Origin: Mycoplasmatota bacterium
GTDB taxonomy: Bacteria > Bacillota_I > Bacilli_A > MAG-NZ
Reading direction: 5' to 3'
DNA length: 64,000 bases
Assembly: GCA_018394315.1 (NCBI GenBank)
Contig: CP074575.1
Coordinates: forward strand, 62,001 to 126,000
Below the pieces are notes generated by a model. That model was given only the letters and a program-made list of their open reading frames with translations, searched no databases and was not told the origin of the DNA. This document shows, one piece after another, positions 1 to 64,000 of the stretch (position 1 is the stretch's first letter; each line of letters begins with the position of its first letter). Both the position numbers and the translations under genes were made by a program.

Positions 1-635
1 ACACATTTTTCTAAAGTCTTGTCTGAAACCGTAAATGAAGCATGAATACCAAACATTCCTTTGATCATATCGCTTTCATCATTATTAGCATATTTAATGA
101 AATCAACATTTTCTTGAATAGCTTGGTTACAAATCTCTTCACCGTCTCTATCAGAAACTTCATAACATAAAGAAGCTCTTAAACCTAATTCTTTAGCTAC
201 ATCAGCTAAGGTGAATAAACTTTTTTCTACAGAGTTTTGACTAGCGTGATGATCAATAACTGTAGTAACACCATTTTTTATGCTATCCATAAAAGTTGCA
301 TAAGCGCTATATTTAACATCTTCTAAATTTAAAACCTTATCAACTCTCCACCAAAGATTTTCTAAGATTTCTCCAAAATCCTTAGATGGCTTAGAATCTT
401 TTAAAATCATTCCTCTAGCAAAAGCGCTATAAATATGATGATGAGTATTAATTAGTCCAGGCATTATAACTGAACCTTTTGCATCAATAAATTCAGAGTC
501 AGTGTACTTTTCTTTCATATCTTGAGTCTTACCATAGTCAGTTATAAGATTACCATCAACTACTACACATCCATCAAACAACAGCGGAGTTTCTGAATTT
601 CTTGTTATTAATATTCCATTTCCAATTAATTTCAT
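1..635 (-). CDS. ssnA: SsnA-like amidohydrolase (N-terminal part; runs off window start)
   Basis: Manual translation from ATG at 635 (AGGAG SD): MKLIGNGILITRN...IMPGLINTHHHIYSAFARG; HxH metal motif of amidohydrolases; context with ygeW/ygeY. Confidence 0.85.
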   Translation of the reverse strand, partial: MKLIGNGILITRNSETPLLFDGCVVVDGNLITDYGKTQDMKEKYTDSEFIDAKGSVIMPGLINTHHHIYSAFARGMILKDSKPSKDFGEILENLWWRVDKVLNLEDVKYSAYATFMDSIKNGVTTVIDHHASQNSVEKSLFTLADVAKELGLRASLCYEVSDRDGEEICNQAIQENVDFIKYANNDESDMIKGMFGIHASFTVSDKTLEKC

Positions 636-688
636 TTACTTCTCACTCCTTTTTATTTTTTTAGAGAAAGAATCCTTAATAAAGGATT

Positions 689-1882
689 CTACTCAAAGTG
701 TCTAACTGTACCTTTATCTAATAATTTAGTTAAAGTTTCTTTTGGATTCTTAACTTTACTTAAGAACATCATAGCCGCAATTATATATGGTTTATAACTT
801 GCTTCTTTATATGTTGGAACTCTATATCTATCAAATACTGATGCAGCTACTTCTCCAGCTTCACAACTTACATCAGTTATATCAGCAGGTAAACAGTGCA
901 TGTATAATGCCTTACCATTCTTTGTTAGTTTCATCATTTCCTCAGTACATTCCCAGTCCTTATGATTTGCGTTCTGAGCTAACAATTCTTTTTCTAATTC
1001 ATCAATTCCATCGAAGTCTCGTTTTCCATATAAATCAGTTCTTTTCTCCATAGCTACAAATGGAGCCCATGATTTTGGATATACGATATCTGCATCTTTA
1101 AATGCTTCTTCCATTGAATTAGTTTTAGTAAATGATCCACCTGACTTTTTAGCATTTTCTTTAGCTACTTCTTCAACATCTGACATTATTTCATATCCTT
1201 TAGGATGTGCTAATACTACATCCATCCCAAATCTTGTCATTAGTCCTACTATACCTTGTGGTACTGATAATGGTTTACCGTATGATGGTGAGTATGCCCA
1301 AGTCATAGCAATTTTCTTACCTTTAAGATTCTCTACACCACCAAACTCATTGATTAGATGTAACATGTCAGACATTGATTGAGTTGGATGATCGATATCA
1401 CATTGTAAGTTTACTAAAGTTGGTCTTTGTTCTAACACACCATCATTATTACCTTCTACAACTGATTTCGATACTTCTCTCATATATGTATTTCCTTTAC
1501 CGATATACATATCATCTCTAATACCAATGACATCTGCCATAAATGAAATCATATTAGCTGTTTCTCTTACTGTTTCTCCGTGTGCTACTTGTGATTTTCC
1601 TTCATCTAAATCTTGTACTTCTAATCCTAATAAGTTACATGCACTTGAGAAACTAAATCTTGTTCTTGTTGAATTATCTCTAAATAATGAAATCCCTAAT
1701 CCACTATCAAAGATTTTTGTTGATATATTTTGTTCTCTCATTCCTCTTAATATATCAGCTACTTTATATACTGATGCGATTTCATCATCACTTTTTTCCC
1801 AAGTTAGCAAGAAATCATCGTTATGCATTTTACTGTGATCTAGTTTACCTAGTTCATCAATCATATTTTTAATATCTTTCAT
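689..1882 (-). CDS. ygeW: YgeW-type knotted carbamoyltransferase
   Basis: STRTR, HPTQ and HCLP motifs, WAYSPSYGKPLSVPQG; start moved to the ATG after GGAGG. Confidence 0.93.
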   Translation of the reverse strand: MKDIKNMIDELGKLDHSKMHNDDFLLTWEKSDDEIASVYKVADILRGMREQNISTKIFDSGLGISLFRDNSTRTRFSFSSACNLLGLEVQDLDEGKSQVAHGETVRETANMISFMADVIGIRDDMYIGKGNTYMREVSKSVVEGNNDGVLEQRPTLVNLQCDIDHPTQSMSDMLHLINEFGGVENLKGKKIAMTWAYSPSYGKPLSVPQGIVGLMTRFGMDVVLAHPKGYEIMSDVEEVAKENAKKSGGSFTKTNSMEEAFKDADIVYPKSWAPFVAMEKRTDLYGKRDFDGIDELEKELLAQNANHKDWECTEEMMKLTKNGKALYMHCLPADITDVSCEAGEVAASVFDRYRVPTYKEASYKPYIIAAMMFLSKVKNPKETLTKLLDKGTVRHFE

Positions 1883-1893
1883 GTTACCCTCCA

Positions 1894-3084
1894 TTATTTA
1901 ACGTACATAGTTGGTAATGCAGCGTATACTGCAGCACACTTAACTAAGTCCGCCTTCCAAGTTTTTTCATTAGGTGCATGTGCTTCCTCTTCTTTACCTG
2001 GTCCAAATCCGATACATGGTATTTCTTCTCTACCCATGATTGATACTCCATTTGTTGAGAATGTCCATTTATCTACTTTAGGTGTCCCATACATACCTTC
2101 ATATGCTTTCACCATTGCTTTTGTTGCATCGTGCTCTTCTGGTAATACCCATGTTGGGAAGTAACAATCTGTTTCATATACTAATCCTGTATAAGCAGGT
2201 CTATCATATTTATACATTGATACTACTGCATTATGTTTTTTTACTGCCGGTAAATCTCTTATTTCTTCTAATGCTGATAAATAAGTTTCTCCATCAGTAA
2301 GTCTTCTATCAATTGAAATTGCACAACTATCAGCTACTGCACATCGTGATGGTGACGTGAAGAATATTTCTGATACAGCTAAAGTACCTTTACCTAAAAA
2401 TTCATCATGATGTAATTTATCATTTAAAGCTTCAACCTCTTTTAAAATCTCAGCCATTTTATATATTGCATTAGATCCACGTTCTGGTGCTGAACCATGA
2501 CAAGATACTCCAGCTACATCTACTCTTATTTCCATTCTTCCTCTTTGACCACGGTAGATGTTTCCATTTGTTGGTTCTGTTATTACTACAAACTCAGGTC
2601 TAACTTTATCTTCATTAATAATATATTGCCAACATAAACCATCACAGTCTTCTTCTTGTACTGTACCAGTTACTAATACTGTGTAACCATCTATTAAATC
2701 TAAGTCTTTCATGATTTTAGCTCCATACACTGATGATACAATTCCACCTAACTGGTCAGACGCTCCACGTCCACCAATTTCTTCTTCAGTTTCATATCCT
2801 TCATATGGATCAAACTCCCAGTTATCTAAATTACCTACACCAACAGTATCAATGTGCGCATCATATGCGATTAAAGTTCCACCAGTACCCATATAACCTA
2901 ATACATTTCCTTGAGGGTCAATTTCTACTTTATCGAATCCTACTTTTTCCATTTCCTCTTTAATTCTTAATACTGTTTTTTCCTCATCACAGCTTTCTCC
3001 TGGTATTCTGATTAAATCTCTTAAAAACTTAGTCATGTCAGCTTTGTAACTTTCTGCTTTGTTTTTTACTTCTGTAAAATTCAT
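1894..3084 (-). CDS. ygeY: YgeY-family M20 metallohydrolase
   Basis: [32 protein letters not shown] motifs; cluster context. Confidence 0.92.
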
Positions 3085-3096
3085 TAGAACCTCCAT

Positions 3097-4296
3097 TTAT
3101 TTACTATTATATTTTCCATACCAAACTACATCTCTATAGTTCACACTATCTGTATCTCCTTCAGTGCTAAATAATAAAACCACTGAATTTTCATCTAAAT
3201 CTAATTTATTCCTTAAATCATCTTTCATTACTGAATCCATAAATCCAGTACCAATTGAACCAGATTCACCTGAAGTAATAGAATTATCACTAGGTAATGG
3301 ATTACCTAAAATTCTCATACCATTTGCAGCCAAAGTATCATCGCATGATATAAAACCATCAGCAAAGTTTCTTATTACTTCCCATGATATTGGATTAGGT
3401 ACACCACAAGAAAGTCCAGCACTTATACTATCCATATCACCCTCGATACTTCTTGGTTTATAGTCATTAGCCATTCCAGACTGATAATAACAATTAGCTT
3501 GATGTGGTTCTAAAGTATAAAACTTAGGACAATTTGGGTAAGTATGATTTATAAATACCCCCATTGCTGATGCAGCCATTGAACCTACACCCGCTTGTAA
3601 GAATATGTGTGTAGGCTTAAGATTAAGTTCTTTAAGTTGGTTAAATGCTTCATAAGCCATAGTTGCATAACCTTGCATTACCCATGTAGCTACTTCTGGA
3701 TCACCCTCTGCAGCCGTATCTAAAATAACTTCCCAACCTTTTTCTTTACCTAATCTATTTACTTCACTTACACATCCATCATAATTCATATCAGTTACAA
3801 GAACTATACCACCTAACTCTTCAATCGCAGTAACTCTATCTTTTACTGTACCTTTAGGCATATAAACTATAGATTCTTGATTGAACTCGTTTGCCGCCCA
3901 TGCTACTGATTTACCGTGATTACCATCAGATGCAGCTGCAAACACTAAATTACCTAGTTTCTTCTTAACTTCATCTGATTTTAAATAATCAAAATCAATT
4001 TCACTTATATCTAAATCTAATTTCTTACATATACTTGAAGCAACTGAATATGCTCCACCTAATAATTTAAATGCTTTTAAGTTTCCTCGTTTTGATTCAT
4101 CTTTAACTAGTAATTCTTTTATTCCTAAATGATTGGCTAGACCTTTTAATCTTTCTAAAGGTGTTACATTATATAATTCACCCATAGACTTATGGAAAGC
4201 CTCTATTTTCTTAGTGTTCTCTTTAGAAAATAATTCAGTAGCTTCATTTAATAAATCTGATTTCATTTGGTTTTTACAATATCTTATTTTATCCAT
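3097..4296 (-). CDS. dpaL: Diaminopropionate ammonia-lyase
   Basis: KDESKR..LKAFKLLG (PLP Lys), DGNHG, QAGVGS, GESG, STEGDTD. Confidence 0.9.
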   Translation of the reverse strand: MDKIRYCKNQMKSDLLNEATELFSKENTKKIEAFHKSMGELYNVTPLERLKGLANHLGIKELLVKDESKRGNLKAFKLLGGAYSVASSICKKLDLDISEIDFDYLKSDEVKKKLGNLVFAAASDGNHGKSVAWAANEFNQESIVYMPKGTVKDRVTAIEELGGIVLVTDMNYDGCVSEVNRLGKEKGWEVILDTAAEGDPEVATWVMQGYATMAYEAFNQLKELNLKPTHIFLQAGVGSMAASAMGVFINHTYPNCPKFYTLEPHQANCYYQSGMANDYKPRSIEGDMDSISAGLSCGVPNPISWEVIRNFADGFISCDDTLAANGMRILGNPLPSDNSITSGESGSIGTGFMDSVMKDDLRNKLDLDENSVVLLFSTEGDTDSVNYRDVVWYGKYNSK

Positions 4297-4309
4297 CAGA
4301 CTCTCCTTA

Positions 4310-5782
4310 TTACTTACTATTTTTTACTCTTTCGTTAAACTGTTCTATAAGTTCATCTAGTTTTTCTGCAGCTTTTGGAATGTTAGTCCAATATGTTTCA
4401 TCATCCCACTGTGCTAATATTTCTTCATATGTTTTTCCTTGTTGTTCAATCCAAGTATAATATTTTAAGTTATGAACTGTTTTTCTGTCATAATAATTTA
4501 ATTCTTTAATGTAATCAATGTTTACACCTTTAAAGTATCTTTCGTATACACCGAATGCATCATACGAAGAGAATTCTCCTCTTTCTTCGTTTAACTCTTC
4601 TAATCTACTTTGATACATTTCAATTGAATCTGTAAGTATAGTAACAACTACATCATCTTCACCTAATTCAAAATACTTAGCAAACTTAATAGCAGAAATG
4701 ATATTAGCAGCTCCTGAGATTCCTACCCAGTTTAATTTTTCTATTATATCTTCAGATACACCTTTATTTCTTAATAACTCAATTCCTTCTTTTTCATTGA
4801 ACATTCTAATCCAGTTCATTGGTGCTTCATCATCAATAGCTACTGCTAGATCTGTATTTTTAACATTATGGATCCAAGGGATATGTTTATCACCAATACC
4901 TTCGATTCTATGATCACCAAATCCATTATTATAAATTGTTGGACACTGCAGAGCTTCTGAAGCAGCTATTTTAGAGAATGGGAATTTTGTTTTTAAGTAA
5001 TCCCCAGCTGCGATAGTTCCACCTGAACCAGTAGCACTGATATACCCTTTAAAGTTTCCACCAACAGCATTGATAACTTCTTCCATAGCTGAACCAGTTA
5101 CTTCATGATGCCATAGATAGTTACCAAACTCTTCAAACTGATTGAAGATCATTAAATCTTCACCTGAGTTTCTAAGTTCCCAGCATTTATCAAAAATTTC
5201 TTTTACGTTACTTTCACAACCTGGTGTTTTAATAGTTTCACCAGCCACTTTTTCTAACCATTCAAATCTTTCTTTTGACATTCCCTCTGGTAATATAGCG
5301 ATTGAATCACATGATAATAAAGCTGAATCATATGCTCCACCTCTACAGTAGTTACCAGTTGATGGCCATACTGCTTTAGTTGTAGTTGGATCGAATTGTC
5401 CTGTTACTAGTCTTGGTACTAAACAAGCAAATGCTGCACCTACTTTATGTGCACCAGTTGGGAATAGCTTACCACTTACAGCTACAACCTTTGCTTTAAC
5501 ACCTGTAATTTCTTCAGGTAATACTACATAGTTACAATCACTAAATCCTCCACCGTCGTTAAGTGAATCATTATGCCAGTTAATACGGAATAGATTTAAA
5601 GGATCAATATCCCATAAACCAATGTTCTTTAATTTTTCTTTAATGTCCTGAGGAATAAGTCCTGGATTCTTCATCTGTTTAAAAGTAGGTATTATTATTC
5701 CTTGTTCCTTCGCTCTTTTTATTGCATTCTCAAGTTTTTCTTCATTGATTGTTAAGTCAATTAAATTAAAGTCTTTTTTCAT
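4310..5782 (-). CDS. Fold-type II PLP-dependent enzyme (cysteine synthase/beta-family-like)
   Basis: FPTGAHK, WPSTGNY, TGSGGT, IEGIG motifs. Confidence 0.8.
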   Translation of the reverse strand: MKKDFNLIDLTINEEKLENAIKRAKEQGIIIPTFKQMKNPGLIPQDIKEKLKNIGLWDIDPLNLFRINWHNDSLNDGGGFSDCNYVVLPEEITGVKAKVVAVSGKLFPTGAHKVGAAFACLVPRLVTGQFDPTTTKAVWPSTGNYCRGGAYDSALLSCDSIAILPEGMSKERFEWLEKVAGETIKTPGCESNVKEIFDKCWELRNSGEDLMIFNQFEEFGNYLWHHEVTGSAMEEVINAVGGNFKGYISATGSGGTIAAGDYLKTKFPFSKIAASEALQCPTIYNNGFGDHRIEGIGDKHIPWIHNVKNTDLAVAIDDEAPMNWIRMFNEKEGIELLRNKGVSEDIIEKLNWVGISGAANIISAIKFAKYFELGEDDVVVTILTDSIEMYQSRLEELNEERGEFSSYDAFGVYERYFKGVNIDYIKELNYYDRKTVHNLKYYTWIEQQGKTYEEILAQWDDETYWTNIPKAAEKLDELIEQFNERVKNSK

Positions 5783-5824
5783 AATAACCTCCATAATTAT
5801 TATTATACGTTTTGGATAAATTAG

Positions 5825-5940
5825 TAATATTTAAAAAAAACTATCCCCTATTAAGTAATTCTTAGACAATTTAGTCTAGAGAATAGCAAGCCGTTACTAT
5901 CATAGCTCGCATACTTAATAACTGATAGTTTTAGATATTA
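5825..5940 (-). promoter_or_regulatory. Structured 5' leader (three-way junction followed by U-tract); candidate riboswitch/attenuator
   Basis: Nested inverted repeats UAUUAAGUA/UACUUAAUA, GCGAGC/GCUUGC (G-U on the minus strand), AUUCU-UAGAC/GUCUA-AGAAU, outer AACUAUC/GAUAGUU, U8 tract. Confidence 0.55.
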
Positions 5941-5960
5941 ATATTCAGTTTTACACCTTC

Positions 5961-5989
5961 ATTTTATCATTCAGAGAAATCCATTACAA
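5961..5989 (-). promoter_or_regulatory. Sigma70/SigA-type promoter for the PLP enzyme-dpaL-ygeY-ygeW-ssnA operon
   Basis: Minus strand TTGTAA-17 nt-TAAAAT with extended TG. Confidence 0.55.
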
Positions 5990-6067
5990 GTGCTTTTTTA
6001 TACTTTCAAATCATATTAGTTGACAAAATTTGCGCTATTCATAAGATAAATGCTTTTAATTATTTAA

Positions 6068-8611
6068 TTATTTCTTGTAAGGTGTATCTTCTAATGGTAA
6101 AGATAATCTAAGTAATCCATCAAATTTTCTATATGCGCTAGCTATAGCTGCAGCCGTTGGAATACTTGAGATTTCTCCAATACCTTTAGCGCCATAAGCT
6201 AATTTAGATTGATTCTTTTCTATAATAATTGGGTCTATATTTGGAACATTGATTGATCTAAATAAACCAAGAGTACCAAACTTAGACTTAAGTTTACCTT
6301 TATCTAAAACAAAGTTTTCGGTTAAGGCATAACCTAAACTCATTACTACTCCACCTTCAATTTGACCTTCTATGTTTATTGGATTAATCGCTCTACCTAT
6401 ATCATGTGCAGCTACAACCTTCTCAATTTTCTTATCTTCATTCAATACAACTAACTGAGTCGCAAAACTATACGCAACATGATTTCTTGGATGTTCTTTA
6501 TCAGATTTTAAAGAATCTGTAACACCAAAGTATTCACCAACAAACTCATGACCATTCAGTTCATCAATTGTTTTATTCCTAAGTTCTTCATTTAATTTAA
6601 GTGCAGCTTGGCGAGTAGCTTCACCTGTAAACATAGTTTGTCTAGAAGCAGTTGTAGCTCCTGCATCAGGTGTATAAATACTATCTGAAGCTGACATTTT
6701 TATTGGTAGTTCAGTTTCTAAGGTTTCAGAAACAATTTGAATCATCGCAGTACTTAGTCCTTGACCGATTCTAGCAGCTGAAGTATAAACAACAACACTG
6801 CCGTCTTCTACAATTAATTTACATCTACCAACATCAACTAAACCTACACCGATTCCGGTATTTTTATGAGCACAAGCAATACCGACAAAATCATTCTTGA
6901 AGAATTCATCTTTAACAGCCATTAAAGTTTCTTTTAACGCAACATCATCTTCACATAATTGACCTGTTGGTAAATAAGCTCCTGGTTCTACTGCATTTTG
7001 ATATCTCATTGTCCATCTATCGATACCTACTTTATCAGCAAGTAAATCTATACATGTTTCTCTTGGAAAATTTGACTGCGGTACACCAAAACCTCTAAAT
7101 GCACCTGCTGGAGGATTATTTGTATAAACACATAACCCTTCCAAATCAATATTTTTAATTTTATATGGTCCTGCTGCATGTGTACATGCTCTTTCTAAAA
7201 CTGCAGTACCTAAAGAAGCATAAGCTCCAGTATCAGCAATTATATTAGCTTTAACAAAAGTTAAATAACCATCTTTATCACACCCAACAGTCATTTTAAT
7301 ATCCATCGCATGTCTTTTAGGATGAACTTTTAAACTATCTTCTCTAGATAAAGTAATCTTAACAGGTTTTTTAGTATAGTAAGTTAAAAGTGCTGCGTGA
7401 TGTTGGATACTTAAATCTTCCTTACCACCAAATCCTCCACCAATTTCTTTACTTTCTACTCTAATCTCTTCATGTGATAAACCTAATACTCTTACAAGTT
7501 CATGGTGATCGTGATGTACACTTTGTGAACCAGAATAAACTACTAGCACTCCATCTTCATAAAAGGAAACTGTACTTTCTGGTTCTAAGAATGCGTGATC
7601 TGTCGCTGGTGTTGAAAAAGTATGTTCTACAACATGTTTAGAATTTTTAATCGCTTCTTCAACATCACCTTTTTGAACATGTGTTCTACTTAAAAGATTT
7701 CCGTCTTCATGAATCTTGTCTGCATCTACTTCTAAAGCATCTTTAGGAGAAGTAACCGGTTCTAATTCTTCATACTTAACTTCGATTTTACTTAAAGCTT
7801 CTTTAGCAAGTTTCTTAGTCTTAGCAGCTACAATCGCGATCGCATCTCCAATATATCTAGTCTCTTCACCAGCAGGTACCATTGTAGGCCAGTCCTTAAA
7901 AATATAACCTTGATAGTTTTCACCAGGTACATCTTCAGAAGTTAATACCACTTCTACTCCATCTATAGACTTAGCTAGTGATGTATTAATACTTAAAATT
8001 TTAGCTCTAGGAACATCTAATCTATAAACAGCTCCATAAAGCATATCTTCTAAATATACGTCATCTGCATATATTGCTTCACCCTTAGCTTTAGCATTAG
8101 CATCAACTCTAACCATAGATGCACCTACATTACGAGAATCATCAAACTCTATTTTCTCATCTTCATTAAAGGCTTCAGCAGCTAACATAATTGCATCTAT
8201 TATTTTTACATATCCAGTACACCTACACAAATTTAATCTTATAGCTTTTTTAGCTTCTTCTCTTGTAGGGTTTGGATTATTATCAATTAAACCTTTAGCG
8301 CTAATAATCATTCCTGGGATACAGAACCCACATTGGACTGCACCAACTTTAGCAAATGCATCTGCATAAACTTGTTTTTCAGCTTTATCTACACCCTCTA
8401 AAGTAACTATACTTTTACCATTTACTTTCTCTAAAGTTAATGTACAAGCTCTTTTAGGTTTTGAATCTACTAAAATGGTACAAGTACCACATACACCTTC
8501 GTTACATCCATTTTTAACAGATGTTAATTTCATTTTATCTCTTAAATATTCTAGTAAATTCAAACCATCTTCGTCTTTTATTTTCTTACCATTTAAAATA
8601 AATTCGCTCAT
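6068..8611 (-). CDS. xdh: Selenium-dependent-type xanthine dehydrogenase / molybdenum hydroxylase (2Fe-2S + Mo-binding fusion)
   Basis: GCNEGVCGTC, QCGFC, NLCRCTGY, GGGFGGK, AFRGFG, KGIGE. Confidence 0.85.
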   Translation of the reverse strand: MSEFILNGKKIKDEDGLNLLEYLRDKMKLTSVKNGCNEGVCGTCTILVDSKPKRACTLTLEKVNGKSIVTLEGVDKAEKQVYADAFAKVGAVQCGFCIPGMIISAKGLIDNNPNPTREEAKKAIRLNLCRCTGYVKIIDAIMLAAEAFNEDEKIEFDDSRNVGASMVRVDANAKAKGEAIYADDVYLEDMLYGAVYRLDVPRAKILSINTSLAKSIDGVEVVLTSEDVPGENYQGYIFKDWPTMVPAGEETRYIGDAIAIVAAKTKKLAKEALSKIEVKYEELEPVTSPKDALEVDADKIHEDGNLLSRTHVQKGDVEEAIKNSKHVVEHTFSTPATDHAFLEPESTVSFYEDGVLVVYSGSQSVHHDHHELVRVLGLSHEEIRVESKEIGGGFGGKEDLSIQHHAALLTYYTKKPVKITLSREDSLKVHPKRHAMDIKMTVGCDKDGYLTFVKANIIADTGAYASLGTAVLERACTHAAGPYKIKNIDLEGLCVYTNNPPAGAFRGFGVPQSNFPRETCIDLLADKVGIDRWTMRYQNAVEPGAYLPTGQLCEDDVALKETLMAVKDEFFKNDFVGIACAHKNTGIGVGLVDVGRCKLIVEDGSVVVYTSAARIGQGLSTAMIQIVSETLETELPIKMSASDSIYTPDAGATTASRQTMFTGEATRQAALKLNEELRNKTIDELNGHEFVGEYFGVTDSLKSDKEHPRNHVAYSFATQLVVLNEDKKIEKVVAAHDIGRAINPINIEGQIEGGVVMSLGYALTENFVLDKGKLKSKFGTLGLFRSINVPNIDPIIIEKNQSKLAYGAKGIGEISSIPTAAAIASAYRKFDGLLRLSLPLEDTPYKK

Positions 8612-8785
8612 AATTAGCTCCTTTCACAAACTTGTTCTGTTATCTTTATCATACTACAAATTCAATTTTTTTTGCATATTATATAAAAAAATCAAAATTC
8701 TAATACTAGCAGGAAAAATTTACACCTTATGAAATTTGTGTTAACATATACTCAGTCAAGAACTCTAAAAAAGGAGATGAAATAT

Positions 8786-11065
8786 ATGACAATTGGTAAG
8801 AACATACCTAGAGTTGATGCATTTGATAAAGTCACAGGAAGAGCAAAATATGCAGATGATTTAGTACCAACTGGAACGTTGATTGCAAAGGTTTTACACA
8901 GTACTATTGCCAATGGTTTAGTAAAAAAAATTGATACATCAAAAGCAAAACAAGTACCTGGAGTTATTGAAGTATTCACGTGTTTTGATGTACCAGATAT
9001 AGTTTTTCCTACCGCAGGTCATCCATGGTCAACTAACATCGCTAATCATGATATAGCTGATAGGAAATTACTAAATACACGCGTTAGATACTATGGTGAT
9101 GACATCGCGGTAGTAGTTGCAGAAAATGAATTAACTGCAACTGAAGCTCTTAAATTAATTGAAGTAGAATATGAAGAATATACGCCTTTACTTACAATTG
9201 AAGATGCAATGAATGGTGACGCACTTCATGAAGAATATCCAAATAATATTTTAGCTAGTACTAAATATAATGTTGGTGGTGTTTCTTTTGAGGAAGCACT
9301 TGAAAATAATGATGTTAAGATATTCGAAGATGAATTCGAAGTTCCAACAGTTCAGCATTGCTTCATGGAAAATCCTAACTCTTACGCTTATATGGAAAGT
9401 GGAAAAATAGTTGTAGTTACATCAACACAAATTCCTCATATCGTAAGAAGAGTAATTGGTCAAGCTTTAGATATTCCTTGGGGACAAGTAAGAGTAATTA
9501 AACCTTATATAGGTGGTGGTTTTGGAGCTAAACAAGACGTATTATACGAGCCACTTAACGCTTGGGTTTCTAAAATGCTTGGTGGAAAATGTGTTAAATT
9601 AGAATTAACTCGAGAAGAAGGTTTCATTAACACAAGAGTAAGACACGCGATGAAAATACATATAAAATCTGCAGTAAGTGAAAACGGTAGATTAATAGCT
9701 AGAAAAGTTAAGATGTTTTCTAATCAAGGTGGGTATGCTTCACATGGACATTCAGTTGTTGCGGGAGCTGCACACGTAGTTAAACAATTATACCAAGATG
9801 AAGTAGCTACTGATGTTGAATTTACTACAGTATTTACAAACCTACCTGTAGCTGGAGCAATGAGAGGATACGGTGTTCCTCAAATCACTTTTGCATTAGA
9901 AGCTCATATGGAAAATGTAGCTAAAGAAATGAATTTCGATAATATTGAATTAAGAAAGATAAACATGATAAAAGAAGGTTTTGTAGATCCACTTAATTCA
10001 ATTCCGAGTCTAACAAATGAATTAGATCAATGTATTGAAATTGGTGCGAAGCACTTAAACTTTAGAGAAAAGCATAAGAAATATTCAAACCAAGAAGGGC
10101 ACATTAGAAAAGGTGTTGGTTGTGCGATATTCTCATATAAAACTGGTGTTTATCCTATATCACTTGAAACAGCTAGTTGTAGAATGATACTTAATCAAGA
10201 TGGCTCAATTCAAGTTCAGGTAGGAGCAACTGAAATTGGTCAAGGTGCTGATACGGTATTTACGCAAATGGCAGCAGAAATTACCGGAATTACTTATGAT
10301 AAAGTTTATATTATGTCAGCACAAGACACTGATGTTACTCCGTATGACTCTGGAGCATATGCATCACGTCAAACATATGTGTCAGGTCATGCAGTTAAGA
10401 AATGTGGATTAGAACTAAAACAAAAAATCCTTGATTATGCTAATTACTTAAAGGAATCTGAAATAGCTGTTGATATCAAGGAAAATCACGTCCTTGATAA
10501 AGACGGTAACAAGATAATTCATGTAAGCGAAGTAGCGTTAGAATCATTCTATCATAGAGAAAATTCAAAACATATCGCAGCTGAAGCAACACATCACTGT
10601 GATACAAATACAATTTCTCATGGGACAACATTCGTTGAGATTGAAGTAGACTTAAAATTAGGTTTAGTTAAGATTTTAGATATCATTAACGTTCACGATA
10701 GTGGAACAATAATAAATCCAAAAACTGCCCTTGGGCAAGTACACGGTGGAATGAGTATGGGAATTGCATACGCACTTTCAGAAGAACTATTATTCAATCC
10801 AAAAACAGGTGAAGCATATAACGGAGACTTATTAGGATATAAAATACCAACATCATTAGATTCACCAGACATTTCATGTAAGTTCGTTGAAAAATATGAC
10901 CCAAGTGGACCATTTGGAAATAAAGCTTTAGGTGAACCACCAACAGTTCCAGTAGCACCAGCAATCAGAAACGCATTATTTAATGCTACTGGAATTAAAT
11001 ATAACCAAATACCACTTACACCAGAAAGAATATTTAATAAAGTAAAAGATAAGGGTCTTATCTAG
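8786..11065 (+). CDS. xdhA: Xanthine dehydrogenase molybdopterin-binding subunit
   Basis: GGGFGAKQ, AMRGYG, GAYASRQT, KALGE; AGGAG SD before ATG 8786. Confidence 0.9.
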   Translation: MTIGKNIPRVDAFDKVTGRAKYADDLVPTGTLIAKVLHSTIANGLVKKIDTSKAKQVPGVIEVFTCFDVPDIVFPTAGHPWSTNIANHDIADRKLLNTRVRYYGDDIAVVVAENELTATEALKLIEVEYEEYTPLLTIEDAMNGDALHEEYPNNILASTKYNVGGVSFEEALENNDVKIFEDEFEVPTVQHCFMENPNSYAYMESGKIVVVTSTQIPHIVRRVIGQALDIPWGQVRVIKPYIGGGFGAKQDVLYEPLNAWVSKMLGGKCVKLELTREEGFINTRVRHAMKIHIKSAVSENGRLIARKVKMFSNQGGYASHGHSVVAGAAHVVKQLYQDEVATDVEFTTVFTNLPVAGAMRGYGVPQITFALEAHMENVAKEMNFDNIELRKINMIKEGFVDPLNSIPSLTNELDQCIEIGAKHLNFREKHKKYSNQEGHIRKGVGCAIFSYKTGVYPISLETASCRMILNQDGSIQVQVGATEIGQGADTVFTQMAAEITGITYDKVYIMSAQDTDVTPYDSGAYASRQTYVSGHAVKKCGLELKQKILDYANYLKESEIAVDIKENHVLDKDGNKIIHVSEVALESFYHRENSKHIAAEATHHCDTNTISHGTTFVEIEVDLKLGLVKILDIINVHDSGTIINPKTALGQVHGGMSMGIAYALSEELLFNPKTGEAYNGDLLGYKIPTSLDSPDISCKFVEKYDPSGPFGNKALGEPPTVPVAPAIRNALFNATGIKYNQIPLTPERIFNKVKDKGLI

Positions 11066-11077
11066 AAAGGAATTCTT

Positions 11078-11962
11078 ATGTACAATATAAAGAAAATGTA
11101 TAACGCTGAAACAATCAGCGATGCGGTAAAATTCTTAACTGATAATGAAGACGCTAAAATAATTGCTGGTGGTAGTGACGTTTTAATTGAACTTAGACAT
11201 GGTAAGTTACCTAATGCTACGTTATTAAACATAAGAGATATAAAAGAAATGCAAGGAATTGAATTAATAAACGAAGATATTATAATTAAACCATTATCTA
11301 CTTTTACTGAAATAGCTGAAAACCAGATCATTCAAGAACGTATCCCAATGTTAGCTGAAGCAGTAAATACAGTAGGAGGACCACAAGTTAGAAATATCGG
11401 TACAATTGGTGGGAATATTTGTAATGGTATTACATCTGCAGATAGTGCTTCTACATTATTTACACTAGATGCTGAACTAGAAATAACTGGTCCAGATGGA
11501 ACTAGAAACATCCATATAAAAGACTTCTACATCTGGGTTGCAGAAGTTGATCTAAAACAAGGTGAATTATTAACAAAGATAATAATCAAAAAAGAGAGTT
11601 ACGAAAATTACTTTGGTCATTATTATAAATACGCTAAACGTAATGCGATGGATATCGCAATCCAAGGTTGCGCTGTTAATTGTAAACTTAGCGATGATAA
11701 AACAAAACTAGAAAACGTAAGAATCGGATTTGGTGTTGGAGGACCAATACCACTTAGATGTTTTGAAACAGAAAATAAAGCAAAAGGTAAGCTTATAAAT
11801 AATGAGCTTATAGATGAAATTGGTAAGTCAGTACTAGAGGAAGTTAATCCACGAACTTCTTGGAAAGCTACAAAAGAATTCAGATTACATTTAGCTCAAG
11901 AACTCTCAAAAAGAGTTCTGAGAGAAGCAATTGAAAGAGCAGGGGGACATATCAATGATTGA
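11078..11962 (+). CDS. xdhB: Xanthine dehydrogenase FAD-binding subunit
   Basis: IAGGSD, QVRNIGTIGGN, AMDIA. Confidence 0.9.
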   Translation: MYNIKKMYNAETISDAVKFLTDNEDAKIIAGGSDVLIELRHGKLPNATLLNIRDIKEMQGIELINEDIIIKPLSTFTEIAENQIIQERIPMLAEAVNTVGGPQVRNIGTIGGNICNGITSADSASTLFTLDAELEITGPDGTRNIHIKDFYIWVAEVDLKQGELLTKIIIKKESYENYFGHYYKYAKRNAMDIAIQGCAVNCKLSDDKTKLENVRIGFGVGGPIPLRCFETENKAKGKLINNELIDEIGKSVLEEVNPRTSWKATKEFRLHLAQELSKRVLREAIERAGGHIND

Positions 11963-12425
11963 AATCATCAAATGTAAAATAAACGGTAGAGATCAAGAAA
12001 TCGCTATAGATCCACGTGAATCACTTACAGATATGCTTAGAAATAAACTTGGATTAACAAGTGTTAAAAAAGGATGTGAAGTTGGTGAATGTGGTGCATG
12101 TACAGTACTAATCGATGGTAAATCATATAACTCATGTATCTATCTTGCATCATGGGCAAAAGATAAATCAATCATAACAGTTGAAGGACTAACAAGCGAA
12201 AATGGTGAACTATCACCAGTACAAAAAGCGTTTATAGATGAATCTGCAGTTCAATGTGGATTCTGTACTCCTGGTTTACTCTTAACTGCTACAGAAATTG
12301 TTAACTCAGGCCAAAAATATACTAGAGAAGAATTAAGAACTCTTATCTCAGGTCATCTATGTAGATGTACTGGTTATGAGAATATTCTTAACGCAGTTGA
12401 AAAGGCTCTGAATCAAGAAAATTAA
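11955..12425 (+). CDS. xdhC: Xanthine dehydrogenase 2Fe-2S subunit
   Basis: GCEVGECGAC, QCGFCTPG, HLCRCTGY; start at ATG 11955. Confidence 0.9.
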   Translation: MIEIIKCKINGRDQEIAIDPRESLTDMLRNKLGLTSVKKGCEVGECGACTVLIDGKSYNSCIYLASWAKDKSIITVEGLTSENGELSPVQKAFIDESAVQCGFCTPGLLLTATEIVNSGQKYTREELRTLISGHLCRCTGYENILNAVEKALNQEN

Positions 12426-12507
12426 ATATACAAAGGGAATCAATAAAAATTGTAATGCACCCCTAAACCCGGACTAAAGAGACTTAGAAAGGGAGGGTGC
12501 TTTTACT

Positions 12508-12981
12508 TTGGCAAAATATGATGTAGAATTTAAAAGGAAGGTAGTTGCTTATTATTATAAATATGGGCGAATAGCTACCAAAAGAAAATTCAATATGTCA
12601 CTTTCATCGTTACATCGTTGGATTGGAAAGCAAGAGACTGTAGGGTTTATGAGAAAGAAAAATAAAACATTGTCTAGTGAGGAAAAACTTACCGTTTTAG
12701 AATACTTATGGGAAAATGGATACACTGCGACTGTAAGAAAATATGATATTGCCTCAGGTGTATTAAATGTATGGGAGAGAAAATACCGAGAATATGGTAT
12801 TAAAGGTTTAGAACAAGATAGTAGGGGAAGACCATCTAAAATGTTAGGAAAACCAAAAGATATAAATAAAGACAAAGATATATTAGATGAATTATTCAGA
12901 TTAAGATTGGAGAACGAATACTTAAAAAAGCTAGACGCCTTGGTTCAAGAACGGGAAGAGCGAGAACGCAAGAAAAAGTAA
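12508..12981 (+). CDS. IS3 OrfA (HTH DNA-binding)
   Basis: Tandem HTHs, RGRP, LRLENEYLKKL zipper; ends in G-AAA-AAG slippery motif. Confidence 0.9.
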   Translation: MAKYDVEFKRKVVAYYYKYGRIATKRKFNMSLSSLHRWIGKQETVGFMRKKNKTLSSEEKLTVLEYLWENGYTATVRKYDIASGVLNVWERKYREYGIKGLEQDSRGRPSKMLGKPKDINKDKDILDELFRLRLENEYLKKLDALVQEREERERKKK

Positions 12982-13013
12982 GAATAGTATATGAACTAAG
13001 GCGAAAATACAAC

Positions 13014-13814
13014 GTGTTGAAGCCTATTCTTGAAATAGTTGGATTAGTCAAATCAACCTATTTTGATGTTCTTAAGAGTTTTAATATAGAGGATAAGGAT
13101 AAAGAACTTAAAGAGCGAATAAATACCATATATCATAAAAACAAAGGAAGATACGGATATAGACGTATAACTATATCCTTAAAAAATACAGGATTAATAG
13201 TTAACCATAAGAAAGTATATAGACTTATGAAAGTCTTAGGATTAAGCTGTAAGATAAGAGTTAAAAAATATAAATCGTATAAAGGTGAAATTGGTAAAGT
13301 CGCAGAGAATGTCTTAAGTAGAGATTTCAATACTTCAAACTTTAGTGAAAAGTTAGTAACCGATATAACTGAATTTAGAGTTGAAGGACAAAAAGTATAT
13401 TTGTCACCATTAATAGATATTCACAATAAAGAAGTAATTAGTTATACAGTAGGAATGAGTCCAAGTGTAAAACTGGTAATAGATATGTTAGAGAAAGGGA
13501 TTACTGAAGAACATGAGAAATCAGTAATTCACTCTGATCAAGGATTCCAGTATCAAAATAAAAGATTTCAGACTTATCTTAAAAACAAAAAAATCGTACA
13601 GAGTATGTCTAGAAAGGGTAATTGTCTAGATAATTCTATAGCTGAGAATTTCTTCTCACATTTGAAGGCTGAGTTTTACAAGATCAATAAATTTAAAACA
13701 GTTACGCAATTTATTAAAGAGTTAAGGGAGTACATTCATTATTATAATAACGAAAGAATAGTAACTAAATTAAAAATGGCACCGGTTCAATACCGATACC
13801 ATTGTTTAAATTAA
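13014..13814 (+). CDS. IS3 OrfB DDE transposase (probably expressed by -1 frameshift from OrfA)
   Basis: YGYRR, TDITE, HSDQGFQY, SRKGNCLDN..E. Confidence 0.93.
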   Translation: MLKPILEIVGLVKSTYFDVLKSFNIEDKDKELKERINTIYHKNKGRYGYRRITISLKNTGLIVNHKKVYRLMKVLGLSCKIRVKKYKSYKGEIGKVAENVLSRDFNTSNFSEKLVTDITEFRVEGQKVYLSPLIDIHNKEVISYTVGMSPSVKLVIDMLEKGITEEHEKSVIHSDQGFQYQNKRFQTYLKNKKIVQSMSRKGNCLDNSIAENFFSHLKAEFYKINKFKTVTQFIKELREYIHYYNNERIVTKLKMAPVQYRYHCLN

Positions 13815-13865
13815 ATTTTATTAGTCCGAACTTTGGGGTTCAGTACAAATTGATTCCCTTTTCTT

Positions 13866-14840
13866 TTAATCGTTTCTACTAGAAATATACTCTAATATTT
13901 TAACATATCTCTTAGTTGTAGCTTCATCACTACGAGTAGATATACATATTATTCTATAACTCCAATTAAGTAGTAAATATAGTTTAAACACCTTCTTGAT
14001 ATCTTCTAATTTAATACCATAATCTCTTAAGCTTTTATAATAATTAGTTATTAAAGTTTGTTCTAAGTCAAACGCCTTGTAAATATCGAAATCATAATAT
14101 ACCAATGCTTCCGCAAATAGATCAGCAATATCTTCACCAATAATACCTATACCAGCTGAATCCCAATCTATAATAGATACTTTATCTCCAACAAAAACAT
14201 TTCCTGGAGTTAGATCCCTATGACATAAAGTCTTAGCCATACTTAATAAGAAATCAATGTGCTCTTCTCTATTTTCCCAAGCATCTAACAAATTACTAGT
14301 ACACTCTTTACTCAATATTTCATTATCCTTAAGCCAATTAACAGCATCACCACTCCATATGTTTATGGTTTTTACAATCCAGTATTTATCACTTAACCAA
14401 GAGTATGTTGGTAAATTATCAATGAACTTACCATGTAATCTACCTATCTCACTAGCAATCCTACCATAATCACGTACTGATAGGTTTCTATCATGGTTCC
14501 CTTCTGCTTTCTCCATCCAAATCCAAATCTTATCGTCTTTTTCTTCTATAAGAATCGCTTTCGGCAATAACTCTCCGATCTCTTGAACTAGTTCAGATTC
14601 ATATATATTCTTTTCTCTTAACCACGATTCTGGATCTCCAAATCTGGACCATTTCTTTTGAATTTTTAAGGCAATATCATAATTCAATTTTTCAGCTGAT
14701 GTTTTACACTCTCCACTAATAAGATATATCTCTCCTAATGTTCCATCTTTATTCTCATTGATATTAAAAGATAAAATTTCTACTTCTTCTTTATACATTT
14801 TCCCTATAACGGGTTTAATCATTTCATTACTAAATTTCAT
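13866..14840 (-). CDS. Aminoglycoside phosphotransferase/kinase-like protein
   Basis: HRDLTPGN and IIDWD Brenner motifs. Confidence 0.75.
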   Translation of the reverse strand: MKFSNEMIKPVIGKMYKEEVEILSFNINENKDGTLGEIYLISGECKTSAEKLNYDIALKIQKKWSRFGDPESWLREKNIYESELVQEIGELLPKAILIEEKDDKIWIWMEKAEGNHDRNLSVRDYGRIASEIGRLHGKFIDNLPTYSWLSDKYWIVKTINIWSGDAVNWLKDNEILSKECTSNLLDAWENREEHIDFLLSMAKTLCHRDLTPGNVFVGDKVSIIDWDSAGIGIIGEDIADLFAEALVYYDFDIYKAFDLEQTLITNYYKSLRDYGIKLEDIKKVFKLYLLLNWSYRIICISTRSDEATTKRYVKILEYISSRND

Positions 14841-14896
14841 AGATTACTCCTTCATACAATTTATATTTTACTTTTGATTATGTAATTTACTGCAAT

Positions 14897-14925
14897 AAAA
14901 AAACACAGGTTATAACAACCTGTGT
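14897..14925 (-). terminator. Intrinsic terminator in the leader of the APH-like gene
   Basis: ACACAGGTT/AACCTGTGT stem followed by a U-run on the minus strand, about 60 nt upstream of the CDS. Confidence 0.75.
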
Positions 14926-14944
14926 GTATAAAACTAAAAACACC

Positions 14945-15013
14945 TTAGCTACTAAGCAGGTTGTGAACATTATACTTGATAAAAATTAGTAAAAAATTAT
15001 TAATTACTAACAT
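14945..15013 (-). CDS. 22-aa leader peptide MLVINNFLLIFIKYNVHNLLSS
   Basis: Strong SD GAGGAGGTG before ATG 15013; TAA just upstream of the terminator; extended -10 TGCTATAAT at 15055-15063. Confidence 0.65.
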   Translation of the reverse strand: MLVINNFLLIFIKYNVHNLLSS

Positions 15014-15351
15014 AGTCCACACCTCCTCATACAGTTCAATTAAACTACATAGATATTATAGCATAAAATTGAATAATTAGTTTAACCATTATAATTAGAT
15101 CCATCTGAGAACCAGTAATAAGTTCCAATAACATCACACCATCTGGACCACTATACAATAAAATATTCACCCTTCGTACATACTCGTAAACCGAGCACAC
15201 ATAGAACTTCATTTAAGGAGTAGCCTGGATTAGCAACTCAAACCCAGTTAAAAGTCCGAAAAAACGCAAATAAGCTTACGTAATATCGACATCAATCATA
15301 ACAATTATAACAACCAATTGAACTGTCTTCTTGTATCTAATCGTTTTATAA

Positions 15352-15370
15352 TAGTCGGGAAGACAGGATT
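15352..15370 (-). repeat. tRNA-Pro 3'-end fragment, att-like relic at the island's left border
   Basis: Minus strand AATCCTGTCTTCCCGACTA resembles the Firmicutes tRNA-Pro 3' end (...AATCCTGTCTTCCCGACCA); no rest of the tRNA. Confidence 0.6.
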
Positions 15371-15495
15371 ACACACTATGATTCATCTGTCTAATTTACT
15401 AATATTAATGTTTTCCTATATTTACTCATCAATATTTTCCGCAAAATCCATATACTTAGGAGTCATAGAGCACTGCAAGTAAACAAATTTTACGA

Positions 15496-16107
15496 TTATG
15501 CCCTATTAAATATTCTATTATAGTTAATTTCTCTCTTTAATTCTGGTCTATATCCTCTAGTATTAGTTCTTTCGATAACGTCTTTAATGGTTATTACTTG
15601 ATCTTCCATACCAGAATAAAGAGACTCCAAATATCTATAATATGGCATCTTTCTTCCCTTATAGCCACTTCTTTGAGGATAGTTTATTTCCTCTTGTACT
15701 GCAATGATGGCTATTATGACCTGAAGTTCTTGAAGATTATAAACATCGTTCATTTGAGACATAATATCATCGCATTCTGTGTAACCATCTAGTGAAAAAT
15801 TTATAGCATTCATATATGAATCATAAAGAAAATCTTCAAGAGTGCTAAAGAAAGTATTATCAAATTTAACGACCTTATGCAGATTCATAACCACGGTTTG
15901 GTGACTTACTTCTACACCTTTATACTTAAAAACATAATCTGGTTTAGTTGAAGTGCTTTTTTTTCCAGGGAAATTGATTTCCCATTCTATGTTATTAATG
16001 GTCTCTACATGAGTAAATTCGTATCGCCTATACTCATTAAAATTTTCTATTGCTCCAGCATCTCTCATTTTATCCTTTATATAAGTCTCAAGTTCTTTAT
16101 AATTCAT
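15496..16107 (-). CDS. Hypothetical protein directly downstream of the DpnII-type endonuclease
   Basis: ORF with GGAGG SD before MNYKELE; no family recognised. Confidence 0.65.
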   Translation of the reverse strand: MNYKELETYIKDKMRDAGAIENFNEYRRYEFTHVETINNIEWEINFPGKKSTSTKPDYVFKYKGVEVSHQTVVMNLHKVVKFDNTFFSTLEDFLYDSYMNAINFSLDGYTECDDIMSQMNDVYNLQELQVIIAIIAVQEEINYPQRSGYKGRKMPYYRYLESLYSGMEDQVITIKDVIERTNTRGYRPELKREINYNRIFNRA

Positions 16108-16147
16108 GTTGTACCCTCCATACTTCATTGAAGTAGTTATCAAAAAA

Positions 16148-17008
16148 TTACTTAATCACTTCTTCTAGAACAGCTTCTTCTAAGTCTTTTAGAGTATAGA
16201 AATGTTCCATTACATCGTATGTTTCTCTAAGATTATTTTTAGCTGTTCTCCATCCAACACCATCAGTAATCCATACAAATGAAACTCCATCTATTTTTCT
16301 AATATCATTGGCAATAGATTTAAAGCTTCTAGCTGTTTCGTTTAATTTAGAGCCTCCACCTGTATAAAAATTAGTTTCTATCAAGTATAAATGATCGCTA
16401 GTTTTTATTACAAAATCAAATTTCTTTTCTGCATCTTTCTTAGTTTCATCTGCTAGGATTAATCTATCTAAGTTGATATTGTATCTATTAGCAATTTCCT
16501 TTTTTCTCATTTCAGGAAAGTATTCTACACACTCAACTCTAGAAATGTAAGACTCCACAATATTTTCCATTGTTCTTCCGGTTCTATTCTTCCTTGCATT
16601 TGAGTCTAAACCAACTTCTACTCCTACAATGTAGTCATAAAGACACTTAACTTTATTGTTTTCCATTAGATTAAACAAACCAGATTTACGCATAAATTTC
16701 AGATACAACTCATCACTCATCACTCGTTCTTTGAAGTTGAAAACAATAGGTTTATCATCAACTATCGGCAGTTCCATTTTTCTAACTGCAAGTAGCAAGG
16801 GAACAACATTTAATATTACAGGGAATTTATCCAGCAAAGACATAAAGTCTATCTCAATTTGATTTGAGCCTAAAAGAGAGTTAAGTATATTTAGTTCAAC
16901 CTTAAACTTCTTCACATTTACAAACACTTTATCGAAGTCAGTATAATATTTATAATCCGCAACTGAATCTTTAAGACTATTCATTATATCATTAAATTCT
17001 CTCTTCAT
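16148..17008 (-). CDS. dpnB: DpnII-family type II restriction endonuclease (GATC)
   Basis: GVEVGLDSNARKNRTG, KKFDFV, IETNFY.GGGSKLNETAR, WITDG.GW. Confidence 0.9.
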   Translation of the reverse strand: MKREFNDIMNSLKDSVADYKYYTDFDKVFVNVKKFKVELNILNSLLGSNQIEIDFMSLLDKFPVILNVVPLLLAVRKMELPIVDDKPIVFNFKERVMSDELYLKFMRKSGLFNLMENNKVKCLYDYIVGVEVGLDSNARKNRTGRTMENIVESYISRVECVEYFPEMRKKEIANRYNINLDRLILADETKKDAEKKFDFVIKTSDHLYLIETNFYTGGGSKLNETARSFKSIANDIRKIDGVSFVWITDGVGWRTAKNNLRETYDVMEHFYTLKDLEEAVLEEVIK

Positions 17009-17195
17009 AACTAATCTCCTTGACTGAACTGAAAATATATTTTTTGATACAAGTTTACAAATAACCTATGTCTTGTAGACTTTCCTACCAGGAACCCTTT
17101 TTTAAATCTTAATGAAGCTAACTCTTCCAGAAGAAATTTTATCAGAAAAACAATATTTGTATTTGACGATTTTCTCAGACTTAAAATATACCATA

Positions 17196-18035
17196 TTAAT
17201 ACCCACAAATTATAGTTTCAACACCAACTCTGTTACTGGCATCAGAATTTATCATTCTCTTTGCTTGAACGACATCAATACTAAAATCTTTGTATAATTT
17301 ATTTATTAATGGCGTATTGTGATTTGTTATCATAACAAAACATCCTCTATCTTTTAATTCATGTGCAAGTCTTGCAAGTCTTTTCTGACCTTCAACACCA
17401 AATCCTTCTTTGGTGTAACTTTCAAATGTATCGCTTTTTAAAAGGTCATATGGTGGGTCAAAGAATATGAAGTCTCCTTCTTTTGCTTCTTTGCATGCAT
17501 CTTCAAAATCTCCACACAAAATATTAGTATGATGCTGTAGGAACTCACTTAGTGATAGCAAATTCTTTCTCTCATAAGTTCTTATTTTTACCTTGCCGTT
17601 AAATGGAACATTAAATTGTCCCTTCTTATTCACTCTATATAATCCATTAAAACAAGTCTTATTTAGATATATCAATCTCGCTGTCTTTACATAAACATCA
17701 TGTTTATTCCAGCTCTCAAGTCTATCCATTTCTCTAATTGAGTAATAGTAATCCTTCGGATTCTTGCTATGATTCTCTTCATGTTCATCTAGCAACACCA
17801 TAAGTTGCGTCGGGTCGTCTTTTATTGCTTTATACGCGTCAATTAATTCACTTGAAAAATCGTTTATAGTAGTTAAATTATTTTGAAGATGCATAAATAG
17901 TGCACCTCCTCCAACAAATGGCTCAAAATACGCATTATACTTATGGGGTATTCTCTTCTCTATTTCATTTATTAGTTGTCTCTTCCCGCCTACCCATTTC
18001 AAAAATGGTTTGATATCATAATCTTTTTTCATCAT
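17196..18035 (-). CDS. dpnM: Dam/DpnM-like N6-adenine DNA methyltransferase
   Basis: KWVGGK, EPFVGGGA, FNGLYRVN, DPPY. Confidence 0.9.
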   Translation of the reverse strand: MMKKDYDIKPFLKWVGGKRQLINEIEKRIPHKYNAYFEPFVGGGALFMHLQNNLTTINDFSSELIDAYKAIKDDPTQLMVLLDEHEENHSKNPKDYYYSIREMDRLESWNKHDVYVKTARLIYLNKTCFNGLYRVNKKGQFNVPFNGKVKIRTYERKNLLSLSEFLQHHTNILCGDFEDACKEAKEGDFIFFDPPYDLLKSDTFESYTKEGFGVEGQKRLARLAHELKDRGCFVMITNHNTPLINKLYKDFSIDVVQAKRMINSDASNRVGVETIICGY

Positions 18036-18081
18036 TAATCCCCCAACCTACTATCTAAATTATATCATATCACTCTAAAAA

Positions 18082-18770
18082 CTACACAGAATTTATCCTT
18101 CTTTTCGACAGCTCATAATATTGTTTCTCTTTCTCAATACCCACATATTTTCTTCCCAATCGCTTTGCAACCACACACGTTGTTCCGCTACCCATAAAAG
18201 GTTCCATCACAACATCTTCTTCATCGGTAGTTGCTAGTATTATTCTTTCTAACAATTTCTCAGGTTTCATCGTTGGAAGTTTCTCATATTTTTTTCTTTC
18301 AATGTAACCGATGATAACTTAATTACATCGCTCGTTCCTTTATCATCTATTGAAAAAGTGTAATCATAGTTAAGTTTGTACTTCAGTACTAAACCGAAAT
18401 TTATTTTAACAATAAATGGAGGAGGACCAAGTTTCTCCCACGTAATTAGATTTATCACAGTGAAGTTTAACTCCTTTAGTATGTGTCCAACATCAAATAT
18501 ATTATGATGTGTTCCAGTAATAAATATTGAAGCATTATACTTCATCACTCTTTTACATTCACTCAACCATGCTTTCGTAAAGGTTAGTACATACTCTCTA
18601 CTATTTGGCTTATCCCAGTTTCCCTTATTAACGGAAACAATCTTTCCAGAATTATAGGAGATTCCTCCATTTGATAGAAAGTATGGTAGAACAGCAAATA
18701 TCAGATTAGAAGAATTTGCTTTCGATTCTTTCATCTTAGGTATGCACTTATCATTAAGTATCATATTCAT
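18082..18770 (-). pseudogene. Degenerate second DpnA-like methyltransferase
   Basis: Paralog of 18796-19557 split by a frameshift near 18270; catalytic DPPY changed to VLPY; C-terminal part keeps EPFMGSGTT. Confidence 0.8.
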
Positions 18771-18795
18771 ATAAAAACTCCCTTCTACTATATAA

Positions 18796-19557
18796 TTAGG
18801 GAGTTTCGCTAATTTTCTTTAATAATACATCTTCTAATCTCAACTTAGATATTTCTATATACTCTTTCTCAGTATCAATACCAACATATTTTCTTTTATG
18901 TTTTATTGCTGCAACACCTGTAGTTCCACTTCCACTAAAAGGATCTAAGATAGTGTCCCCTTCTTTTGTTGCAGCTATAACAATTCTTTCAAGTAACTTA
19001 AGTGGCTTTTGTGTCGGATGATTACCGAAACTCTTCTCTTTTCTGTTTATGCAAGGAAAGTCCCAGACATCTTTCATCTGCTTTCCTCCATTCAGTTTCT
19101 TCATTAAATCATAATTAAAATAGTGTTTTGCTTTCTTACTTTTCTTTGCCCAAAGAATAGTCTCGGTACTATGTGTAAAATATCTACATGCTAAGTGTGG
19201 TGGTGGATTAGTTTTTCTCCATGTGATATTGTTAATTATAGTGAAGCCTGTTTCCTCAAGGGCTCTTCCTATCGAATAAATATTGTGATAGGTTCCAGAA
19301 ATAAAGACAGTCCCATTATCTTTAAGAACTCGCTTACATTTTCTCAACCACTGCTTATTAAACTTGTGTTTTTCATAATTAGATATTTGTTTATCCCAAT
19401 CAGCTTTATCTACTGAAACCATTCTTCCTCCTACACATGTTATCCCACCACTCGATAAGAAGTATGGGGGATCGGCAAATATCATATCTATGCTATTTTT
19501 TTTTAGTTTTGACAATTGTACTAAACAATCTTCATTGTATAATCTATATTCATTCAT
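18796..19557 (-). CDS. dpnA: DpnA-like N4/N6 DNA methyltransferase
   Basis: FADPPYFLS, HPTQKP, DPFSGSGTT. Confidence 0.88.
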   Translation of the reverse strand: MNEYRLYNEDCLVQLSKLKKNSIDMIFADPPYFLSSGGITCVGGRMVSVDKADWDKQISNYEKHKFNKQWLRKCKRVLKDNGTVFISGTYHNIYSIGRALEETGFTIINNITWRKTNPPPHLACRYFTHSTETILWAKKSKKAKHYFNYDLMKKLNGGKQMKDVWDFPCINRKEKSFGNHPTQKPLKLLERIVIAATKEGDTILDPFSGSGTTGVAAIKHKRKYVGIDTEKEYIEISKLRLEDVLLKKISETP

Positions 19558-19567
19558 AAATATCTAG

Positions 19568-19593
19568 GTAGTCGTCTAAATTTAGACGACTAC
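19568..19593. repeat. Perfect 26-bp palindrome GTAGTCGTCTAAA|TTTAGACGACTAC
   Basis: Read directly; between the XRE gene stop and the dpnA start. Confidence 0.85.
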
Positions 19594-19910
19594 ATATCCT
19601 TTACTATATTTGACAGTATACTTTTTATCATTCTATTAGATGGAATCTCTCTATAGGTTTTATAAAAATATTCTTTAATATTCTCAAATAATTCATCCAT
19701 AACAACGGTGAATCCATCACTTAACAATTCTGAAATACTTAAATCATAGTAATTAGCTAATACTTTTAATATTTTGTACTCTGGATATGAGATTCCTGTT
19801 TCATAGTTACCATATGCAGATCTTTTGAGATTAAGTTCTCTGAACAGTTTATATTGACTCAATCCTTTTCCTTCCCTTAGCTTTTTTAGTATACCTGATA
19901 ATTAATTCAT
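19590..19910 (-). pseudogene. XRE-family HTH regulator (controller/repressor-like) with a stop at codon 3
   Basis: GGTGGA SD-ATG AAT TAA, then in-frame LSGILKKLREGKGLSQ...SAYGNYETGISYP. Confidence 0.7.
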
Positions 19911-19950
19911 CTCTTCCACCTTATTATCATTATAGTACAAAACAAAAAAA

Positions 19951-20019
19951 AGACAAATGGTTTTGTCTATACATTGTAAAGTGAGTTTGTCTGCAATATA
20001 AAGACAAAAAGGTTTGACT
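19951..20019. promoter_or_regulatory. Repeated operator-like dyads AGACAAA-N4-TTTGTCT
   Basis: Perfect copy 19951-19968, one-mismatch copy 20002-20019, half-site ending 19992. Confidence 0.55.
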
Positions 20020-20149
20020 TTTCAAAAGAAGAGATGATGGTGAGAGTGGTATTAAATTGTTTTGATGTTATGAACATCCTCAAGTGTAAAAAATTTAAAG
20101 TATATTAGATAATGAAAATATTCAACAACAAATTGTTTAAATATGGATA

Positions 20150-20341
20150 TATTACTTTGAATGGTAAAGTTCCAATGAAATATTTTATAGAGCGTCTAAA
20201 TATAAATTATGGAGTGACAGTAATGCTGGTTATAAAAAGAGGTTAGGTCATTCTGAGATCACAATAACTCGAAGCACTTATGAATATCTATATAACAATT
20301 CTCATGTAGAATTAACCAAAAAGCTTGATGATAAGTATTAA
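20150..20341 (+). pseudogene. Tyrosine integrase C-terminal remnant
   Basis: Manual translation KRLGHSEITITRSTYEYL (LGH...T..Y box II). Confidence 0.6.
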
Positions 20342-20926
20342 GACTAAGAAATCAGTTATGAAAGAAGCTATTTACAAATCCTCTTTCAAAGATATGGCTT
20401 CTAGACTTAATATATCTTCTACTACTGTTTTGAGAATACTCAACGCTCATTGTAAACAATCAAGACTTGAATTGCCTAGTGTTTTAAGTATAGATGAATT
20501 CAAAGGAAATTCAGGTGGATATAAATACTTATATCATTGGTAGATCCAGTTAACAAAGCTATTATAGACATTGTTCCATGCAGACATAAAGATTAATTAG
20601 AGGAGTATTTCTCTAGATTTAGCTTAAAAGAGCGATTAAATGTACAAGTAGTGACCATGGATATGTGGCAAACATATAAGGATATCGTAATTCAATTCAT
20701 TCCGAATGCTACTATAGTAGCTGATGTATTTCATTTCGTAAGACATATCTATTGGGCTTTCAATAATACAAGAGTAAGAATTATGAAGAAACAGATAAAA
20801 ACATCAAAAGAGTATAGATATTTAAAGAAATATTGGAAGATATTAATTAAGAAATCTAATCTAGATATCCTCTCGCTGAACAATTGTGTACAAAAAAAGT
20901 ACCACCCAATATTGAAAGGTACTTAA
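20342..20926 (+). pseudogene. ISL3-family transposase fragment (frameshifted, truncated)
   Basis: LSIDEFKG, TMDMW, IVADVFHFV motifs across split ORFs. Confidence 0.8.
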
Positions 20927-20965
20927 TCATTACTTATTTGACACCCCTCCCTTGACAGAGAGCTG

Positions 20966-22345
20966 TTATTTATTGTTTTCTTCCATCCAAGCATTAGCAA
21001 GTAAAACTATATGTTCTTGAGCTTCTTCAGGAGTCATAGTTCCATCCCAAATAGCCTTTAAAGCATCCGTTATACCTATTGAATAATATACGCTCATAGC
21101 TCTTACTGAATCATTATTTGGTAAAGTATCCACCAATTCCATTTGACTATCAAGAAATGCTAACCCAATTTCAGATCTATTCTGATCTAATGAGTCAGGA
21201 TATATATATCCATCCTTTTGTATTGCAGGTATGTAAAACGAATTATCTAACATAGCTTCAATAGTATCAGGTGTATATAACCATCTTAACACTTCAGAAG
21301 AAGCTGACGGATACTTAGAACTACCGTTAATAACAAAACCATAAGTTTTCATCAAAGGAGTCAACTGTTTACCGTTCCATGTTGGCATTGGTCCAAACCT
21401 AAAGTTAGTGTTGTTAGCAGTCTCATTCTTAGAAACATCCATCCAAGTTCCAACTAGTGAAAATGGATATGCTTCTTTTGTTAAATACTCATCAAATCGC
21501 CATCTCATTGAACTAGCAGTTTTCTTGTTACCTATTTCATCAATGTTAATCCCTTGTTTTGAGAATGTATTTATAAACCTTAGACCATTTAAAAATTCTA
21601 TAGAATCGAAACCTGGGTTGCTTGAATCATCACCAAATAATTCCCAACCGTCAGACGTTAGTGCTGGGTACCCTGACCAAACTTCAGAAAGTGATATTGG
21701 AAATAATTCTGAGATCTTATTATCTTTATACTTAGGTAAACTATCAATATCAATATCAAGTATCTCTTCCCAAGTATCATAAGCATCAGGTAAATTATCA
21801 CTATCTTTATCAGTTGTATCTAATCCTAACTCTTCTAACATTGTTTCATTCCAGCTAAATATCATTCCCTCATAATATGCAGTAATATAAACTGTACTAC
21901 CAGTGTTTATAATATCAGTTACTTCAGTTATGGAGTTATCTTTAATTAAATCAGAAAAATAATCATGTAATACTAGAAAAGACTCTTCATTACCCACTAC
22001 TTCATTATCAACGACTAAAGCAATATCTGGAGCATCATCTTTATCAGTTTCAATACCTTTCACACCGGAATCACCACCACTAATAACACCATACATTTTA
22101 AATACTAACTTTCCTGATAATTCAGGAAAATCAGAATTCCACTTTTCAATTAAAGCTCGTCCCATAGATTCTTTATCAACACCAACTTCAATAATTGCTC
22201 CTTCTTCCCATCTAAAGACCTCATCAGACGCATTCCAACAAGCGATTGAACCATCTAATTCTTTACATTCATCATATCCACGAGAACAACCTGAAATTGT
22301 CACTAAAGATAGAATTAATATATGAAATCTTAACAGTTTTTTCAT
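20966..22345 (-). CDS. Sugar ABC-type solute-binding lipoprotein (orphan)
   Basis: Signal peptide with ISGC lipobox, TWEE, GTW, MTPEEA features of maltose-type SBPs. Confidence 0.7.
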   Translation of the reverse strand: MKKLLRFHILILSLVTISGCSRGYDECKELDGSIACWNASDEVFRWEEGAIIEVGVDKESMGRALIEKWNSDFPELSGKLVFKMYGVISGGDSGVKGIETDKDDAPDIALVVDNEVVGNEESFLVLHDYFSDLIKDNSITEVTDIINTGSTVYITAYYEGMIFSWNETMLEELGLDTTDKDSDNLPDAYDTWEEILDIDIDSLPKYKDNKISELFPISLSEVWSGYPALTSDGWELFGDDSSNPGFDSIEFLNGLRFINTFSKQGINIDEIGNKKTASSMRWRFDEYLTKEAYPFSLVGTWMDVSKNETANNTNFRFGPMPTWNGKQLTPLMKTYGFVINGSSKYPSASSEVLRWLYTPDTIEAMLDNSFYIPAIQKDGYIYPDSLDQNRSEIGLAFLDSQMELVDTLPNNDSVRAMSVYYSIGITDALKAIWDGTMTPEEAQEHIVLLANAWMEENNK

Positions 22346-22846
22346 GTACTTCCCTCCCATTTATTTTTTAACCCACTCATAAATAATACATCCTATTATT
22401 TCCAAAAACAAGATTAAAATCACATTCTATAGAATTCATTAATTTTATGAAGTCCGTAACCTTCTCGACTATGCATCCTTTTCGGATTGAAAATGGTATT
22501 ATACCTTGTCTATATATCGATGGGACATCGGAGGTGAATCAACCCATGAACACAAATTGAAGAAATTTCTTCCAGTTAATGCATATATTGGGTATTGTAC
22601 TTCATCCCTCAATAAAAGGTTCCTAATATTTTTCTTAAGAGGACTAACATAACTCTTAAATCCTTCTCGAACACTTACAGTAACACGCACTCTAGGTTTA
22701 GTTATTCTTGTTTTACCATCAAGAACATCCGCTTCTACGTTGTATTTTATCTAGTACCTCTCAAGCTTCATCGATCGTTGACATACTTTCTTTTTTAGCT
22801 AGTATTTAGCTTCGTTCTTTGATTTCTTGGCATCACTGTCTCTCCT

Positions 22847-22903
22847 ATATATAATAAATATGGATAAGAACTCCATGGGTTCTTATCCATATTTATTATA
22901 TAT
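22847..22903. repeat. 25-bp perfect inverted repeat with 7-nt spacer
   Basis: ATATATAATAAATATGGATAAGAAC-TCCATGG-GTTCTTATCCATATTTATTATATAT. Confidence 0.9.
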
Positions 22904-22909
22904 TCTTGT

Positions 22910-23365
22910 TGTTTCACGAGCTTCGGGTTTAGTCTAGAGGTTACTAACTACATCGTCTCTATGATTGCTCTTATTGCATCGTTCAGTTCAATAAGCTTAT
23001 TTTAGTTAAACTCTACGCATATCTAATTTATTGGCTAGAACCCCCAGAATCCTAAACTCCTTATCTATTGAGTCATTTATTATCTTTAAATTATCAATAC
23101 AAAATGTTTCTGTATCTACAACAGCGATTATTTCATCACTGCTGTTATTCCTTGTAACACTGAGTCTGACATAGTTGGTGAATAGTCCATTATTACGAAA
23201 TCATAATCACCTTTATGTTTCATTAATTAGTATAGCATCACGGTGTCACTTTTAATGGTATTGTACATGTCTGCTTGACTGTCATAATCAATGATAAGCA
23301 TCCTTGAAAGCTACAGAATTTTTACCCATTCCACCTTTTTTGTTTACAAAACTAATTTTCTTCAT
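22910..23365 (-). pseudogene. ParA/Soj ATPase remnant
   Basis: Pieces in shifting frames: MKKISFVNKKGGMGK, LIIDYDSQA, YDFVIMDYSP, SDEIIAVVDTE; 3' end approximate. Confidence 0.75.
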
Positions 23366-23458
23366 CTTAATTTCCTCTCTTTATTATAGGTGTTAGGTAA
23401 TTTTAATTGCATATGAAAAAAACCGACATATTTGTCCGCTAAGCTCTACACAATGGAT

Positions 23459-23803
23459 TTAGATGATTAGCATATTTTTGAATTTCCTAAACAGTGTTTT
23501 AGTTCTATCCAATTCTTCTTTGATTGCTTTTTTATCAACACCATAATCTGCATTATTCATGATTCTTGTAACTTCATCAATTCTTTCTTGGAGAATAAAT
23601 TTTATAGTTTGTTTTTCTATATCTGTTAATAACTTTTCAATTTCATCCACTATTCCAAGTTCCTCTCGCAAATCTACATACATACAAGGTAAACACACAT
23701 CTCCACCAAAGGCGGCATTGTGTCCCATTGGTTCACCACAATTAGGACAACTTCCATCTTCATTTGGTAAAATTCTACACATACTATTTCCTCTTTTCTT
23801 CAA
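23459..23803 (-). CDS. Small CxxC...CxxC protein, mobile-element-like hypothetical
   Basis: CPNC and CLPC motifs. Confidence 0.5.
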   Translation of the reverse strand: MKKRGNSMCRILPNEDGSCPNCGEPMGHNAAFGGDVCLPCMYVDLREELGIVDEIEKLLTDIEKQTIKFILQERIDEVTRIMNNADYGVDKKAIKEELDRTKTLFRKFKNMLII

Positions 23804-23851
23804 TCTTCTTTGTAATATTTATTCGATACTTTATTATTTACGTCTTTTTGA

Positions 23852-24043
23852 CTATAGTTCTTTCATAGTTTCTTTCTCTATCTGCCTAATTTTTGAAGCT
23901 ACTTCAGTTGTATCTTCTTCTGTTGGAAACAATGAAATCTTAGTTGTGCTTAATCCCCAACTAAAATAGTGTTCATTCAATACTTCAACATATTTCCTAT
24001 AATTATCAGAAACTAAAACTTCTATATAAAACAATTCTATCAC
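23852..24043 (-). CDS. Small hypothetical protein (mobile-element remnant region)
   Basis: Short ORF with AAGGTG SD-like sequence; no family recognised. Confidence 0.3.
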   Translation of the reverse strand: MIELFYIEVLVSDNYRKYVEVLNEHYFSWGLSTTKISLFPTEEDTTEVASKIRQIEKETMKEL

Positions 24044-24791
24044 CTTACTTTTTTTTGTGCATCCATGCAGTCATCCTACCATCGTAATCATCAGCCACAT
24101 AGTATTTACCATCAGCAACACAACAAAGACATTTCTGTGTGATTAGTTTCAGTTGTCCATCTCTAAAATATGTAATCCTGTTATCATTAAGTTTTTCTAC
24201 TACACATTTTAAATCAATGCTATTTTTTTCTAAGTATTAAATAATTTATGACCGTGTATTCGATAAGTGTAACTTCAAGTGGTTCCCAGTAATTGCTTGG
24301 TGAAAACTCATCTAGATTCTCATTGCTAATATCACATACTGTATACATCCAGATATCATTCATAATCTTAGTAAACATATAAGGATGTCGCCTATTAATC
24401 CACCGTGTTTTATGTCCAAGTAATTTTCAATTTCATTTAATGAAATCTCTATAAAAAATCCACCATTGTCATTTACCCATATTCGATCATGAAAACAACT
24501 ATTATACACCAAAGATAACTCTGGTGATATAGCACCCTTAACATCATCATACAAAGGCTTTTTTACCTTATCATATAGTGTTATCCCCCCCAAATCAGTA
24601 TAAAACTGAATTAGGGTTTAAATAACTTTTTTCTGTCTACGAACTCTTTACAAGTTCATTAATCATCCTTTTCTTTTCAGAATCATTTATAATAAAAAGT
24701 TTATGACCCTTGATGTGTGTCCTTAATAGTTCTGGTAGCCCTCATGTTGTTAAGTTATAATCCATACAATCAAAAATTGATTATGTGGAAT

Positions 24792-26492
24792 CTATTGCAT
24801 TACTAAATATGAATTCAAGAATGATGCTAATTGTTTCTTTTTGTTTCTACCTCTTGGGATATTTAATTGTTCAATAAGTTCGTCAATCTCATCATCATTT
24901 AAATTAATTAAAGATTTCAAGTAAAATTTAGCCCTTGAAGCACCGACGTAATATATTAATTTATTTTCTAGAATAGTATTTTTATCAATATCAACGATAA
25001 TAACAGCATCAGATTCTAAACCCTTAAACTTTCTTATAGTTGTAAATTCAACCTCTGTGTTATTTAATTTCATATAACCATTATTAATATACTCATTTAA
25101 ACTTGAACTTTCTATCGTTTTAGCAGTTAGAATAACTATATTTTCAATTTTTGATTGTAGTAAATTACTAATCATTTTACTAACTTCATTAAAGTTGTTT
25201 TGAACACCTTCAATTATTGTACATTCAGGTAATTCACCTGTTACTGCGCCATCTTTTAATTTTGGTTCTTTTTCTAGCAATGACATTGAATTTTTAGCAA
25301 TGTTATATGTGTTTCTACAATTCTTATATAGGGTAATCTTACAATCTGCATCAGCAATGTATTCAGGAATGTTTTCTCCCTGTACTAACTGAAGTTTATC
25401 ATAAAATATATAAAGCGAACCATCTCTTTCTTCCATTATTAAACTTAAATATTCTATTACTTGTTGATCCTCTAAGTTATCTTTTCCGAAGTCTTGACCT
25501 TCATCAATTATAATATGATCATACTCAAATGAGTTAGGCGCTTCACATGCAAGCAATAACTTATTACATAAAATTTCAAATGAATAAAACGGAGTCTTTG
25601 TGTATTTGATTGCAAATTTATCTATCGTATAAAAATCTATGTTTGAATTTTTATAGTTATCTTCTAAATATCGCTGAAGTTTTTTATTGTAACACAAAAA
25701 TAGTACCTTTTCGTTATTAGCAGCATGTCTATTTGCTTTTTCTAAAGCTATCATAGTTTTTCCTGTTCCGGCTTGCCCACTTATAATAGCACTTTTTTGC
25801 TCTTCTAAGAAGTCCAATAATCGCTTCTGTTCTTCTAGTAATATATTAAACTTTTGTTCTTTAATATCATGTTCATGTGATACGGTTGGAACAAGATTAA
25901 ACGTTGGACAAAAAATATTATTAATCATATATTCTGTTTCAGTTTTATTTAGTGGATTATGTTCAAAACGGTTTGATGATGAATTATATATTCGGACAAT
26001 TGCTGATTCTATCTCATTTAAATCATCTTTTGAAATAATTAAATCTTTTGGACTTTCCGATGGAAAAACCCTACTACTAATAGCAGCATTTGAAATTGAT
26101 GGAAAGCACACAGCGTGCATAAATAGACATTTCCTACTTATATCAAATCGATTTCCTCTGTTAGCAATTAATTCCATCAATTTATACTTGTTAAGCTGAG
26201 CTTGATTAAAGGGTCCATCATGTTTCATAAGTTGACCTGACCCATATAGCCATTGACCATTTTCATACCTAACTTGACCAGCTTTTGCCTCAACAACTAT
26301 TACTCCCTTATTCTTATTAAAAATAATGAAATCAGCTTCACCTTCCACTATTCTCTTGTCCTTAAAATACACCATACCAAAAGAATGAAAAACATAATAA
26401 TCATCACTTAAATTTTGTAGTGCACTGTATATTACGCCTTCCTTACTCTCCAATTTAAAACTTCGTGGCATTGGTGGAATCATTCTTGCCAT
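24792..26492 (-). CDS. NERD nuclease fused to SF1 (UvrD-like) helicase
   Basis: EADF...VEAK nuclease core; GQAGTGKT, DEGQD, NCRN, FKGLE, YVGASRA. Confidence 0.85.
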   Translation of the reverse strand: MARMIPPMPRSFKLESKEGVIYSALQNLSDDYYVFHSFGMVYFKDKRIVEGEADFIIFNKNKGVIVVEAKAGQVRYENGQWLYGSGQLMKHDGPFNQAQLNKYKLMELIANRGNRFDISRKCLFMHAVCFPSISNAAISSRVFPSESPKDLIISKDDLNEIESAIVRIYNSSSNRFEHNPLNKTETEYMINNIFCPTFNLVPTVSHEHDIKEQKFNILLEEQKRLLDFLEEQKSAIISGQAGTGKTMIALEKANRHAANNEKVLFLCYNKKLQRYLEDNYKNSNIDFYTIDKFAIKYTKTPFYSFEILCNKLLLACEAPNSFEYDHIIIDEGQDFGKDNLEDQQVIEYLSLIMEERDGSLYIFYDKLQLVQGENIPEYIADADCKITLYKNCRNTYNIAKNSMSLLEKEPKLKDGAVTGELPECTIIEGVQNNFNEVSKMISNLLQSKIENIVILTAKTIESSSLNEYINNGYMKLNNTEVEFTTIRKFKGLESDAVIIVDIDKNTILENKLIYYVGASRAKFYLKSLINLNDDEIDELIEQLNIPRGRNKKKQLASFLNSYLVMQ

Positions 26493-26496
26493 AAAA

Positions 26497-29400
26497 TCAC
26501 CCTTTCATGATCTTATCCAATGTTACAACTTCCCAATCAGAATAAGTATTATCAATATCAACATCATCAAATAAATATATAATTTTATTAGTGTTATTTA
26601 TGGCATCAACAGCATATTTTTCTCCATTAATTTCTACATCAGACATATAATAAATCTTATCGTTAATATTGTTTTTTTTTCTTAAGAAGTCAATACATAT
26701 AATTTTATCTTCTTTAGAAATTTGTAAATCTTCAACTATGTAATCATAATCTCTACCAGATATATCCATGCCTAACTTGATTATTTTAATATTTTTACTT
26801 ATTCTTTCTGGTGGTGTATCAAAAAGTTCTTCTTGAAAATCATTGATATCATTTAATACCCCTTTAATTACTTTTATTGCCAAACCTCTTTTTAAATGTT
26901 CATGAACTTTTTGATTTTGATAATTTCTTAAACAACTATAACAGGAGGTGTTCTCTTCACAACAATCCTTCTCTAATAAATATACTGCAGCTTCTAAGAC
27001 TGTTACAACATTTGCTTTCCTCATAATCCTCTTAACATGACCTGCACCACCAGGCACTTGGTCAAATAAAATTATTTGTGTTCCATTAGATTGATGTATC
27101 AATCCATTTATATCTCGTCTTTCAATATTAAAAACATATGATATTGCATTTAATATTGCATATAGCGTTGATAACGAACCCTCTTTTGTTAACTTATTGC
27201 TTGAATCAAATGAAAGTTTTAAAACGTCTGTTCTAAAATTATGAGCTAAATGATGTTTTTCAAGGTTCTTTTGGAGACATTCTCTTCCATTTTTGTTTTT
27301 ATGAGTCTTTTTAGCCCGTTTAGAAGGTCTATTTGCATTTTTCTTATCAATTTCTGCGTAACCACATTTTTCACATATAAAGAATGGTGATTTATTAAGG
27401 CTTATTAACTCATCATTTTTGCTTGACTCCACACTTAAATATTTAGTTAAGAGATACTTATCATGATTACTCACACCATTTCCAATATACTTTGTTTCAC
27501 CTGCAAAAGTCTTTTTAGGTTTTAACCTTGTAGTTTTTAGTGGTTTACTCTCAGTTGCAAAACCATATGATGGAACTATGTACCTATTCATAGTACCTCT
27601 CTCGGTACCGCAAATAGGGCATGCATCCATTTTTTCACTTGTTTGTGTATAGTCAGTTACAAGTGCATTACAGTTCGTACATTCAAAATAAAACCTAGAT
27701 TCTAATTTCTTAAATTCTCCAGTTGGAAACTTAATATATCTTGAAGTATATTTCTTTTTATCGATAAATATCTCTGATTCAGGAGCAAACTCAGAGATTG
27801 CAATTCCTAAGTCCCTACTTGGACTTGAATTATCTTTAGTTTTGAAGGAAGCAAAATCTTTAGATATTTCTAAATTAACTACATCAACTGGAAATCCATA
27901 CTTTGGTATAACAATGTATGATGTAAGTGTTGATATTAATTGACCATCCTTTATTCTATCTATTTGATAATTTATGTTTGTTGCCATTCTAGTTGCATTT
28001 GAACTTCCATCTTTTAGAAGTAGTTTTTTCTCTTCTTCTAATTTGTTTATTTCATCTTCTATAGTACGGCACATTTTGTTTATACTTGAATCATCATTAG
28101 TTATTTCATTTATCCAACCTGAGTGTATTGAATCCATGAATAAATCACTAAGGATTGCATTTGTAATATAGTCTTCTAATTCAATTGGATTATCTTTTAC
28201 ATAGTCAATGAATTTATCAACTATTTTATTGTTCAAAAACTCTCCAATTGTGTTAACATATAACTCTTCATTTTTACTAAAGAACATTCCTAAGGCTGCT
28301 GCCATAATATGTCTCATAACGATCTTTTTATTTGAGATGTCAAAGTAAGGGGGTCTAACAACACCTTTTATCATATCCTCAGGATTTGAAAAGTATGTAA
28401 AATCATGAGAACTAAAGCCACAGTATGTTAGAACAAATGCTTCATTGCTATTTCTCCTCCCAGCTCTACCTGCTCTTTGAGAATAGTTTGATGGTGTAGG
28501 TGGAACATTTCGTAAAAATACATCATCTAAGGAACCTATATCAATTCCCATTTCGAACGTTGTTGAACTACTTAGAACATTTATTTCCTTCTTCTTAAAT
28601 TTTTTCTGGAATTTCTTACCTTTAATTTTTCCTAATTGAGATGTATGCTCTTCGACAATTAATCTTTCGATTACTTTATTCTGATACTGTTTTTTATAAA
28701 AACTACCTATATTACTTACTTCTTTTCCTTCATTATAAGTTTTTAATTTACCAGTACAACCGTAACCAATACAAGTATTTCTTACATTATTAAGTGTTAA
28801 CTTACCACACTTTTCACATATATACCACGTTAAGTTTTTTCCACTAATTACGTTGTAATTACTTACATTTATTTGTTTCTTATATTTTGCGTCTGGAAGA
28901 CTCTCAAATATATTCAACTTTTCGCAAAAACGCCATATCTCCTCAGCAAGATTTCTAGCACAATCTGCATTATTATTCAAAACTCTTGTTAAGTAAGAAA
29001 TAAGCTTATTTGATTTTATTTTTTTTCTAGTAGTTCCACTTGGCATAAAAGACCTTACACTATTACTTTCCCTAAGTTCTTTTTCAACAACTTGTACCTT
29101 AACCACAGTATTGTTATAACTTCTATAAGCTAGTTCATCTTCTAACTTGTCCTTATCTAGTTCATGTTTTTTATATGCTATTGCTGGTGCCATTCTAAAC
29201 ACATCAAGAGCCTCATGAATTAAAGCAATTATTTCATCAATGTTAAACTGACTTAATTCCTGATAATAACCTTCTGTTAGAAATTCATTAATAATACCTT
29301 TTTTTAATTTCTTCAATCTAAATCCAAATAAGCCAAGTCCTTCACCACTAAACTGTCCATCCACTTTAAGTAATTCAGATAATGTTGCAATCCAAGCTTC

Positions 29401-31515
29401 TGTCTTATATGCTTCTTCCAGGTCCCCTTCAGCATTTATTATTTTTCTTCTTTGAATATACTCCTCCATTTCACCAGTTAATTCTTTGAATGAAAGTGAA
29501 TCATCTAACTCTAGCATTTTTAAAATTAATCTTTTTCTCAAAAATCTAAGATGGTTTAACTCTAGAAACTTCGCATAAAAACTTGCCTGTTGTACCGAGT
29601 CGGAAAAGGCAATAAATTGTTTAGGTTTTTCACCTGACATTGTTTGAAGATTCATTTGTCCAAGTAATGAAGTTGCTTCATCTTTTTGAATATGAAATGC
29701 CCTTACTACACCACTTCTACTTTTTTGTTCACAAATAGGACATTTTTTTATGTTATTAGGCATTCGTTTTTTTTCTTCAACATGATATACAGAAAACTTG
29801 TAATTGCGTGAGCATTCGCAATCAATTGAATTAACATTTTTAATTCTCTTTAAGTGTCCACATTTTTGACATAAAATATATTCTACTACTTCCTCTGAAT
29901 TTACATCTATATGATTTCTATTTACCAGTAAAAAATCAATATTCTTTAGTTCTTTACTTTTTTCAGAATCACCATAGTTTTCATATATATCAACTTCATC
30001 ATTTTGAATAAATTTATTACTATTTTGCGCGATATGACCTATATAGTATGTAGATGAACAAAATTTGCATGTCCCTAATTCATATGCTTTTAAATCATCA
30101 ATTGTTTTTGTTCTATTGAATGCAACTTTCAAGTTTGGTTTAAATACTGCAAAAGCTCCAAAAGGCGTTCTTATGAACACGTGATATTTATAATCAAGCA
30201 ATCCGCGACGGTTAGATTCAGCTAATGATATTAGGTTAATATATTTCACAAATGTCTCCATAGATAAATCAAATTCGTTATATAAATCATTATATATTTC
30301 GCTAAATAATATAATATTTTTGTAATTAGCAATATATAAGAATATATTATCATTTAGTAGTAGATTGTATATTGTTTCATTAACATCATCTGTTGCTTCT
30401 ACATTATATTTGTTAGCAATAGAAGCTAGAATCTCTTCATATTGCTCGCTTTCTATGTTTCGATAGATTTTGTTAATATCTTCAACTTCTAAAGTGTATT
30501 TGCCATACTTTGGATATTCTATCCTATCAGAAAACACAATGTTTTCTTTGGTATATGAAGAATTAGTTAAACTTGATGCAAAATCTATTATTTCAGATAT
30601 GCTTTCTTCTCCTTTACCTAAAGTCGCACTTGTTAAGGCATACTGCACTTTCCCGTTTGTAAATTTACCAACTAATCGTCTTAATAAGTGACTTAACTCA
30701 ATTCCTTTAGAACCAGTATAAACATGAGCCTCATCCATAACAATGTATTTCCAGTTTTTTGTATTTTGTTTTACAAATATTTTTTGATCATGTGGTCTAA
30801 TTAAAATATACTCTAACATTGAATAGTTGGTGAATAATAGCATTGGGGGATTTTCTCTCATTTCATCTCTACTTCTAATTTCATTTTCTGGATATGGTAT
30901 GAATAAATCACCTTCTGCATCAAAATCAGCTTTTTCTCTTGAGTCAGCGTTTCTAACATCTTCTACAGTGTGTAATGTATCACCAGTAAATGAACCAAAA
31001 GTTATCTCAGGATAATCTTTAAGTATTTCTCTTAATCTAATTAACTGGTCATTTACTAGTGCATTCATGGGATATAAAAAAACAGCTTTGATTCCTTTAC
31101 TTTGAACACCGTTATCTAAGTCATTTAGAATGTCATTAATAATTGGAAATAAAAAACTTTCTGTCTTACCAGAACCTGTTCCTGTGGTAATAACAGCGTT
31201 TTCTCCACTTGACAATAAATTCAGTGCATTGTATTGATGTTGATATAGCTGCATTTGTAAATCAATACTAGATAACTGTCCAAAACGTTTTGACAAAAGA
31301 CCATTTTCTATAAGGTACTCTATTGAATAACTGCTTTTAAACGGCTTATTAATACTTAAATATGGACCCTTCATTATATCCATATTATTTATTCCATCAA
31401 TTAACAATTTTCTTAATTCTTTATCATCAACAAATACTGATGACATTAGGTATTCTTTGAACTCATTTTTAATAATTTTTGCTCTCTCTAATGGACTTAC
31501 ATACATACCTATCAC
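26497..31515 (-). CDS. Large SF2 DEAH helicase with Zn ribbons and C-terminal DUF1998 (DruE-like)
   Basis: TGTGSGKT, YPMNAL, DEAH, TSAT, EMGIDIG, QRAGRAGR; FDQVPGGAG...CC..NTSCYSCL; many CxxC. Confidence 0.88.
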   Translation of the reverse strand: MIGMYVSPLERAKIIKNEFKEYLMSSVFVDDKELRKLLIDGINNMDIMKGPYLSINKPFKSSYSIEYLIENGLLSKRFGQLSSIDLQMQLYQHQYNALNLLSSGENAVITTGTGSGKTESFLFPIINDILNDLDNGVQSKGIKAVFLYPMNALVNDQLIRLREILKDYPEITFGSFTGDTLHTVEDVRNADSREKADFDAEGDLFIPYPENEIRSRDEMRENPPMLLFTNYSMLEYILIRPHDQKIFVKQNTKNWKYIVMDEAHVYTGSKGIELSHLLRRLVGKFTNGKVQYALTSATLGKGEESISEIIDFASSLTNSSYTKENIVFSDRIEYPKYGKYTLEVEDINKIYRNIESEQYEEILASIANKYNVEATDDVNETIYNLLLNDNIFLYIANYKNIILFSEIYNDLYNEFDLSMETFVKYINLISLAESNRRGLLDYKYHVFIRTPFGAFAVFKPNLKVAFNRTKTIDDLKAYELGTCKFCSSTYYIGHIAQNSNKFIQNDEVDIYENYGDSEKSKELKNIDFLLVNRNHIDVNSEEVVEYILCQKCGHLKRIKNVNSIDCECSRNYKFSVYHVEEKKRMPNNIKKCPICEQKSRSGVVRAFHIQKDEATSLLGQMNLQTMSGEKPKQFIAFSDSVQQASFYAKFLELNHLRFLRKRLILKMLELDDSLSFKELTGEMEEYIQRRKIINAEGDLEEAYKTEAWIATLSELLKVDGQFSGEGLGLFGFRLKKLKKGIINEFLTEGYYQELSQFNIDEIIALIHEALDVFRMAPAIAYKKHELDKDKLEDELAYRSYNNTVVKVQVVEKELRESNSVRSFMPSGTTRKKIKSNKLISYLTRVLNNNADCARNLAEEIWRFCEKLNIFESLPDAKYKKQINVSNYNVISGKNLTWYICEKCGKLTLNNVRNTCIGYGCTGKLKTYNEGKEVSNIGSFYKKQYQNKVIERLIVEEHTSQLGKIKGKKFQKKFKKKEINVLSSSTTFEMGIDIGSLDDVFLRNVPPTPSNYSQRAGRAGRRNSNEAFVLTYCGFSSHDFTYFSNPEDMIKGVVRPPYFDISNKKIVMRHIMAAALGMFFSKNEELYVNTIGEFLNNKIVDKFIDYVKDNPIELEDYITNAILSDLFMDSIHSGWINEITNDDSSINKMCRTIEDEINKLEEEKKLLLKDGSSNATRMATNINYQIDRIKDGQLISTLTSYIVIPKYGFPVDVVNLEISKDFASFKTKDNSSPSRDLGIAISEFAPESEIFIDKKKYTSRYIKFPTGEFKKLESRFYFECTNCNALVTDYTQTSEKMDACPICGTERGTMNRYIVPSYGFATESKPLKTTRLKPKKTFAGETKYIGNGVSNHDKYLLTKYLSVESSKNDELISLNKSPFFICEKCGYAEIDKKNANRPSKRAKKTHKNKNGRECLQKNLEKHHLAHNFRTDVLKLSFDSSNKLTKEGSLSTLYAILNAISYVFNIERRDINGLIHQSNGTQIILFDQVPGGAGHVKRIMRKANVVTVLEAAVYLLEKDCCEENTSCYSCLRNYQNQKVHEHLKRGLAIKVIKGVLNDINDFQEELFDTPPERISKNIKIIKLGMDISGRDYDYIVEDLQISKEDKIICIDFLRKKNNINDKIYYMSDVEINGEKYAVDAINNTNKIIYLFDDVDIDNTYSDWEVVTLDKIMKG

Positions 31516-34247
31516 TCCATTCTTATAACTGCTTTAAATATACTTTTTAAGTTATTATTAAAATCACTACCGTCGTAAATTTGCTTACTTCTAATGTCAA
31601 AATCTATTCCATCTTCTTCTTCATCATACAAATCAACTTCAATATCTACTTTTGATATAATTTCTTCATTAAAATAGACATGAATAAAAGGTATCTTTTT
31701 AAAATAAACAGCTGGCGAAAACATTGTCTCATAAAAAATTTTCCCTGAAAATTTTTTTTGTTCTAATCTTTCTATAATTTCTAAATGTGTTCTTCTTATT
31801 TTATGTAATCTTGTTATGTCATAAGTGTAATCAACATACAATGAATCTATTTTAAACTTAAGCCCAACAATATCATCAAGCGTTCCAATATAAGGTTCAA
31901 TTTCATATAAAACATTCCCTTTTTTCTCATCAATTATTTTTATCTTATAATTTCTTAATGTTTCAAGTCCTCCAATAATCATTTCTTTGCGTTGTTTTTT
32001 ATAATAAAGTTCCTTTTCTAATTGATCTGACTTATATAATATAACTTTCAAATCATCTTCACCTAAATATCTTTCTACTTTTAAAGAAAGTGAATTTGTA
32101 TCTTCAATATAATTTATTTGGACGTCAGTTGGATCAATTTCCATGTTGTTAATAAATTTCACAGTTTTGACTACTTCATTGTTATCATGAAATTCTAGTA
32201 AATAATTCGAGCTATCATCCATCAGAATTAGTGATGCTCCTATATCAAACTTAAAAGTTACTCCACATTCTTGTCTAATTCCATAAATAGTGTTACTTAC
32301 AACATTATCATTTATATGGTAAATTTTTAATGTTTGAGCCTCTATTCCTGTAATTTCAATTTCCTCATACATTCTAAAATTACCACGCCATAATTCACTA
32401 CCAAAAGGTATCTTCTCACCCATACTGTTTTTATAGAAAGCAATTGGCAAAGTGAATTTTAAAACAAATGGAACATTATGTGACACATAATGTTCAGTAA
32501 ATACATTGTCAAGTTTAGCGTCAATACTGTAGACTCCAAATTCATTACGACTCTTTAAATTAGTTTTTATTATCAAATTATCATTTAATTTATTAGAATT
32601 GTAATCAAAAGACAAACTATCATCATAAACGAACTTTATAGATTTTCTCTCTACATTATCATTACTATATTTTATTTCTATATCTAATATGTTTAATCCT
32701 ATATCTGGCTCTATAGATAGAGTGTTATCACGTTTTTTATTTGTAACTACATTTCTCACTTTACCGTTATGACTAAACATTAGATTTACGATTTGTTTAG
32801 AGTTAGGTATAAAAACTCTTACATTTCCATTGTAGAGTTCAATTTGCGAATTATTTAAATATGCACTAATGTTATCAGGTGATTCAGCAATGATTTTTAT
32901 TTCTTCAAATTCAATCAAATGAATAACTTCATCATCAACTATAACATAATTTGCATCTCCATGAATTTCAGAAAGCTTTGCACATTGATTTATATTTAGC
33001 ATGTATTCTGCATTTTCTATATGTGAGTTTTTACTTGTTAAAATAAATAATTCTTCTTTGTTTTTAAAATTATTTATTAAGTGCTTCCCTTGCTCATCAA
33101 ATATCATATAAGTATTTTTAAAATCATAGTTATGTAATTTATTTAGTTCCACTTCAAATCTCATATCAAGTGGATTCCAATCTACTAAAATCTCAACTGA
33201 GGGCATAACATATCCCAAAATTTCATTATCTATTTCAGGTGCATCATTAACATAAACCAAGTCATCATCACAATATATTTTCACTTTAACAGTTGTAAGG
33301 TCTATATCTTCTGGTAAAATAATTGTTTTAGTACAAAAATAGAGTTGATTAAACTCATATAGCATAAACTCAGGCTTTGCTCTAAAGGTTGACTTTTTTT
33401 TGCTGCTTCTATTTGCTACTAGTTTACTAAATCTTTTTTCTCCGTAATCTAAAAACCATTTCTTTGCTCTCTCATAATAATATTCATTCTTATCACACTC
33501 TTCTTTTGCATCATTTCCCATTACAAAATCAATAGAATTTAATATTTTAATTGAAAAATTAATAACCTCATTTCTATATCTCCTATCCGCCATGACATAC
33601 CTAGTAGAGCTAATTAGTTTATATTTTTGATTTGTTACAGATGATTCTATAACCTCATTATCTGAATCATCGCTAAACACCCCCCTATAAATGGCACTTA
33701 AAAATTCATGTACACTTTCCTTATCTGGTAAGTTTGTGTTAAATGTACCAACATAGACTTCAAGCAATATATTATAAAACTCATTAAGGTATTTTTCAGG
33801 AACTATACAGTGATACAATAAACTGTTTATATATCTTCCACTCTCAATATCTTCGGTTGAAACGTATTGTTTCAATATCTTAATAATAATTGAATAGACT
33901 CTTGCATTAGTTAAATAGTAATAATTATCATACATTTCTTTATATGTATCATGAATATGAGCCCAAAAATTGCCATTATACTCTTCATAACCAATAAGTG
34001 CTAATGATATTAGAATGTAATATTTATCGTCTAAGTAATTTATCCGATTATTGGTTCGTAAAATTGCCTTCATTGACAATTGATGAATATACTCAATAAA
34101 AATATGGTCAGTACTAATATAGTGAAGTTCATTATAAATCAATTGGTGGTTTTGTATTCTCTTTATCATTTCTTCTATTTTTTTATCATAAATTGTTTTT
34201 CTAACATCATCCACAAAGGCCACCCCCTTTACATTAAATTTTACCAT
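31512..34247 (-). CDS. 911-aa hypothetical protein, possible DruH-like partner
   Basis: Long ORF overlapping the helicase start by 4 bp; helical N-terminus, beta-rich remainder; no catalytic motif recognised. Confidence 0.65.
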   Translation of the reverse strand: MVKFNVKGVAFVDDVRKTIYDKKIEEMIKRIQNHQLIYNELHYISTDHIFIEYIHQLSMKAILRTNNRINYLDDKYYILISLALIGYEEYNGNFWAHIHDTYKEMYDNYYYLTNARVYSIIIKILKQYVSTEDIESGRYINSLLYHCIVPEKYLNEFYNILLEVYVGTFNTNLPDKESVHEFLSAIYRGVFSDDSDNEVIESSVTNQKYKLISSTRYVMADRRYRNEVINFSIKILNSIDFVMGNDAKEECDKNEYYYERAKKWFLDYGEKRFSKLVANRSSKKKSTFRAKPEFMLYEFNQLYFCTKTIILPEDIDLTTVKVKIYCDDDLVYVNDAPEIDNEILGYVMPSVEILVDWNPLDMRFEVELNKLHNYDFKNTYMIFDEQGKHLINNFKNKEELFILTSKNSHIENAEYMLNINQCAKLSEIHGDANYVIVDDEVIHLIEFEEIKIIAESPDNISAYLNNSQIELYNGNVRVFIPNSKQIVNLMFSHNGKVRNVVTNKKRDNTLSIEPDIGLNILDIEIKYSNDNVERKSIKFVYDDSLSFDYNSNKLNDNLIIKTNLKSRNEFGVYSIDAKLDNVFTEHYVSHNVPFVLKFTLPIAFYKNSMGEKIPFGSELWRGNFRMYEEIEITGIEAQTLKIYHINDNVVSNTIYGIRQECGVTFKFDIGASLILMDDSSNYLLEFHDNNEVVKTVKFINNMEIDPTDVQINYIEDTNSLSLKVERYLGEDDLKVILYKSDQLEKELYYKKQRKEMIIGGLETLRNYKIKIIDEKKGNVLYEIEPYIGTLDDIVGLKFKIDSLYVDYTYDITRLHKIRRTHLEIIERLEQKKFSGKIFYETMFSPAVYFKKIPFIHVYFNEEIISKVDIEVDLYDEEEDGIDFDIRSKQIYDGSDFNNNLKSIFKAVIRME

Positions 34248-34545
34248 AATTTAACACTTTTCTCAATTTGTCCCAACTAAGTGCATATAATAAAAAACTA
34301 TAACAACCTCACAATTCATCTGTGATTTTTATAGGTTTTTTTTATTAAATAATTACTGCCTAAATGATATTTTTTTTATATTATTTCAAGATGTTAATTA
34401 GTCGAGAATTCTTCAACACAGGAAATTGTATTGTACTGTATAGATAATAACAAAATAATTCAAATCATTAGCTTTATATATAATATAATACGACACCTTT
34501 ACTTTTATCACTTGTGATGTAAATCTGTCGACAAATAAACAAAAC

Positions 34546-34589
34546 CAGGCTTTATGCCTGATTGTGTGCGTCATTAATGGTGCGGGTAA
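34546..34589 (-). repeat. tRNA 3'-end-like fragment (TTACCCGCACCA) plus terminator, copy 1
   Basis: 12-mer 34578-34589 ending in CCA, followed on the minus strand by CAGGC/GCCTG hairpin and U-rich tail. Confidence 0.55.
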
Positions 34590-34717
34590 AACCGAACATT
34601 TCAGTGTGCAGGTAGAATACTTTCACTAATATTGTGTTCTCAAAATTCACTTTAACGCTATCAACAATAAACATTTGGATTATAAGTTAAAAGTAATTTA
34701 TAACTATTAGGAAAATC

Positions 34718-35608
34718 CTATAACAAAGAGTCAATGGAATTTATTATTTCAATTATTTGATGCTCAAATGATGATTTATCCATACTGGTTATTCTACAAA
34801 ATTGATTATTAGTTAGATAAAATGAAAAGGATTTTGGTAAAGTAATATCATCAACTATGACTGGAATAATGATAGTACCATGATTTACTGCTCTATCTAT
34901 TTCTTTCTCTACCCATCTAGATTTTATAGATCTATCCGTAAGTAAGGCCAAAAAACAAGAAGAATAGGAAATTGCATCTTCTATCGATTCTGCATAACTG
35001 CTTCCATATTTAATGTTATCCGGTGCAAACCATGTTCGATAACCATTTTGTTCAAGTACCGATTTAACTTTACGAGCTAATTTCTCATCCTCCGTACAGT
35101 AGCTTATGAATACATATCTTTCATTCTTATTTATATCTTTATCTACTATTGTTATATCTCTAAACAAAAAATCATACACCAAACTATCTAAATTATTAAG
35201 GTTTAAAGAAACATTATCTAAAAGGATTTTTTTTAATTCCTCTCTGTTGTCACAGAAATCACTAGATACTTCGTCTAGTGCGGAATCAGCTAAATCCAAT
35301 AACTCAACACTGTTTTGGTCCGAAACATCTGAGTTTGCAATAACATAACGATAAGCTCCAATGCCTACCATAATTGCATTCTTTATATTTTTGTCATCCC
35401 TAGAATAATAATTAAATATATTCTTACTATATAATTTGAAGTCTTTCGCGTTATTCTTTAGACCATCCATCAACAGAATGGAATTCAATTCCTCCCTAGC
35501 TTCTTTAAATGCCTTCTTAGCGAATCTAAATTTCGTGTCCCACAAAAATTCTACTCTACCTAGTCGATACCCTAGACCAAAAGAGTTTAAGAAACGATTT
35601 TTATCCAT
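34718..35608 (-). CDS. TIR-domain protein (C-terminal TIR, unknown helical N-terminus)
   Basis: YVFISY, WFAP.NI..G, S.WV.KE (catalytic Glu position), IIPV. Confidence 0.85.
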   Translation of the reverse strand: MDKNRFLNSFGLGYRLGRVEFLWDTKFRFAKKAFKEAREELNSILLMDGLKNNAKDFKLYSKNIFNYYSRDDKNIKNAIMVGIGAYRYVIANSDVSDQNSVELLDLADSALDEVSSDFCDNREELKKILLDNVSLNLNNLDSLVYDFLFRDITIVDKDINKNERYVFISYCTEDEKLARKVKSVLEQNGYRTWFAPDNIKYGSSYAESIEDAISYSSCFLALLTDRSIKSRWVEKEIDRAVNHGTIIIPVIVDDITLPKSFSFYLTNNQFCRITSMDKSSFEHQIIEIINSIDSLL

Positions 35609-35752
35609 ACTAAACTCCCCTATCCTTTTTTGAAGTTTCTCACTTTATCCTTTTCTAAAAATATATGCATAATGTTTAGATCCGATTAGATGTTCTATCT
35701 TGACATTGGTATACAATTGAACTAAACTAATCAACTCCAATCAATGAAACTT

Positions 35753-36985
35753 TTATAAAGTGATTGATGGTTTCCTGATATTCTTTAACTGCTTCAAACT
35801 GTTGTTGAATGATTCTAGTTGCCATTTCTCTTCAACTCTTTCTTCAAATTCCAGTTTATACTTTAAATATTTATCCTTATTGCCGATCGCGAAGTAACAG
35901 TTTGAAAGTGTAGCATAAACCCACATTTCGTCAGGTAATTGTTTTATTTCACCACTTACTAAATTGAGCAGATTCTCGATTATGGTATTCCTAACTTTAT
36001 CAGCCTCAATGCTATAATATATTTTCTCTTTCCCATCTGAAATTGAAGACTTTACATCACAACATAAAGCGTAGTTTTCACCATTATAATAATCCACTCG
36101 GATACTAAATCCCTTTTTGTAATAATTAATAGCTAAATCAAGAAACTGATTATCAACCGTCTCATAATATAAATTCTTATGGATTGCTCCTGCTATACCC
36201 ATTGTTTCAGGGTCATTACTGTTTGGTAGTATCTTACTAATTATTGCCTTTGATTCAATTAAAGCAGCAAGAACAGACGGGCTCTCTGACTTGTAGGTAC
36301 ATAGTGCTAACTGTTGAATAAAGTAAGTATCATCGGGTTTTAATTTCAAGGCTTTCTCCCATTCTTTAGATGCCTGAATGAAATTAGACTTTCTTCTATA
36401 TAACATAGCGTTTTCTTTTATTGCATATAATTCATTCTCTTTTTCAGACAAACTTGCTATCAATTTTTCATATTGGTGTTCAGGAATGATTGGTGGACTC
36501 AACTCACTTAGATATTCATAAAGTGGACTATCAATTTCCTTAGCTGTTTCCACCTTTTGTATTAATGCTTCAAGATCCCTTCTACACCTGTCAACTTCCG
36601 AAAATCCTATATCCTTCCCCAAATGCTTATATATAAATGTCCTAGTATGATTGAGGTCAAAAGGAATACGTCCAGATGATTCTTTCATTACGATAGTGGA
36701 AAATGGTCTTAAAGCATGCCTTATACCAAGTTCATAAACAGCGTTTGGATTATAAGTAGAAATATCAGCTATTACTAATTCAGCTCTATATAGAAGCGTG
36801 TACATACTTTTATCAATTATTCCCGAATCATATACTTCATCAGCTCGTATACAGGTATATCCACACTCTTCAACTACGGGCTTTATGATATTTTCGTATG
36901 TTTTGTCCAAATCAAAAGTTTTTCCTGACTCATAATCTGTTTTCTCATGAAAACCCATTATAACGAAACAAATTTTGTTTACCAT
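35753..36985 (-). CDS. Deoxyribohydrolase-like (DRHyd/DUF4071) + TPR protein
   Basis: CFVIMGF, RADE, VIADIST.NPN.VYELG.RHAL, PFD; C-terminal TPR with ETMGIAGAIHK, YYNGENYA. Confidence 0.8.
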   Translation of the reverse strand: MVNKICFVIMGFHEKTDYESGKTFDLDKTYENIIKPVVEECGYTCIRADEVYDSGIIDKSMYTLLYRAELVIADISTYNPNAVYELGIRHALRPFSTIVMKESSGRIPFDLNHTRTFIYKHLGKDIGFSEVDRCRRDLEALIQKVETAKEIDSPLYEYLSELSPPIIPEHQYEKLIASLSEKENELYAIKENAMLYRRKSNFIQASKEWEKALKLKPDDTYFIQQLALCTYKSESPSVLAALIESKAIISKILPNSNDPETMGIAGAIHKNLYYETVDNQFLDLAINYYKKGFSIRVDYYNGENYALCCDVKSSISDGKEKIYYSIEADKVRNTIIENLLNLVSGEIKQLPDEMWVYATLSNCYFAIGNKDKYLKYKLEFEERVEEKWQLESFNNSLKQLKNIRKPSITL

Positions 36986-37584
36986 CAGGAGTTCCTCCTT
37001 CGTAGCGGGGAACTCGTATTATATGTTATTTTTTTCCTTCTCGAGAATGAAATATCAATTAATTCTTTTAATACATTGAAATCTTTTACGATAACATCCC
37101 AATCAACTACTGCAATATCAACATTACTAACGAAATTATCAATTATCCTATTTGGCATATAAGGATAGTTTTTTTCAAACTCACCCTTATTATTGAATCT
37201 TGTCCAATTACCATACTTGTTAATCAATTGCTTTTCTCTTTCTGAAGAGGCTCTTCTAGCTTGTCTAATGGTAGGTAAATTAACACAAACAATTCCTGAT
37301 TGGGGATTCTTATCAGTATTAATCATACTAGCATGGAGTTCCCAGTCTATAAATTTTCTTTTCATCGTGTTTTTTCCTACTAAAAGTATTGTTACAGTAG
37401 TATCACTTAAGAAGTCATCTCTAATAACGCGTCTTATTCTTTCGTCTGGCCATTCATCGGGAATATCACCCTCTTTAACTGACTTGTTTACAAATAAATC
37501 AGAATACTCACTTAATTGATCTAGTTGCTTCTTGTAAAACTCATCATCACTATGAAAGGAAACAAAAGTCTTATGTTTATTCAT
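36985..37584 (-). CDS. ThsB-like TIR protein (DUF1863)
   Basis: HKTFVSFH, IRDDFLSDTTVTILLVG, RKFIDWEL.AS. Confidence 0.85.
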   Translation of the reverse strand: MNKHKTFVSFHSDDEFYKKQLDQLSEYSDLFVNKSVKEGDIPDEWPDERIRRVIRDDFLSDTTVTILLVGKNTMKRKFIDWELHASMINTDKNPQSGIVCVNLPTIRQARRASSEREKQLINKYGNWTRFNNKGEFEKNYPYMPNRIIDNFVSNVDIAVVDWDVIVKDFNVLKELIDISFSRRKKITYNTSSPLRRRNS

Positions 37585-37785
37585 ATAATCCCTCCTACAT
37601 ATTCAAAAATCGAAACAATTTAATAACTCAGAGTATTTTCTCACTGGTTAAGACTTCGTAGAATCAACTCAACAATATTTATAAAACCCATAATCGGTAT
37701 TCTATAATGCATTATAAAGAGAGGATTCCTTAATAAAAGTTAATTCACTTAAATTCTTTAATATTTTGTATTTAGTATTTGTTTA

Positions 37786-38616
37786 TCAACTCAATCTGTC
37801 AAATTGTAGCATAAATAGGAGTGTTATTTCTGGAGTCGAAGCAGGAATACCAGATTCAACCAAAAATTCTGTCCACTCAAGAGTTCTAGGTATTTGTGAA
37901 TAATAGTCTTTTTTATTATTGGCTAAGCTTTTAAGAACACTACTTTTAACATTATCTACATCGTAAATAGAACTTAAATTTTTTAACCCCATTTCTTGAG
38001 TAACATCTTTGATAAAATCTACCCTATCCGATTTAATAGAAATTTCCATAGAAAAATGAAACACTTGTGCAATATTAGCTAATCTTTCTTCCCTGAATCT
38101 CTTCTCTTCGCTAATTATAGAATTGTCGCGGTTGCTTATTAAATTATTTAGCGTCTTTATTTGCTCCTCGTCTGAAGAATTTTCTATCCGATCTTGATAA
38201 TTCTTAATTTCTTCCTTTAAAGAATCAATCTTGTTACTTTCCTGCTCAATCAAAGGATCGTTTTTTTCCCTAAGATACTTCATAATTGCACTTAATACCT
38301 TCTCGTCATCCTCCCCATTCTTAAGAAGAAACACGAATCCTTCTATTCCAACACTATTGCCTACATTTCGTATCCCATTTTGTGAAAGTCTCTTCAGGTA
38401 ATCTTCTCTCTTTGGTTTAATCACCTTATCGACATATTCCTCATAAGAAACGAAGTCATCTTCAAAATAATCAGGAATTCCTCCTCTCGATGACCAATAT
38501 ACATCACTAGTAGGATTCATTTGATTGGCATGATTATCCATTGCAGCTTTATGATGCGAACTGGTCGTATTGTTTACCATACTTTTCATATCGTTTGGTG
38601 AATAGTTTTTTGGCAT
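37786..38616 (-). CDS. Hypothetical protein with N-terminal DNHANQMNP motif and central coiled coil
   Basis: GGGGGT SD; motif DNHANQMNPTSDVYWSSRG. Confidence 0.65.
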   Translation of the reverse strand: MPKNYSPNDMKSMVNNTTSSHHKAAMDNHANQMNPTSDVYWSSRGGIPDYFEDDFVSYEEYVDKVIKPKREDYLKRLSQNGIRNVGNSVGIEGFVFLLKNGEDDEKVLSAIMKYLREKNDPLIEQESNKIDSLKEEIKNYQDRIENSSDEEQIKTLNNLISNRDNSIISEEKRFREERLANIAQVFHFSMEISIKSDRVDFIKDVTQEMGLKNLSSIYDVDNVKSSVLKSLANNKKDYYSQIPRTLEWTEFLVESGIPASTPEITLLFMLQFDRLS

Positions 38617-38710
38617 GATTTACCCCCTTTATATACCAGATTATTTATCTATTCATTAAATAATATTATTACTTCCTCATACTAATGATATCAATATTAC
38701 ATAAAGTTGT

Positions 38711-38992
38711 CTACATAAGAACAATTGAATGTTTAACTTCCCTTCTATTTGCATTCTTAATAACATATGTCAAATAGTTAATTCTAAAAACAGAGCCTAG
38801 GTTAAACCTAAGCTCTATTTCATCTTTATCCGCTTCTACAACAACCATTTCATGCATCAGTTCTCTAATTAGATAACTATTTTCGGATGTTATCATTTGC
38901 TTAAACCAATCAATCTTTGCTTCAACATCTTCCTTTGTTATTTCATTTTGATTCTCAGAACTGGTTTCTAAGGTATATAATTGTATCTTCAA
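38711..38992 (-). pseudogene. Possible large serine recombinase C-terminal tail remnant
   Basis: Coiled coil then LIRELM..VV...D.IELRFN pattern; no catalytic domain. Confidence 0.35.
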
Positions 38993-39105
38993 CTGCTCCT
39001 GTTCGTTATGCGCTTTTGAACATTACAACATTATTTGTAATACTGAACATTGTAATAATTTTAAGTGTAAGAAGTACAATTATTAACCTATTGGTCATGA
39101 AAACA

Positions 39106-40278
39106 TTACTTATATCCTCCTAAAACTGCATATGTTGATGGTGTAGTACAAAGTTTTTCAACATCCTCACCACTATACACAGCAATTCTATTTTCCGTTC
39201 CAAACTTATACAACCTATATAAGAAATATCGTTCACCATATAGTTTGGCAGCATGTAACTCATGTGCGGTTATATAGAATAACGTGTTTTCCTCATATTT
39301 AGTTGTTTTTACTTCTATATATATTTGCATTCCTTCTTCATCGTATGATAATATATCATATCCTAAGCCATCTCCAATATTTTGAGATATCCACTTTGCC
39401 TTTTTACCTATACGAGATAACTTGTTGTTCTCATACTCTAAGACAAAACTCTCACCTGCTTTTCCCAGTTTGCTATCTCTTTTCGCCTTCTTGACGTAAT
39501 CAGTTATAGCTCCCCTCTTACCAATTTGAGGAAAATATTTACTTTTAGACATTTTACCAAAAGCTACATAAGGCACAATATATTTTTCATTATTATTTAA
39601 ATCCCGATATGTTCTCGCAGCATACCAAAAAACATTTTGAGCAAGTAAAAGTAAACCCTCATCATAGTAGTATAAATCACAAGATTTCAACTTTTGCATA
39701 TAATCACTTATAAGTGGATGATTCCATAATACTAGATTATCCCTAATGAGTTGAATCAAAGTCATAACTTTGCCAATTGAACCAACACGTCCCTTGATGA
39801 AAACTATTCCAGTTTCGAGTTCTTCTGAGAATTCTTTCAAGTCAGTGTATTTATAAATTGAGTACTTATTGGGAAATTTCAAAAAGAGCAGGGTGGAGAT
39901 AAATCTAAAATCGCTTCCACCTGTGGTAGAGTAGTCTAAGGAATTTTTAAGTTCTTTTATTGAACTAGAGAAACTTATAATTCTTTCGTTTAGTTCAATG
40001 CTCTCATTAAACAGAATTCTAAACGCCTCTTTGACTTCCTCCTTTTTATGGGATGCAATTTTAATTACTTCATTAATTGGAAAATAATTTCGTGATGCTA
40101 CTAAATTACTAGATTCATTTATAGATTCTTTTAACATATTTACAAAGTCAGAAGAGTCTATATTCCAGTTGTTTTGAAATCTCTCGACTTCTACCCACTT
40201 GTACTTTTCCTGAATCCAATTCTTTTCAAAATTCATCCAGTAATGGTTAACAATTTGCTTTAGTTTCCTCTTATTCAT
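39106..40278 (-). CDS. DUF3883 (PD-(D/E)XK) nuclease-domain protein
   Basis: G..GE..V, GDGLGYDILS, IEVKTT, E...A....Y.LYR at C-terminus. Confidence 0.8.
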   Translation of the reverse strand: MNKRKLKQIVNHYWMNFEKNWIQEKYKWVEVERFQNNWNIDSSDFVNMLKESINESSNLVASRNYFPINEVIKIASHKKEEVKEAFRILFNESIELNERIISFSSSIKELKNSLDYSTTGGSDFRFISTLLFLKFPNKYSIYKYTDLKEFSEELETGIVFIKGRVGSIGKVMTLIQLIRDNLVLWNHPLISDYMQKLKSCDLYYYDEGLLLLAQNVFWYAARTYRDLNNNEKYIVPYVAFGKMSKSKYFPQIGKRGAITDYVKKAKRDSKLGKAGESFVLEYENNKLSRIGKKAKWISQNIGDGLGYDILSYDEEGMQIYIEVKTTKYEENTLFYITAHELHAAKLYGERYFLYRLYKFGTENRIAVYSGEDVEKLCTTPSTYAVLGGYK

Positions 40279-40446
40279 AACCTAGTCTCCTTTGATTATC
40301 AGTTTTAACTATCTCGACATCCAGTGTTAATTATATCACCTTAGCTACAGAGAATGAAACTTCATCATAATCAAAAAGTAATAGGTATGTACCTAAACCT
40401 CTAATGTCATGGTTGGGGAACTTAAGAATGCCAGACCCACGATAAC

Positions 40447-40498
40447 AAAAAAACTGATAGATTTCTCTATCAGTCTGCGCACTAACTGGTGCGGGTAA
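40447..40498 (-). repeat. tRNA 3'-end-like fragment (TTACCCGCACCA) plus terminator, copy 2; island right border
   Basis: Same 12-mer at 40487-40498, followed by ACTGATAG/CTATCAGT hairpin and U-run. Confidence 0.55.
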
Positions 40499-40685
40499 GA
40501 GCAATTCAACTATCACTAGTTATCATAAACACCTGTAAAACCATACTTATTACAATGTCGCTATGTATCTATAAATTCATCGTCTTGTCTAGATCTAAGC
40601 AGCTGCCAATGATAGATCTAGAATATATCATAATCTCGTAATATAACAAAACTTTCGTTAATAGCTTAGTTACGATAATTCTGTT

Positions 40686-40717
40686 AAAAAAACCATGCTG
40701 ACTCATTTGAGTCAGCA
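40686..40717 (-). terminator. Terminator of the mbx operon
   Basis: TGCTGACTCA/TGAGTCAGCA stem then U-run. Confidence 0.75.
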
Positions 40718-40722
40718 CATTA

Positions 40723-42543
40723 TTATTTATTCTTTTTTGATAAATACTCATCAATACCAATTGCTGCATTGTGACCATTGGCTACACCGCTGATAACATC
40801 TGGACCTTTAACAATATCTCCACCAGCGAATAGCCAGTCGATACCTTTAACTTGTCCGTTTTCTTTAACTTCAATTTTACCACGGTTGATATTCATTTTA
40901 TTTTGGTTTTCATCTGATAAGTATGAATAATCAGGTGATTGACCAATTGCCATGAATACTTGAGTAGCTTCTAGTAACTGTTCTGAATTTTCTTCAAATG
41001 AAGGATTGAAGTTACCTTCAGTATCAAAGATTGAGATAACTTTCTTAACCTTTAATCCTTTGATTTTGTTATTCTTAATTACTATTTCTTGAGGTCCCAT
41101 TCCGAAGTGATATTTAACTCCTTCTTCTCTACCTTCAACTACTTCTTCTAAATCAGCAGGTAACGCATCTTCAGATTCTAAAGCTGCCATCATTACATTT
41201 GATTTACCGAACTTTTCGTTTTGATATCTTACTACAGTTCTTGCAACGTCAAACGCAACGTTTCCTCCACCGATAATTACTACGTTTTCATGAACATCTA
41301 GTTCTTTAACAGTTCCTCTACCATAGTCTCTACCTAGTGGTAAGAAGTCCATAGCTGCTATACAGTCTTTATGATCATGACCTGGCATTGGGATTTTTCT
41401 ACCAGCGAAGAATCCTGAACCAGTGAATACTGCATCGTAATTCTTATTAAAATCAGCTAACATTGTATCAGTAACTTTAGTGTTTAGATTAATCTTAACA
41501 CCAATTTTTTCTATGAATGAAATATCTTGATCAATTGCTTCATCTGGTAAACGGTATTTAGGAATACCATATCTCATTACACCACCAGCTAGTGGCATTT
41601 GTTCAAATATTTCTACATTGTAACCAATTGTTCTTAAGTAGTAAGCTGCTGCTAATCCAGAAGGTCCCGCACCGATTATTGCCACTTTACCATTAACCTC
41701 TTTACTAACTTGTTCTAGGATAACACTATCATAAATATCCTTAGGAGCATTATCAACTATATAACGTTTTAACCAACGAATCGCTACTGCATCTCCTCTT
41801 TGTGTTAATGCACAAGCAGTTTCACAGTTATGTGTACAAATTCTACCACAAACAGCTGGTAATGGATTTGTTTTATAAATCTCTGTTAAAGCTTCTTCAA
41901 AGTTATTTTCCCAAATAGCTGTGATATATTCAGGAATATTCATATGAGCTGGACATGCGTTAGTACAAATACCACACTCAACACATCTAGAAGCTTCATG
42001 AATAGCTTGTTCTTTTGAATAACCTTTTATGATTTCTAAGAAAGATCCTTTTCTTTCATCAGGAGAAAGATGTTCCATTGATACTCTTTCCAGATCTAAT
42101 AAATCAGAAGATTCATCTTTCTCATATCCGAGTTTTACTTCTTTACCATTGAATGTATCAGTTGGCATAAAGTAGAAACTATCTGGATCTGGATCATTAT
42201 ATAAATATTCTTTACTCATCTTAAGTGAAGAAGTTGTACAAACATCTACACATAAAGCACAGAAACAACATCTACCGTAATCAATTGTTGGACGTAATTG
42301 TAAGCTTCCATCTTTGTCTTCTAGTTCACTTCTTTCAACCATTGTGATTGCTTCAGTTGGACAAATTTCACCACAAGTACTACATCCAATACATTCTTCC
42401 CAGTCATTTACATGGAAACCACGGTAATTATCTGCTACTTCTCTTGGATTATCAAATATATCTTTAAAGTCTTTAGTTATTGGTTTTTTAAGTAAATATT
42501 TTAAATGTCTTAATGGTTTAAATACACTATATACTTTTTTCAT
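40723..42543 (-). CDS. 2[4Fe-4S] ferredoxin (MbxN/NuoI-like) fused to GltD/SudA-type FAD NAD(P)H oxidoreductase
   Basis: CIGCSTCGEICP, CCFCALCVDVC, CVECGICTNACP, CGRIC, GAGPSG, GGGNVAFD, GGD. Confidence 0.88.
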   Translation of the reverse strand: MKKVYSVFKPLRHLKYLLKKPITKDFKDIFDNPREVADNYRGFHVNDWEECIGCSTCGEICPTEAITMVERSELEDKDGSLQLRPTIDYGRCCFCALCVDVCTTSSLKMSKEYLYNDPDPDSFYFMPTDTFNGKEVKLGYEKDESSDLLDLERVSMEHLSPDERKGSFLEIIKGYSKEQAIHEASRCVECGICTNACPAHMNIPEYITAIWENNFEEALTEIYKTNPLPAVCGRICTHNCETACALTQRGDAVAIRWLKRYIVDNAPKDIYDSVILEQVSKEVNGKVAIIGAGPSGLAAAYYLRTIGYNVEIFEQMPLAGGVMRYGIPKYRLPDEAIDQDISFIEKIGVKINLNTKVTDTMLADFNKNYDAVFTGSGFFAGRKIPMPGHDHKDCIAAMDFLPLGRDYGRGTVKELDVHENVVIIGGGNVAFDVARTVVRYQNEKFGKSNVMMAALESEDALPADLEEVVEGREEGVKYHFGMGPQEIVIKNNKIKGLKVKKVISIFDTEGNFNPSFEENSEQLLEATQVFMAIGQSPDYSYLSDENQNKMNINRGKIEVKENGQVKGIDWLFAGGDIVKGPDVISGVANGHNAAIGIDEYLSKKNK

Positions 42544-42549
42544 ATTAAC

Positions 42550-43653
42550 CTACCTATCTATTTCCGGTGAACACACACCCATAGTATCAAACCATAGGGC
42601 TGCATCATCTAATCTAGTACCTGGTAAGTATTTTTCAACACCAAGTAATCCTTGTGGGAATGAAGCCCCACGAACCGCTACACGGTAAGGTTTTGTTCCA
42701 CCATCAGACACGATATAATAACCAAATTCTCCTCTTGAAGACTCTACTGCTGCATAAACTTGACCCTTAGGTACTCTAAACTTAAGAGCATTCCCGTCCA
42801 TTTTAGCTCTAACAGGACCCTCAGGCATTTTAGCTAGACATTGTTTGATAATTCCAATACATTGAACTACTTCTTGTAATTTCAAATCAACTCTACACTC
42901 TGCATCTGAATAATCAGCCATAGGCACTTCAAAGTCGATTTGATCATATCTAGCGTAAGGTAATACTTTACGTAAATCATAAGGTTTGTTTGTAGCACTT
43001 CTCATCCCAACACCAGTTACACCTAATTCCCAAACTACTTCACTTGGTAGTAAGATGTGATCAACTAAACGTTTTCTAATAGTAGGATTTTCAATACCTA
43101 AATCTCTGATTTCTAAATATCTACTTGCTAGATCATCTAAGAATTCATTAATTTCATCTTCAATACCAACTGGTAAATCTTTTCTAACTCCACCTGGTAC
43201 GATATATTGATGATAAATTCTATGTCCAGTAATCTTTTCAAAGATTTCTAAAATTCTATTTCTATCAGCTTGAGCATGATACATTAATGTGTAATGTCCT
43301 GTAGGTCCACCAATACCACCATAAGCCATTAAGTGAATAGAAATTCTAGCTAGCTCTAAAATAATCATACGAATGTAATGAGCTCTTTCAGGAACTTCAA
43401 TTCCTGCTAAAGTCTCTACACCCATCGCAAATACCATTTCATTGATATCTGGTTCAACAACACAGATTCTAGGAATTAAAGCTATATTATTAATCCAAGT
43501 ACGTTGTTCCATACCTTTTTCAAATCCACGGTGTAACATACCTGGTAATAAGTATGACTTTTTAATAATATCTCCTTCTACATACATATGTACAGAAGTA
43601 TTACCATGCATACCAGGATGCTGAGGGCCTAAGAATAATTTAATTTCTCTCAT
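42550..43653 (-). CDS. NuoD/MbxL-like large subunit without NiFe ligands
   Basis: GPQHP..HG, HRGFEK, RICVVE, ESSRGE, C-terminal CSPEIDR. Confidence 0.9.
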   Translation of the reverse strand: MREIKLFLGPQHPGMHGNTSVHMYVEGDIIKKSYLLPGMLHRGFEKGMEQRTWINNIALIPRICVVEPDINEMVFAMGVETLAGIEVPERAHYIRMIILELARISIHLMAYGGIGGPTGHYTLMYHAQADRNRILEIFEKITGHRIYHQYIVPGGVRKDLPVGIEDEINEFLDDLASRYLEIRDLGIENPTIRKRLVDHILLPSEVVWELGVTGVGMRSATNKPYDLRKVLPYARYDQIDFEVPMADYSDAECRVDLKLQEVVQCIGIIKQCLAKMPEGPVRAKMDGNALKFRVPKGQVYAAVESSRGEFGYYIVSDGGTKPYRVAVRGASFPQGLLGVEKYLPGTRLDDAALWFDTMGVCSPEIDR

Positions 43654-44174
43654 TATTTTTTCCCTCCTTTATTACTAAAATCTTTAGTATATTCACGTTT
43701 TGCATACTTTCTATCTGAATATGCTTTAGCATCAAAGTCTTTTCTTAATGGAGGTAAGTCATCCCAGTTTTCTAAGAATAATTGTTTCTCTGAATCAGGA
43801 TTACCTTCAAACTTAACACCAAAGAATTCATGTACATCTCTTTCATAGTATTTAGCACCAGGATAAACAGAAGTAACAGTTCTAAACACAGGGTTTTCTC
43901 TTTCAATTTTAGTTCTAACCTGTATATAGATTGGGTTATCCCAATTAAAGATAATATAGACTAATTGATACTTCCCTTCTTCTATCCAGTCAACATTTGT
44001 TAACATACTTAATTGCTTCCAACCAAGAGATTTTAAATAAGCTAATACAGTATGTACATCATTATTACTAATATCAATTGCAACTTGAGATTCACTTACT
44101 AAATCCACATTTAGTAAACTAAATCTATTTTCTAATTCACTAACAAGAGCTTGATTATTCATGGAATTCATCAT
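43653..44174 (-). CDS. NuoC/MbxK-like subunit
   Basis: YERDVHEFFGV.F.G, PPLRKDF. Confidence 0.88.
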   Translation of the reverse strand: MMNSMNNQALVSELENRFSLLNVDLVSESQVAIDISNNDVHTVLAYLKSLGWKQLSMLTNVDWIEEGKYQLVYIIFNWDNPIYIQVRTKIERENPVFRTVTSVYPGAKYYERDVHEFFGVKFEGNPDSEKQLFLENWDDLPPLRKDFDAKAYSDRKYAKREYTKDFSNKGGKK

Positions 44175-44715
44175 GAACAAACACCTCCCCTAAAGCATCC
44201 ATTTGATTCTTTTTATACCATTCGTTGTTATCTCTATAATTTTTCCAACCAACAGCAGTTTTGTTCTTAATTAAATCCATCAAATCAGTAAAACCATTCA
44301 TTACTGATTCTGGATTTGGCATACATCCTGAGATATAAACATCTATCGGTAAATAATGGTCTAATCTGTTTAATACAGCATGTGAATCATGGTAAATACC
44401 TCCATTAATTACACATGGACCAAATGCCACGACATATTTTGGTTCACTCATTTGTTCATAAGTATAAACTAAGCGTCTTAATGTTTTCAGTGATAAATAT
44501 CCTGTGATTAACAGAACATCTGCCTGTCTCGGTGTAGCCATCGGACCCATACCTAGACGTTCCATATCATACGCACTTGTCATCGCTTGAGGCAACTCAA
44601 TCGCACAACAACCAGTACAATACATTAACATCCAAATTGATTTACGACGGAAAAAATCACCAAGCTCAGTCCACTTTGTATCCATTTGAGCTTGTGTTAG
44701 TTTTTTATTTTCCAT
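44155..44715 (-). CDS. NuoB/MbxJ-like Fe-S subunit
   Basis: CCAIE, PRQAD, EPKYVVAFGPC, GCMP. Confidence 0.9.
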   Translation of the reverse strand: MENKKLTQAQMDTKWTELGDFFRRKSIWMLMYCTGCCAIELPQAMTSAYDMERLGMGPMATPRQADVLLITGYLSLKTLRRLVYTYEQMSEPKYVVAFGPCVINGGIYHDSHAVLNRLDHYLPIDVYISGCMPNPESVMNGFTDLMDLIKNKTAVGWKNYRDNNEWYKKNQMDALGEVFVHDEFHE

Positions 44716-44717
44716 AG

Positions 44718-45614
44718 TTACCTCCATAATACCCATATAGCTTGTAACACTGCTAATGCTAATGGCCATTTGTAGAAGAAAACAACCACTTGATCGATTT
44801 TAAATCTACCGTTTAAATTCGATATTAAATTAGCAACTGTATAAACTATAAAGTATTTTGCTAAAAACTCTATTATGTTACTTGCTCCACCTAAGAATAA
44901 GTGAACAAATAATGATACTTCTATAAATGTTGCGATTTCATGCATAACAAATAGTAATCCTAATTGTTTTCCACCATATTCAACCATTGGTCCTGAAGCG
45001 ATCTCAGAAGGCGCAATGTAAGTTTCAAATGGTTTCTTACCCAACATACCAAGTAATGAAAGGAATGCAACACCAAATCCAATTGGTAAGCTTAAAGCAA
45101 ACCAACCATTAGCTTGCTGGAATTCCATAATTCCAGTAAGACTGCTTGTACCACTTACTTTAATAATTGTTATAACAACAACCATAAACGGTACTTCATA
45201 AGCTAACATTTGCGTTAAGGCACGCATAACCCCAATGCTTGCTAGTGGATTTCCAGAACCACTCGCACTCATTGCCATTCCTAACATCCCTACTGCTAAT
45301 AAATAAACAAAGATGAAGAAATTATCGTAACCAGCAAATGCAACTAAACTATCTGTAATTGGCATAAACATTGCAGTTGCAGTAATTCCACCAACCGCCA
45401 TAATTACACCAAAATCATAAATCCAACCATGAGAGATCGCTCTCTTGCTTAATGCTTTAAATATATCTAAAAATTCCTGATACCATTTAGGCCCATAACG
45501 TTTTTGCATTCTACCAACAACTTTACGGTTGATTCCACCAATAGTTGTTTGTAGAGTAAATCCAAATAACGCTACACCTAAACCGATTAACATGCTCATT
45601 AATATTACGCTCAT
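44718..45614 (-). CDS. NuoH/MbxM-like membrane subunit
   Basis: RMQKRYGP, LAYE, PF...SEIASG.MVEY, RFKIDQ. Confidence 0.88.
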   Translation of the reverse strand: MSVILMSMLIGLGVALFGFTLQTTIGGINRKVVGRMQKRYGPKWYQEFLDIFKALSKRAISHGWIYDFGVIMAVGGITATAMFMPITDSLVAFAGYDNFFIFVYLLAVGMLGMAMSASGSGNPLASIGVMRALTQMLAYEVPFMVVVITIIKVSGTSSLTGIMEFQQANGWFALSLPIGFGVAFLSLLGMLGKKPFETYIAPSEIASGPMVEYGGKQLGLLFVMHEIATFIEVSLFVHLFLGGASNIIEFLAKYFIVYTVANLISNLNGRFKIDQVVVFFYKWPLALAVLQAIWVLWR

Positions 45615-47431
45615 AAGATATCACCCCACACTAATAGAGTAAGTATTAACACTATCCAAAGTACTGTAACTTCTGGTTTATTAGTAAAGAACCAGTACTT
45701 AAAGAATCTACCAAGTTCATTTACTTTCTCTTTAATCATTGCATATACCTTTGAGATTAAAGGTTTTGCAGGATACAGTCTTTCAAATGGTGCATAGAAA
45801 TCAGCACTATAATGTAATAATTCTTCAGTATAAATAAATTCACCTGAAGTATAAGTATCCATTAAACCAACTTTTCTTGATTTAGGTAATATGAAGAATA
45901 TAATAGCTATAACTACTACTCCTAAACCAAATACTGAAGCAATTATTGGTGCACTTAGAGTACCGTTTGCACCTTGAATACCAAACTCATTCATAAGTAA
46001 TGGACCAAACCCAAATTCAGCAATAACTTTATTAGAAAAGTCAATTACCTGATTCGGTATTACACCAATATAGAAACTCCCTAAAGTTAAGATTATAAGT
46101 GGAATCATCATTAAGAATGGAGCTTCCTTAACACCTTTATACTTAGGTAACTTTTGCCCTAAGAATAACGCAGCAAGTGGTCTAAATACATATAAGAATG
46201 AACCAATACTACCAAAGAATGTCGCAACAGCTACAATAATCATTTGTTTATTAATAACTGCTTGGAATATTAACCATTTAGAGATAAATCCACCCATTGG
46301 AGGAATCCCCGCCATAGAGATAATCGCCATTAAATAAACCATATAAGTTAATGGCATATGATGAATCATACCACCTAACTCACTAATCTTAGTCGTCTTA
46401 GTACGGTAATGTACTACCGCAATCGCTAAGAAAGCTGCTGTTGAAGCTAAAGCATGAGCTAAAATATGGTACATTGCACCTGTTAAAGAAATGCTTGAAC
46501 TCATCGCAATCGCTACTAAAATATAACCACCGTTTGATGCACTTGAATAAGCCAATAACTTCTTAGCATCATCTTGTCTAATTGCTTGAAGTGTACCAAC
46601 AACTATTGTTATTGCTCCGAATATCGCTATTACATAATTCTGTAGGTACATTCCAACTGCTTCTAAATAAATGCTAGCCGGAGATATTCTTAAGATCGCC
46701 ATAAATGCGATAAACGCACCTAACTTCTCTATACCACCACTAAATACAGCTGATACCGGATCTGGAGATTTACCTAGTACTTTAGGTAACCAAACATAGA
46801 ATGGATAAGCTCCTAATTTAGCAAATCCAGCTACTGCTAATAATATATAAACTAATAAAGCACTTTTTCCACTTAATACTGATATTGCAGCTAAATCAAA
46901 GCTACCAGTAATAGAGAAAGTAAACATAACCGCATAAAGCATCGCAAACGATCCTACTGTACTAAATACGAAATAAGTAACTGTCGGTTTTCTTTTCTTT
47001 CCTAAAGGAATCAAGAACATTGAAGTCCATACAACAATTTCAAAGAAAATAAATAAAGTTATAAAGTTACTCGCAAAGAATACCCCTATAGTACCTGCTA
47101 ATGCCATCAAGTAAAATAAATTATATGCAGCAGGATATTTATAATCCTTAATGAAATACGGATTAAAGAATGAAACCATAAAGAAGATAAATGAAACTAT
47201 AATCGCAAAGTATAATCCAAACATACTTGTTTTAAATAATACAAATTGCGGAATTAAATTTACCTCAGCATCTAAGTTATTATTAAAACCAAAGTAAGCT
47301 AATACCGAAAATACTGCTAAGGAAGCTAATATAGTTAAATAAGAACCCAACTTAGGTAATTTAATAGAAACTATATAAGCTAATACACCTGCTAAAAGTG
47401 TAGATAAAACAACTAACTCAATACTAAACAT
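45611..47431 (-). CDS. MrpA/MrpD-type antiporter-like subunit (MbxH')
   Basis: FFE, KLGAYPF.VWLP, KKLLAYS, AGIPP..GFISKW. Confidence 0.85.
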   Translation of the reverse strand: MFSIELVVLSTLLAGVLAYIVSIKLPKLGSYLTILASLAVFSVLAYFGFNNNLDAEVNLIPQFVLFKTSMFGLYFAIIVSFIFFMVSFFNPYFIKDYKYPAAYNLFYLMALAGTIGVFFASNFITLFIFFEIVVWTSMFLIPLGKKRKPTVTYFVFSTVGSFAMLYAVMFTFSITGSFDLAAISVLSGKSALLVYILLAVAGFAKLGAYPFYVWLPKVLGKSPDPVSAVFSGGIEKLGAFIAFMAILRISPASIYLEAVGMYLQNYVIAIFGAITIVVGTLQAIRQDDAKKLLAYSSASNGGYILVAIAMSSSISLTGAMYHILAHALASTAAFLAIAVVHYRTKTTKISELGGMIHHMPLTYMVYLMAIISMAGIPPMGGFISKWLIFQAVINKQMIIVAVATFFGSIGSFLYVFRPLAALFLGQKLPKYKGVKEAPFLMMIPLIILTLGSFYIGVIPNQVIDFSNKVIAEFGFGPLLMNEFGIQGANGTLSAPIIASVFGLGVVVIAIIFFILPKSRKVGLMDTYTSGEFIYTEELLHYSADFYAPFERLYPAKPLISKVYAMIKEKVNELGRFFKYWFFTNKPEVTVLWIVLILTLLVWGDIL

Positions 47432-48816
47432 TAGAAGTTCCCCCTTTCAGCTATTGCTTCCATCATTTCTTCTGGAACAGTCATAAGCGAATCCGTAAGA
47501 GGTTTTGTGTAAACACCAAAAACAATTAATCCTAAAGCAAAAATAAGAGTTACCACTTTTACTAATGCATCTACTTTAAATGTTTTTACTTCTCCTACTG
47601 AATACCATAACTTAATTAATAATTTAACAAAGTAAGTTCCTTCAATTAAACTAACAACCAAAATCAAAGCTGACAAGAATAATTGATATTGACTGAACAA
47701 TGATGTTAAGATATTTAATTTAACAATAAATCCAAAGAATAATGGTAAACCAATAACACTTAAAGATGCTACTGTGAATGCAAAACCGACTAATTTGTTT
47801 TTAGAGAATACACCTTGTAAACTCTCAATTTCATCAGTTTTAGTTCCATCAACCATTTTTCCTGTAATAGTAAATAAGATATACTTACTAACAATATTAG
47901 CTATGATAAGCATAATAGCTGGAATAACTAAACCATTAGCAAACAGCAATATAATTAAACCTGATTGAGCAATAGCTGAGAATAATAATACTTCTCTAAT
48001 TCTCTTACTCGCAAACGCTGCAACTTCTCCAGCTAACATAGTTACTGCTAAAATAACTAAAACAATGTTACTAATACTTCCTAACACGAATACTGTAGAT
48101 AATAATCTACCAAACGTAAGCGCTATAGTAGTCGCAAATACACCTGCTATTAATACACTTGTTAAAGCATTAGCATTTTGTAATACGCCTTTAACCCAAG
48201 AGTTAAATGGTAATAATTTTGCTTCAACACCTAAACCAATGAACATCAACATAAATGGTAATGCTAAATTAGATAAAGGAATTGCTTTATCAACAATTGT
48301 TGGAAGAATTAAAGCCATATTTAATGTACCAGTCATGCTGTAAAGTAAGATTAAACCTAATAAGTATAATCCACTTCCTACAGTACCTTGAACTAAGTAA
48401 TTAAACGTTGCTAGTGGTCTCTTATTACCCGAAGTAATTAAGTAAGCACTAATCCCAACGATTTCTAAAAATACAAATAAGTTAAATAAATCATTAGTAA
48501 GTAGTAGTCCATTTACACCCGCTAAGGCTACTAGTAATACAGTAGATAATCTTTTTACTTCTTTACAGTTTGTAACTACTGTTAAAAAGAAAACAACATT
48601 AACAACCATTAAACCAATTAATGAATATTGATCAACTAATAAATTAATACCATACTGACTAAACCCACCAATACTATAAAGCCCTTTAGAAATAGTAAAC
48701 ACTAAATAAACATCAAGTAATAAAGCTACTAGTAATAAGGGTCTTGCAAACTTTTTATTCATAATAGAAAGGAATGCAAATAATAACGGGATTGCGATTA
48801 ATAATACTGGATTCAT
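47431..48816 (-). CDS. MrpD-type antiporter-like subunit (MbxH)
   Basis: DLFNLFVFLE, EAKLLPF..W, GLPLF.GF..K. Confidence 0.85.
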   Translation of the reverse strand: MNPVLLIAIPLLFAFLSIMNKKFARPLLLVALLLDVYLVFTISKGLYSIGGFSQYGINLLVDQYSLIGLMVVNVVFFLTVVTNCKEVKRLSTVLLVALAGVNGLLLTNDLFNLFVFLEIVGISAYLITSGNKRPLATFNYLVQGTVGSGLYLLGLILLYSMTGTLNMALILPTIVDKAIPLSNLALPFMLMFIGLGVEAKLLPFNSWVKGVLQNANALTSVLIAGVFATTIALTFGRLLSTVFVLGSISNIVLVILAVTMLAGEVAAFASKRIREVLLFSAIAQSGLIILLFANGLVIPAIMLIIANIVSKYILFTITGKMVDGTKTDEIESLQGVFSKNKLVGFAFTVASLSVIGLPLFFGFIVKLNILTSLFSQYQLFLSALILVVSLIEGTYFVKLLIKLWYSVGEVKTFKVDALVKVVTLIFALGLIVFGVYTKPLTDSLMTVPEEMMEAIAERGNF

Positions 48817-48817
48817 C

Positions 48818-49150
48818 TTATTCAACCCCCATTTCATCTATCTCGTAAGTTCCGTATTTAGCATAAATCTTTTTCGCAAAAGCTAAACCTAATGCAGTTG
48901 TCCCAACACCAATTACGATTGAAGTTAACACTAAAGCATGTGGTAAAGGATCAACGAAACTTAAAACCGATGTACTATTACCTGTTAAGATAGGAGCTAG
49001 TCCACCATCTACATAACCTACTGAAATAATAAATAAATTTAATCCGATCTCAAACACATTCAAAGAGATAATAATTTTTATAACGTTTCTATTAGTTAGT
49101 AATCCATAAAGACCTAACATAATTAAAATAATACTCGCATATTGAATCAT
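48818..49150 (-). CDS. MrpC/MnhC-like subunit
   Basis: DPLPHALVLTSIVIG. Confidence 0.9.
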   Translation of the reverse strand: MIQYASIILIMLGLYGLLTNRNVIKIIISLNVFEIGLNLFIISVGYVDGGLAPILTGNSTSVLSFVDPLPHALVLTSIVIGVGTTALGLAFAKKIYAKYGTYEIDEMGVE

Positions 49151-49890
49151 TAGCTTACCTCCTCTGTCAGGAAGTTATCAATAATACTTGCAATCTCAGA
49201 ACCAACTTTTAGTCCGATAATTACATAAACTATAGGAATAATACCTGCACTAAACAAGTCTCCTACAACTCCCGTATCTAAGAAGTTTTCTAAGAAATAA
49301 CCAGTAACATAAATACCTGCAACACCGATTAAAACATATAAACTTCCCATAAAACCTTCTAATAATTTGAAACCTTTAATCTTAGTTCTAAATGAATCAT
49401 TAGATAAATAAAGAAGTAAGATGCTTGAAGCAATCATTGTTCCACCCGGGAAACCTCCACCTGGTGTTAAATGTCCATGAACTGAGATATAAATACCAGT
49501 CATTATAATAAGTCCGAATAACGCTCTTGAACCAACTCTTAACATAAAGTTAGGTTTAAAGTTTAAACTTACTCTTTTACTGTCTTTTGAGAACAGTAAT
49601 GCTACACCGAATGCAGAAATAAATAAAACCGTAACCTCACCTAAAGTATCAAATGAACGGTAATTCGCAACTATACTAGTTACAAAGTTACTTGAACCAG
49701 TCTCATAACCATCTTCACCAAAGATAACTTCTTCATTTTCTTCCGTTACATTTTTATTAATATATCTATCAGATACTCTGTCGCTTACATCAGCTTCACC
49801 GAATTTAGGAAAACTACTATTTTGATTTAAACTATTGATTATCCCAAATCCTAAAGCTAAAACAACTAATAAAGATAATACCTTTTTCAT
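49150..49890 (-). CDS. MrpB/MnhB-like subunit (MbxE+F-type fusion)
   Basis: NYRSFDTLGE and GHLTPGGGFPGG. Confidence 0.88.
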   Translation of the reverse strand: MKKVLSLLVVLALGFGIINSLNQNSSFPKFGEADVSDRVSDRYINKNVTEENEEVIFGEDGYETGSSNFVTSIVANYRSFDTLGEVTVLFISAFGVALLFSKDSKRVSLNFKPNFMLRVGSRALFGLIIMTGIYISVHGHLTPGGGFPGGTMIASSILLLYLSNDSFRTKIKGFKLLEGFMGSLYVLIGVAGIYVTGYFLENFLDTGVVGDLFSAGIIPIVYVIIGLKVGSEIASIIDNFLTEEVS

Positions 49891-50132
49891 TATTTCACAA
49901 CCTTTCTAGATGAAAGTAATGTGAACACAAATAACGCTGTTACAAGTCCACTTCCAATTACAGCTTCAGTAACTGCTACATCTGGAGCCTTCATTACTAC
50001 AAAACCTAATACACTTAACATACTAAGTGCTGATAAATAAACTATAGATTTCGATAATGTCTTTGAGCTAACAGCTAAAAAGGCTAAAATAACTAATAAT
50101 ACTGAAATTACTATAGATAATATATTAATCAT
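49890..50132 (-). CDS. MbhD/DUF4040-like subunit
   Basis: APDVAVTEAVIG. Confidence 0.85.
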   Translation of the reverse strand: MINILSIVISVLLVILAFLAVSSKTLSKSIVYLSALSMLSVLGFVVMKAPDVAVTEAVIGSGLVTALFVFTLLSSRKVVK

Positions 50133-50445
50133 TCTTATCACCTCTATATAATTCTTTTAAGTCATCTTGAGTTAACTCAGGTAATTTATTCTTTTGATAA
50201 GCTGCTTTTGCTAATGAACTCGATCCGATTGGATTTGTTAGAGCTATTAAAATAATAATAAAGACAACCTTAAGTAACCAACTAGGCTCACTAACTCCAA
50301 CACCTAAAAGAATTGAAAATGCTCCAAGTGTAGTTGCTTTTGTTCCTGCTTGAATTCTGTTAAATGTATCTGGCATTCTAAATACACCTAATCCACCAAG
50401 CATATAAAACAAACCACCAATTACTAATAAAATATTAGCTATCAT
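50125..50445 (-). CDS. MrpG/MnhG-like subunit
   Basis: RMPD.FNRIQA.TK.TTLG, TNP. Confidence 0.88.
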   Translation of the reverse strand: MIANILLVIGGLFYMLGGLGVFRMPDTFNRIQAGTKATTLGAFSILLGVGVSEPSWLLKVVFIIILIALTNPIGSSSLAKAAYQKNKLPELTQDDLKELYRGDKND

Positions 50446-50689
50446 GTTTACCCTCCACAAATCTTGCGAATACTACTGTTTCTAAGAATGCCAAGATCGC
50501 ATAAACAATTGCGATATCCAAAAATAAACTGTTTTTTTCAATCAACGCAACAAGTGCAATAATACCAATTACGATTATATTAAGAGTATCGACTGCTACA
50601 GCTCTATCTGCTAGTGTAGGTCCCTTAATTAATCTAAGAATCGAAAATAAAACTCCTGTTCCTACTAGACCAAATACTAAATAAATCAT
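50435..50689 (-). CDS. MrpF/MnhF-like subunit
   Basis: GPTLADRAVAVD. Confidence 0.88.
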   Translation of the reverse strand: MIYLVFGLVGTGVLFSILRLIKGPTLADRAVAVDTLNIIVIGIIALVALIEKNSLFLDIAIVYAILAFLETVVFARFVEGKHDS

Positions 50690-51168
50690 TTGAACACCAC
50701 CCTTAAGACACGTTCAAATAATGAACTAATATTTTTTCTGTTCTCTTCTTCACTCTTACCTTTAACATCAATGCAATGAATATATAATTCATCATTATCA
50801 ACATCAACCGTAAGAGTACCTGGAGTCAAAGTGATTGAATTAGCTAATGTTAGCTTCCCGAATTCACCATCTAAATCAGTTTTGATTTTTACAAATCCTG
50901 AATTTAATGGAATCTTTGGGCTTAACACTCTTCTTGCTACGTCTATATTCGCTAGTATCAATTGATAAATAAATACTGGAAGATAAACAACCAAAAAGAC
51001 AACTAATTTATAAGGTAACAAATAGTCGATTTTATACTCAACGTGCTTAGTTATCAATATAGTAAGTATAACCGCTATAACTGCACCAACTGCTAATTCT
51101 GTAACTTCAAATCCTGCAAGCAAAACATAACTTGCAAAAAGTACCAAAAACGTTGCTAAGTACTTCAA
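50686..51168 (-). CDS. MrpE/MnhE-like subunit
   Basis: ANIDVA, LANSITLTPGT; TTG start with GGAGGAG SD. Confidence 0.88.
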   Translation of the reverse strand: MKYLATFLVLFASYVLLAGFEVTELAVGAVIAVILTILITKHVEYKIDYLLPYKLVVFLVVYLPVFIYQLILANIDVARRVLSPKIPLNSGFVKIKTDLDGEFGKLTLANSITLTPGTLTVDVDNDELYIHCIDVKGKSEEENRKNISSLFERVLRVVFK

Positions 51169-51199
51169 AGCAACTCCTCCCCTCTATGATTAATTGATT

Positions 51200-52096
51200 T
51201 TATTTCTTATATATTGCTAACTTAACGACCATATCAACGCCCTTACTGAATGGCCAAATGAGCCATTTTTTCTCAACTTCGTCGACTAATTCATTAAGTA
51301 AAAACAATCCTAGATCACCCATACCAAATCCATAATCAGATTGGTACTTATCATAAAACTCTTCCATTTTATCTAAATCACTAATTCTATCTCTTACCTC
51401 TTCCATAAACTTGCTTTTTGCATCGTCTTGGAAGATATCTGATAAAACAACTAAATATTCACTCATTGTTCTTACAAGATTACTATTAAAGTTTCTAAAT
51501 ACATCAATTAACTTATCTTGCATATATCCTTCAATAAACTTAATTAAGTGTTCTGGATAACCACTTACTCTTAACTTTGAACAACTTAACATTACTTGTT
51601 GGTATATTAGTTGTGTATATATTGGAGTTACTAAAACTAAAGAAGCCTTATTCGTATATGACTTTAAGAACTTATATGCTTCTATCCCTTTAAGCCTATT
51701 CTCTAATAGAGTTTCTAAACATTCATGTGATTTACAGTTTATAACTCCTTCTTCAAAACCATTAAAAAACTGATTTTTTTCAAAACCGGTATACTCTATT
51801 CTTTCTAATTTAATTTTCTTTCTATCATCAACACTTAAATTACATCTATCTACTGATTCTTTAACACTTGATAAATCAATATCCGTTAGTACAACTTCGT
51901 TAAAATTCTTAACTAGTAGCTCTAATGAAAAATCCTCGCATCTTCCCGCACCAATAACAATGACTAGTTCTTTTCCCGTTTTATTTATAGTTTTCGATAA
52001 AATGGAATCAACATTAAATCTATAATCCTTCCATAACAGGAATCTATTCTCATCTGTAGTATTAAGTGAATTGTTGAATAACTCTATATTTAACAT
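51200..52096 (-). CDS. Hypothetical protein with SAM/Rossmann-like N-terminus
   Basis: VIGAGRCED...LTDID pattern. Confidence 0.55.
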   Translation of the reverse strand: MLNIELFNNSLNTTDENRFLLWKDYRFNVDSILSKTINKTGKELVIVIGAGRCEDFSLELLVKNFNEVVLTDIDLSSVKESVDRCNLSVDDRKKIKLERIEYTGFEKNQFFNGFEEGVINCKSHECLETLLENRLKGIEAYKFLKSYTNKASLVLVTPIYTQLIYQQVMLSCSKLRVSGYPEHLIKFIEGYMQDKLIDVFRNFNSNLVRTMSEYLVVLSDIFQDDAKSKFMEEVRDRISDLDKMEEFYDKYQSDYGFGMGDLGLFLLNELVDEVEKKWLIWPFSKGVDMVVKLAIYKK

Positions 52097-52425
52097 ACTC
52101 CACCTCTTCCTAGTTCGTGTACAAACGATAACGCATAGTTAGTATACTAACTTTATAAAAAAAAAGCAATAAATCTTGTCGATTTAGCTCTCTTTTTTTT
52201 TGTAACAAATATTACCAGTTATACTTACAGACTGTATTACCTTCTATTTTATTTATGCATATGCAATCTAGATTACATTAATTTGATTATAATCTTCTTA
52301 ATATAATCAAAAGTAATGGCTCTACTATGCCAAAATTACTGCTTTTCCGAAGTATTAATAATAATATAATTTGTTAATAATATATGTAATTTTTATAAAA
52401 ATATCTAAGATTAAGAATCTATACA

Positions 52426-53697
52426 CTATCTTGACATTATGTCAAGTATCATTTCATCAGTTTCATTCATTCCATCTGCTGCGATGTTAACCATATTACG
52501 AATCGTATCTTCTATATCTTCTTTAATAATACCTGTTCCACTTTCAACAACCTTGTTTTGTAAAGCTAAGGTTTTAGCTAAAAAAGCAGCATCCAAACTT
52601 GAAGCGATTTTTAAAGCACATGATGATTTAGCTCCATCACAAATTACTCCTGTTAAATTAGCGACAGAATTTTTAATACTATTTTCTATTTGAGTGTAGT
52701 TCCCGCCTTCTAAGTAAGTTAAAGCAGATCCAACTCCTATCGCAGCTGTTACAGCTCCACAAAATGCTGAGAGTCTCCCGATACTAGTTTTAATATGAAT
52801 TGGAATTAAATTGGCCATAGCTAATGCTCTATATTTTAGTTCTTCACTAATCCCAGTTTCTTCTGAATAAATATGAATTGGAATACTAATTGTCATTCCT
52901 TGATTTCCGCTACCTGAATTAATAACAACCGGTAAATCACAACCACTCATTCTAGCATCACTTCCAGCAGCAGCAGAAGCTCTCATTTTATCACTTAACC
53001 CGTCACTACACCCGCATGATGTAATTGATCTACCTACATTGATTCCCCAATCGTTTGTTAGTCCTTCTTTTGCAATCACAGAATTATGAATTAATTGTTT
53101 TTCTAGTATTTTCTTAAGTTCTAAATAATCAACTTTATTAATAAACTCATAAATTCTTTTAATACTTAATTCTGATCTATCAGTCAAAGATGAATTAAAA
53201 TCACTCTCGCTACATGGATTATGTATAATTTGAGTACTGTTTCTAACTATTTTAGTAATATTAGTATGAGTATGCATTAACTCAACAATCGCAACATCAT
53301 CATCTTTTCTCATTTCTACTTCCACATAAAGTTTAGCATCAGAGTCTTTTCTAGAATAAGATGATAACCCCTTACTTTTTAATTCTTTAGTCTTTTCAAT
53401 TAGCTTAGGAGTAGCTGCTTCTAAAACTTTTAACCCTTCAGCTGAATTACCAATTAAAGCTCCTAAAATAACTACGTTATTGATTCCCCTAAGTCCATTA
53501 GTATGTGGAATTACGACACCCTGAACATTTTTAATCATGTTACCACTACTTCTAACAATAATTTCATCTGGAAATGAGCCTAAAATCTCTTTACATCTTG
53601 CTGCTGCTAGAGCATAAGCAGTGGGTTCAGTACATCCTAACGCAAATACTAGTTCTTCATCTAATATTTTTAAAAATTGCTTGTCCATATTGTTCAT
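52426..53697 (-). CDS. YhaM/CyuA-family L-cysteine desulfidase
   Basis: ALGCTEP, SDARMSG, SGSGNQG, LSAFCG, CDGAKSSC. Confidence 0.88.
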   Translation of the reverse strand: MNNMDKQFLKILDEELVFALGCTEPTAYALAAARCKEILGSFPDEIIVRSSGNMIKNVQGVVIPHTNGLRGINNVVILGALIGNSAEGLKVLEAATPKLIEKTKELKSKGLSSYSRKDSDAKLYVEVEMRKDDDVAIVELMHTHTNITKIVRNSTQIIHNPCSESDFNSSLTDRSELSIKRIYEFINKVDYLELKKILEKQLIHNSVIAKEGLTNDWGINVGRSITSCGCSDGLSDKMRASAAAGSDARMSGCDLPVVINSGSGNQGMTISIPIHIYSEETGISEELKYRALAMANLIPIHIKTSIGRLSAFCGAVTAAIGVGSALTYLEGGNYTQIENSIKNSVANLTGVICDGAKSSCALKIASSLDAAFLAKTLALQNKVVESGTGIIKEDIEDTIRNMVNIAADGMNETDEMILDIMSR

Positions 53698-53752
53698 AAA
53701 ACCCCTCCAACCTATCACATTATAATAAAAATAAAACAGAGAATCACTCTGT

Positions 53753-53953
53753 TTATATTACTTCAAATACAACTAAAACTATAGCTAAAACTCCAAATGC
53801 CATGTAAAGTAAACGAGCAGGAAACTCTCCTACTAATCTTACTAATCTCTGAGCTCTTGGTGAGCTAAATCCAAATTTAAAAATTCCTAAAGCTATTATA
53901 TAATAAGCTCCTAGTACTAAAATTAAATAATCTAAAACATCAAAATTTTTCAC
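53753..53953 (-). CDS. Small two-TM membrane protein (Imm17-like pattern)
   Basis: Two hydrophobic helices around ...LVG...ARL.Y...G. Confidence 0.5.
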   Translation of the reverse strand: MKNFDVLDYLILVLGAYYIIALGIFKFGFSSPRAQRLVRLVGEFPARLLYMAFGVLAIVLVVFEVI

Positions 53954-54378
53954 TCTTCACCCTCCGTTTCTTTAAATTCCACATCTATAAAATCTGAATT
54001 CCTTAAATCATAACTATCTATCAAACCAGATAATTGTTTACTTACAAACGATAATACAGTAATGTCATCTATCATACCAGCTACCGGTATAAAATCTGGA
54101 ACAGCATCAAGTGGCGATACAAAATAGACTATACCAGCAATTATCAAAGAAAGTTCCTTTTTAGTTAACTTAAAATCATTCCTAAAATAATCATAGATCA
54201 TCATAATGTACATTTTAAGATATTTTACTCCTTCAGAAAAACTCTCTTTTTTTGAATTCATCTTCTCGGTAGCTTTTTCTACCAATTTAGCAAATTTATC
54301 AAGTGAGGTGTACTCTTTTGCTTTCTTCTTCCACTTTTCATTATTTAAAAAACTTTTTATTACATTATTATCTTTCAT
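53950..54378 (-). CDS. YkvA/DUF1232 protein
   Basis: YFVSPLDAVPDFIPVAGMIDD. Confidence 0.85.
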   Translation of the reverse strand: MKDNNVIKSFLNNEKWKKKAKEYTSLDKFAKLVEKATEKMNSKKESFSEGVKYLKMYIMMIYDYFRNDFKLTKKELSLIIAGIVYFVSPLDAVPDFIPVAGMIDDITVLSFVSKQLSGLIDSYDLRNSDFIDVEFKETEGEE

Positions 54379-54428
54379 ATCTTCTACCTTAATACAATTA
54401 TATCATAATAAATTCGTAATAAAAGAGA

Positions 54429-55571
54429 CTAGTTTAGTTCACTTTGATACCCTTTGGTTACTTTAATAAATAATATACCAGCAACAAGTATTGAAACTGA
54501 GCAGACAATAATATTAAGGAAAAAACCACCGAAGTCATTTACGTAAGGTGCAGTAATATTACTAAAGGTATTAGCTAGTGCCATACTCATCCCTAATAAC
54601 GTAAGGAAACTATTAGATTCTTTTTTAAACATTTTACTACCAACAGGAAAAAGAAGACCCCAAACAGTATCAAAAGTAAAACCAAATAAAAATATAAAGG
54701 AAATAATAATTACTGGGCTATTCATAAAAATTGGTAAAATTACAATTACAGACGCTATGAACCCATATTTTGTTAGTCTAAGCTTTCCTATTCTATCACT
54801 AAATAGTATTATAATAATCGCTGCTCCTAAAGTCCCTAGAGCTACTGTAGAATAAACTACGGTAATGAATAATTGATCATAACCTTTGCTACTTAGAAAT
54901 AGACTCATATAGTTATAAAAATAAACTGCAGGTATGCTTGTTAAAAAAGTAATTAACATCATAGTCTTCACTTCTTTATTTACTATTAATCTTTTAAATT
55001 CCTTAAAGTCTATCCCCTCTTCTGAATCGATTTTTGGTAGAGGAATTAACAAGAAGAACACGAGTAACATAGAAATACCGAATGTATAATATAATTCACT
55101 GATTGAATAATTAGTAACAAAGATATTTCCTATAATTGGTGAAGTGAGAACTGCAATGGCAAAAGAAAGTTTATAAACTCCACTTGCAAAGCCTAAATTA
55201 TTATAAGGTATAATTTTTGATGTATATGAAATTATTAAACTAGCTAACGTAAAATAACCTAATCCAATTAATGATCTAGACAAGAAGAATTGTAGAGCGG
55301 TCTCAGAATTAGCAGTTAAGAAAGAACCTATACTAAATAATCCAACTGTAATTAGAAGGATTTTTTTTATCCCTATCTTTTCTGCAGAAAATCCCAAGAG
55401 CGGAGTTAGTAACCCCATCAAAGCGTAACCCGCATTTAAAAACGTTACCCTGTTTGGATTAACACTATAGTATTCAGCAATTTTAGGCGCTAGTGGCATA
55501 ACTATACTCATCTCATTTATCATGATAAATTGTACTAATGCTAAGACACTTATTGCGTATATTTTTTTCAT
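54429..55571 (-). CDS. MFS transporter
   Basis: About 12 hydrophobic segments; G..AEKIG.K and SDRIGK motifs; start at MKKIY with GGAGG SD. Confidence 0.85.
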   Translation of the reverse strand: MKKIYAISVLALVQFIMINEMSIVMPLAPKIAEYYSVNPNRVTFLNAGYALMGLLTPLLGFSAEKIGIKKILLITVGLFSIGSFLTANSETALQFFLSRSLIGLGYFTLASLIISYTSKIIPYNNLGFASGVYKLSFAIAVLTSPIIGNIFVTNYSISELYYTFGISMLLVFFLLIPLPKIDSEEGIDFKEFKRLIVNKEVKTMMLITFLTSIPAVYFYNYMSLFLSSKGYDQLFITVVYSTVALGTLGAAIIIILFSDRIGKLRLTKYGFIASVIVILPIFMNSPVIIISFIFLFGFTFDTVWGLLFPVGSKMFKKESNSFLTLLGMSMALANTFSNITAPYVNDFGGFFLNIIVCSVSILVAGILFIKVTKGYQSELN

Positions 55572-55622
55572 GTAGAACCTCCATCTAAGTACATGTGTGA
55601 TATAATTTAATAGGGTGAAATT

Positions 55623-56534
55623 ATGCGAAAAATAATAATAGATACAGATACTGCAAGTGATGATGCAGTAGCAATAATTATGGCTCTTAGAGCTAAAAAT
55701 ATTCATGTTGAAGCAATTACAACTGTGGCTGGAAATGTACCAATTGATGTCGCAACTAGAAATGCCTTAATCTCTATTGAAATGGCAAATACATATGCAC
55801 CACCAGTTTATGTAGGTAGCGATAAACCTCTTAAAAGAGACTTATTTACATCCACATCATTTCATGGATCTGATGGTATGGGTGATATGGATTTACCAAT
55901 ACCAAAAAATGTCCCAATGAAAGAGTATGCAATCGATAAACTGATTGAGCTCATTGATAAATTCCCTTATCAAATAGAACTGATTGCAATTGGTCCATTA
56001 ACTAATATTGCGTTAGCAACTCAAAAGGCTCCTAACACAATGAGAAAACTAAAAAAACTTTTCATTATGGGGGGCAATGGTCTTGGTCCAGGAAACATCA
56101 CAGATTATGCTGAGTTTAACTTTTATGCAGATGCAGAAGCAGCACAAATAGTTTTAGAAGAAAACCTAAACCCATTTATTTTAGGTTGGGATGTAAGTTT
56201 GAACGACTCATATGTCAATGAAACCGATATTGATTTTATGACTAATTCTTCTACGGTATCTAATTTTTGTGTAAGATCAAATCAATCTATTATAGAATTT
56301 AACCAACGAGAATTTAATAAAACCGGCTTTGTACTTCCTGACCCGGCACTTCTTGCTGTCGCAATTGATGATAAACTGATTGAAGATAGTATTAAGACAT
56401 ACTCAGCAATTGTAACAAATGGAGAAAGGTATGGTCAACTTATAGTTGATTTCGATAAAACACCTAACTCTACTTTATGTAAGAAAATGTCTACAATTAA
56501 ATTCAAAGAAATGCTTTTTAACCTAACAAAGTAA
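55623..56534 (+). CDS. Nucleoside hydrolase (IU-NH family)
   Basis: DTDTASDD, HG.DG, GPLTN, AEFN, LPDP. Confidence 0.9.
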   Translation: MRKIIIDTDTASDDAVAIIMALRAKNIHVEAITTVAGNVPIDVATRNALISIEMANTYAPPVYVGSDKPLKRDLFTSTSFHGSDGMGDMDLPIPKNVPMKEYAIDKLIELIDKFPYQIELIAIGPLTNIALATQKAPNTMRKLKKLFIMGGNGLGPGNITDYAEFNFYADAEAAQIVLEENLNPFILGWDVSLNDSYVNETDIDFMTNSSTVSNFCVRSNQSIIEFNQREFNKTGFVLPDPALLAVAIDDKLIEDSIKTYSAIVTNGERYGQLIVDFDKTPNSTLCKKMSTIKFKEMLFNLTK

Positions 56535-56557
56535 CAAGCTATTAAAAATAGCTTGTT
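56533..56557. terminator. Bidirectional terminator between convergent genes
   Basis: AACAAGCTATT/AATAGCTTGTT. Confidence 0.65.
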
Positions 56558-57697
56558 TTAATTTAATTTATTTTCATAACTTATCATTACGTAGTTAAAC
56601 ACCATAATACAAATAACGAATGCACTAAATGCTACTAATATGTTACCAATAAATCCCCATCTAGCCATTACTAGCGGAGCTACGCTATTAGTAACAACAC
56701 TTGCACCTGACATTGCCATGCTTAAGATAGTAATAAAACTATTTACACCTTTTTTAAACATCTTAGATGAAACAGTAAAGAATAATCCCCAAACTGTATC
56801 ATAACCTATCCCAAATAAGACTGAAAATATAATTATTGTTATATTATAGTCAAATACAAATCCTAAAATTGCACCAGTCGATAAATATATTCCCCATCTA
56901 GCCATTCGAAGTTTTCCAATTTTGTCGCTAAATAGTATTACAAGAATTGCTGCGAATATTGATCCTGACGCAACAATTGTGAACATTCTACTTGATTCAG
57001 CAACTGTATAACCAATACCTTGTAAATATATACCTAGGTAATTAAAGAAAAACACACTTGGAGTAGCTAACATAAACACGGCTATCATCATTAGTATAAC
57101 ATCTTGTTTTTTTAAGAGGTTTTTAATATCACGCAAATTTATATCGCTATCAGATGCTACCTCTGGAAGGGGGATCAACATCGCGAGTATTAATAAAGTA
57201 GCCACTCCAATTGAGAAATATAGCTTAGAAACATTTAAATATCTCACATAGAAACTTCCGATAATCGGAGAAGCAAACATTGCGCTTGCAAATGCAAATT
57301 TATATATTCCGCTTACAAATCCAAGCCTTTCATAAGAGATTATTTTACTTGAATATACAATTACTAAACTAGTAATAGTAAAATAACCGATCCCAATTAC
57401 CGTTCTACCTATAAAATAACCTGTACTTGTAGTAACAAATGAACTTATAAATGCGCCAGCACTAAATATAGCAACATTGATTATGATTATTTTTTTAAGT
57501 CCGAACTTGTCCGACAGGAATCCATTCACAGGTGTTAAAAGTCCCATTAGAGTATAACCAATAAATAATAAGGTAACACTATTTCGTGATATACCGTACA
57601 TGTCAGCTATTTGCGGACCTAGTGGCATTACCACGCTAAACTCAACAACAATAACAAATGTTAGCAAAGAAAATACAGATACTGCGTATTTCTTCAT
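56558..57697 (-). CDS. MFS transporter (paralog of 54429-55571)
   Basis: SDKFG.K and SDKIGK motifs; about 12 TMs. Confidence 0.87.
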   Translation of the reverse strand: MKKYAVSVFSLLTFVIVVEFSVVMPLGPQIADMYGISRNSVTLLFIGYTLMGLLTPVNGFLSDKFGLKKIIIINVAIFSAGAFISSFVTTSTGYFIGRTVIGIGYFTITSLVIVYSSKIISYERLGFVSGIYKFAFASAMFASPIIGSFYVRYLNVSKLYFSIGVATLLILAMLIPLPEVASDSDINLRDIKNLLKKQDVILMMIAVFMLATPSVFFFNYLGIYLQGIGYTVAESSRMFTIVASGSIFAAILVILFSDKIGKLRMARWGIYLSTGAILGFVFDYNITIIIFSVLFGIGYDTVWGLFFTVSSKMFKKGVNSFITILSMAMSGASVVTNSVAPLVMARWGFIGNILVAFSAFVICIMVFNYVMISYENKLN

Positions 57698-58500
57698 TAC
57701 TTATTTTTTACCTCAGCAATAAAGCCTTCTATATCAATAATGTAATTTTTCATTTTCAAGTCATGTGCTAATTTTGAAATATATGGTTGTTTAAGTGATG
57801 CTTTATCTAAGATTTCAAAATCCCAAAAGATTTCTTTCTTAGTCGAATCAGCAACAATTTTTTTGTTTGCCATTACAACGATTCTATCGAAATTATCAAT
57901 TACAAATTCCATATCATGTGTAATGATAATAACTGTTTTGTTTCGTTTAATTAATTCATCAATTATTTTGCTTTGTAGAACCAAACCGTCAAGATCTTGC
58001 CCAGCAGTTGGCTCATCTAGAATTATGTATTCACTACCCATAGCTATTACACACGCAATAGTAACAAATTTTCTTAACCCAAACGGTAAATCATATGGAT
58101 TAGACTTTAAGTACTGAGTAATGCCACAAAGTTCAGCAGCATCTTCAACCAATTCCTTAACTTTACTCTCTTCTAACTTATTGTATCTCGGATTATAAGC
58201 TATCTCATCATACACAGTTCTGTTAAACAATTGATCTCCCGGGTTTTGAAATACATATCCAACTTTTTTAGATATTTGAGCAGTTGTAAGCTCTTTTAAG
58301 TCAATGCCATCAACCGTAATAGTTCCCTCAGTAGGTCTTAAAAGGTTGTTCATCATTTTAACAAATGTAGTCTTACCAGCACCATTTTGACCGATAATGG
58401 CAATTTTTTCACCTTTTGTAATTTCTAAAGAAACATCATCAATAGCACAAAAACCATTAGGGTAATTGAATACTACATTATCTATTTTAATACCATTCAT
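57697..58500 (-). CDS. ECF transporter ATPase (A')
   Basis: GQNGAGKT, FQNP, degenerate signature LPFG, LDEPT. Confidence 0.88.
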   Translation of the reverse strand: MNGIKIDNVVFNYPNGFCAIDDVSLEITKGEKIAIIGQNGAGKTTFVKMMNNLLRPTEGTITVDGIDLKELTTAQISKKVGYVFQNPGDQLFNRTVYDEIAYNPRYNKLEESKVKELVEDAAELCGITQYLKSNPYDLPFGLRKFVTIACVIAMGSEYIILDEPTAGQDLDGLVLQSKIIDELIKRNKTVIIITHDMEFVIDNFDRIVVMANKKIVADSTKKEIFWDFEILDKASLKQPYISKLAHDLKMKNYIIDIEGFIAEVKNK

Positions 58501-58511
58501 AATATTTCCTC

Positions 58512-59354
58512 CTATACCTTATCTTTGAAAACTTCTACTGCTTCTTCTAAAACAGAAGGAATTTTTGATAATTTTTCTACTTTATTATTATACTCTATTC
58601 CAAGTTTAGCTATTTGAGGTAAATTAGTTCCATAACTCATAACATCTTCCTTTGAAAGAATTTCACTAGTCGTACCATCAAAAACTATGTTTTTATCATT
58701 TAGTAGTATAACTCGATCTGCATATTCAGCAATTAAGTCAATTTTATGTTCTACAAGGATAATAGTTTTATTTTGCTCTTTTAGTATTTTTATTATTTCA
58801 AATATTTCTTCAGTTCCTTTTGGATCTAATTGACTAGTAGGCTCATCTATAATTAAGATTTCCGGGTCCATAGCTAAAATAGAAGCTATCGCAACTCTTT
58901 GACGTTGACCACCCGATAATTCAGCCGGATGCTTATCTTTTAAGTCCTCTATTTTTAATAGCTTAATAATTTCTTCAATTCTTCTAATCATTTCATCTCT
59001 AGGAACACCTAAGTTTTCTAACCCAAATCCAATTTCTTCATAAACAGTTTCTTTAATACCACTTATTTGAATAAATGGATTTTGGAATATATATCCAATT
59101 TTATCTGATAAATCACTTAAATCCATTTTAAGAATTGAATCGTCATATAAAAGAATATCGCCCTCAAGATCACCTTGAGTTAAATGTGGAATAAATCCTC
59201 TAAGTAAGTTGCATAAAGTAGTTTTTCCGCTACCGTTTCTACCGATAATTGCGACTAATTCACCCTTGTTAATTGATAAAGATAGATTTTCAAATACTTT
59301 TTCCTTACCAATTAAATACTTAAATGATAAATTTTTAACTTCTAACGCCTTCAT
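58512..59354 (-). CDS. ECF transporter ATPase (A)
   Basis: GRNGSGKT, FQNP, LSGGQ, DEPT. Confidence 0.9.
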   Translation of the reverse strand: MKALEVKNLSFKYLIGKEKVFENLSLSINKGELVAIIGRNGSGKTTLCNLLRGFIPHLTQGDLEGDILLYDDSILKMDLSDLSDKIGYIFQNPFIQISGIKETVYEEIGFGLENLGVPRDEMIRRIEEIIKLLKIEDLKDKHPAELSGGQRQRVAIASILAMDPEILIIDEPTSQLDPKGTEEIFEIIKILKEQNKTIILVEHKIDLIAEYADRVILLNDKNIVFDGTTSEILSKEDVMSYGTNLPQIAKLGIEYNNKVEKLSKIPSVLEEAVEVFKDKV

Positions 59355-59355
59355 C

Positions 59356-60117
59356 CTACATACCTCCTATTCCAGGTACAAAAACCCAAACCATATATAA
59401 TACACATGCCAACAAGATAAGCCACGGTAATATCTTATCAATACGTCTTGCTGATAAATCTCTATAGAAGGAATTCGGATTACTTGATGAGAAAGCTCTC
59501 GCTTCTAGAGTAGCAGCTTTATCACCAATATCAGTAATACTTGATATAATTAAAGGACTCAATGTCGGGAAAAATGCTTTAGTTCTTACCCACATATTTC
59601 CTTCCGTTTCAATTCCTCTAGCTCTTTGTGCTTGCATAATTACTTTACTTCTTTTACTCATTTCTGGAATCATCTGTAATGAGGCTAAAAATACATAAGC
59701 CGCAGAATTTGGCATACCAGTTTTTTGAAGAGAAACCATTAAGTCTGTTATATTAGTTGTTTCAAAAACTAATAATAACGTTGTCAAGAAAACAGAAATT
59801 GTCGACGTTAAATTTAGTGCTTTGTCTAATCCTTCAACAGATAGTTTTAAGAATTTCCATTCCCAAATTATATTACTTGAAGGTGTAAAGAAAGCCTGAA
59901 CCAAAAAGATAAACAAGAAAAATATTATCATAGCAGATAAAACCTTCTTCGAATAACTTTTAAATTTTCCATCTACTAAAGCTAGCATAAACATAACTGG
60001 TAGTACTACAAAATAACCAAATTGCCACTGGTGAACAACAATCGAAGTAATCCCCAATAGTAAGGCAATTATTAATTTAGACAAAGGATACATCTTTGAT
60101 ACTATACCTTTTTTCAT
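59356..60117 (-). CDS. ECF transporter T component
   Basis: AQRARG and LEARAF motifs. Confidence 0.9.
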   Translation of the reverse strand: MKKGIVSKMYPLSKLIIALLLGITSIVVHQWQFGYFVVLPVMFMLALVDGKFKSYSKKVLSAMIIFFLFIFLVQAFFTPSSNIIWEWKFLKLSVEGLDKALNLTSTISVFLTTLLLVFETTNITDLMVSLQKTGMPNSAAYVFLASLQMIPEMSKRSKVIMQAQRARGIETEGNMWVRTKAFFPTLSPLIISSITDIGDKAATLEARAFSSSNPNSFYRDLSARRIDKILPWLILLACVLYMVWVFVPGIGGM

Positions 60118-60136
60118 ATTCTTACTCCTTTAATTA

Positions 60137-60166
60137 TTTCAAGAGACCCCGAAGAGCCTCTTGAAA
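60137..60166 (-). terminator. Intra-operon hairpin after the S-component gene
   Basis: TTTCAAGAG/CTCTTGAAA stem; weak U-tail. Confidence 0.5.
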
Positions 60167-60172
60167 AATAAA

Positions 60173-60760
60173 TTACTCTGAATCTTTTACGTACATTTTT
60201 CCTAATGGGAATTTTACCAATGTGCTTACTGGTAAACTTCTTACTAAGAAAAATACAATGAATGTAGATAAGAATTTATCAACAGTTTCAGTAATTAATG
60301 CACTTGATGCAACTGACTCCCATAAACCTTGACCTGTAGTTAAGAAGAAAGCAGTAATTACTGATCCTCCACCACCACCGGCGATACCACCGAATAAAAT
60401 AGTAGTAATAGGTACTGCAGTTAATAAAGCAGCAGCCCAAATACCGATACTAGTTAATGCAGTCCATTTAAATGATTTAAATGCACCTTTTTGAGCAGCA
60501 TATCCTGCTACCGCACCACATGCGATTTGCACGATTGCATAAGGAATCCAAGTTGGTGAAGATAAACCTAAGATTAAGTTTGTTACACCACCTGCTACCA
60601 TTGCTGGTACTGGTCCTGCTACAGCGGCTACTAAAATAGTACCAATCATGTCTAAATACATTGGAAGTTTTAGTATACTAGCTAGTTGACCCCCGATAAA
60701 GTTAACCGCGATAGCGATTGGAATCAGGATTAACGTCATTGTTCCGAAATACTTTTTCAT
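60173..60760 (-). CDS. ECF transporter S component
   Basis: 195-aa hydrophobic protein, LKLP.YLD.IGT, adjacent to T/A/A'. Confidence 0.85.
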   Translation of the reverse strand: MKKYFGTMTLILIPIAIAVNFIGGQLASILKLPMYLDMIGTILVAAVAGPVPAMVAGGVTNLILGLSSPTWIPYAIVQIACGAVAGYAAQKGAFKSFKWTALTSIGIWAAALLTAVPITTILFGGIAGGGGGSVITAFFLTTGQGLWESVASSALITETVDKFLSTFIVFFLVRSLPVSTLVKFPLGKMYVKDSE

Positions 60761-60812
60761 TTCTTGTTTCCTCCTCTTTTTTTTATTTCAACACAATTGA
60801 ATGTGTTCAAAC

Positions 60813-61799
60813 CTAACTAATGACATGGTTCTTATATAAAAGACCTGTCTCTTTACCAAATACAATTTCCATAAATAATTCTTTATATTTTCTGGAATCA
60901 ACACTCATCGCAACAAACGCGTTGTCGGGTCCATATTGTCTTGTCCTAATTTGATCAACTACTGTTTGACCAACCGTAAAATCTTCAGTTGAAACTTGTA
61001 AATTAGTTCTTAATACATTTGGACATACAGAACTATCAATTGCATAAATAACTGTTAATAAATCATGTATGATATTACCAATAATTCTCTCTTCTTCCCA
61101 ACCTGATACAGGAAGTACACTTTGTTGCATATTATATAGGATTTCTCCCAATTGTCCACCTTCTAATTTCATGAATAGAATGTCGTTAGCTGATAAATAC
61201 GAAGGTTGAGTTACGTTTAAACCTATCATATGAATATCAACATATTCACCGATACTATACATAATTTCAACTGCTTTAGCATCAAACCAATAATTAAATT
61301 CTGCTACAGGGTTCATGTTTCCAGTAACCACACCTCCACCCATACTCCATATCGATTTCACTAATTTCATAGTCTCGATATCTTTTTGGATAGCTAATGC
61401 AATATTCGTTACTGGTCCTAAGGTGAAAATTTCAATTTCATTAGGATACTTTTTAACAGTCTCTAATATAAAATCAACTGCGTGTTTATTTGATAATTTC
61501 TCTTCATCATAATCAAGCTGAACTCCGCCTAATCCATCAACACCATGAGCTCCAGCGTTATCACTCTTTGGAAGTTCTTGCTCTAATAACGAATCACTTG
61601 CACCTTTATAAACCATACAATCAATATTATTTAACTTAACCAGTTTAAGAGCATTTTGAGTAGTAACTTCTAGTCCTTTATTTCCAGCTACAGAAGTAAC
61701 ACCTAATATTTCAAAGTTTGAGTACTTACTTGCTGCAGTTATTGCGAATGCATCATCAATTCCTGGGTCTGTATCTATTATTATTTTTCTTTTTTCCAT
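60813..61799 (-). CDS. Nucleoside hydrolase
   Basis: DTDPGIDD, GPVTN, AEFN, IHD. Confidence 0.92.
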   Translation of the reverse strand: MEKRKIIIDTDPGIDDAFAITAASKYSNFEILGVTSVAGNKGLEVTTQNALKLVKLNNIDCMVYKGASDSLLEQELPKSDNAGAHGVDGLGGVQLDYDEEKLSNKHAVDFILETVKKYPNEIEIFTLGPVTNIALAIQKDIETMKLVKSIWSMGGGVVTGNMNPVAEFNYWFDAKAVEIMYSIGEYVDIHMIGLNVTQPSYLSANDILFMKLEGGQLGEILYNMQQSVLPVSGWEEERIIGNIIHDLLTVIYAIDSSVCPNVLRTNLQVSTEDFTVGQTVVDQIRTRQYGPDNAFVAMSVDSRKYKELFMEIVFGKETGLLYKNHVIS

Positions 61800-61812
61800 A
61801 AATACTCCTACA

Positions 61813-62796
61813 TTAACTCTTAACGTGTTTTTTATAAAGTTCTACTTTCTCTTTTCCGAATAATACTTCAAAGAATATTTCCTTGTATTTTCTACTGTCA
61901 ACTTTCATTGGAACAATTGAATTTACTGGAAGTTTCCATGAATTAACTAAATCCACAACTGTTTGACCAATAGTAATACCTTTTGTAGAAACCCTCAAGT
62001 TAGAATGATAAATTCCCTCTTCTGGACAAACAGATTGGTCAATTGCATATATTACTGTTAATAAATCATGTATTACGCATCCTGTGTATCTACTATGCTT
62101 CCAATATGACTCTATATAAGGCCCAACCATTTCAAATAATATTTCGCCTAATTTCCCACCTTCAAGTTTCATGAAAGTTAAGTCATTACCTGTAAACACA
62201 GAGGCATGAGTTACATCTAATCCAATCATATGAATAGGTACGTCGGTACCGATACTAAACATAATCTCTACGGCCTTAGCGTCATACCAATAGTTAAACT
62301 CAGCTACTGGAGTAATATTACCTCTATGTACTCCACCACCCATTGTCCATATTACTTTTACTTTTTTCATTGTTTCTGGATCTTTTTCAATTGCTAATGC
62401 GATATTAGTAACTGGTCCTAAAGCTATTATTTCAATTTCACCTGGATTAGCTTTAACAGTTTCTAAAATATAATCAACTGCATGCATATCAGATAATTTA
62501 GACTCATCATAATCTAGTTTTACTCCACCTAAACCATCGGCTCCATGAGTAGCTCCAGCATCTTCACTAACCTTAAGCATAGATTCTCCAGCACCTTTAT
62601 ATACCATACAATCATAGTCCATTAGGTGTACAAGTTTTAGTGCGTTTGTTGTTGTAAATTCAATTCCTTTGTTTCCTGCTACTGTACAAATCCCTAATAC
62701 GTCCATATCTGGTTGTTTCATAGCTGCTATAATTCCATATGCATCATCGATTCCTGGATCTGTATCAAATATTATTTTTCTTTTATCCATTTTCAC
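61813..62796 (-). CDS. Nucleoside hydrolase
   Basis: DTDPGIDD, GPVTN, AEFN, IHD. Confidence 0.92.
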   Translation of the reverse strand: MKMDKRKIIFDTDPGIDDAYGIIAAMKQPDMDVLGICTVAGNKGIEFTTTNALKLVHLMDYDCMVYKGAGESMLKVSEDAGATHGADGLGGVKLDYDESKLSDMHAVDYILETVKANPGEIEIIALGPVTNIALAIEKDPETMKKVKVIWTMGGGVHRGNITPVAEFNYWYDAKAVEIMFSIGTDVPIHMIGLDVTHASVFTGNDLTFMKLEGGKLGEILFEMVGPYIESYWKHSRYTGCVIHDLLTVIYAIDQSVCPEEGIYHSNLRVSTKGITIGQTVVDLVNSWKLPVNSIVPMKVDSRKYKEIFFEVLFGKEKVELYKKHVKS

Positions 62797-62798
62797 AC

Positions 62799-63776
62799 CT
62801 ATTTTAAAATATAACCTTTCTTCTTCATCAGCTCATAATCAGCAACGTGTTCTGGGAATATTGTCTTAAAGAATACGTCAAAGAACTTAACTTTATCAAC
62901 TTCCATACACATCTTTGCATTAATTGGGTAATCGCCATCGAAGTCCGAAGGAACATCAAATCCAACTACAGACTCCCCTATACATAAATCTTCTGTTTCA
63001 ACATCTATATTACATGGATAAGCTTTCATAATTGACTCATCTATTAAGTAAGATACCAATAACGGATCATTAATTATACAACCCAATGTTCTTTCTTGTT
63101 CCCAGTGAAAATCTACATAAAACTGTGTAATATCATAAACATACTGAGCAACTTCTCCACCGAATTGTTTAACCATTTCTCTCATGTTTGGACTAAATAA
63201 GATATCGTATGTTACATCTAATCCAGCTACGGTAACATTAGGTAGATTTGCTTTGAAAAATCTTTTTGCTGCATGCGGATCTACCCAAAAATTATACTCA
63301 GCAACCGGGCTACAGTTACCATGAATTTTAGCAGCTCCACCCATAACAACAATTCTACCGACTTTTCTCATCGTCTCAATATCTTTTTCGATAGCTAAGG
63401 CTAAATTAGTTAATGGCCCTAAAGCACAGATTGTTACTTCATTTGGATTCTCTTTGATAGTATCTAAGATAAAATCAATAGCACCATCATTGGCTTTTCC
63501 CTTAACCTTATAATTCATTCCACTTAATCCATCAGGCCCATGTGTGTCTGTTGCATCTACATAGTCTCTAACAAGTGGTAATTCAGCCCCTTTATATACA
63601 GGAATATCTCTTCCTGCAATTTCTAAAGCTTTAATTGCATTTATACTCCCTTGATTTACTTCAACGTTACCACTAGCAACAGTTATTCCTACAATATTTA
63701 AGTCAGATTTTGCTGCGAGTAATATAGCAAGTGAATCATCAATTCCAGGATCTACATCTAATATTATTTTCTTCAT
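62799..63776 (-). CDS. Nucleoside hydrolase
   Basis: DVDPGIDD, GPLTN, AEYN, INDP. Confidence 0.92.
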   Translation of the reverse strand: MKKIILDVDPGIDDSLAILLAAKSDLNIVGITVASGNVEVNQGSINAIKALEIAGRDIPVYKGAELPLVRDYVDATDTHGPDGLSGMNYKVKGKANDGAIDFILDTIKENPNEVTICALGPLTNLALAIEKDIETMRKVGRIVVMGGAAKIHGNCSPVAEYNFWVDPHAAKRFFKANLPNVTVAGLDVTYDILFSPNMREMVKQFGGEVAQYVYDITQFYVDFHWEQERTLGCIINDPLLVSYLIDESIMKAYPCNIDVETEDLCIGESVVGFDVPSDFDGDYPINAKMCMEVDKVKFFDVFFKTIFPEHVADYELMKKKGYILK

Positions 63777-64000
63777 CTTTCTAGCTCCAAGTCTTCTAAG
63801 TAAGGCATTGCAGTCTGAGCTCCTATCTTTTGAACAGTTTTAGAAGCAACTAAGTTTGCAATTTCGATTGCCTTCTTTAAATTAAAATTATTAAATAAAC
63901 CGTACGCAAGTGCTCCATTGAATGAGTCACCAGCACCGGTTGTATCTACTACATCAACCTTAAATCCTGGTACGTTTACAATACTGTCGCCATTATGGTA
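63773..64000 (-). CDS. Ribokinase/PfkB kinase C-terminus (runs off window end)
   Basis: Manual translation VDVVDTTGAGDSFNGALA...GAQTAMP; ATGA overlap with the next gene. Confidence 0.85.
   Translation of the reverse strand, partial: YHNGDSIVNVPGFKVDVVDTTGAGDSFNGALAYGLFNNFNLKKAIEIANLVASKTVQKIGAQTAMPYLEDLELER

Follow-up and report, generated by a model that had tools for sequence, protein, structure and literature searches.

What does a ThsB-type TIR gene do when no ThsA gene accompanies it, and when a hydrolase-like TPR protein and a second TIR protein follow it on the same strand? Such a cassette lies in a Mycoplasmatota bacterium (assembly GCA_018394315.1, contig CP074575.1), within a stretch of 64,000 nucleotides that we analyzed as a whole and call the window. 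An initial annotation, made from the sequence alone, had read the cassette as a TIR signaling defense in which the hydrolase-TPR protein is the effector or signal processor, and had implied that it was novel. The functional prediction fits the evidence we assembled. The implied novelty does not: the layout had been predicted by 2020 (a paper cited in the two preprints discussed below), received its experimental test as BcTir/Tpr in 2023, and was given the name type VIII Thoeris in 2025, and in view of the latter two preprints we rejected a novel system for genes 1 and 2. The match to a catalogued system that the annotation itself had named as removing novelty is thus largely found in print, although PADLOC 2.0.0 (2023) has no model for a TIR plus ThsI layout and no such NCBIfam model matched. 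We consider it likely, overall, that the first two genes form an anti-phage pair of the type VIII Thoeris kind, with gene 3 as an added TIR sensor for the same effector.

The cassette and its genes

All three genes are real, intact, and co-oriented, occupying 34718..37584 on the minus strand (Table 1). A purine-rich ribosome-binding site stands at the start of each, and an AAGGAGG lies just upstream of the TGATG overlap between the TIR gene and the gene for the 410-aa protein, which the initial annotation had pointed out and which is found at 36987-36983. Genes 2 and 3 are separated by a spacer of 144 bp, and a promoter scan stayed at chance level (28 found vs. 27.2 expected).

Table 1. Cassette genes and features of the surrounding cargo block, in window positions
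Feature	Positions	Strand	Description
Gene 1, thsB	36985..37584	-	199 aa; ThsB-type TIR, predicted phage sensor and signal synthase
Gene 2, thsI-like effector	35753..36985	-	410 aa; putative N-glycosidase (CMP-hydrolase/DRHyd-like) domain 1-150 and 12-helix TPR-S domain
Gene 3, second TIR protein	34718..35608	-	296 aa; modeled seven-helix N-domain 1-150, linker 153-159, TIR_2
TGATG stop/start overlap	36983..36987	-	couples thsB to thsI
276-aa ORF	37786..38616	-	shares the cargo block; begins its 201-bp spacer to thsB on the upstream side of that gene
Large serine recombinase remnant	38711..38992	-	C-terminal end only; 43% identity over 70 aa (E = 4e-16) to a protein of a relative (G004)
Attachment scar	34540..34589	-	copy of the tRNA-Leu(TAG) 3' end, then terminator hairpin; marks the end of the cargo block, some 130 bp past gene 3
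Second tRNA-Leu 3'-end copy and terminator	40445..40498	-	upstream edge of the 5.9-kb block

The host genome is low in GC, 2.17 Mb in size, and 93.6% complete, and gene 1 and gene 3 are the only TIR genes found in it. The earlier statement that ThsA is absent finds tentative support in this genome, where SIR2_2, STALD, and ThsA_Macro had no match, with the reservation that two of the three controls (those for STALD and ThsA_Macro) also matched nowhere and that the assembly is incomplete to the extent given. Among the genes neighboring the cassette, Pfam and PADLOC likewise reveal neither the SIR2-SLOG nor the TM-Macro ThsA of type I and II Thoeris. This absence is expected, because the effector here would be ThsI.

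Gene 1 matches Pfam ThsB_TIR (PF08937, E = 1e-14) and the ThsB model of PADLOC (E = 8e-11). Its catalytic-position motif is D80-W81-E82, in which E82 aligns with the glutamate found in 28 of 28 ThsB-type rows, so that its description as a ThsB/DUF1863-type TIR with an intact DWE glutamate stands. In a tree of selected rows it clusters with seven ThsB proteins from loci of effector homologues (support 100/99), and its nearest plasmid homologues (about 41%) adjoin a different protein, a two-helix membrane protein, in the three records opened. ThsB clades swap partners, and the cADPR signal discussed below is therefore inferred from the effector and not from the TIR.

Gene 2 encodes a protein that matches Pfam TPR-S (PF20308, E = 7.5e-20) above the cut-off and MAP3K_TRAF_bd (E = 2e-4) below it; at E <= 0.1, both are present in all 75 aligned members of its family. 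The ASK/MAP3K-like character ascribed to the TPR region agrees with these matches, and we take the link between the TPR-S family and ASK to reach beyond the match to MAP3K_TRAF_bd. The model of the protein (pLDDT 88.6) has a five-stranded alpha/beta N-domain followed by 12 helices from residue 169 to 403. As to the other half of the earlier description, a DRHyd-like N-terminus, none of the 75 aligned members has a DRHyd or deoxyribosyltransferase match among the 25 Pfam families shown, and no Pfam or PDB sequence match names the N-domain. Its NPNAVYELG motif (residues 79-87) and alpha/beta topology nevertheless fit a CMP-hydrolase (MilB/DRHyd-like), a label that we keep as putative on the strength of the motif, the modeled fold, and the description of BcTpr. 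Residues M10, N79, N81, and E85 are invariant across the 75 aligned homologues.

The effector family is large, with 2,933 homologues at E <= 1e-40 among 7,433 candidates, and extends to plasmids (89 records). A search of 40 relatives returned only partial N-domain matches, in two genomes. Genes 1 and 2 are thus one more member of a family with thousands of homologues, and this core is not new.

A cargo block bounded by tRNA-Leu scars

The cassette sits in a defense-rich island that is absent from the seven family members searched: from 30000 to about 40700 of the window, none of them gives a long match, while the oxidoreductase operon above the island is 76-86% identical in two of them. The last 12 bases of tRNA-Leu(TAG) occur in four exact copies in the genome, against about 0.05 expected (a hand estimate from base composition), namely at the tRNA itself, 4.6 kb from it, and at 40498 and 34589 of the window. 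The terminators that follow the latter two copies resemble that of tRNA-Leu. The interval between these scars comprises a DUF3883/NOV_C gene, a recombinase tail, the gene for a 276-aa protein with no Pfam, PADLOC, or NCBIfam match above cut-off, and genes 1-3. Nothing that we found ties the 276-aa protein to the system.

The recombinase tail matches the end of a 535-aa Resolvase/Recombinase/Zn-ribbon protein in the relative G004, where the cargo ends at the same kind of scar. It is likely that an element, since broken, brought in genes 1-3 together as a single cargo block. A shared cargo block means shared travel, not shared function.

Kinship with type VIII Thoeris and BcTir/Tpr

A two-gene layout of TIR and DRHyd/TPR-S was put forward as a computational prediction by Burroughs and Aravind in 2020 (J Bacteriol e00365-20), as cited in the two preprints below, and the TPR-S/DRHyd systems of that prediction share TPR-S and MAP3K_TRAF_bd with the family of gene 2. 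In Yirmiya et al. (bioRxiv 10.64898/2025.12.03.692087), the authors define type VIII Thoeris as a TIR (ThsB) with the effector ThsI, a "CMP hydrolase" joined to a TPR domain whose prediction is credited there to Aravind and colleagues. Two type VIII TIRs made canonical cADPR only upon infection, including when the TIR was expressed alone, and added cADPR, in contrast to 2'- or 3'-cADPR, halted the growth of type VIII cells; ThsI is supposed by the authors to attack the nucleotide pool. Mixed type VII/VIII loci with both ThsH and ThsI are also reported. In Liu et al. (bioRxiv 10.1101/2023.05.26.542521), the effector BcTpr of Bacillus cereus is a 415-aa protein with a MilB-like glycosidase domain and a 12-helix TPR, in which N82 and E86 are essential, and which stood alone in 29 of the 78 operons surveyed. 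The two preprints disagree on which protein is the source of the cyclic product. PMC9503650 gives background on DrHyd domains. Among the papers listed by our literature search, none was a later one on the mechanism of ThsI or BcTpr, and the consulted text of the paper on E. coli TIR-I to TIR-IX (PMC11350192) does not name a glycosidase-TPR effector.

The cassette resembles type VIII Thoeris in that a TIR gene with a catalytic-position glutamate adjoins a gene for an effector with a putatively CMP-hydrolase-like domain and TPR-S, in that this linkage is conserved across genomes, plasmid records included, and in that SLATT (ThsH) effectors and multiple TIR genes accompany its effector homologues. 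The likeness to the BcTir/Tpr pair, as described, extends to effector length (410 vs. 415 aa), the two-domain plan, the 12 TPR helices, and the six named active-site residues: I10, M11, N80, P81, N82, and E86 of BcTpr correspond to I9, M10, N79, P80, N81, and E85 of gene 2 at a constant offset of -1, by numbering and not by alignment. There are differences as well. The type VIII systems tested, so far as reported in the text available, come from Yersinia enterocolitica and a Pseudomonas scaffold, unlike the host of the cassette, and that text makes no mention of a second TIR with a seven-helix domain. The BcTir/Tpr pair appears in the accessible description without a third gene and with a proposed mechanism unlike that of type VIII. 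BcTir is a short TIR of 138 aa (PDB 8FZ9) against 199 aa in gene 1, and phmmer did not link the two at E <= 1.

We further examined 34 genome loci of effector homologues and recorded TIR genes within 3.3 kb. A co-oriented TIR gene directly adjoins the effector homologue in 25 loci, and no TIR lies within that distance in nine, which, taken with the effectors standing alone in the BcTpr survey, suggests that the effector may also be active in the absence of a TIR. The TIR clades and gene orders that accompany it are very different from locus to locus. At least two TIR ORFs are present in 14 of the 34 (the second match in one of them being a fragment of 71 aa, and four of them sharing a single module), and the Acinetobacter baumannii plasmid NZ_CP103340 has a TIR-effector-TIR order as in the cassette, so that a second TIR is ordinary for this effector family. 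A SLATT (ThsH-like) gene stands within the operon in six loci, the neighbors having been hand-picked from 30 of the 34.

By architecture, by motif residues matched through their numbering, and by context, in a comparison with ThsI and BcTpr made by description, genes 1 and 2 very probably belong to type VIII. Arguing from the papers on homologous layouts, from which the defense role, the cADPR signal, and the toxicity of the effector are all carried over, we would expect ThsB to detect infection and convert NAD+ to canonical cADPR, which the ThsI-like protein would bind, whereupon a glycosidase active site containing E85 would cut an essential nucleotide, most plausibly NAD+, and arrest the cell. 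The signal is probably cADPR; that the main substrate is NAD+ we regard as an even call. As mere context, PMC13455253 places cADPR upstream of Ask1 in flies. The locus has value as a test case for the substrate and the cADPR site of ThsI and for the mechanism, on which the two preprints are at odds: since it has a single effector and the whole genome no more than two TIR genes found, it would make it possible to tell cleanly which TIR is the signaling one.

The helical domain of gene 3

Gene 3 was described earlier as a co-oriented protein with an unknown N-terminus and a second catalytic-looking TIR, and this holds: Pfam TIR_2 matches at residues 166-274 (E = 2.5e-23), and the catalytic-position glutamate, E236, is kept in 23 of 23 rows. 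Residues 1-150 are modeled with high confidence as seven helices, and the linker between these and the TIR is of low confidence. This N-domain is apparently undescribed, in the sense that it has no match in Pfam, PADLOC, PDB sequences, or the Atlas, a domain of this kind not being searchable by word in the literature. It has no similarity to the effector. A word-based sequence search with it recovered only gene 3 itself among 349 candidates, and the domain was found in no plasmid, in no viral contig, and in the host genome only, both among 399 genomes and among a set of eight.

A full-library search identified 62 other proteins that carry the domain (one of them, P0181, unconfirmed). A TIR is fused to it in 28, behind the domain in 19 cases (two of them CAP12-type) and in front of it in nine; other partners are lipase-like, HTH, GAF, or HEAT domains, or N-terminal hydrophobic segments. 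Since the domain is shuffled among effector types in this way, it would seem to behave as a sensor module. A motif scan of metagenomes returned eight loci, in six of which the domain is present, the other two being motif matches only. Thoeris-like operons occur at three of these six, representing two independent elements and two kinds of locus: in L041 and L046, which are one element, the relative of gene 3 is the last gene of a type II Thoeris operon (which in L041 holds three further TIR-family genes), and in L045 it stands head-to-head with a pair of genes, one for a membrane protein of 679 aa and one for ThsB. In L040 the relative lies among transposases.

The earlier functional proposal had been made to depend on conservation of the neighborhood. 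The TIR-effector linkage described above is conserved. The N-domain of gene 3 was found beside none of the 34 effector homologues, and gene 3 for that reason does not count among the conserved components of type VIII. We hold this, together with the gap to gene 2, against gene 3 belonging to the system.

Gene 3 would be either an added sensor, feeding the same effector and widening the range of phages sensed, or a stand-alone NADase resembling SpbK of ICEBs1. That it signals to the gene 2 effector we place just short of an even chance. The competing account, only slightly less credible, leaves genes 1 and 2 as type VIII and makes gene 3 an independent single-gene defense, whose helical domain would bind a phage protein and cluster the TIRs, which would then deplete NAD+ alone. 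As described in PMC12847820, SpbK too has a helical N-domain, a flexible linker, and a TIR, is borne on a mobile element, acts alone, and makes N1-cADPR without a known receptor. Consistent with such independence, the relatives in L039 and L043 (both near contig ends) adjoin an integrase or recombinase gene and have no Thoeris gene in their vicinity, the fusions of the domain also include CAP12-type TIRs, lipase-like domains, and membrane segments, and the best PDB sequence matches of the gene 3 TIR include the NADases AbTIR and Cat1. The SpbK N-domain, however, is reported as a four-helix bundle of 94 residues and has no detected similarity to the seven-helix, 150-residue domain of gene 3: no sequence match was found in PADLOC or PDB, the one PADLOC spbK match among the relatives covers its TIR only, and a fold search with the gene 3 model gave a match list filled by TIR domains, in which the SpbK structure is represented by its TIR alone. 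The Thoeris-like operons at half of the fetched loci also argue against a purely solitary role, and gene 3, unlike SpbK, stands beside a likely cADPR effector. Since SpbK makes N1-cADPR, a stand-alone NADase could still trigger the adjoining effector, and the two accounts of gene 3 can overlap.

The pair itself could work differently from type VIII. Under the model of Liu et al., the TIR would be a binding partner and not a signal maker, and the glycosidase-TPR protein, complexed with it, would make a cADPR isomer and deplete NAD+. In the accessible results on B. cereus, BcTpr alone is NADase-active, both genes are required, and a pull-down indicates binding to BcTir; the 1-nt gene overlap in our cassette would suit a 1:1 complex. 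We nevertheless rate this model as rather improbable, for the later study reports that the TIR expressed alone made cADPR in response to phage and that added cADPR was toxic, the chain in 8FZ9 has a glutamate in the column of the ThsB catalytic glutamate, which sits badly with an "inactive" TIR, and the diversity of TIR clades and gene orders beside the effector suits a diffusible signal. Less probable still, and quite improbable, is the reading of the cassette as decayed or silent cargo that plays no part in defense at present: the carrier is broken, as the recombinase remnant and displaced attachment scars attest, but all three frames, their ribosome-binding sites, and their catalytic-position residues are intact.

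Type VIII with an added TIR sensor thus remains our preferred explanation, and it admits a wider version, which we advance as a speculation and hold to be unlikely. Here the seven-helix domain would be an undescribed, portable phage-sensing module that bacteria and archaea join to TIRs at either end, to CAP12-type TIRs, to lipases, and to membrane anchors, and sensor-TIRs would be dropped into unrelated Thoeris types. In the present cassette it would provide a second input to type VIII, an SpbK-like NADase whose cADPR ThsI reads; ThsI would then supply the missing receptor for the cADPR of "stand-alone" TIR NADases. Phage recognition by TIRs is understood for few systems, and the helical domain encoded by gene 3 offers a new starting point; within this domain, G13, E20, W23, and G82 show near or full invariance.

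The scar-bounded block and its neighbour

Two further genes lie in the cargo block that carries the Thoeris genes (Table): one encodes a protein with a nuclease-like domain, and the other a 276-aa product for which no family match exceeded the cut-off. The next cargo block after the scar at 34589 spans 24792-34247 (- strand). This block is Druantia-like, though its 911-aa partner protein is without a family match in PADLOC, Pfam or NCBIfam. If the contig is circular, the two attachment scars of the window (34589 and 40498) lie ~185 kb away from tRNA-Leu(TAG) itself, a distance that suggests rearrangement or secondary integration sites.

Coordinates of features in the window, the genome and other loci (L-numbers)
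Feature	Location	Strand	Remarks
276-aa ORF	window 37786-38616	-	N-terminus polar, low-complexity
390-aa protein	window 39106-40278	-	nuclease-like domain (NOV_C/DUF3883) at the C-terminus; PADLOC hit PDC-S36, E 2e-35
DruE-like helicase, 1672 aa	in window 24792-34247	-	PADLOC DruE, E 6e-183
NERD-helicase	in window 24792-34247	-	
911-aa protein	in window 24792-34247	-	no assigned family
tRNA-Leu(TAG) end sites	window 34589 and 40498; genome 2076407 and 2071764		
235-240-aa protein	L047:2265-2972; L050:3153-3863; L051:2277-2999		two hydrophobic N-terminal helices; beside gene-1-like ThsB
679-aa membrane protein	L045:6283-8724		ThsB gene directly downstream
DpnII-type restriction-modification cluster	window 16148-19557	-	

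ThsB partners and accessory genes at other loci

Plasmids of Klebsiella, E. coli and Priestia pair a ThsB like that of gene 1 with the 235-240-aa two-helix protein, which has no Pfam name and is a candidate Thoeris effector, matched here to no named type. The 679-aa membrane protein, encoded at a locus that also carries a relative of gene 3, matched nothing in Pfam or PADLOC; judged by eye, it may resemble channel-like RyR-domain proteins.

Among homologues of the ThsI-like effector, four loci (L016, L017, L018 and L020; Pfam scan of L016) share one operon (about 1676-7263) encoding PfkB, TIR-TGT, OGG-like, QueC, ThsB and ThsI-like proteins. We infer that accessory genes of the type IV CBASS-like kind have joined a type VIII system here, an arrangement like that of Fig. 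6G in the Thoeris preprint (Yirmiya et al., bioRxiv 10.64898/2025.12.03.692087). Directly upstream of other effector homologues are a ParA-TIR fusion (L032:3982-5949) and a dCTP-deaminase-like gene (L014:1581-3320).

Remaining features

The DpnII-type cluster includes a second, short (167 aa) N6/N4 methylase ORF. ARAGORN called a tRNA-SeC(TCA) at genome C1:712683-712779, which could alternatively be a Trp-type tRNA that reads TGA. A near-perfect 57-bp palindrome (window 22847-22903) is surrounded by decayed remnants of ParA-like and other genes.
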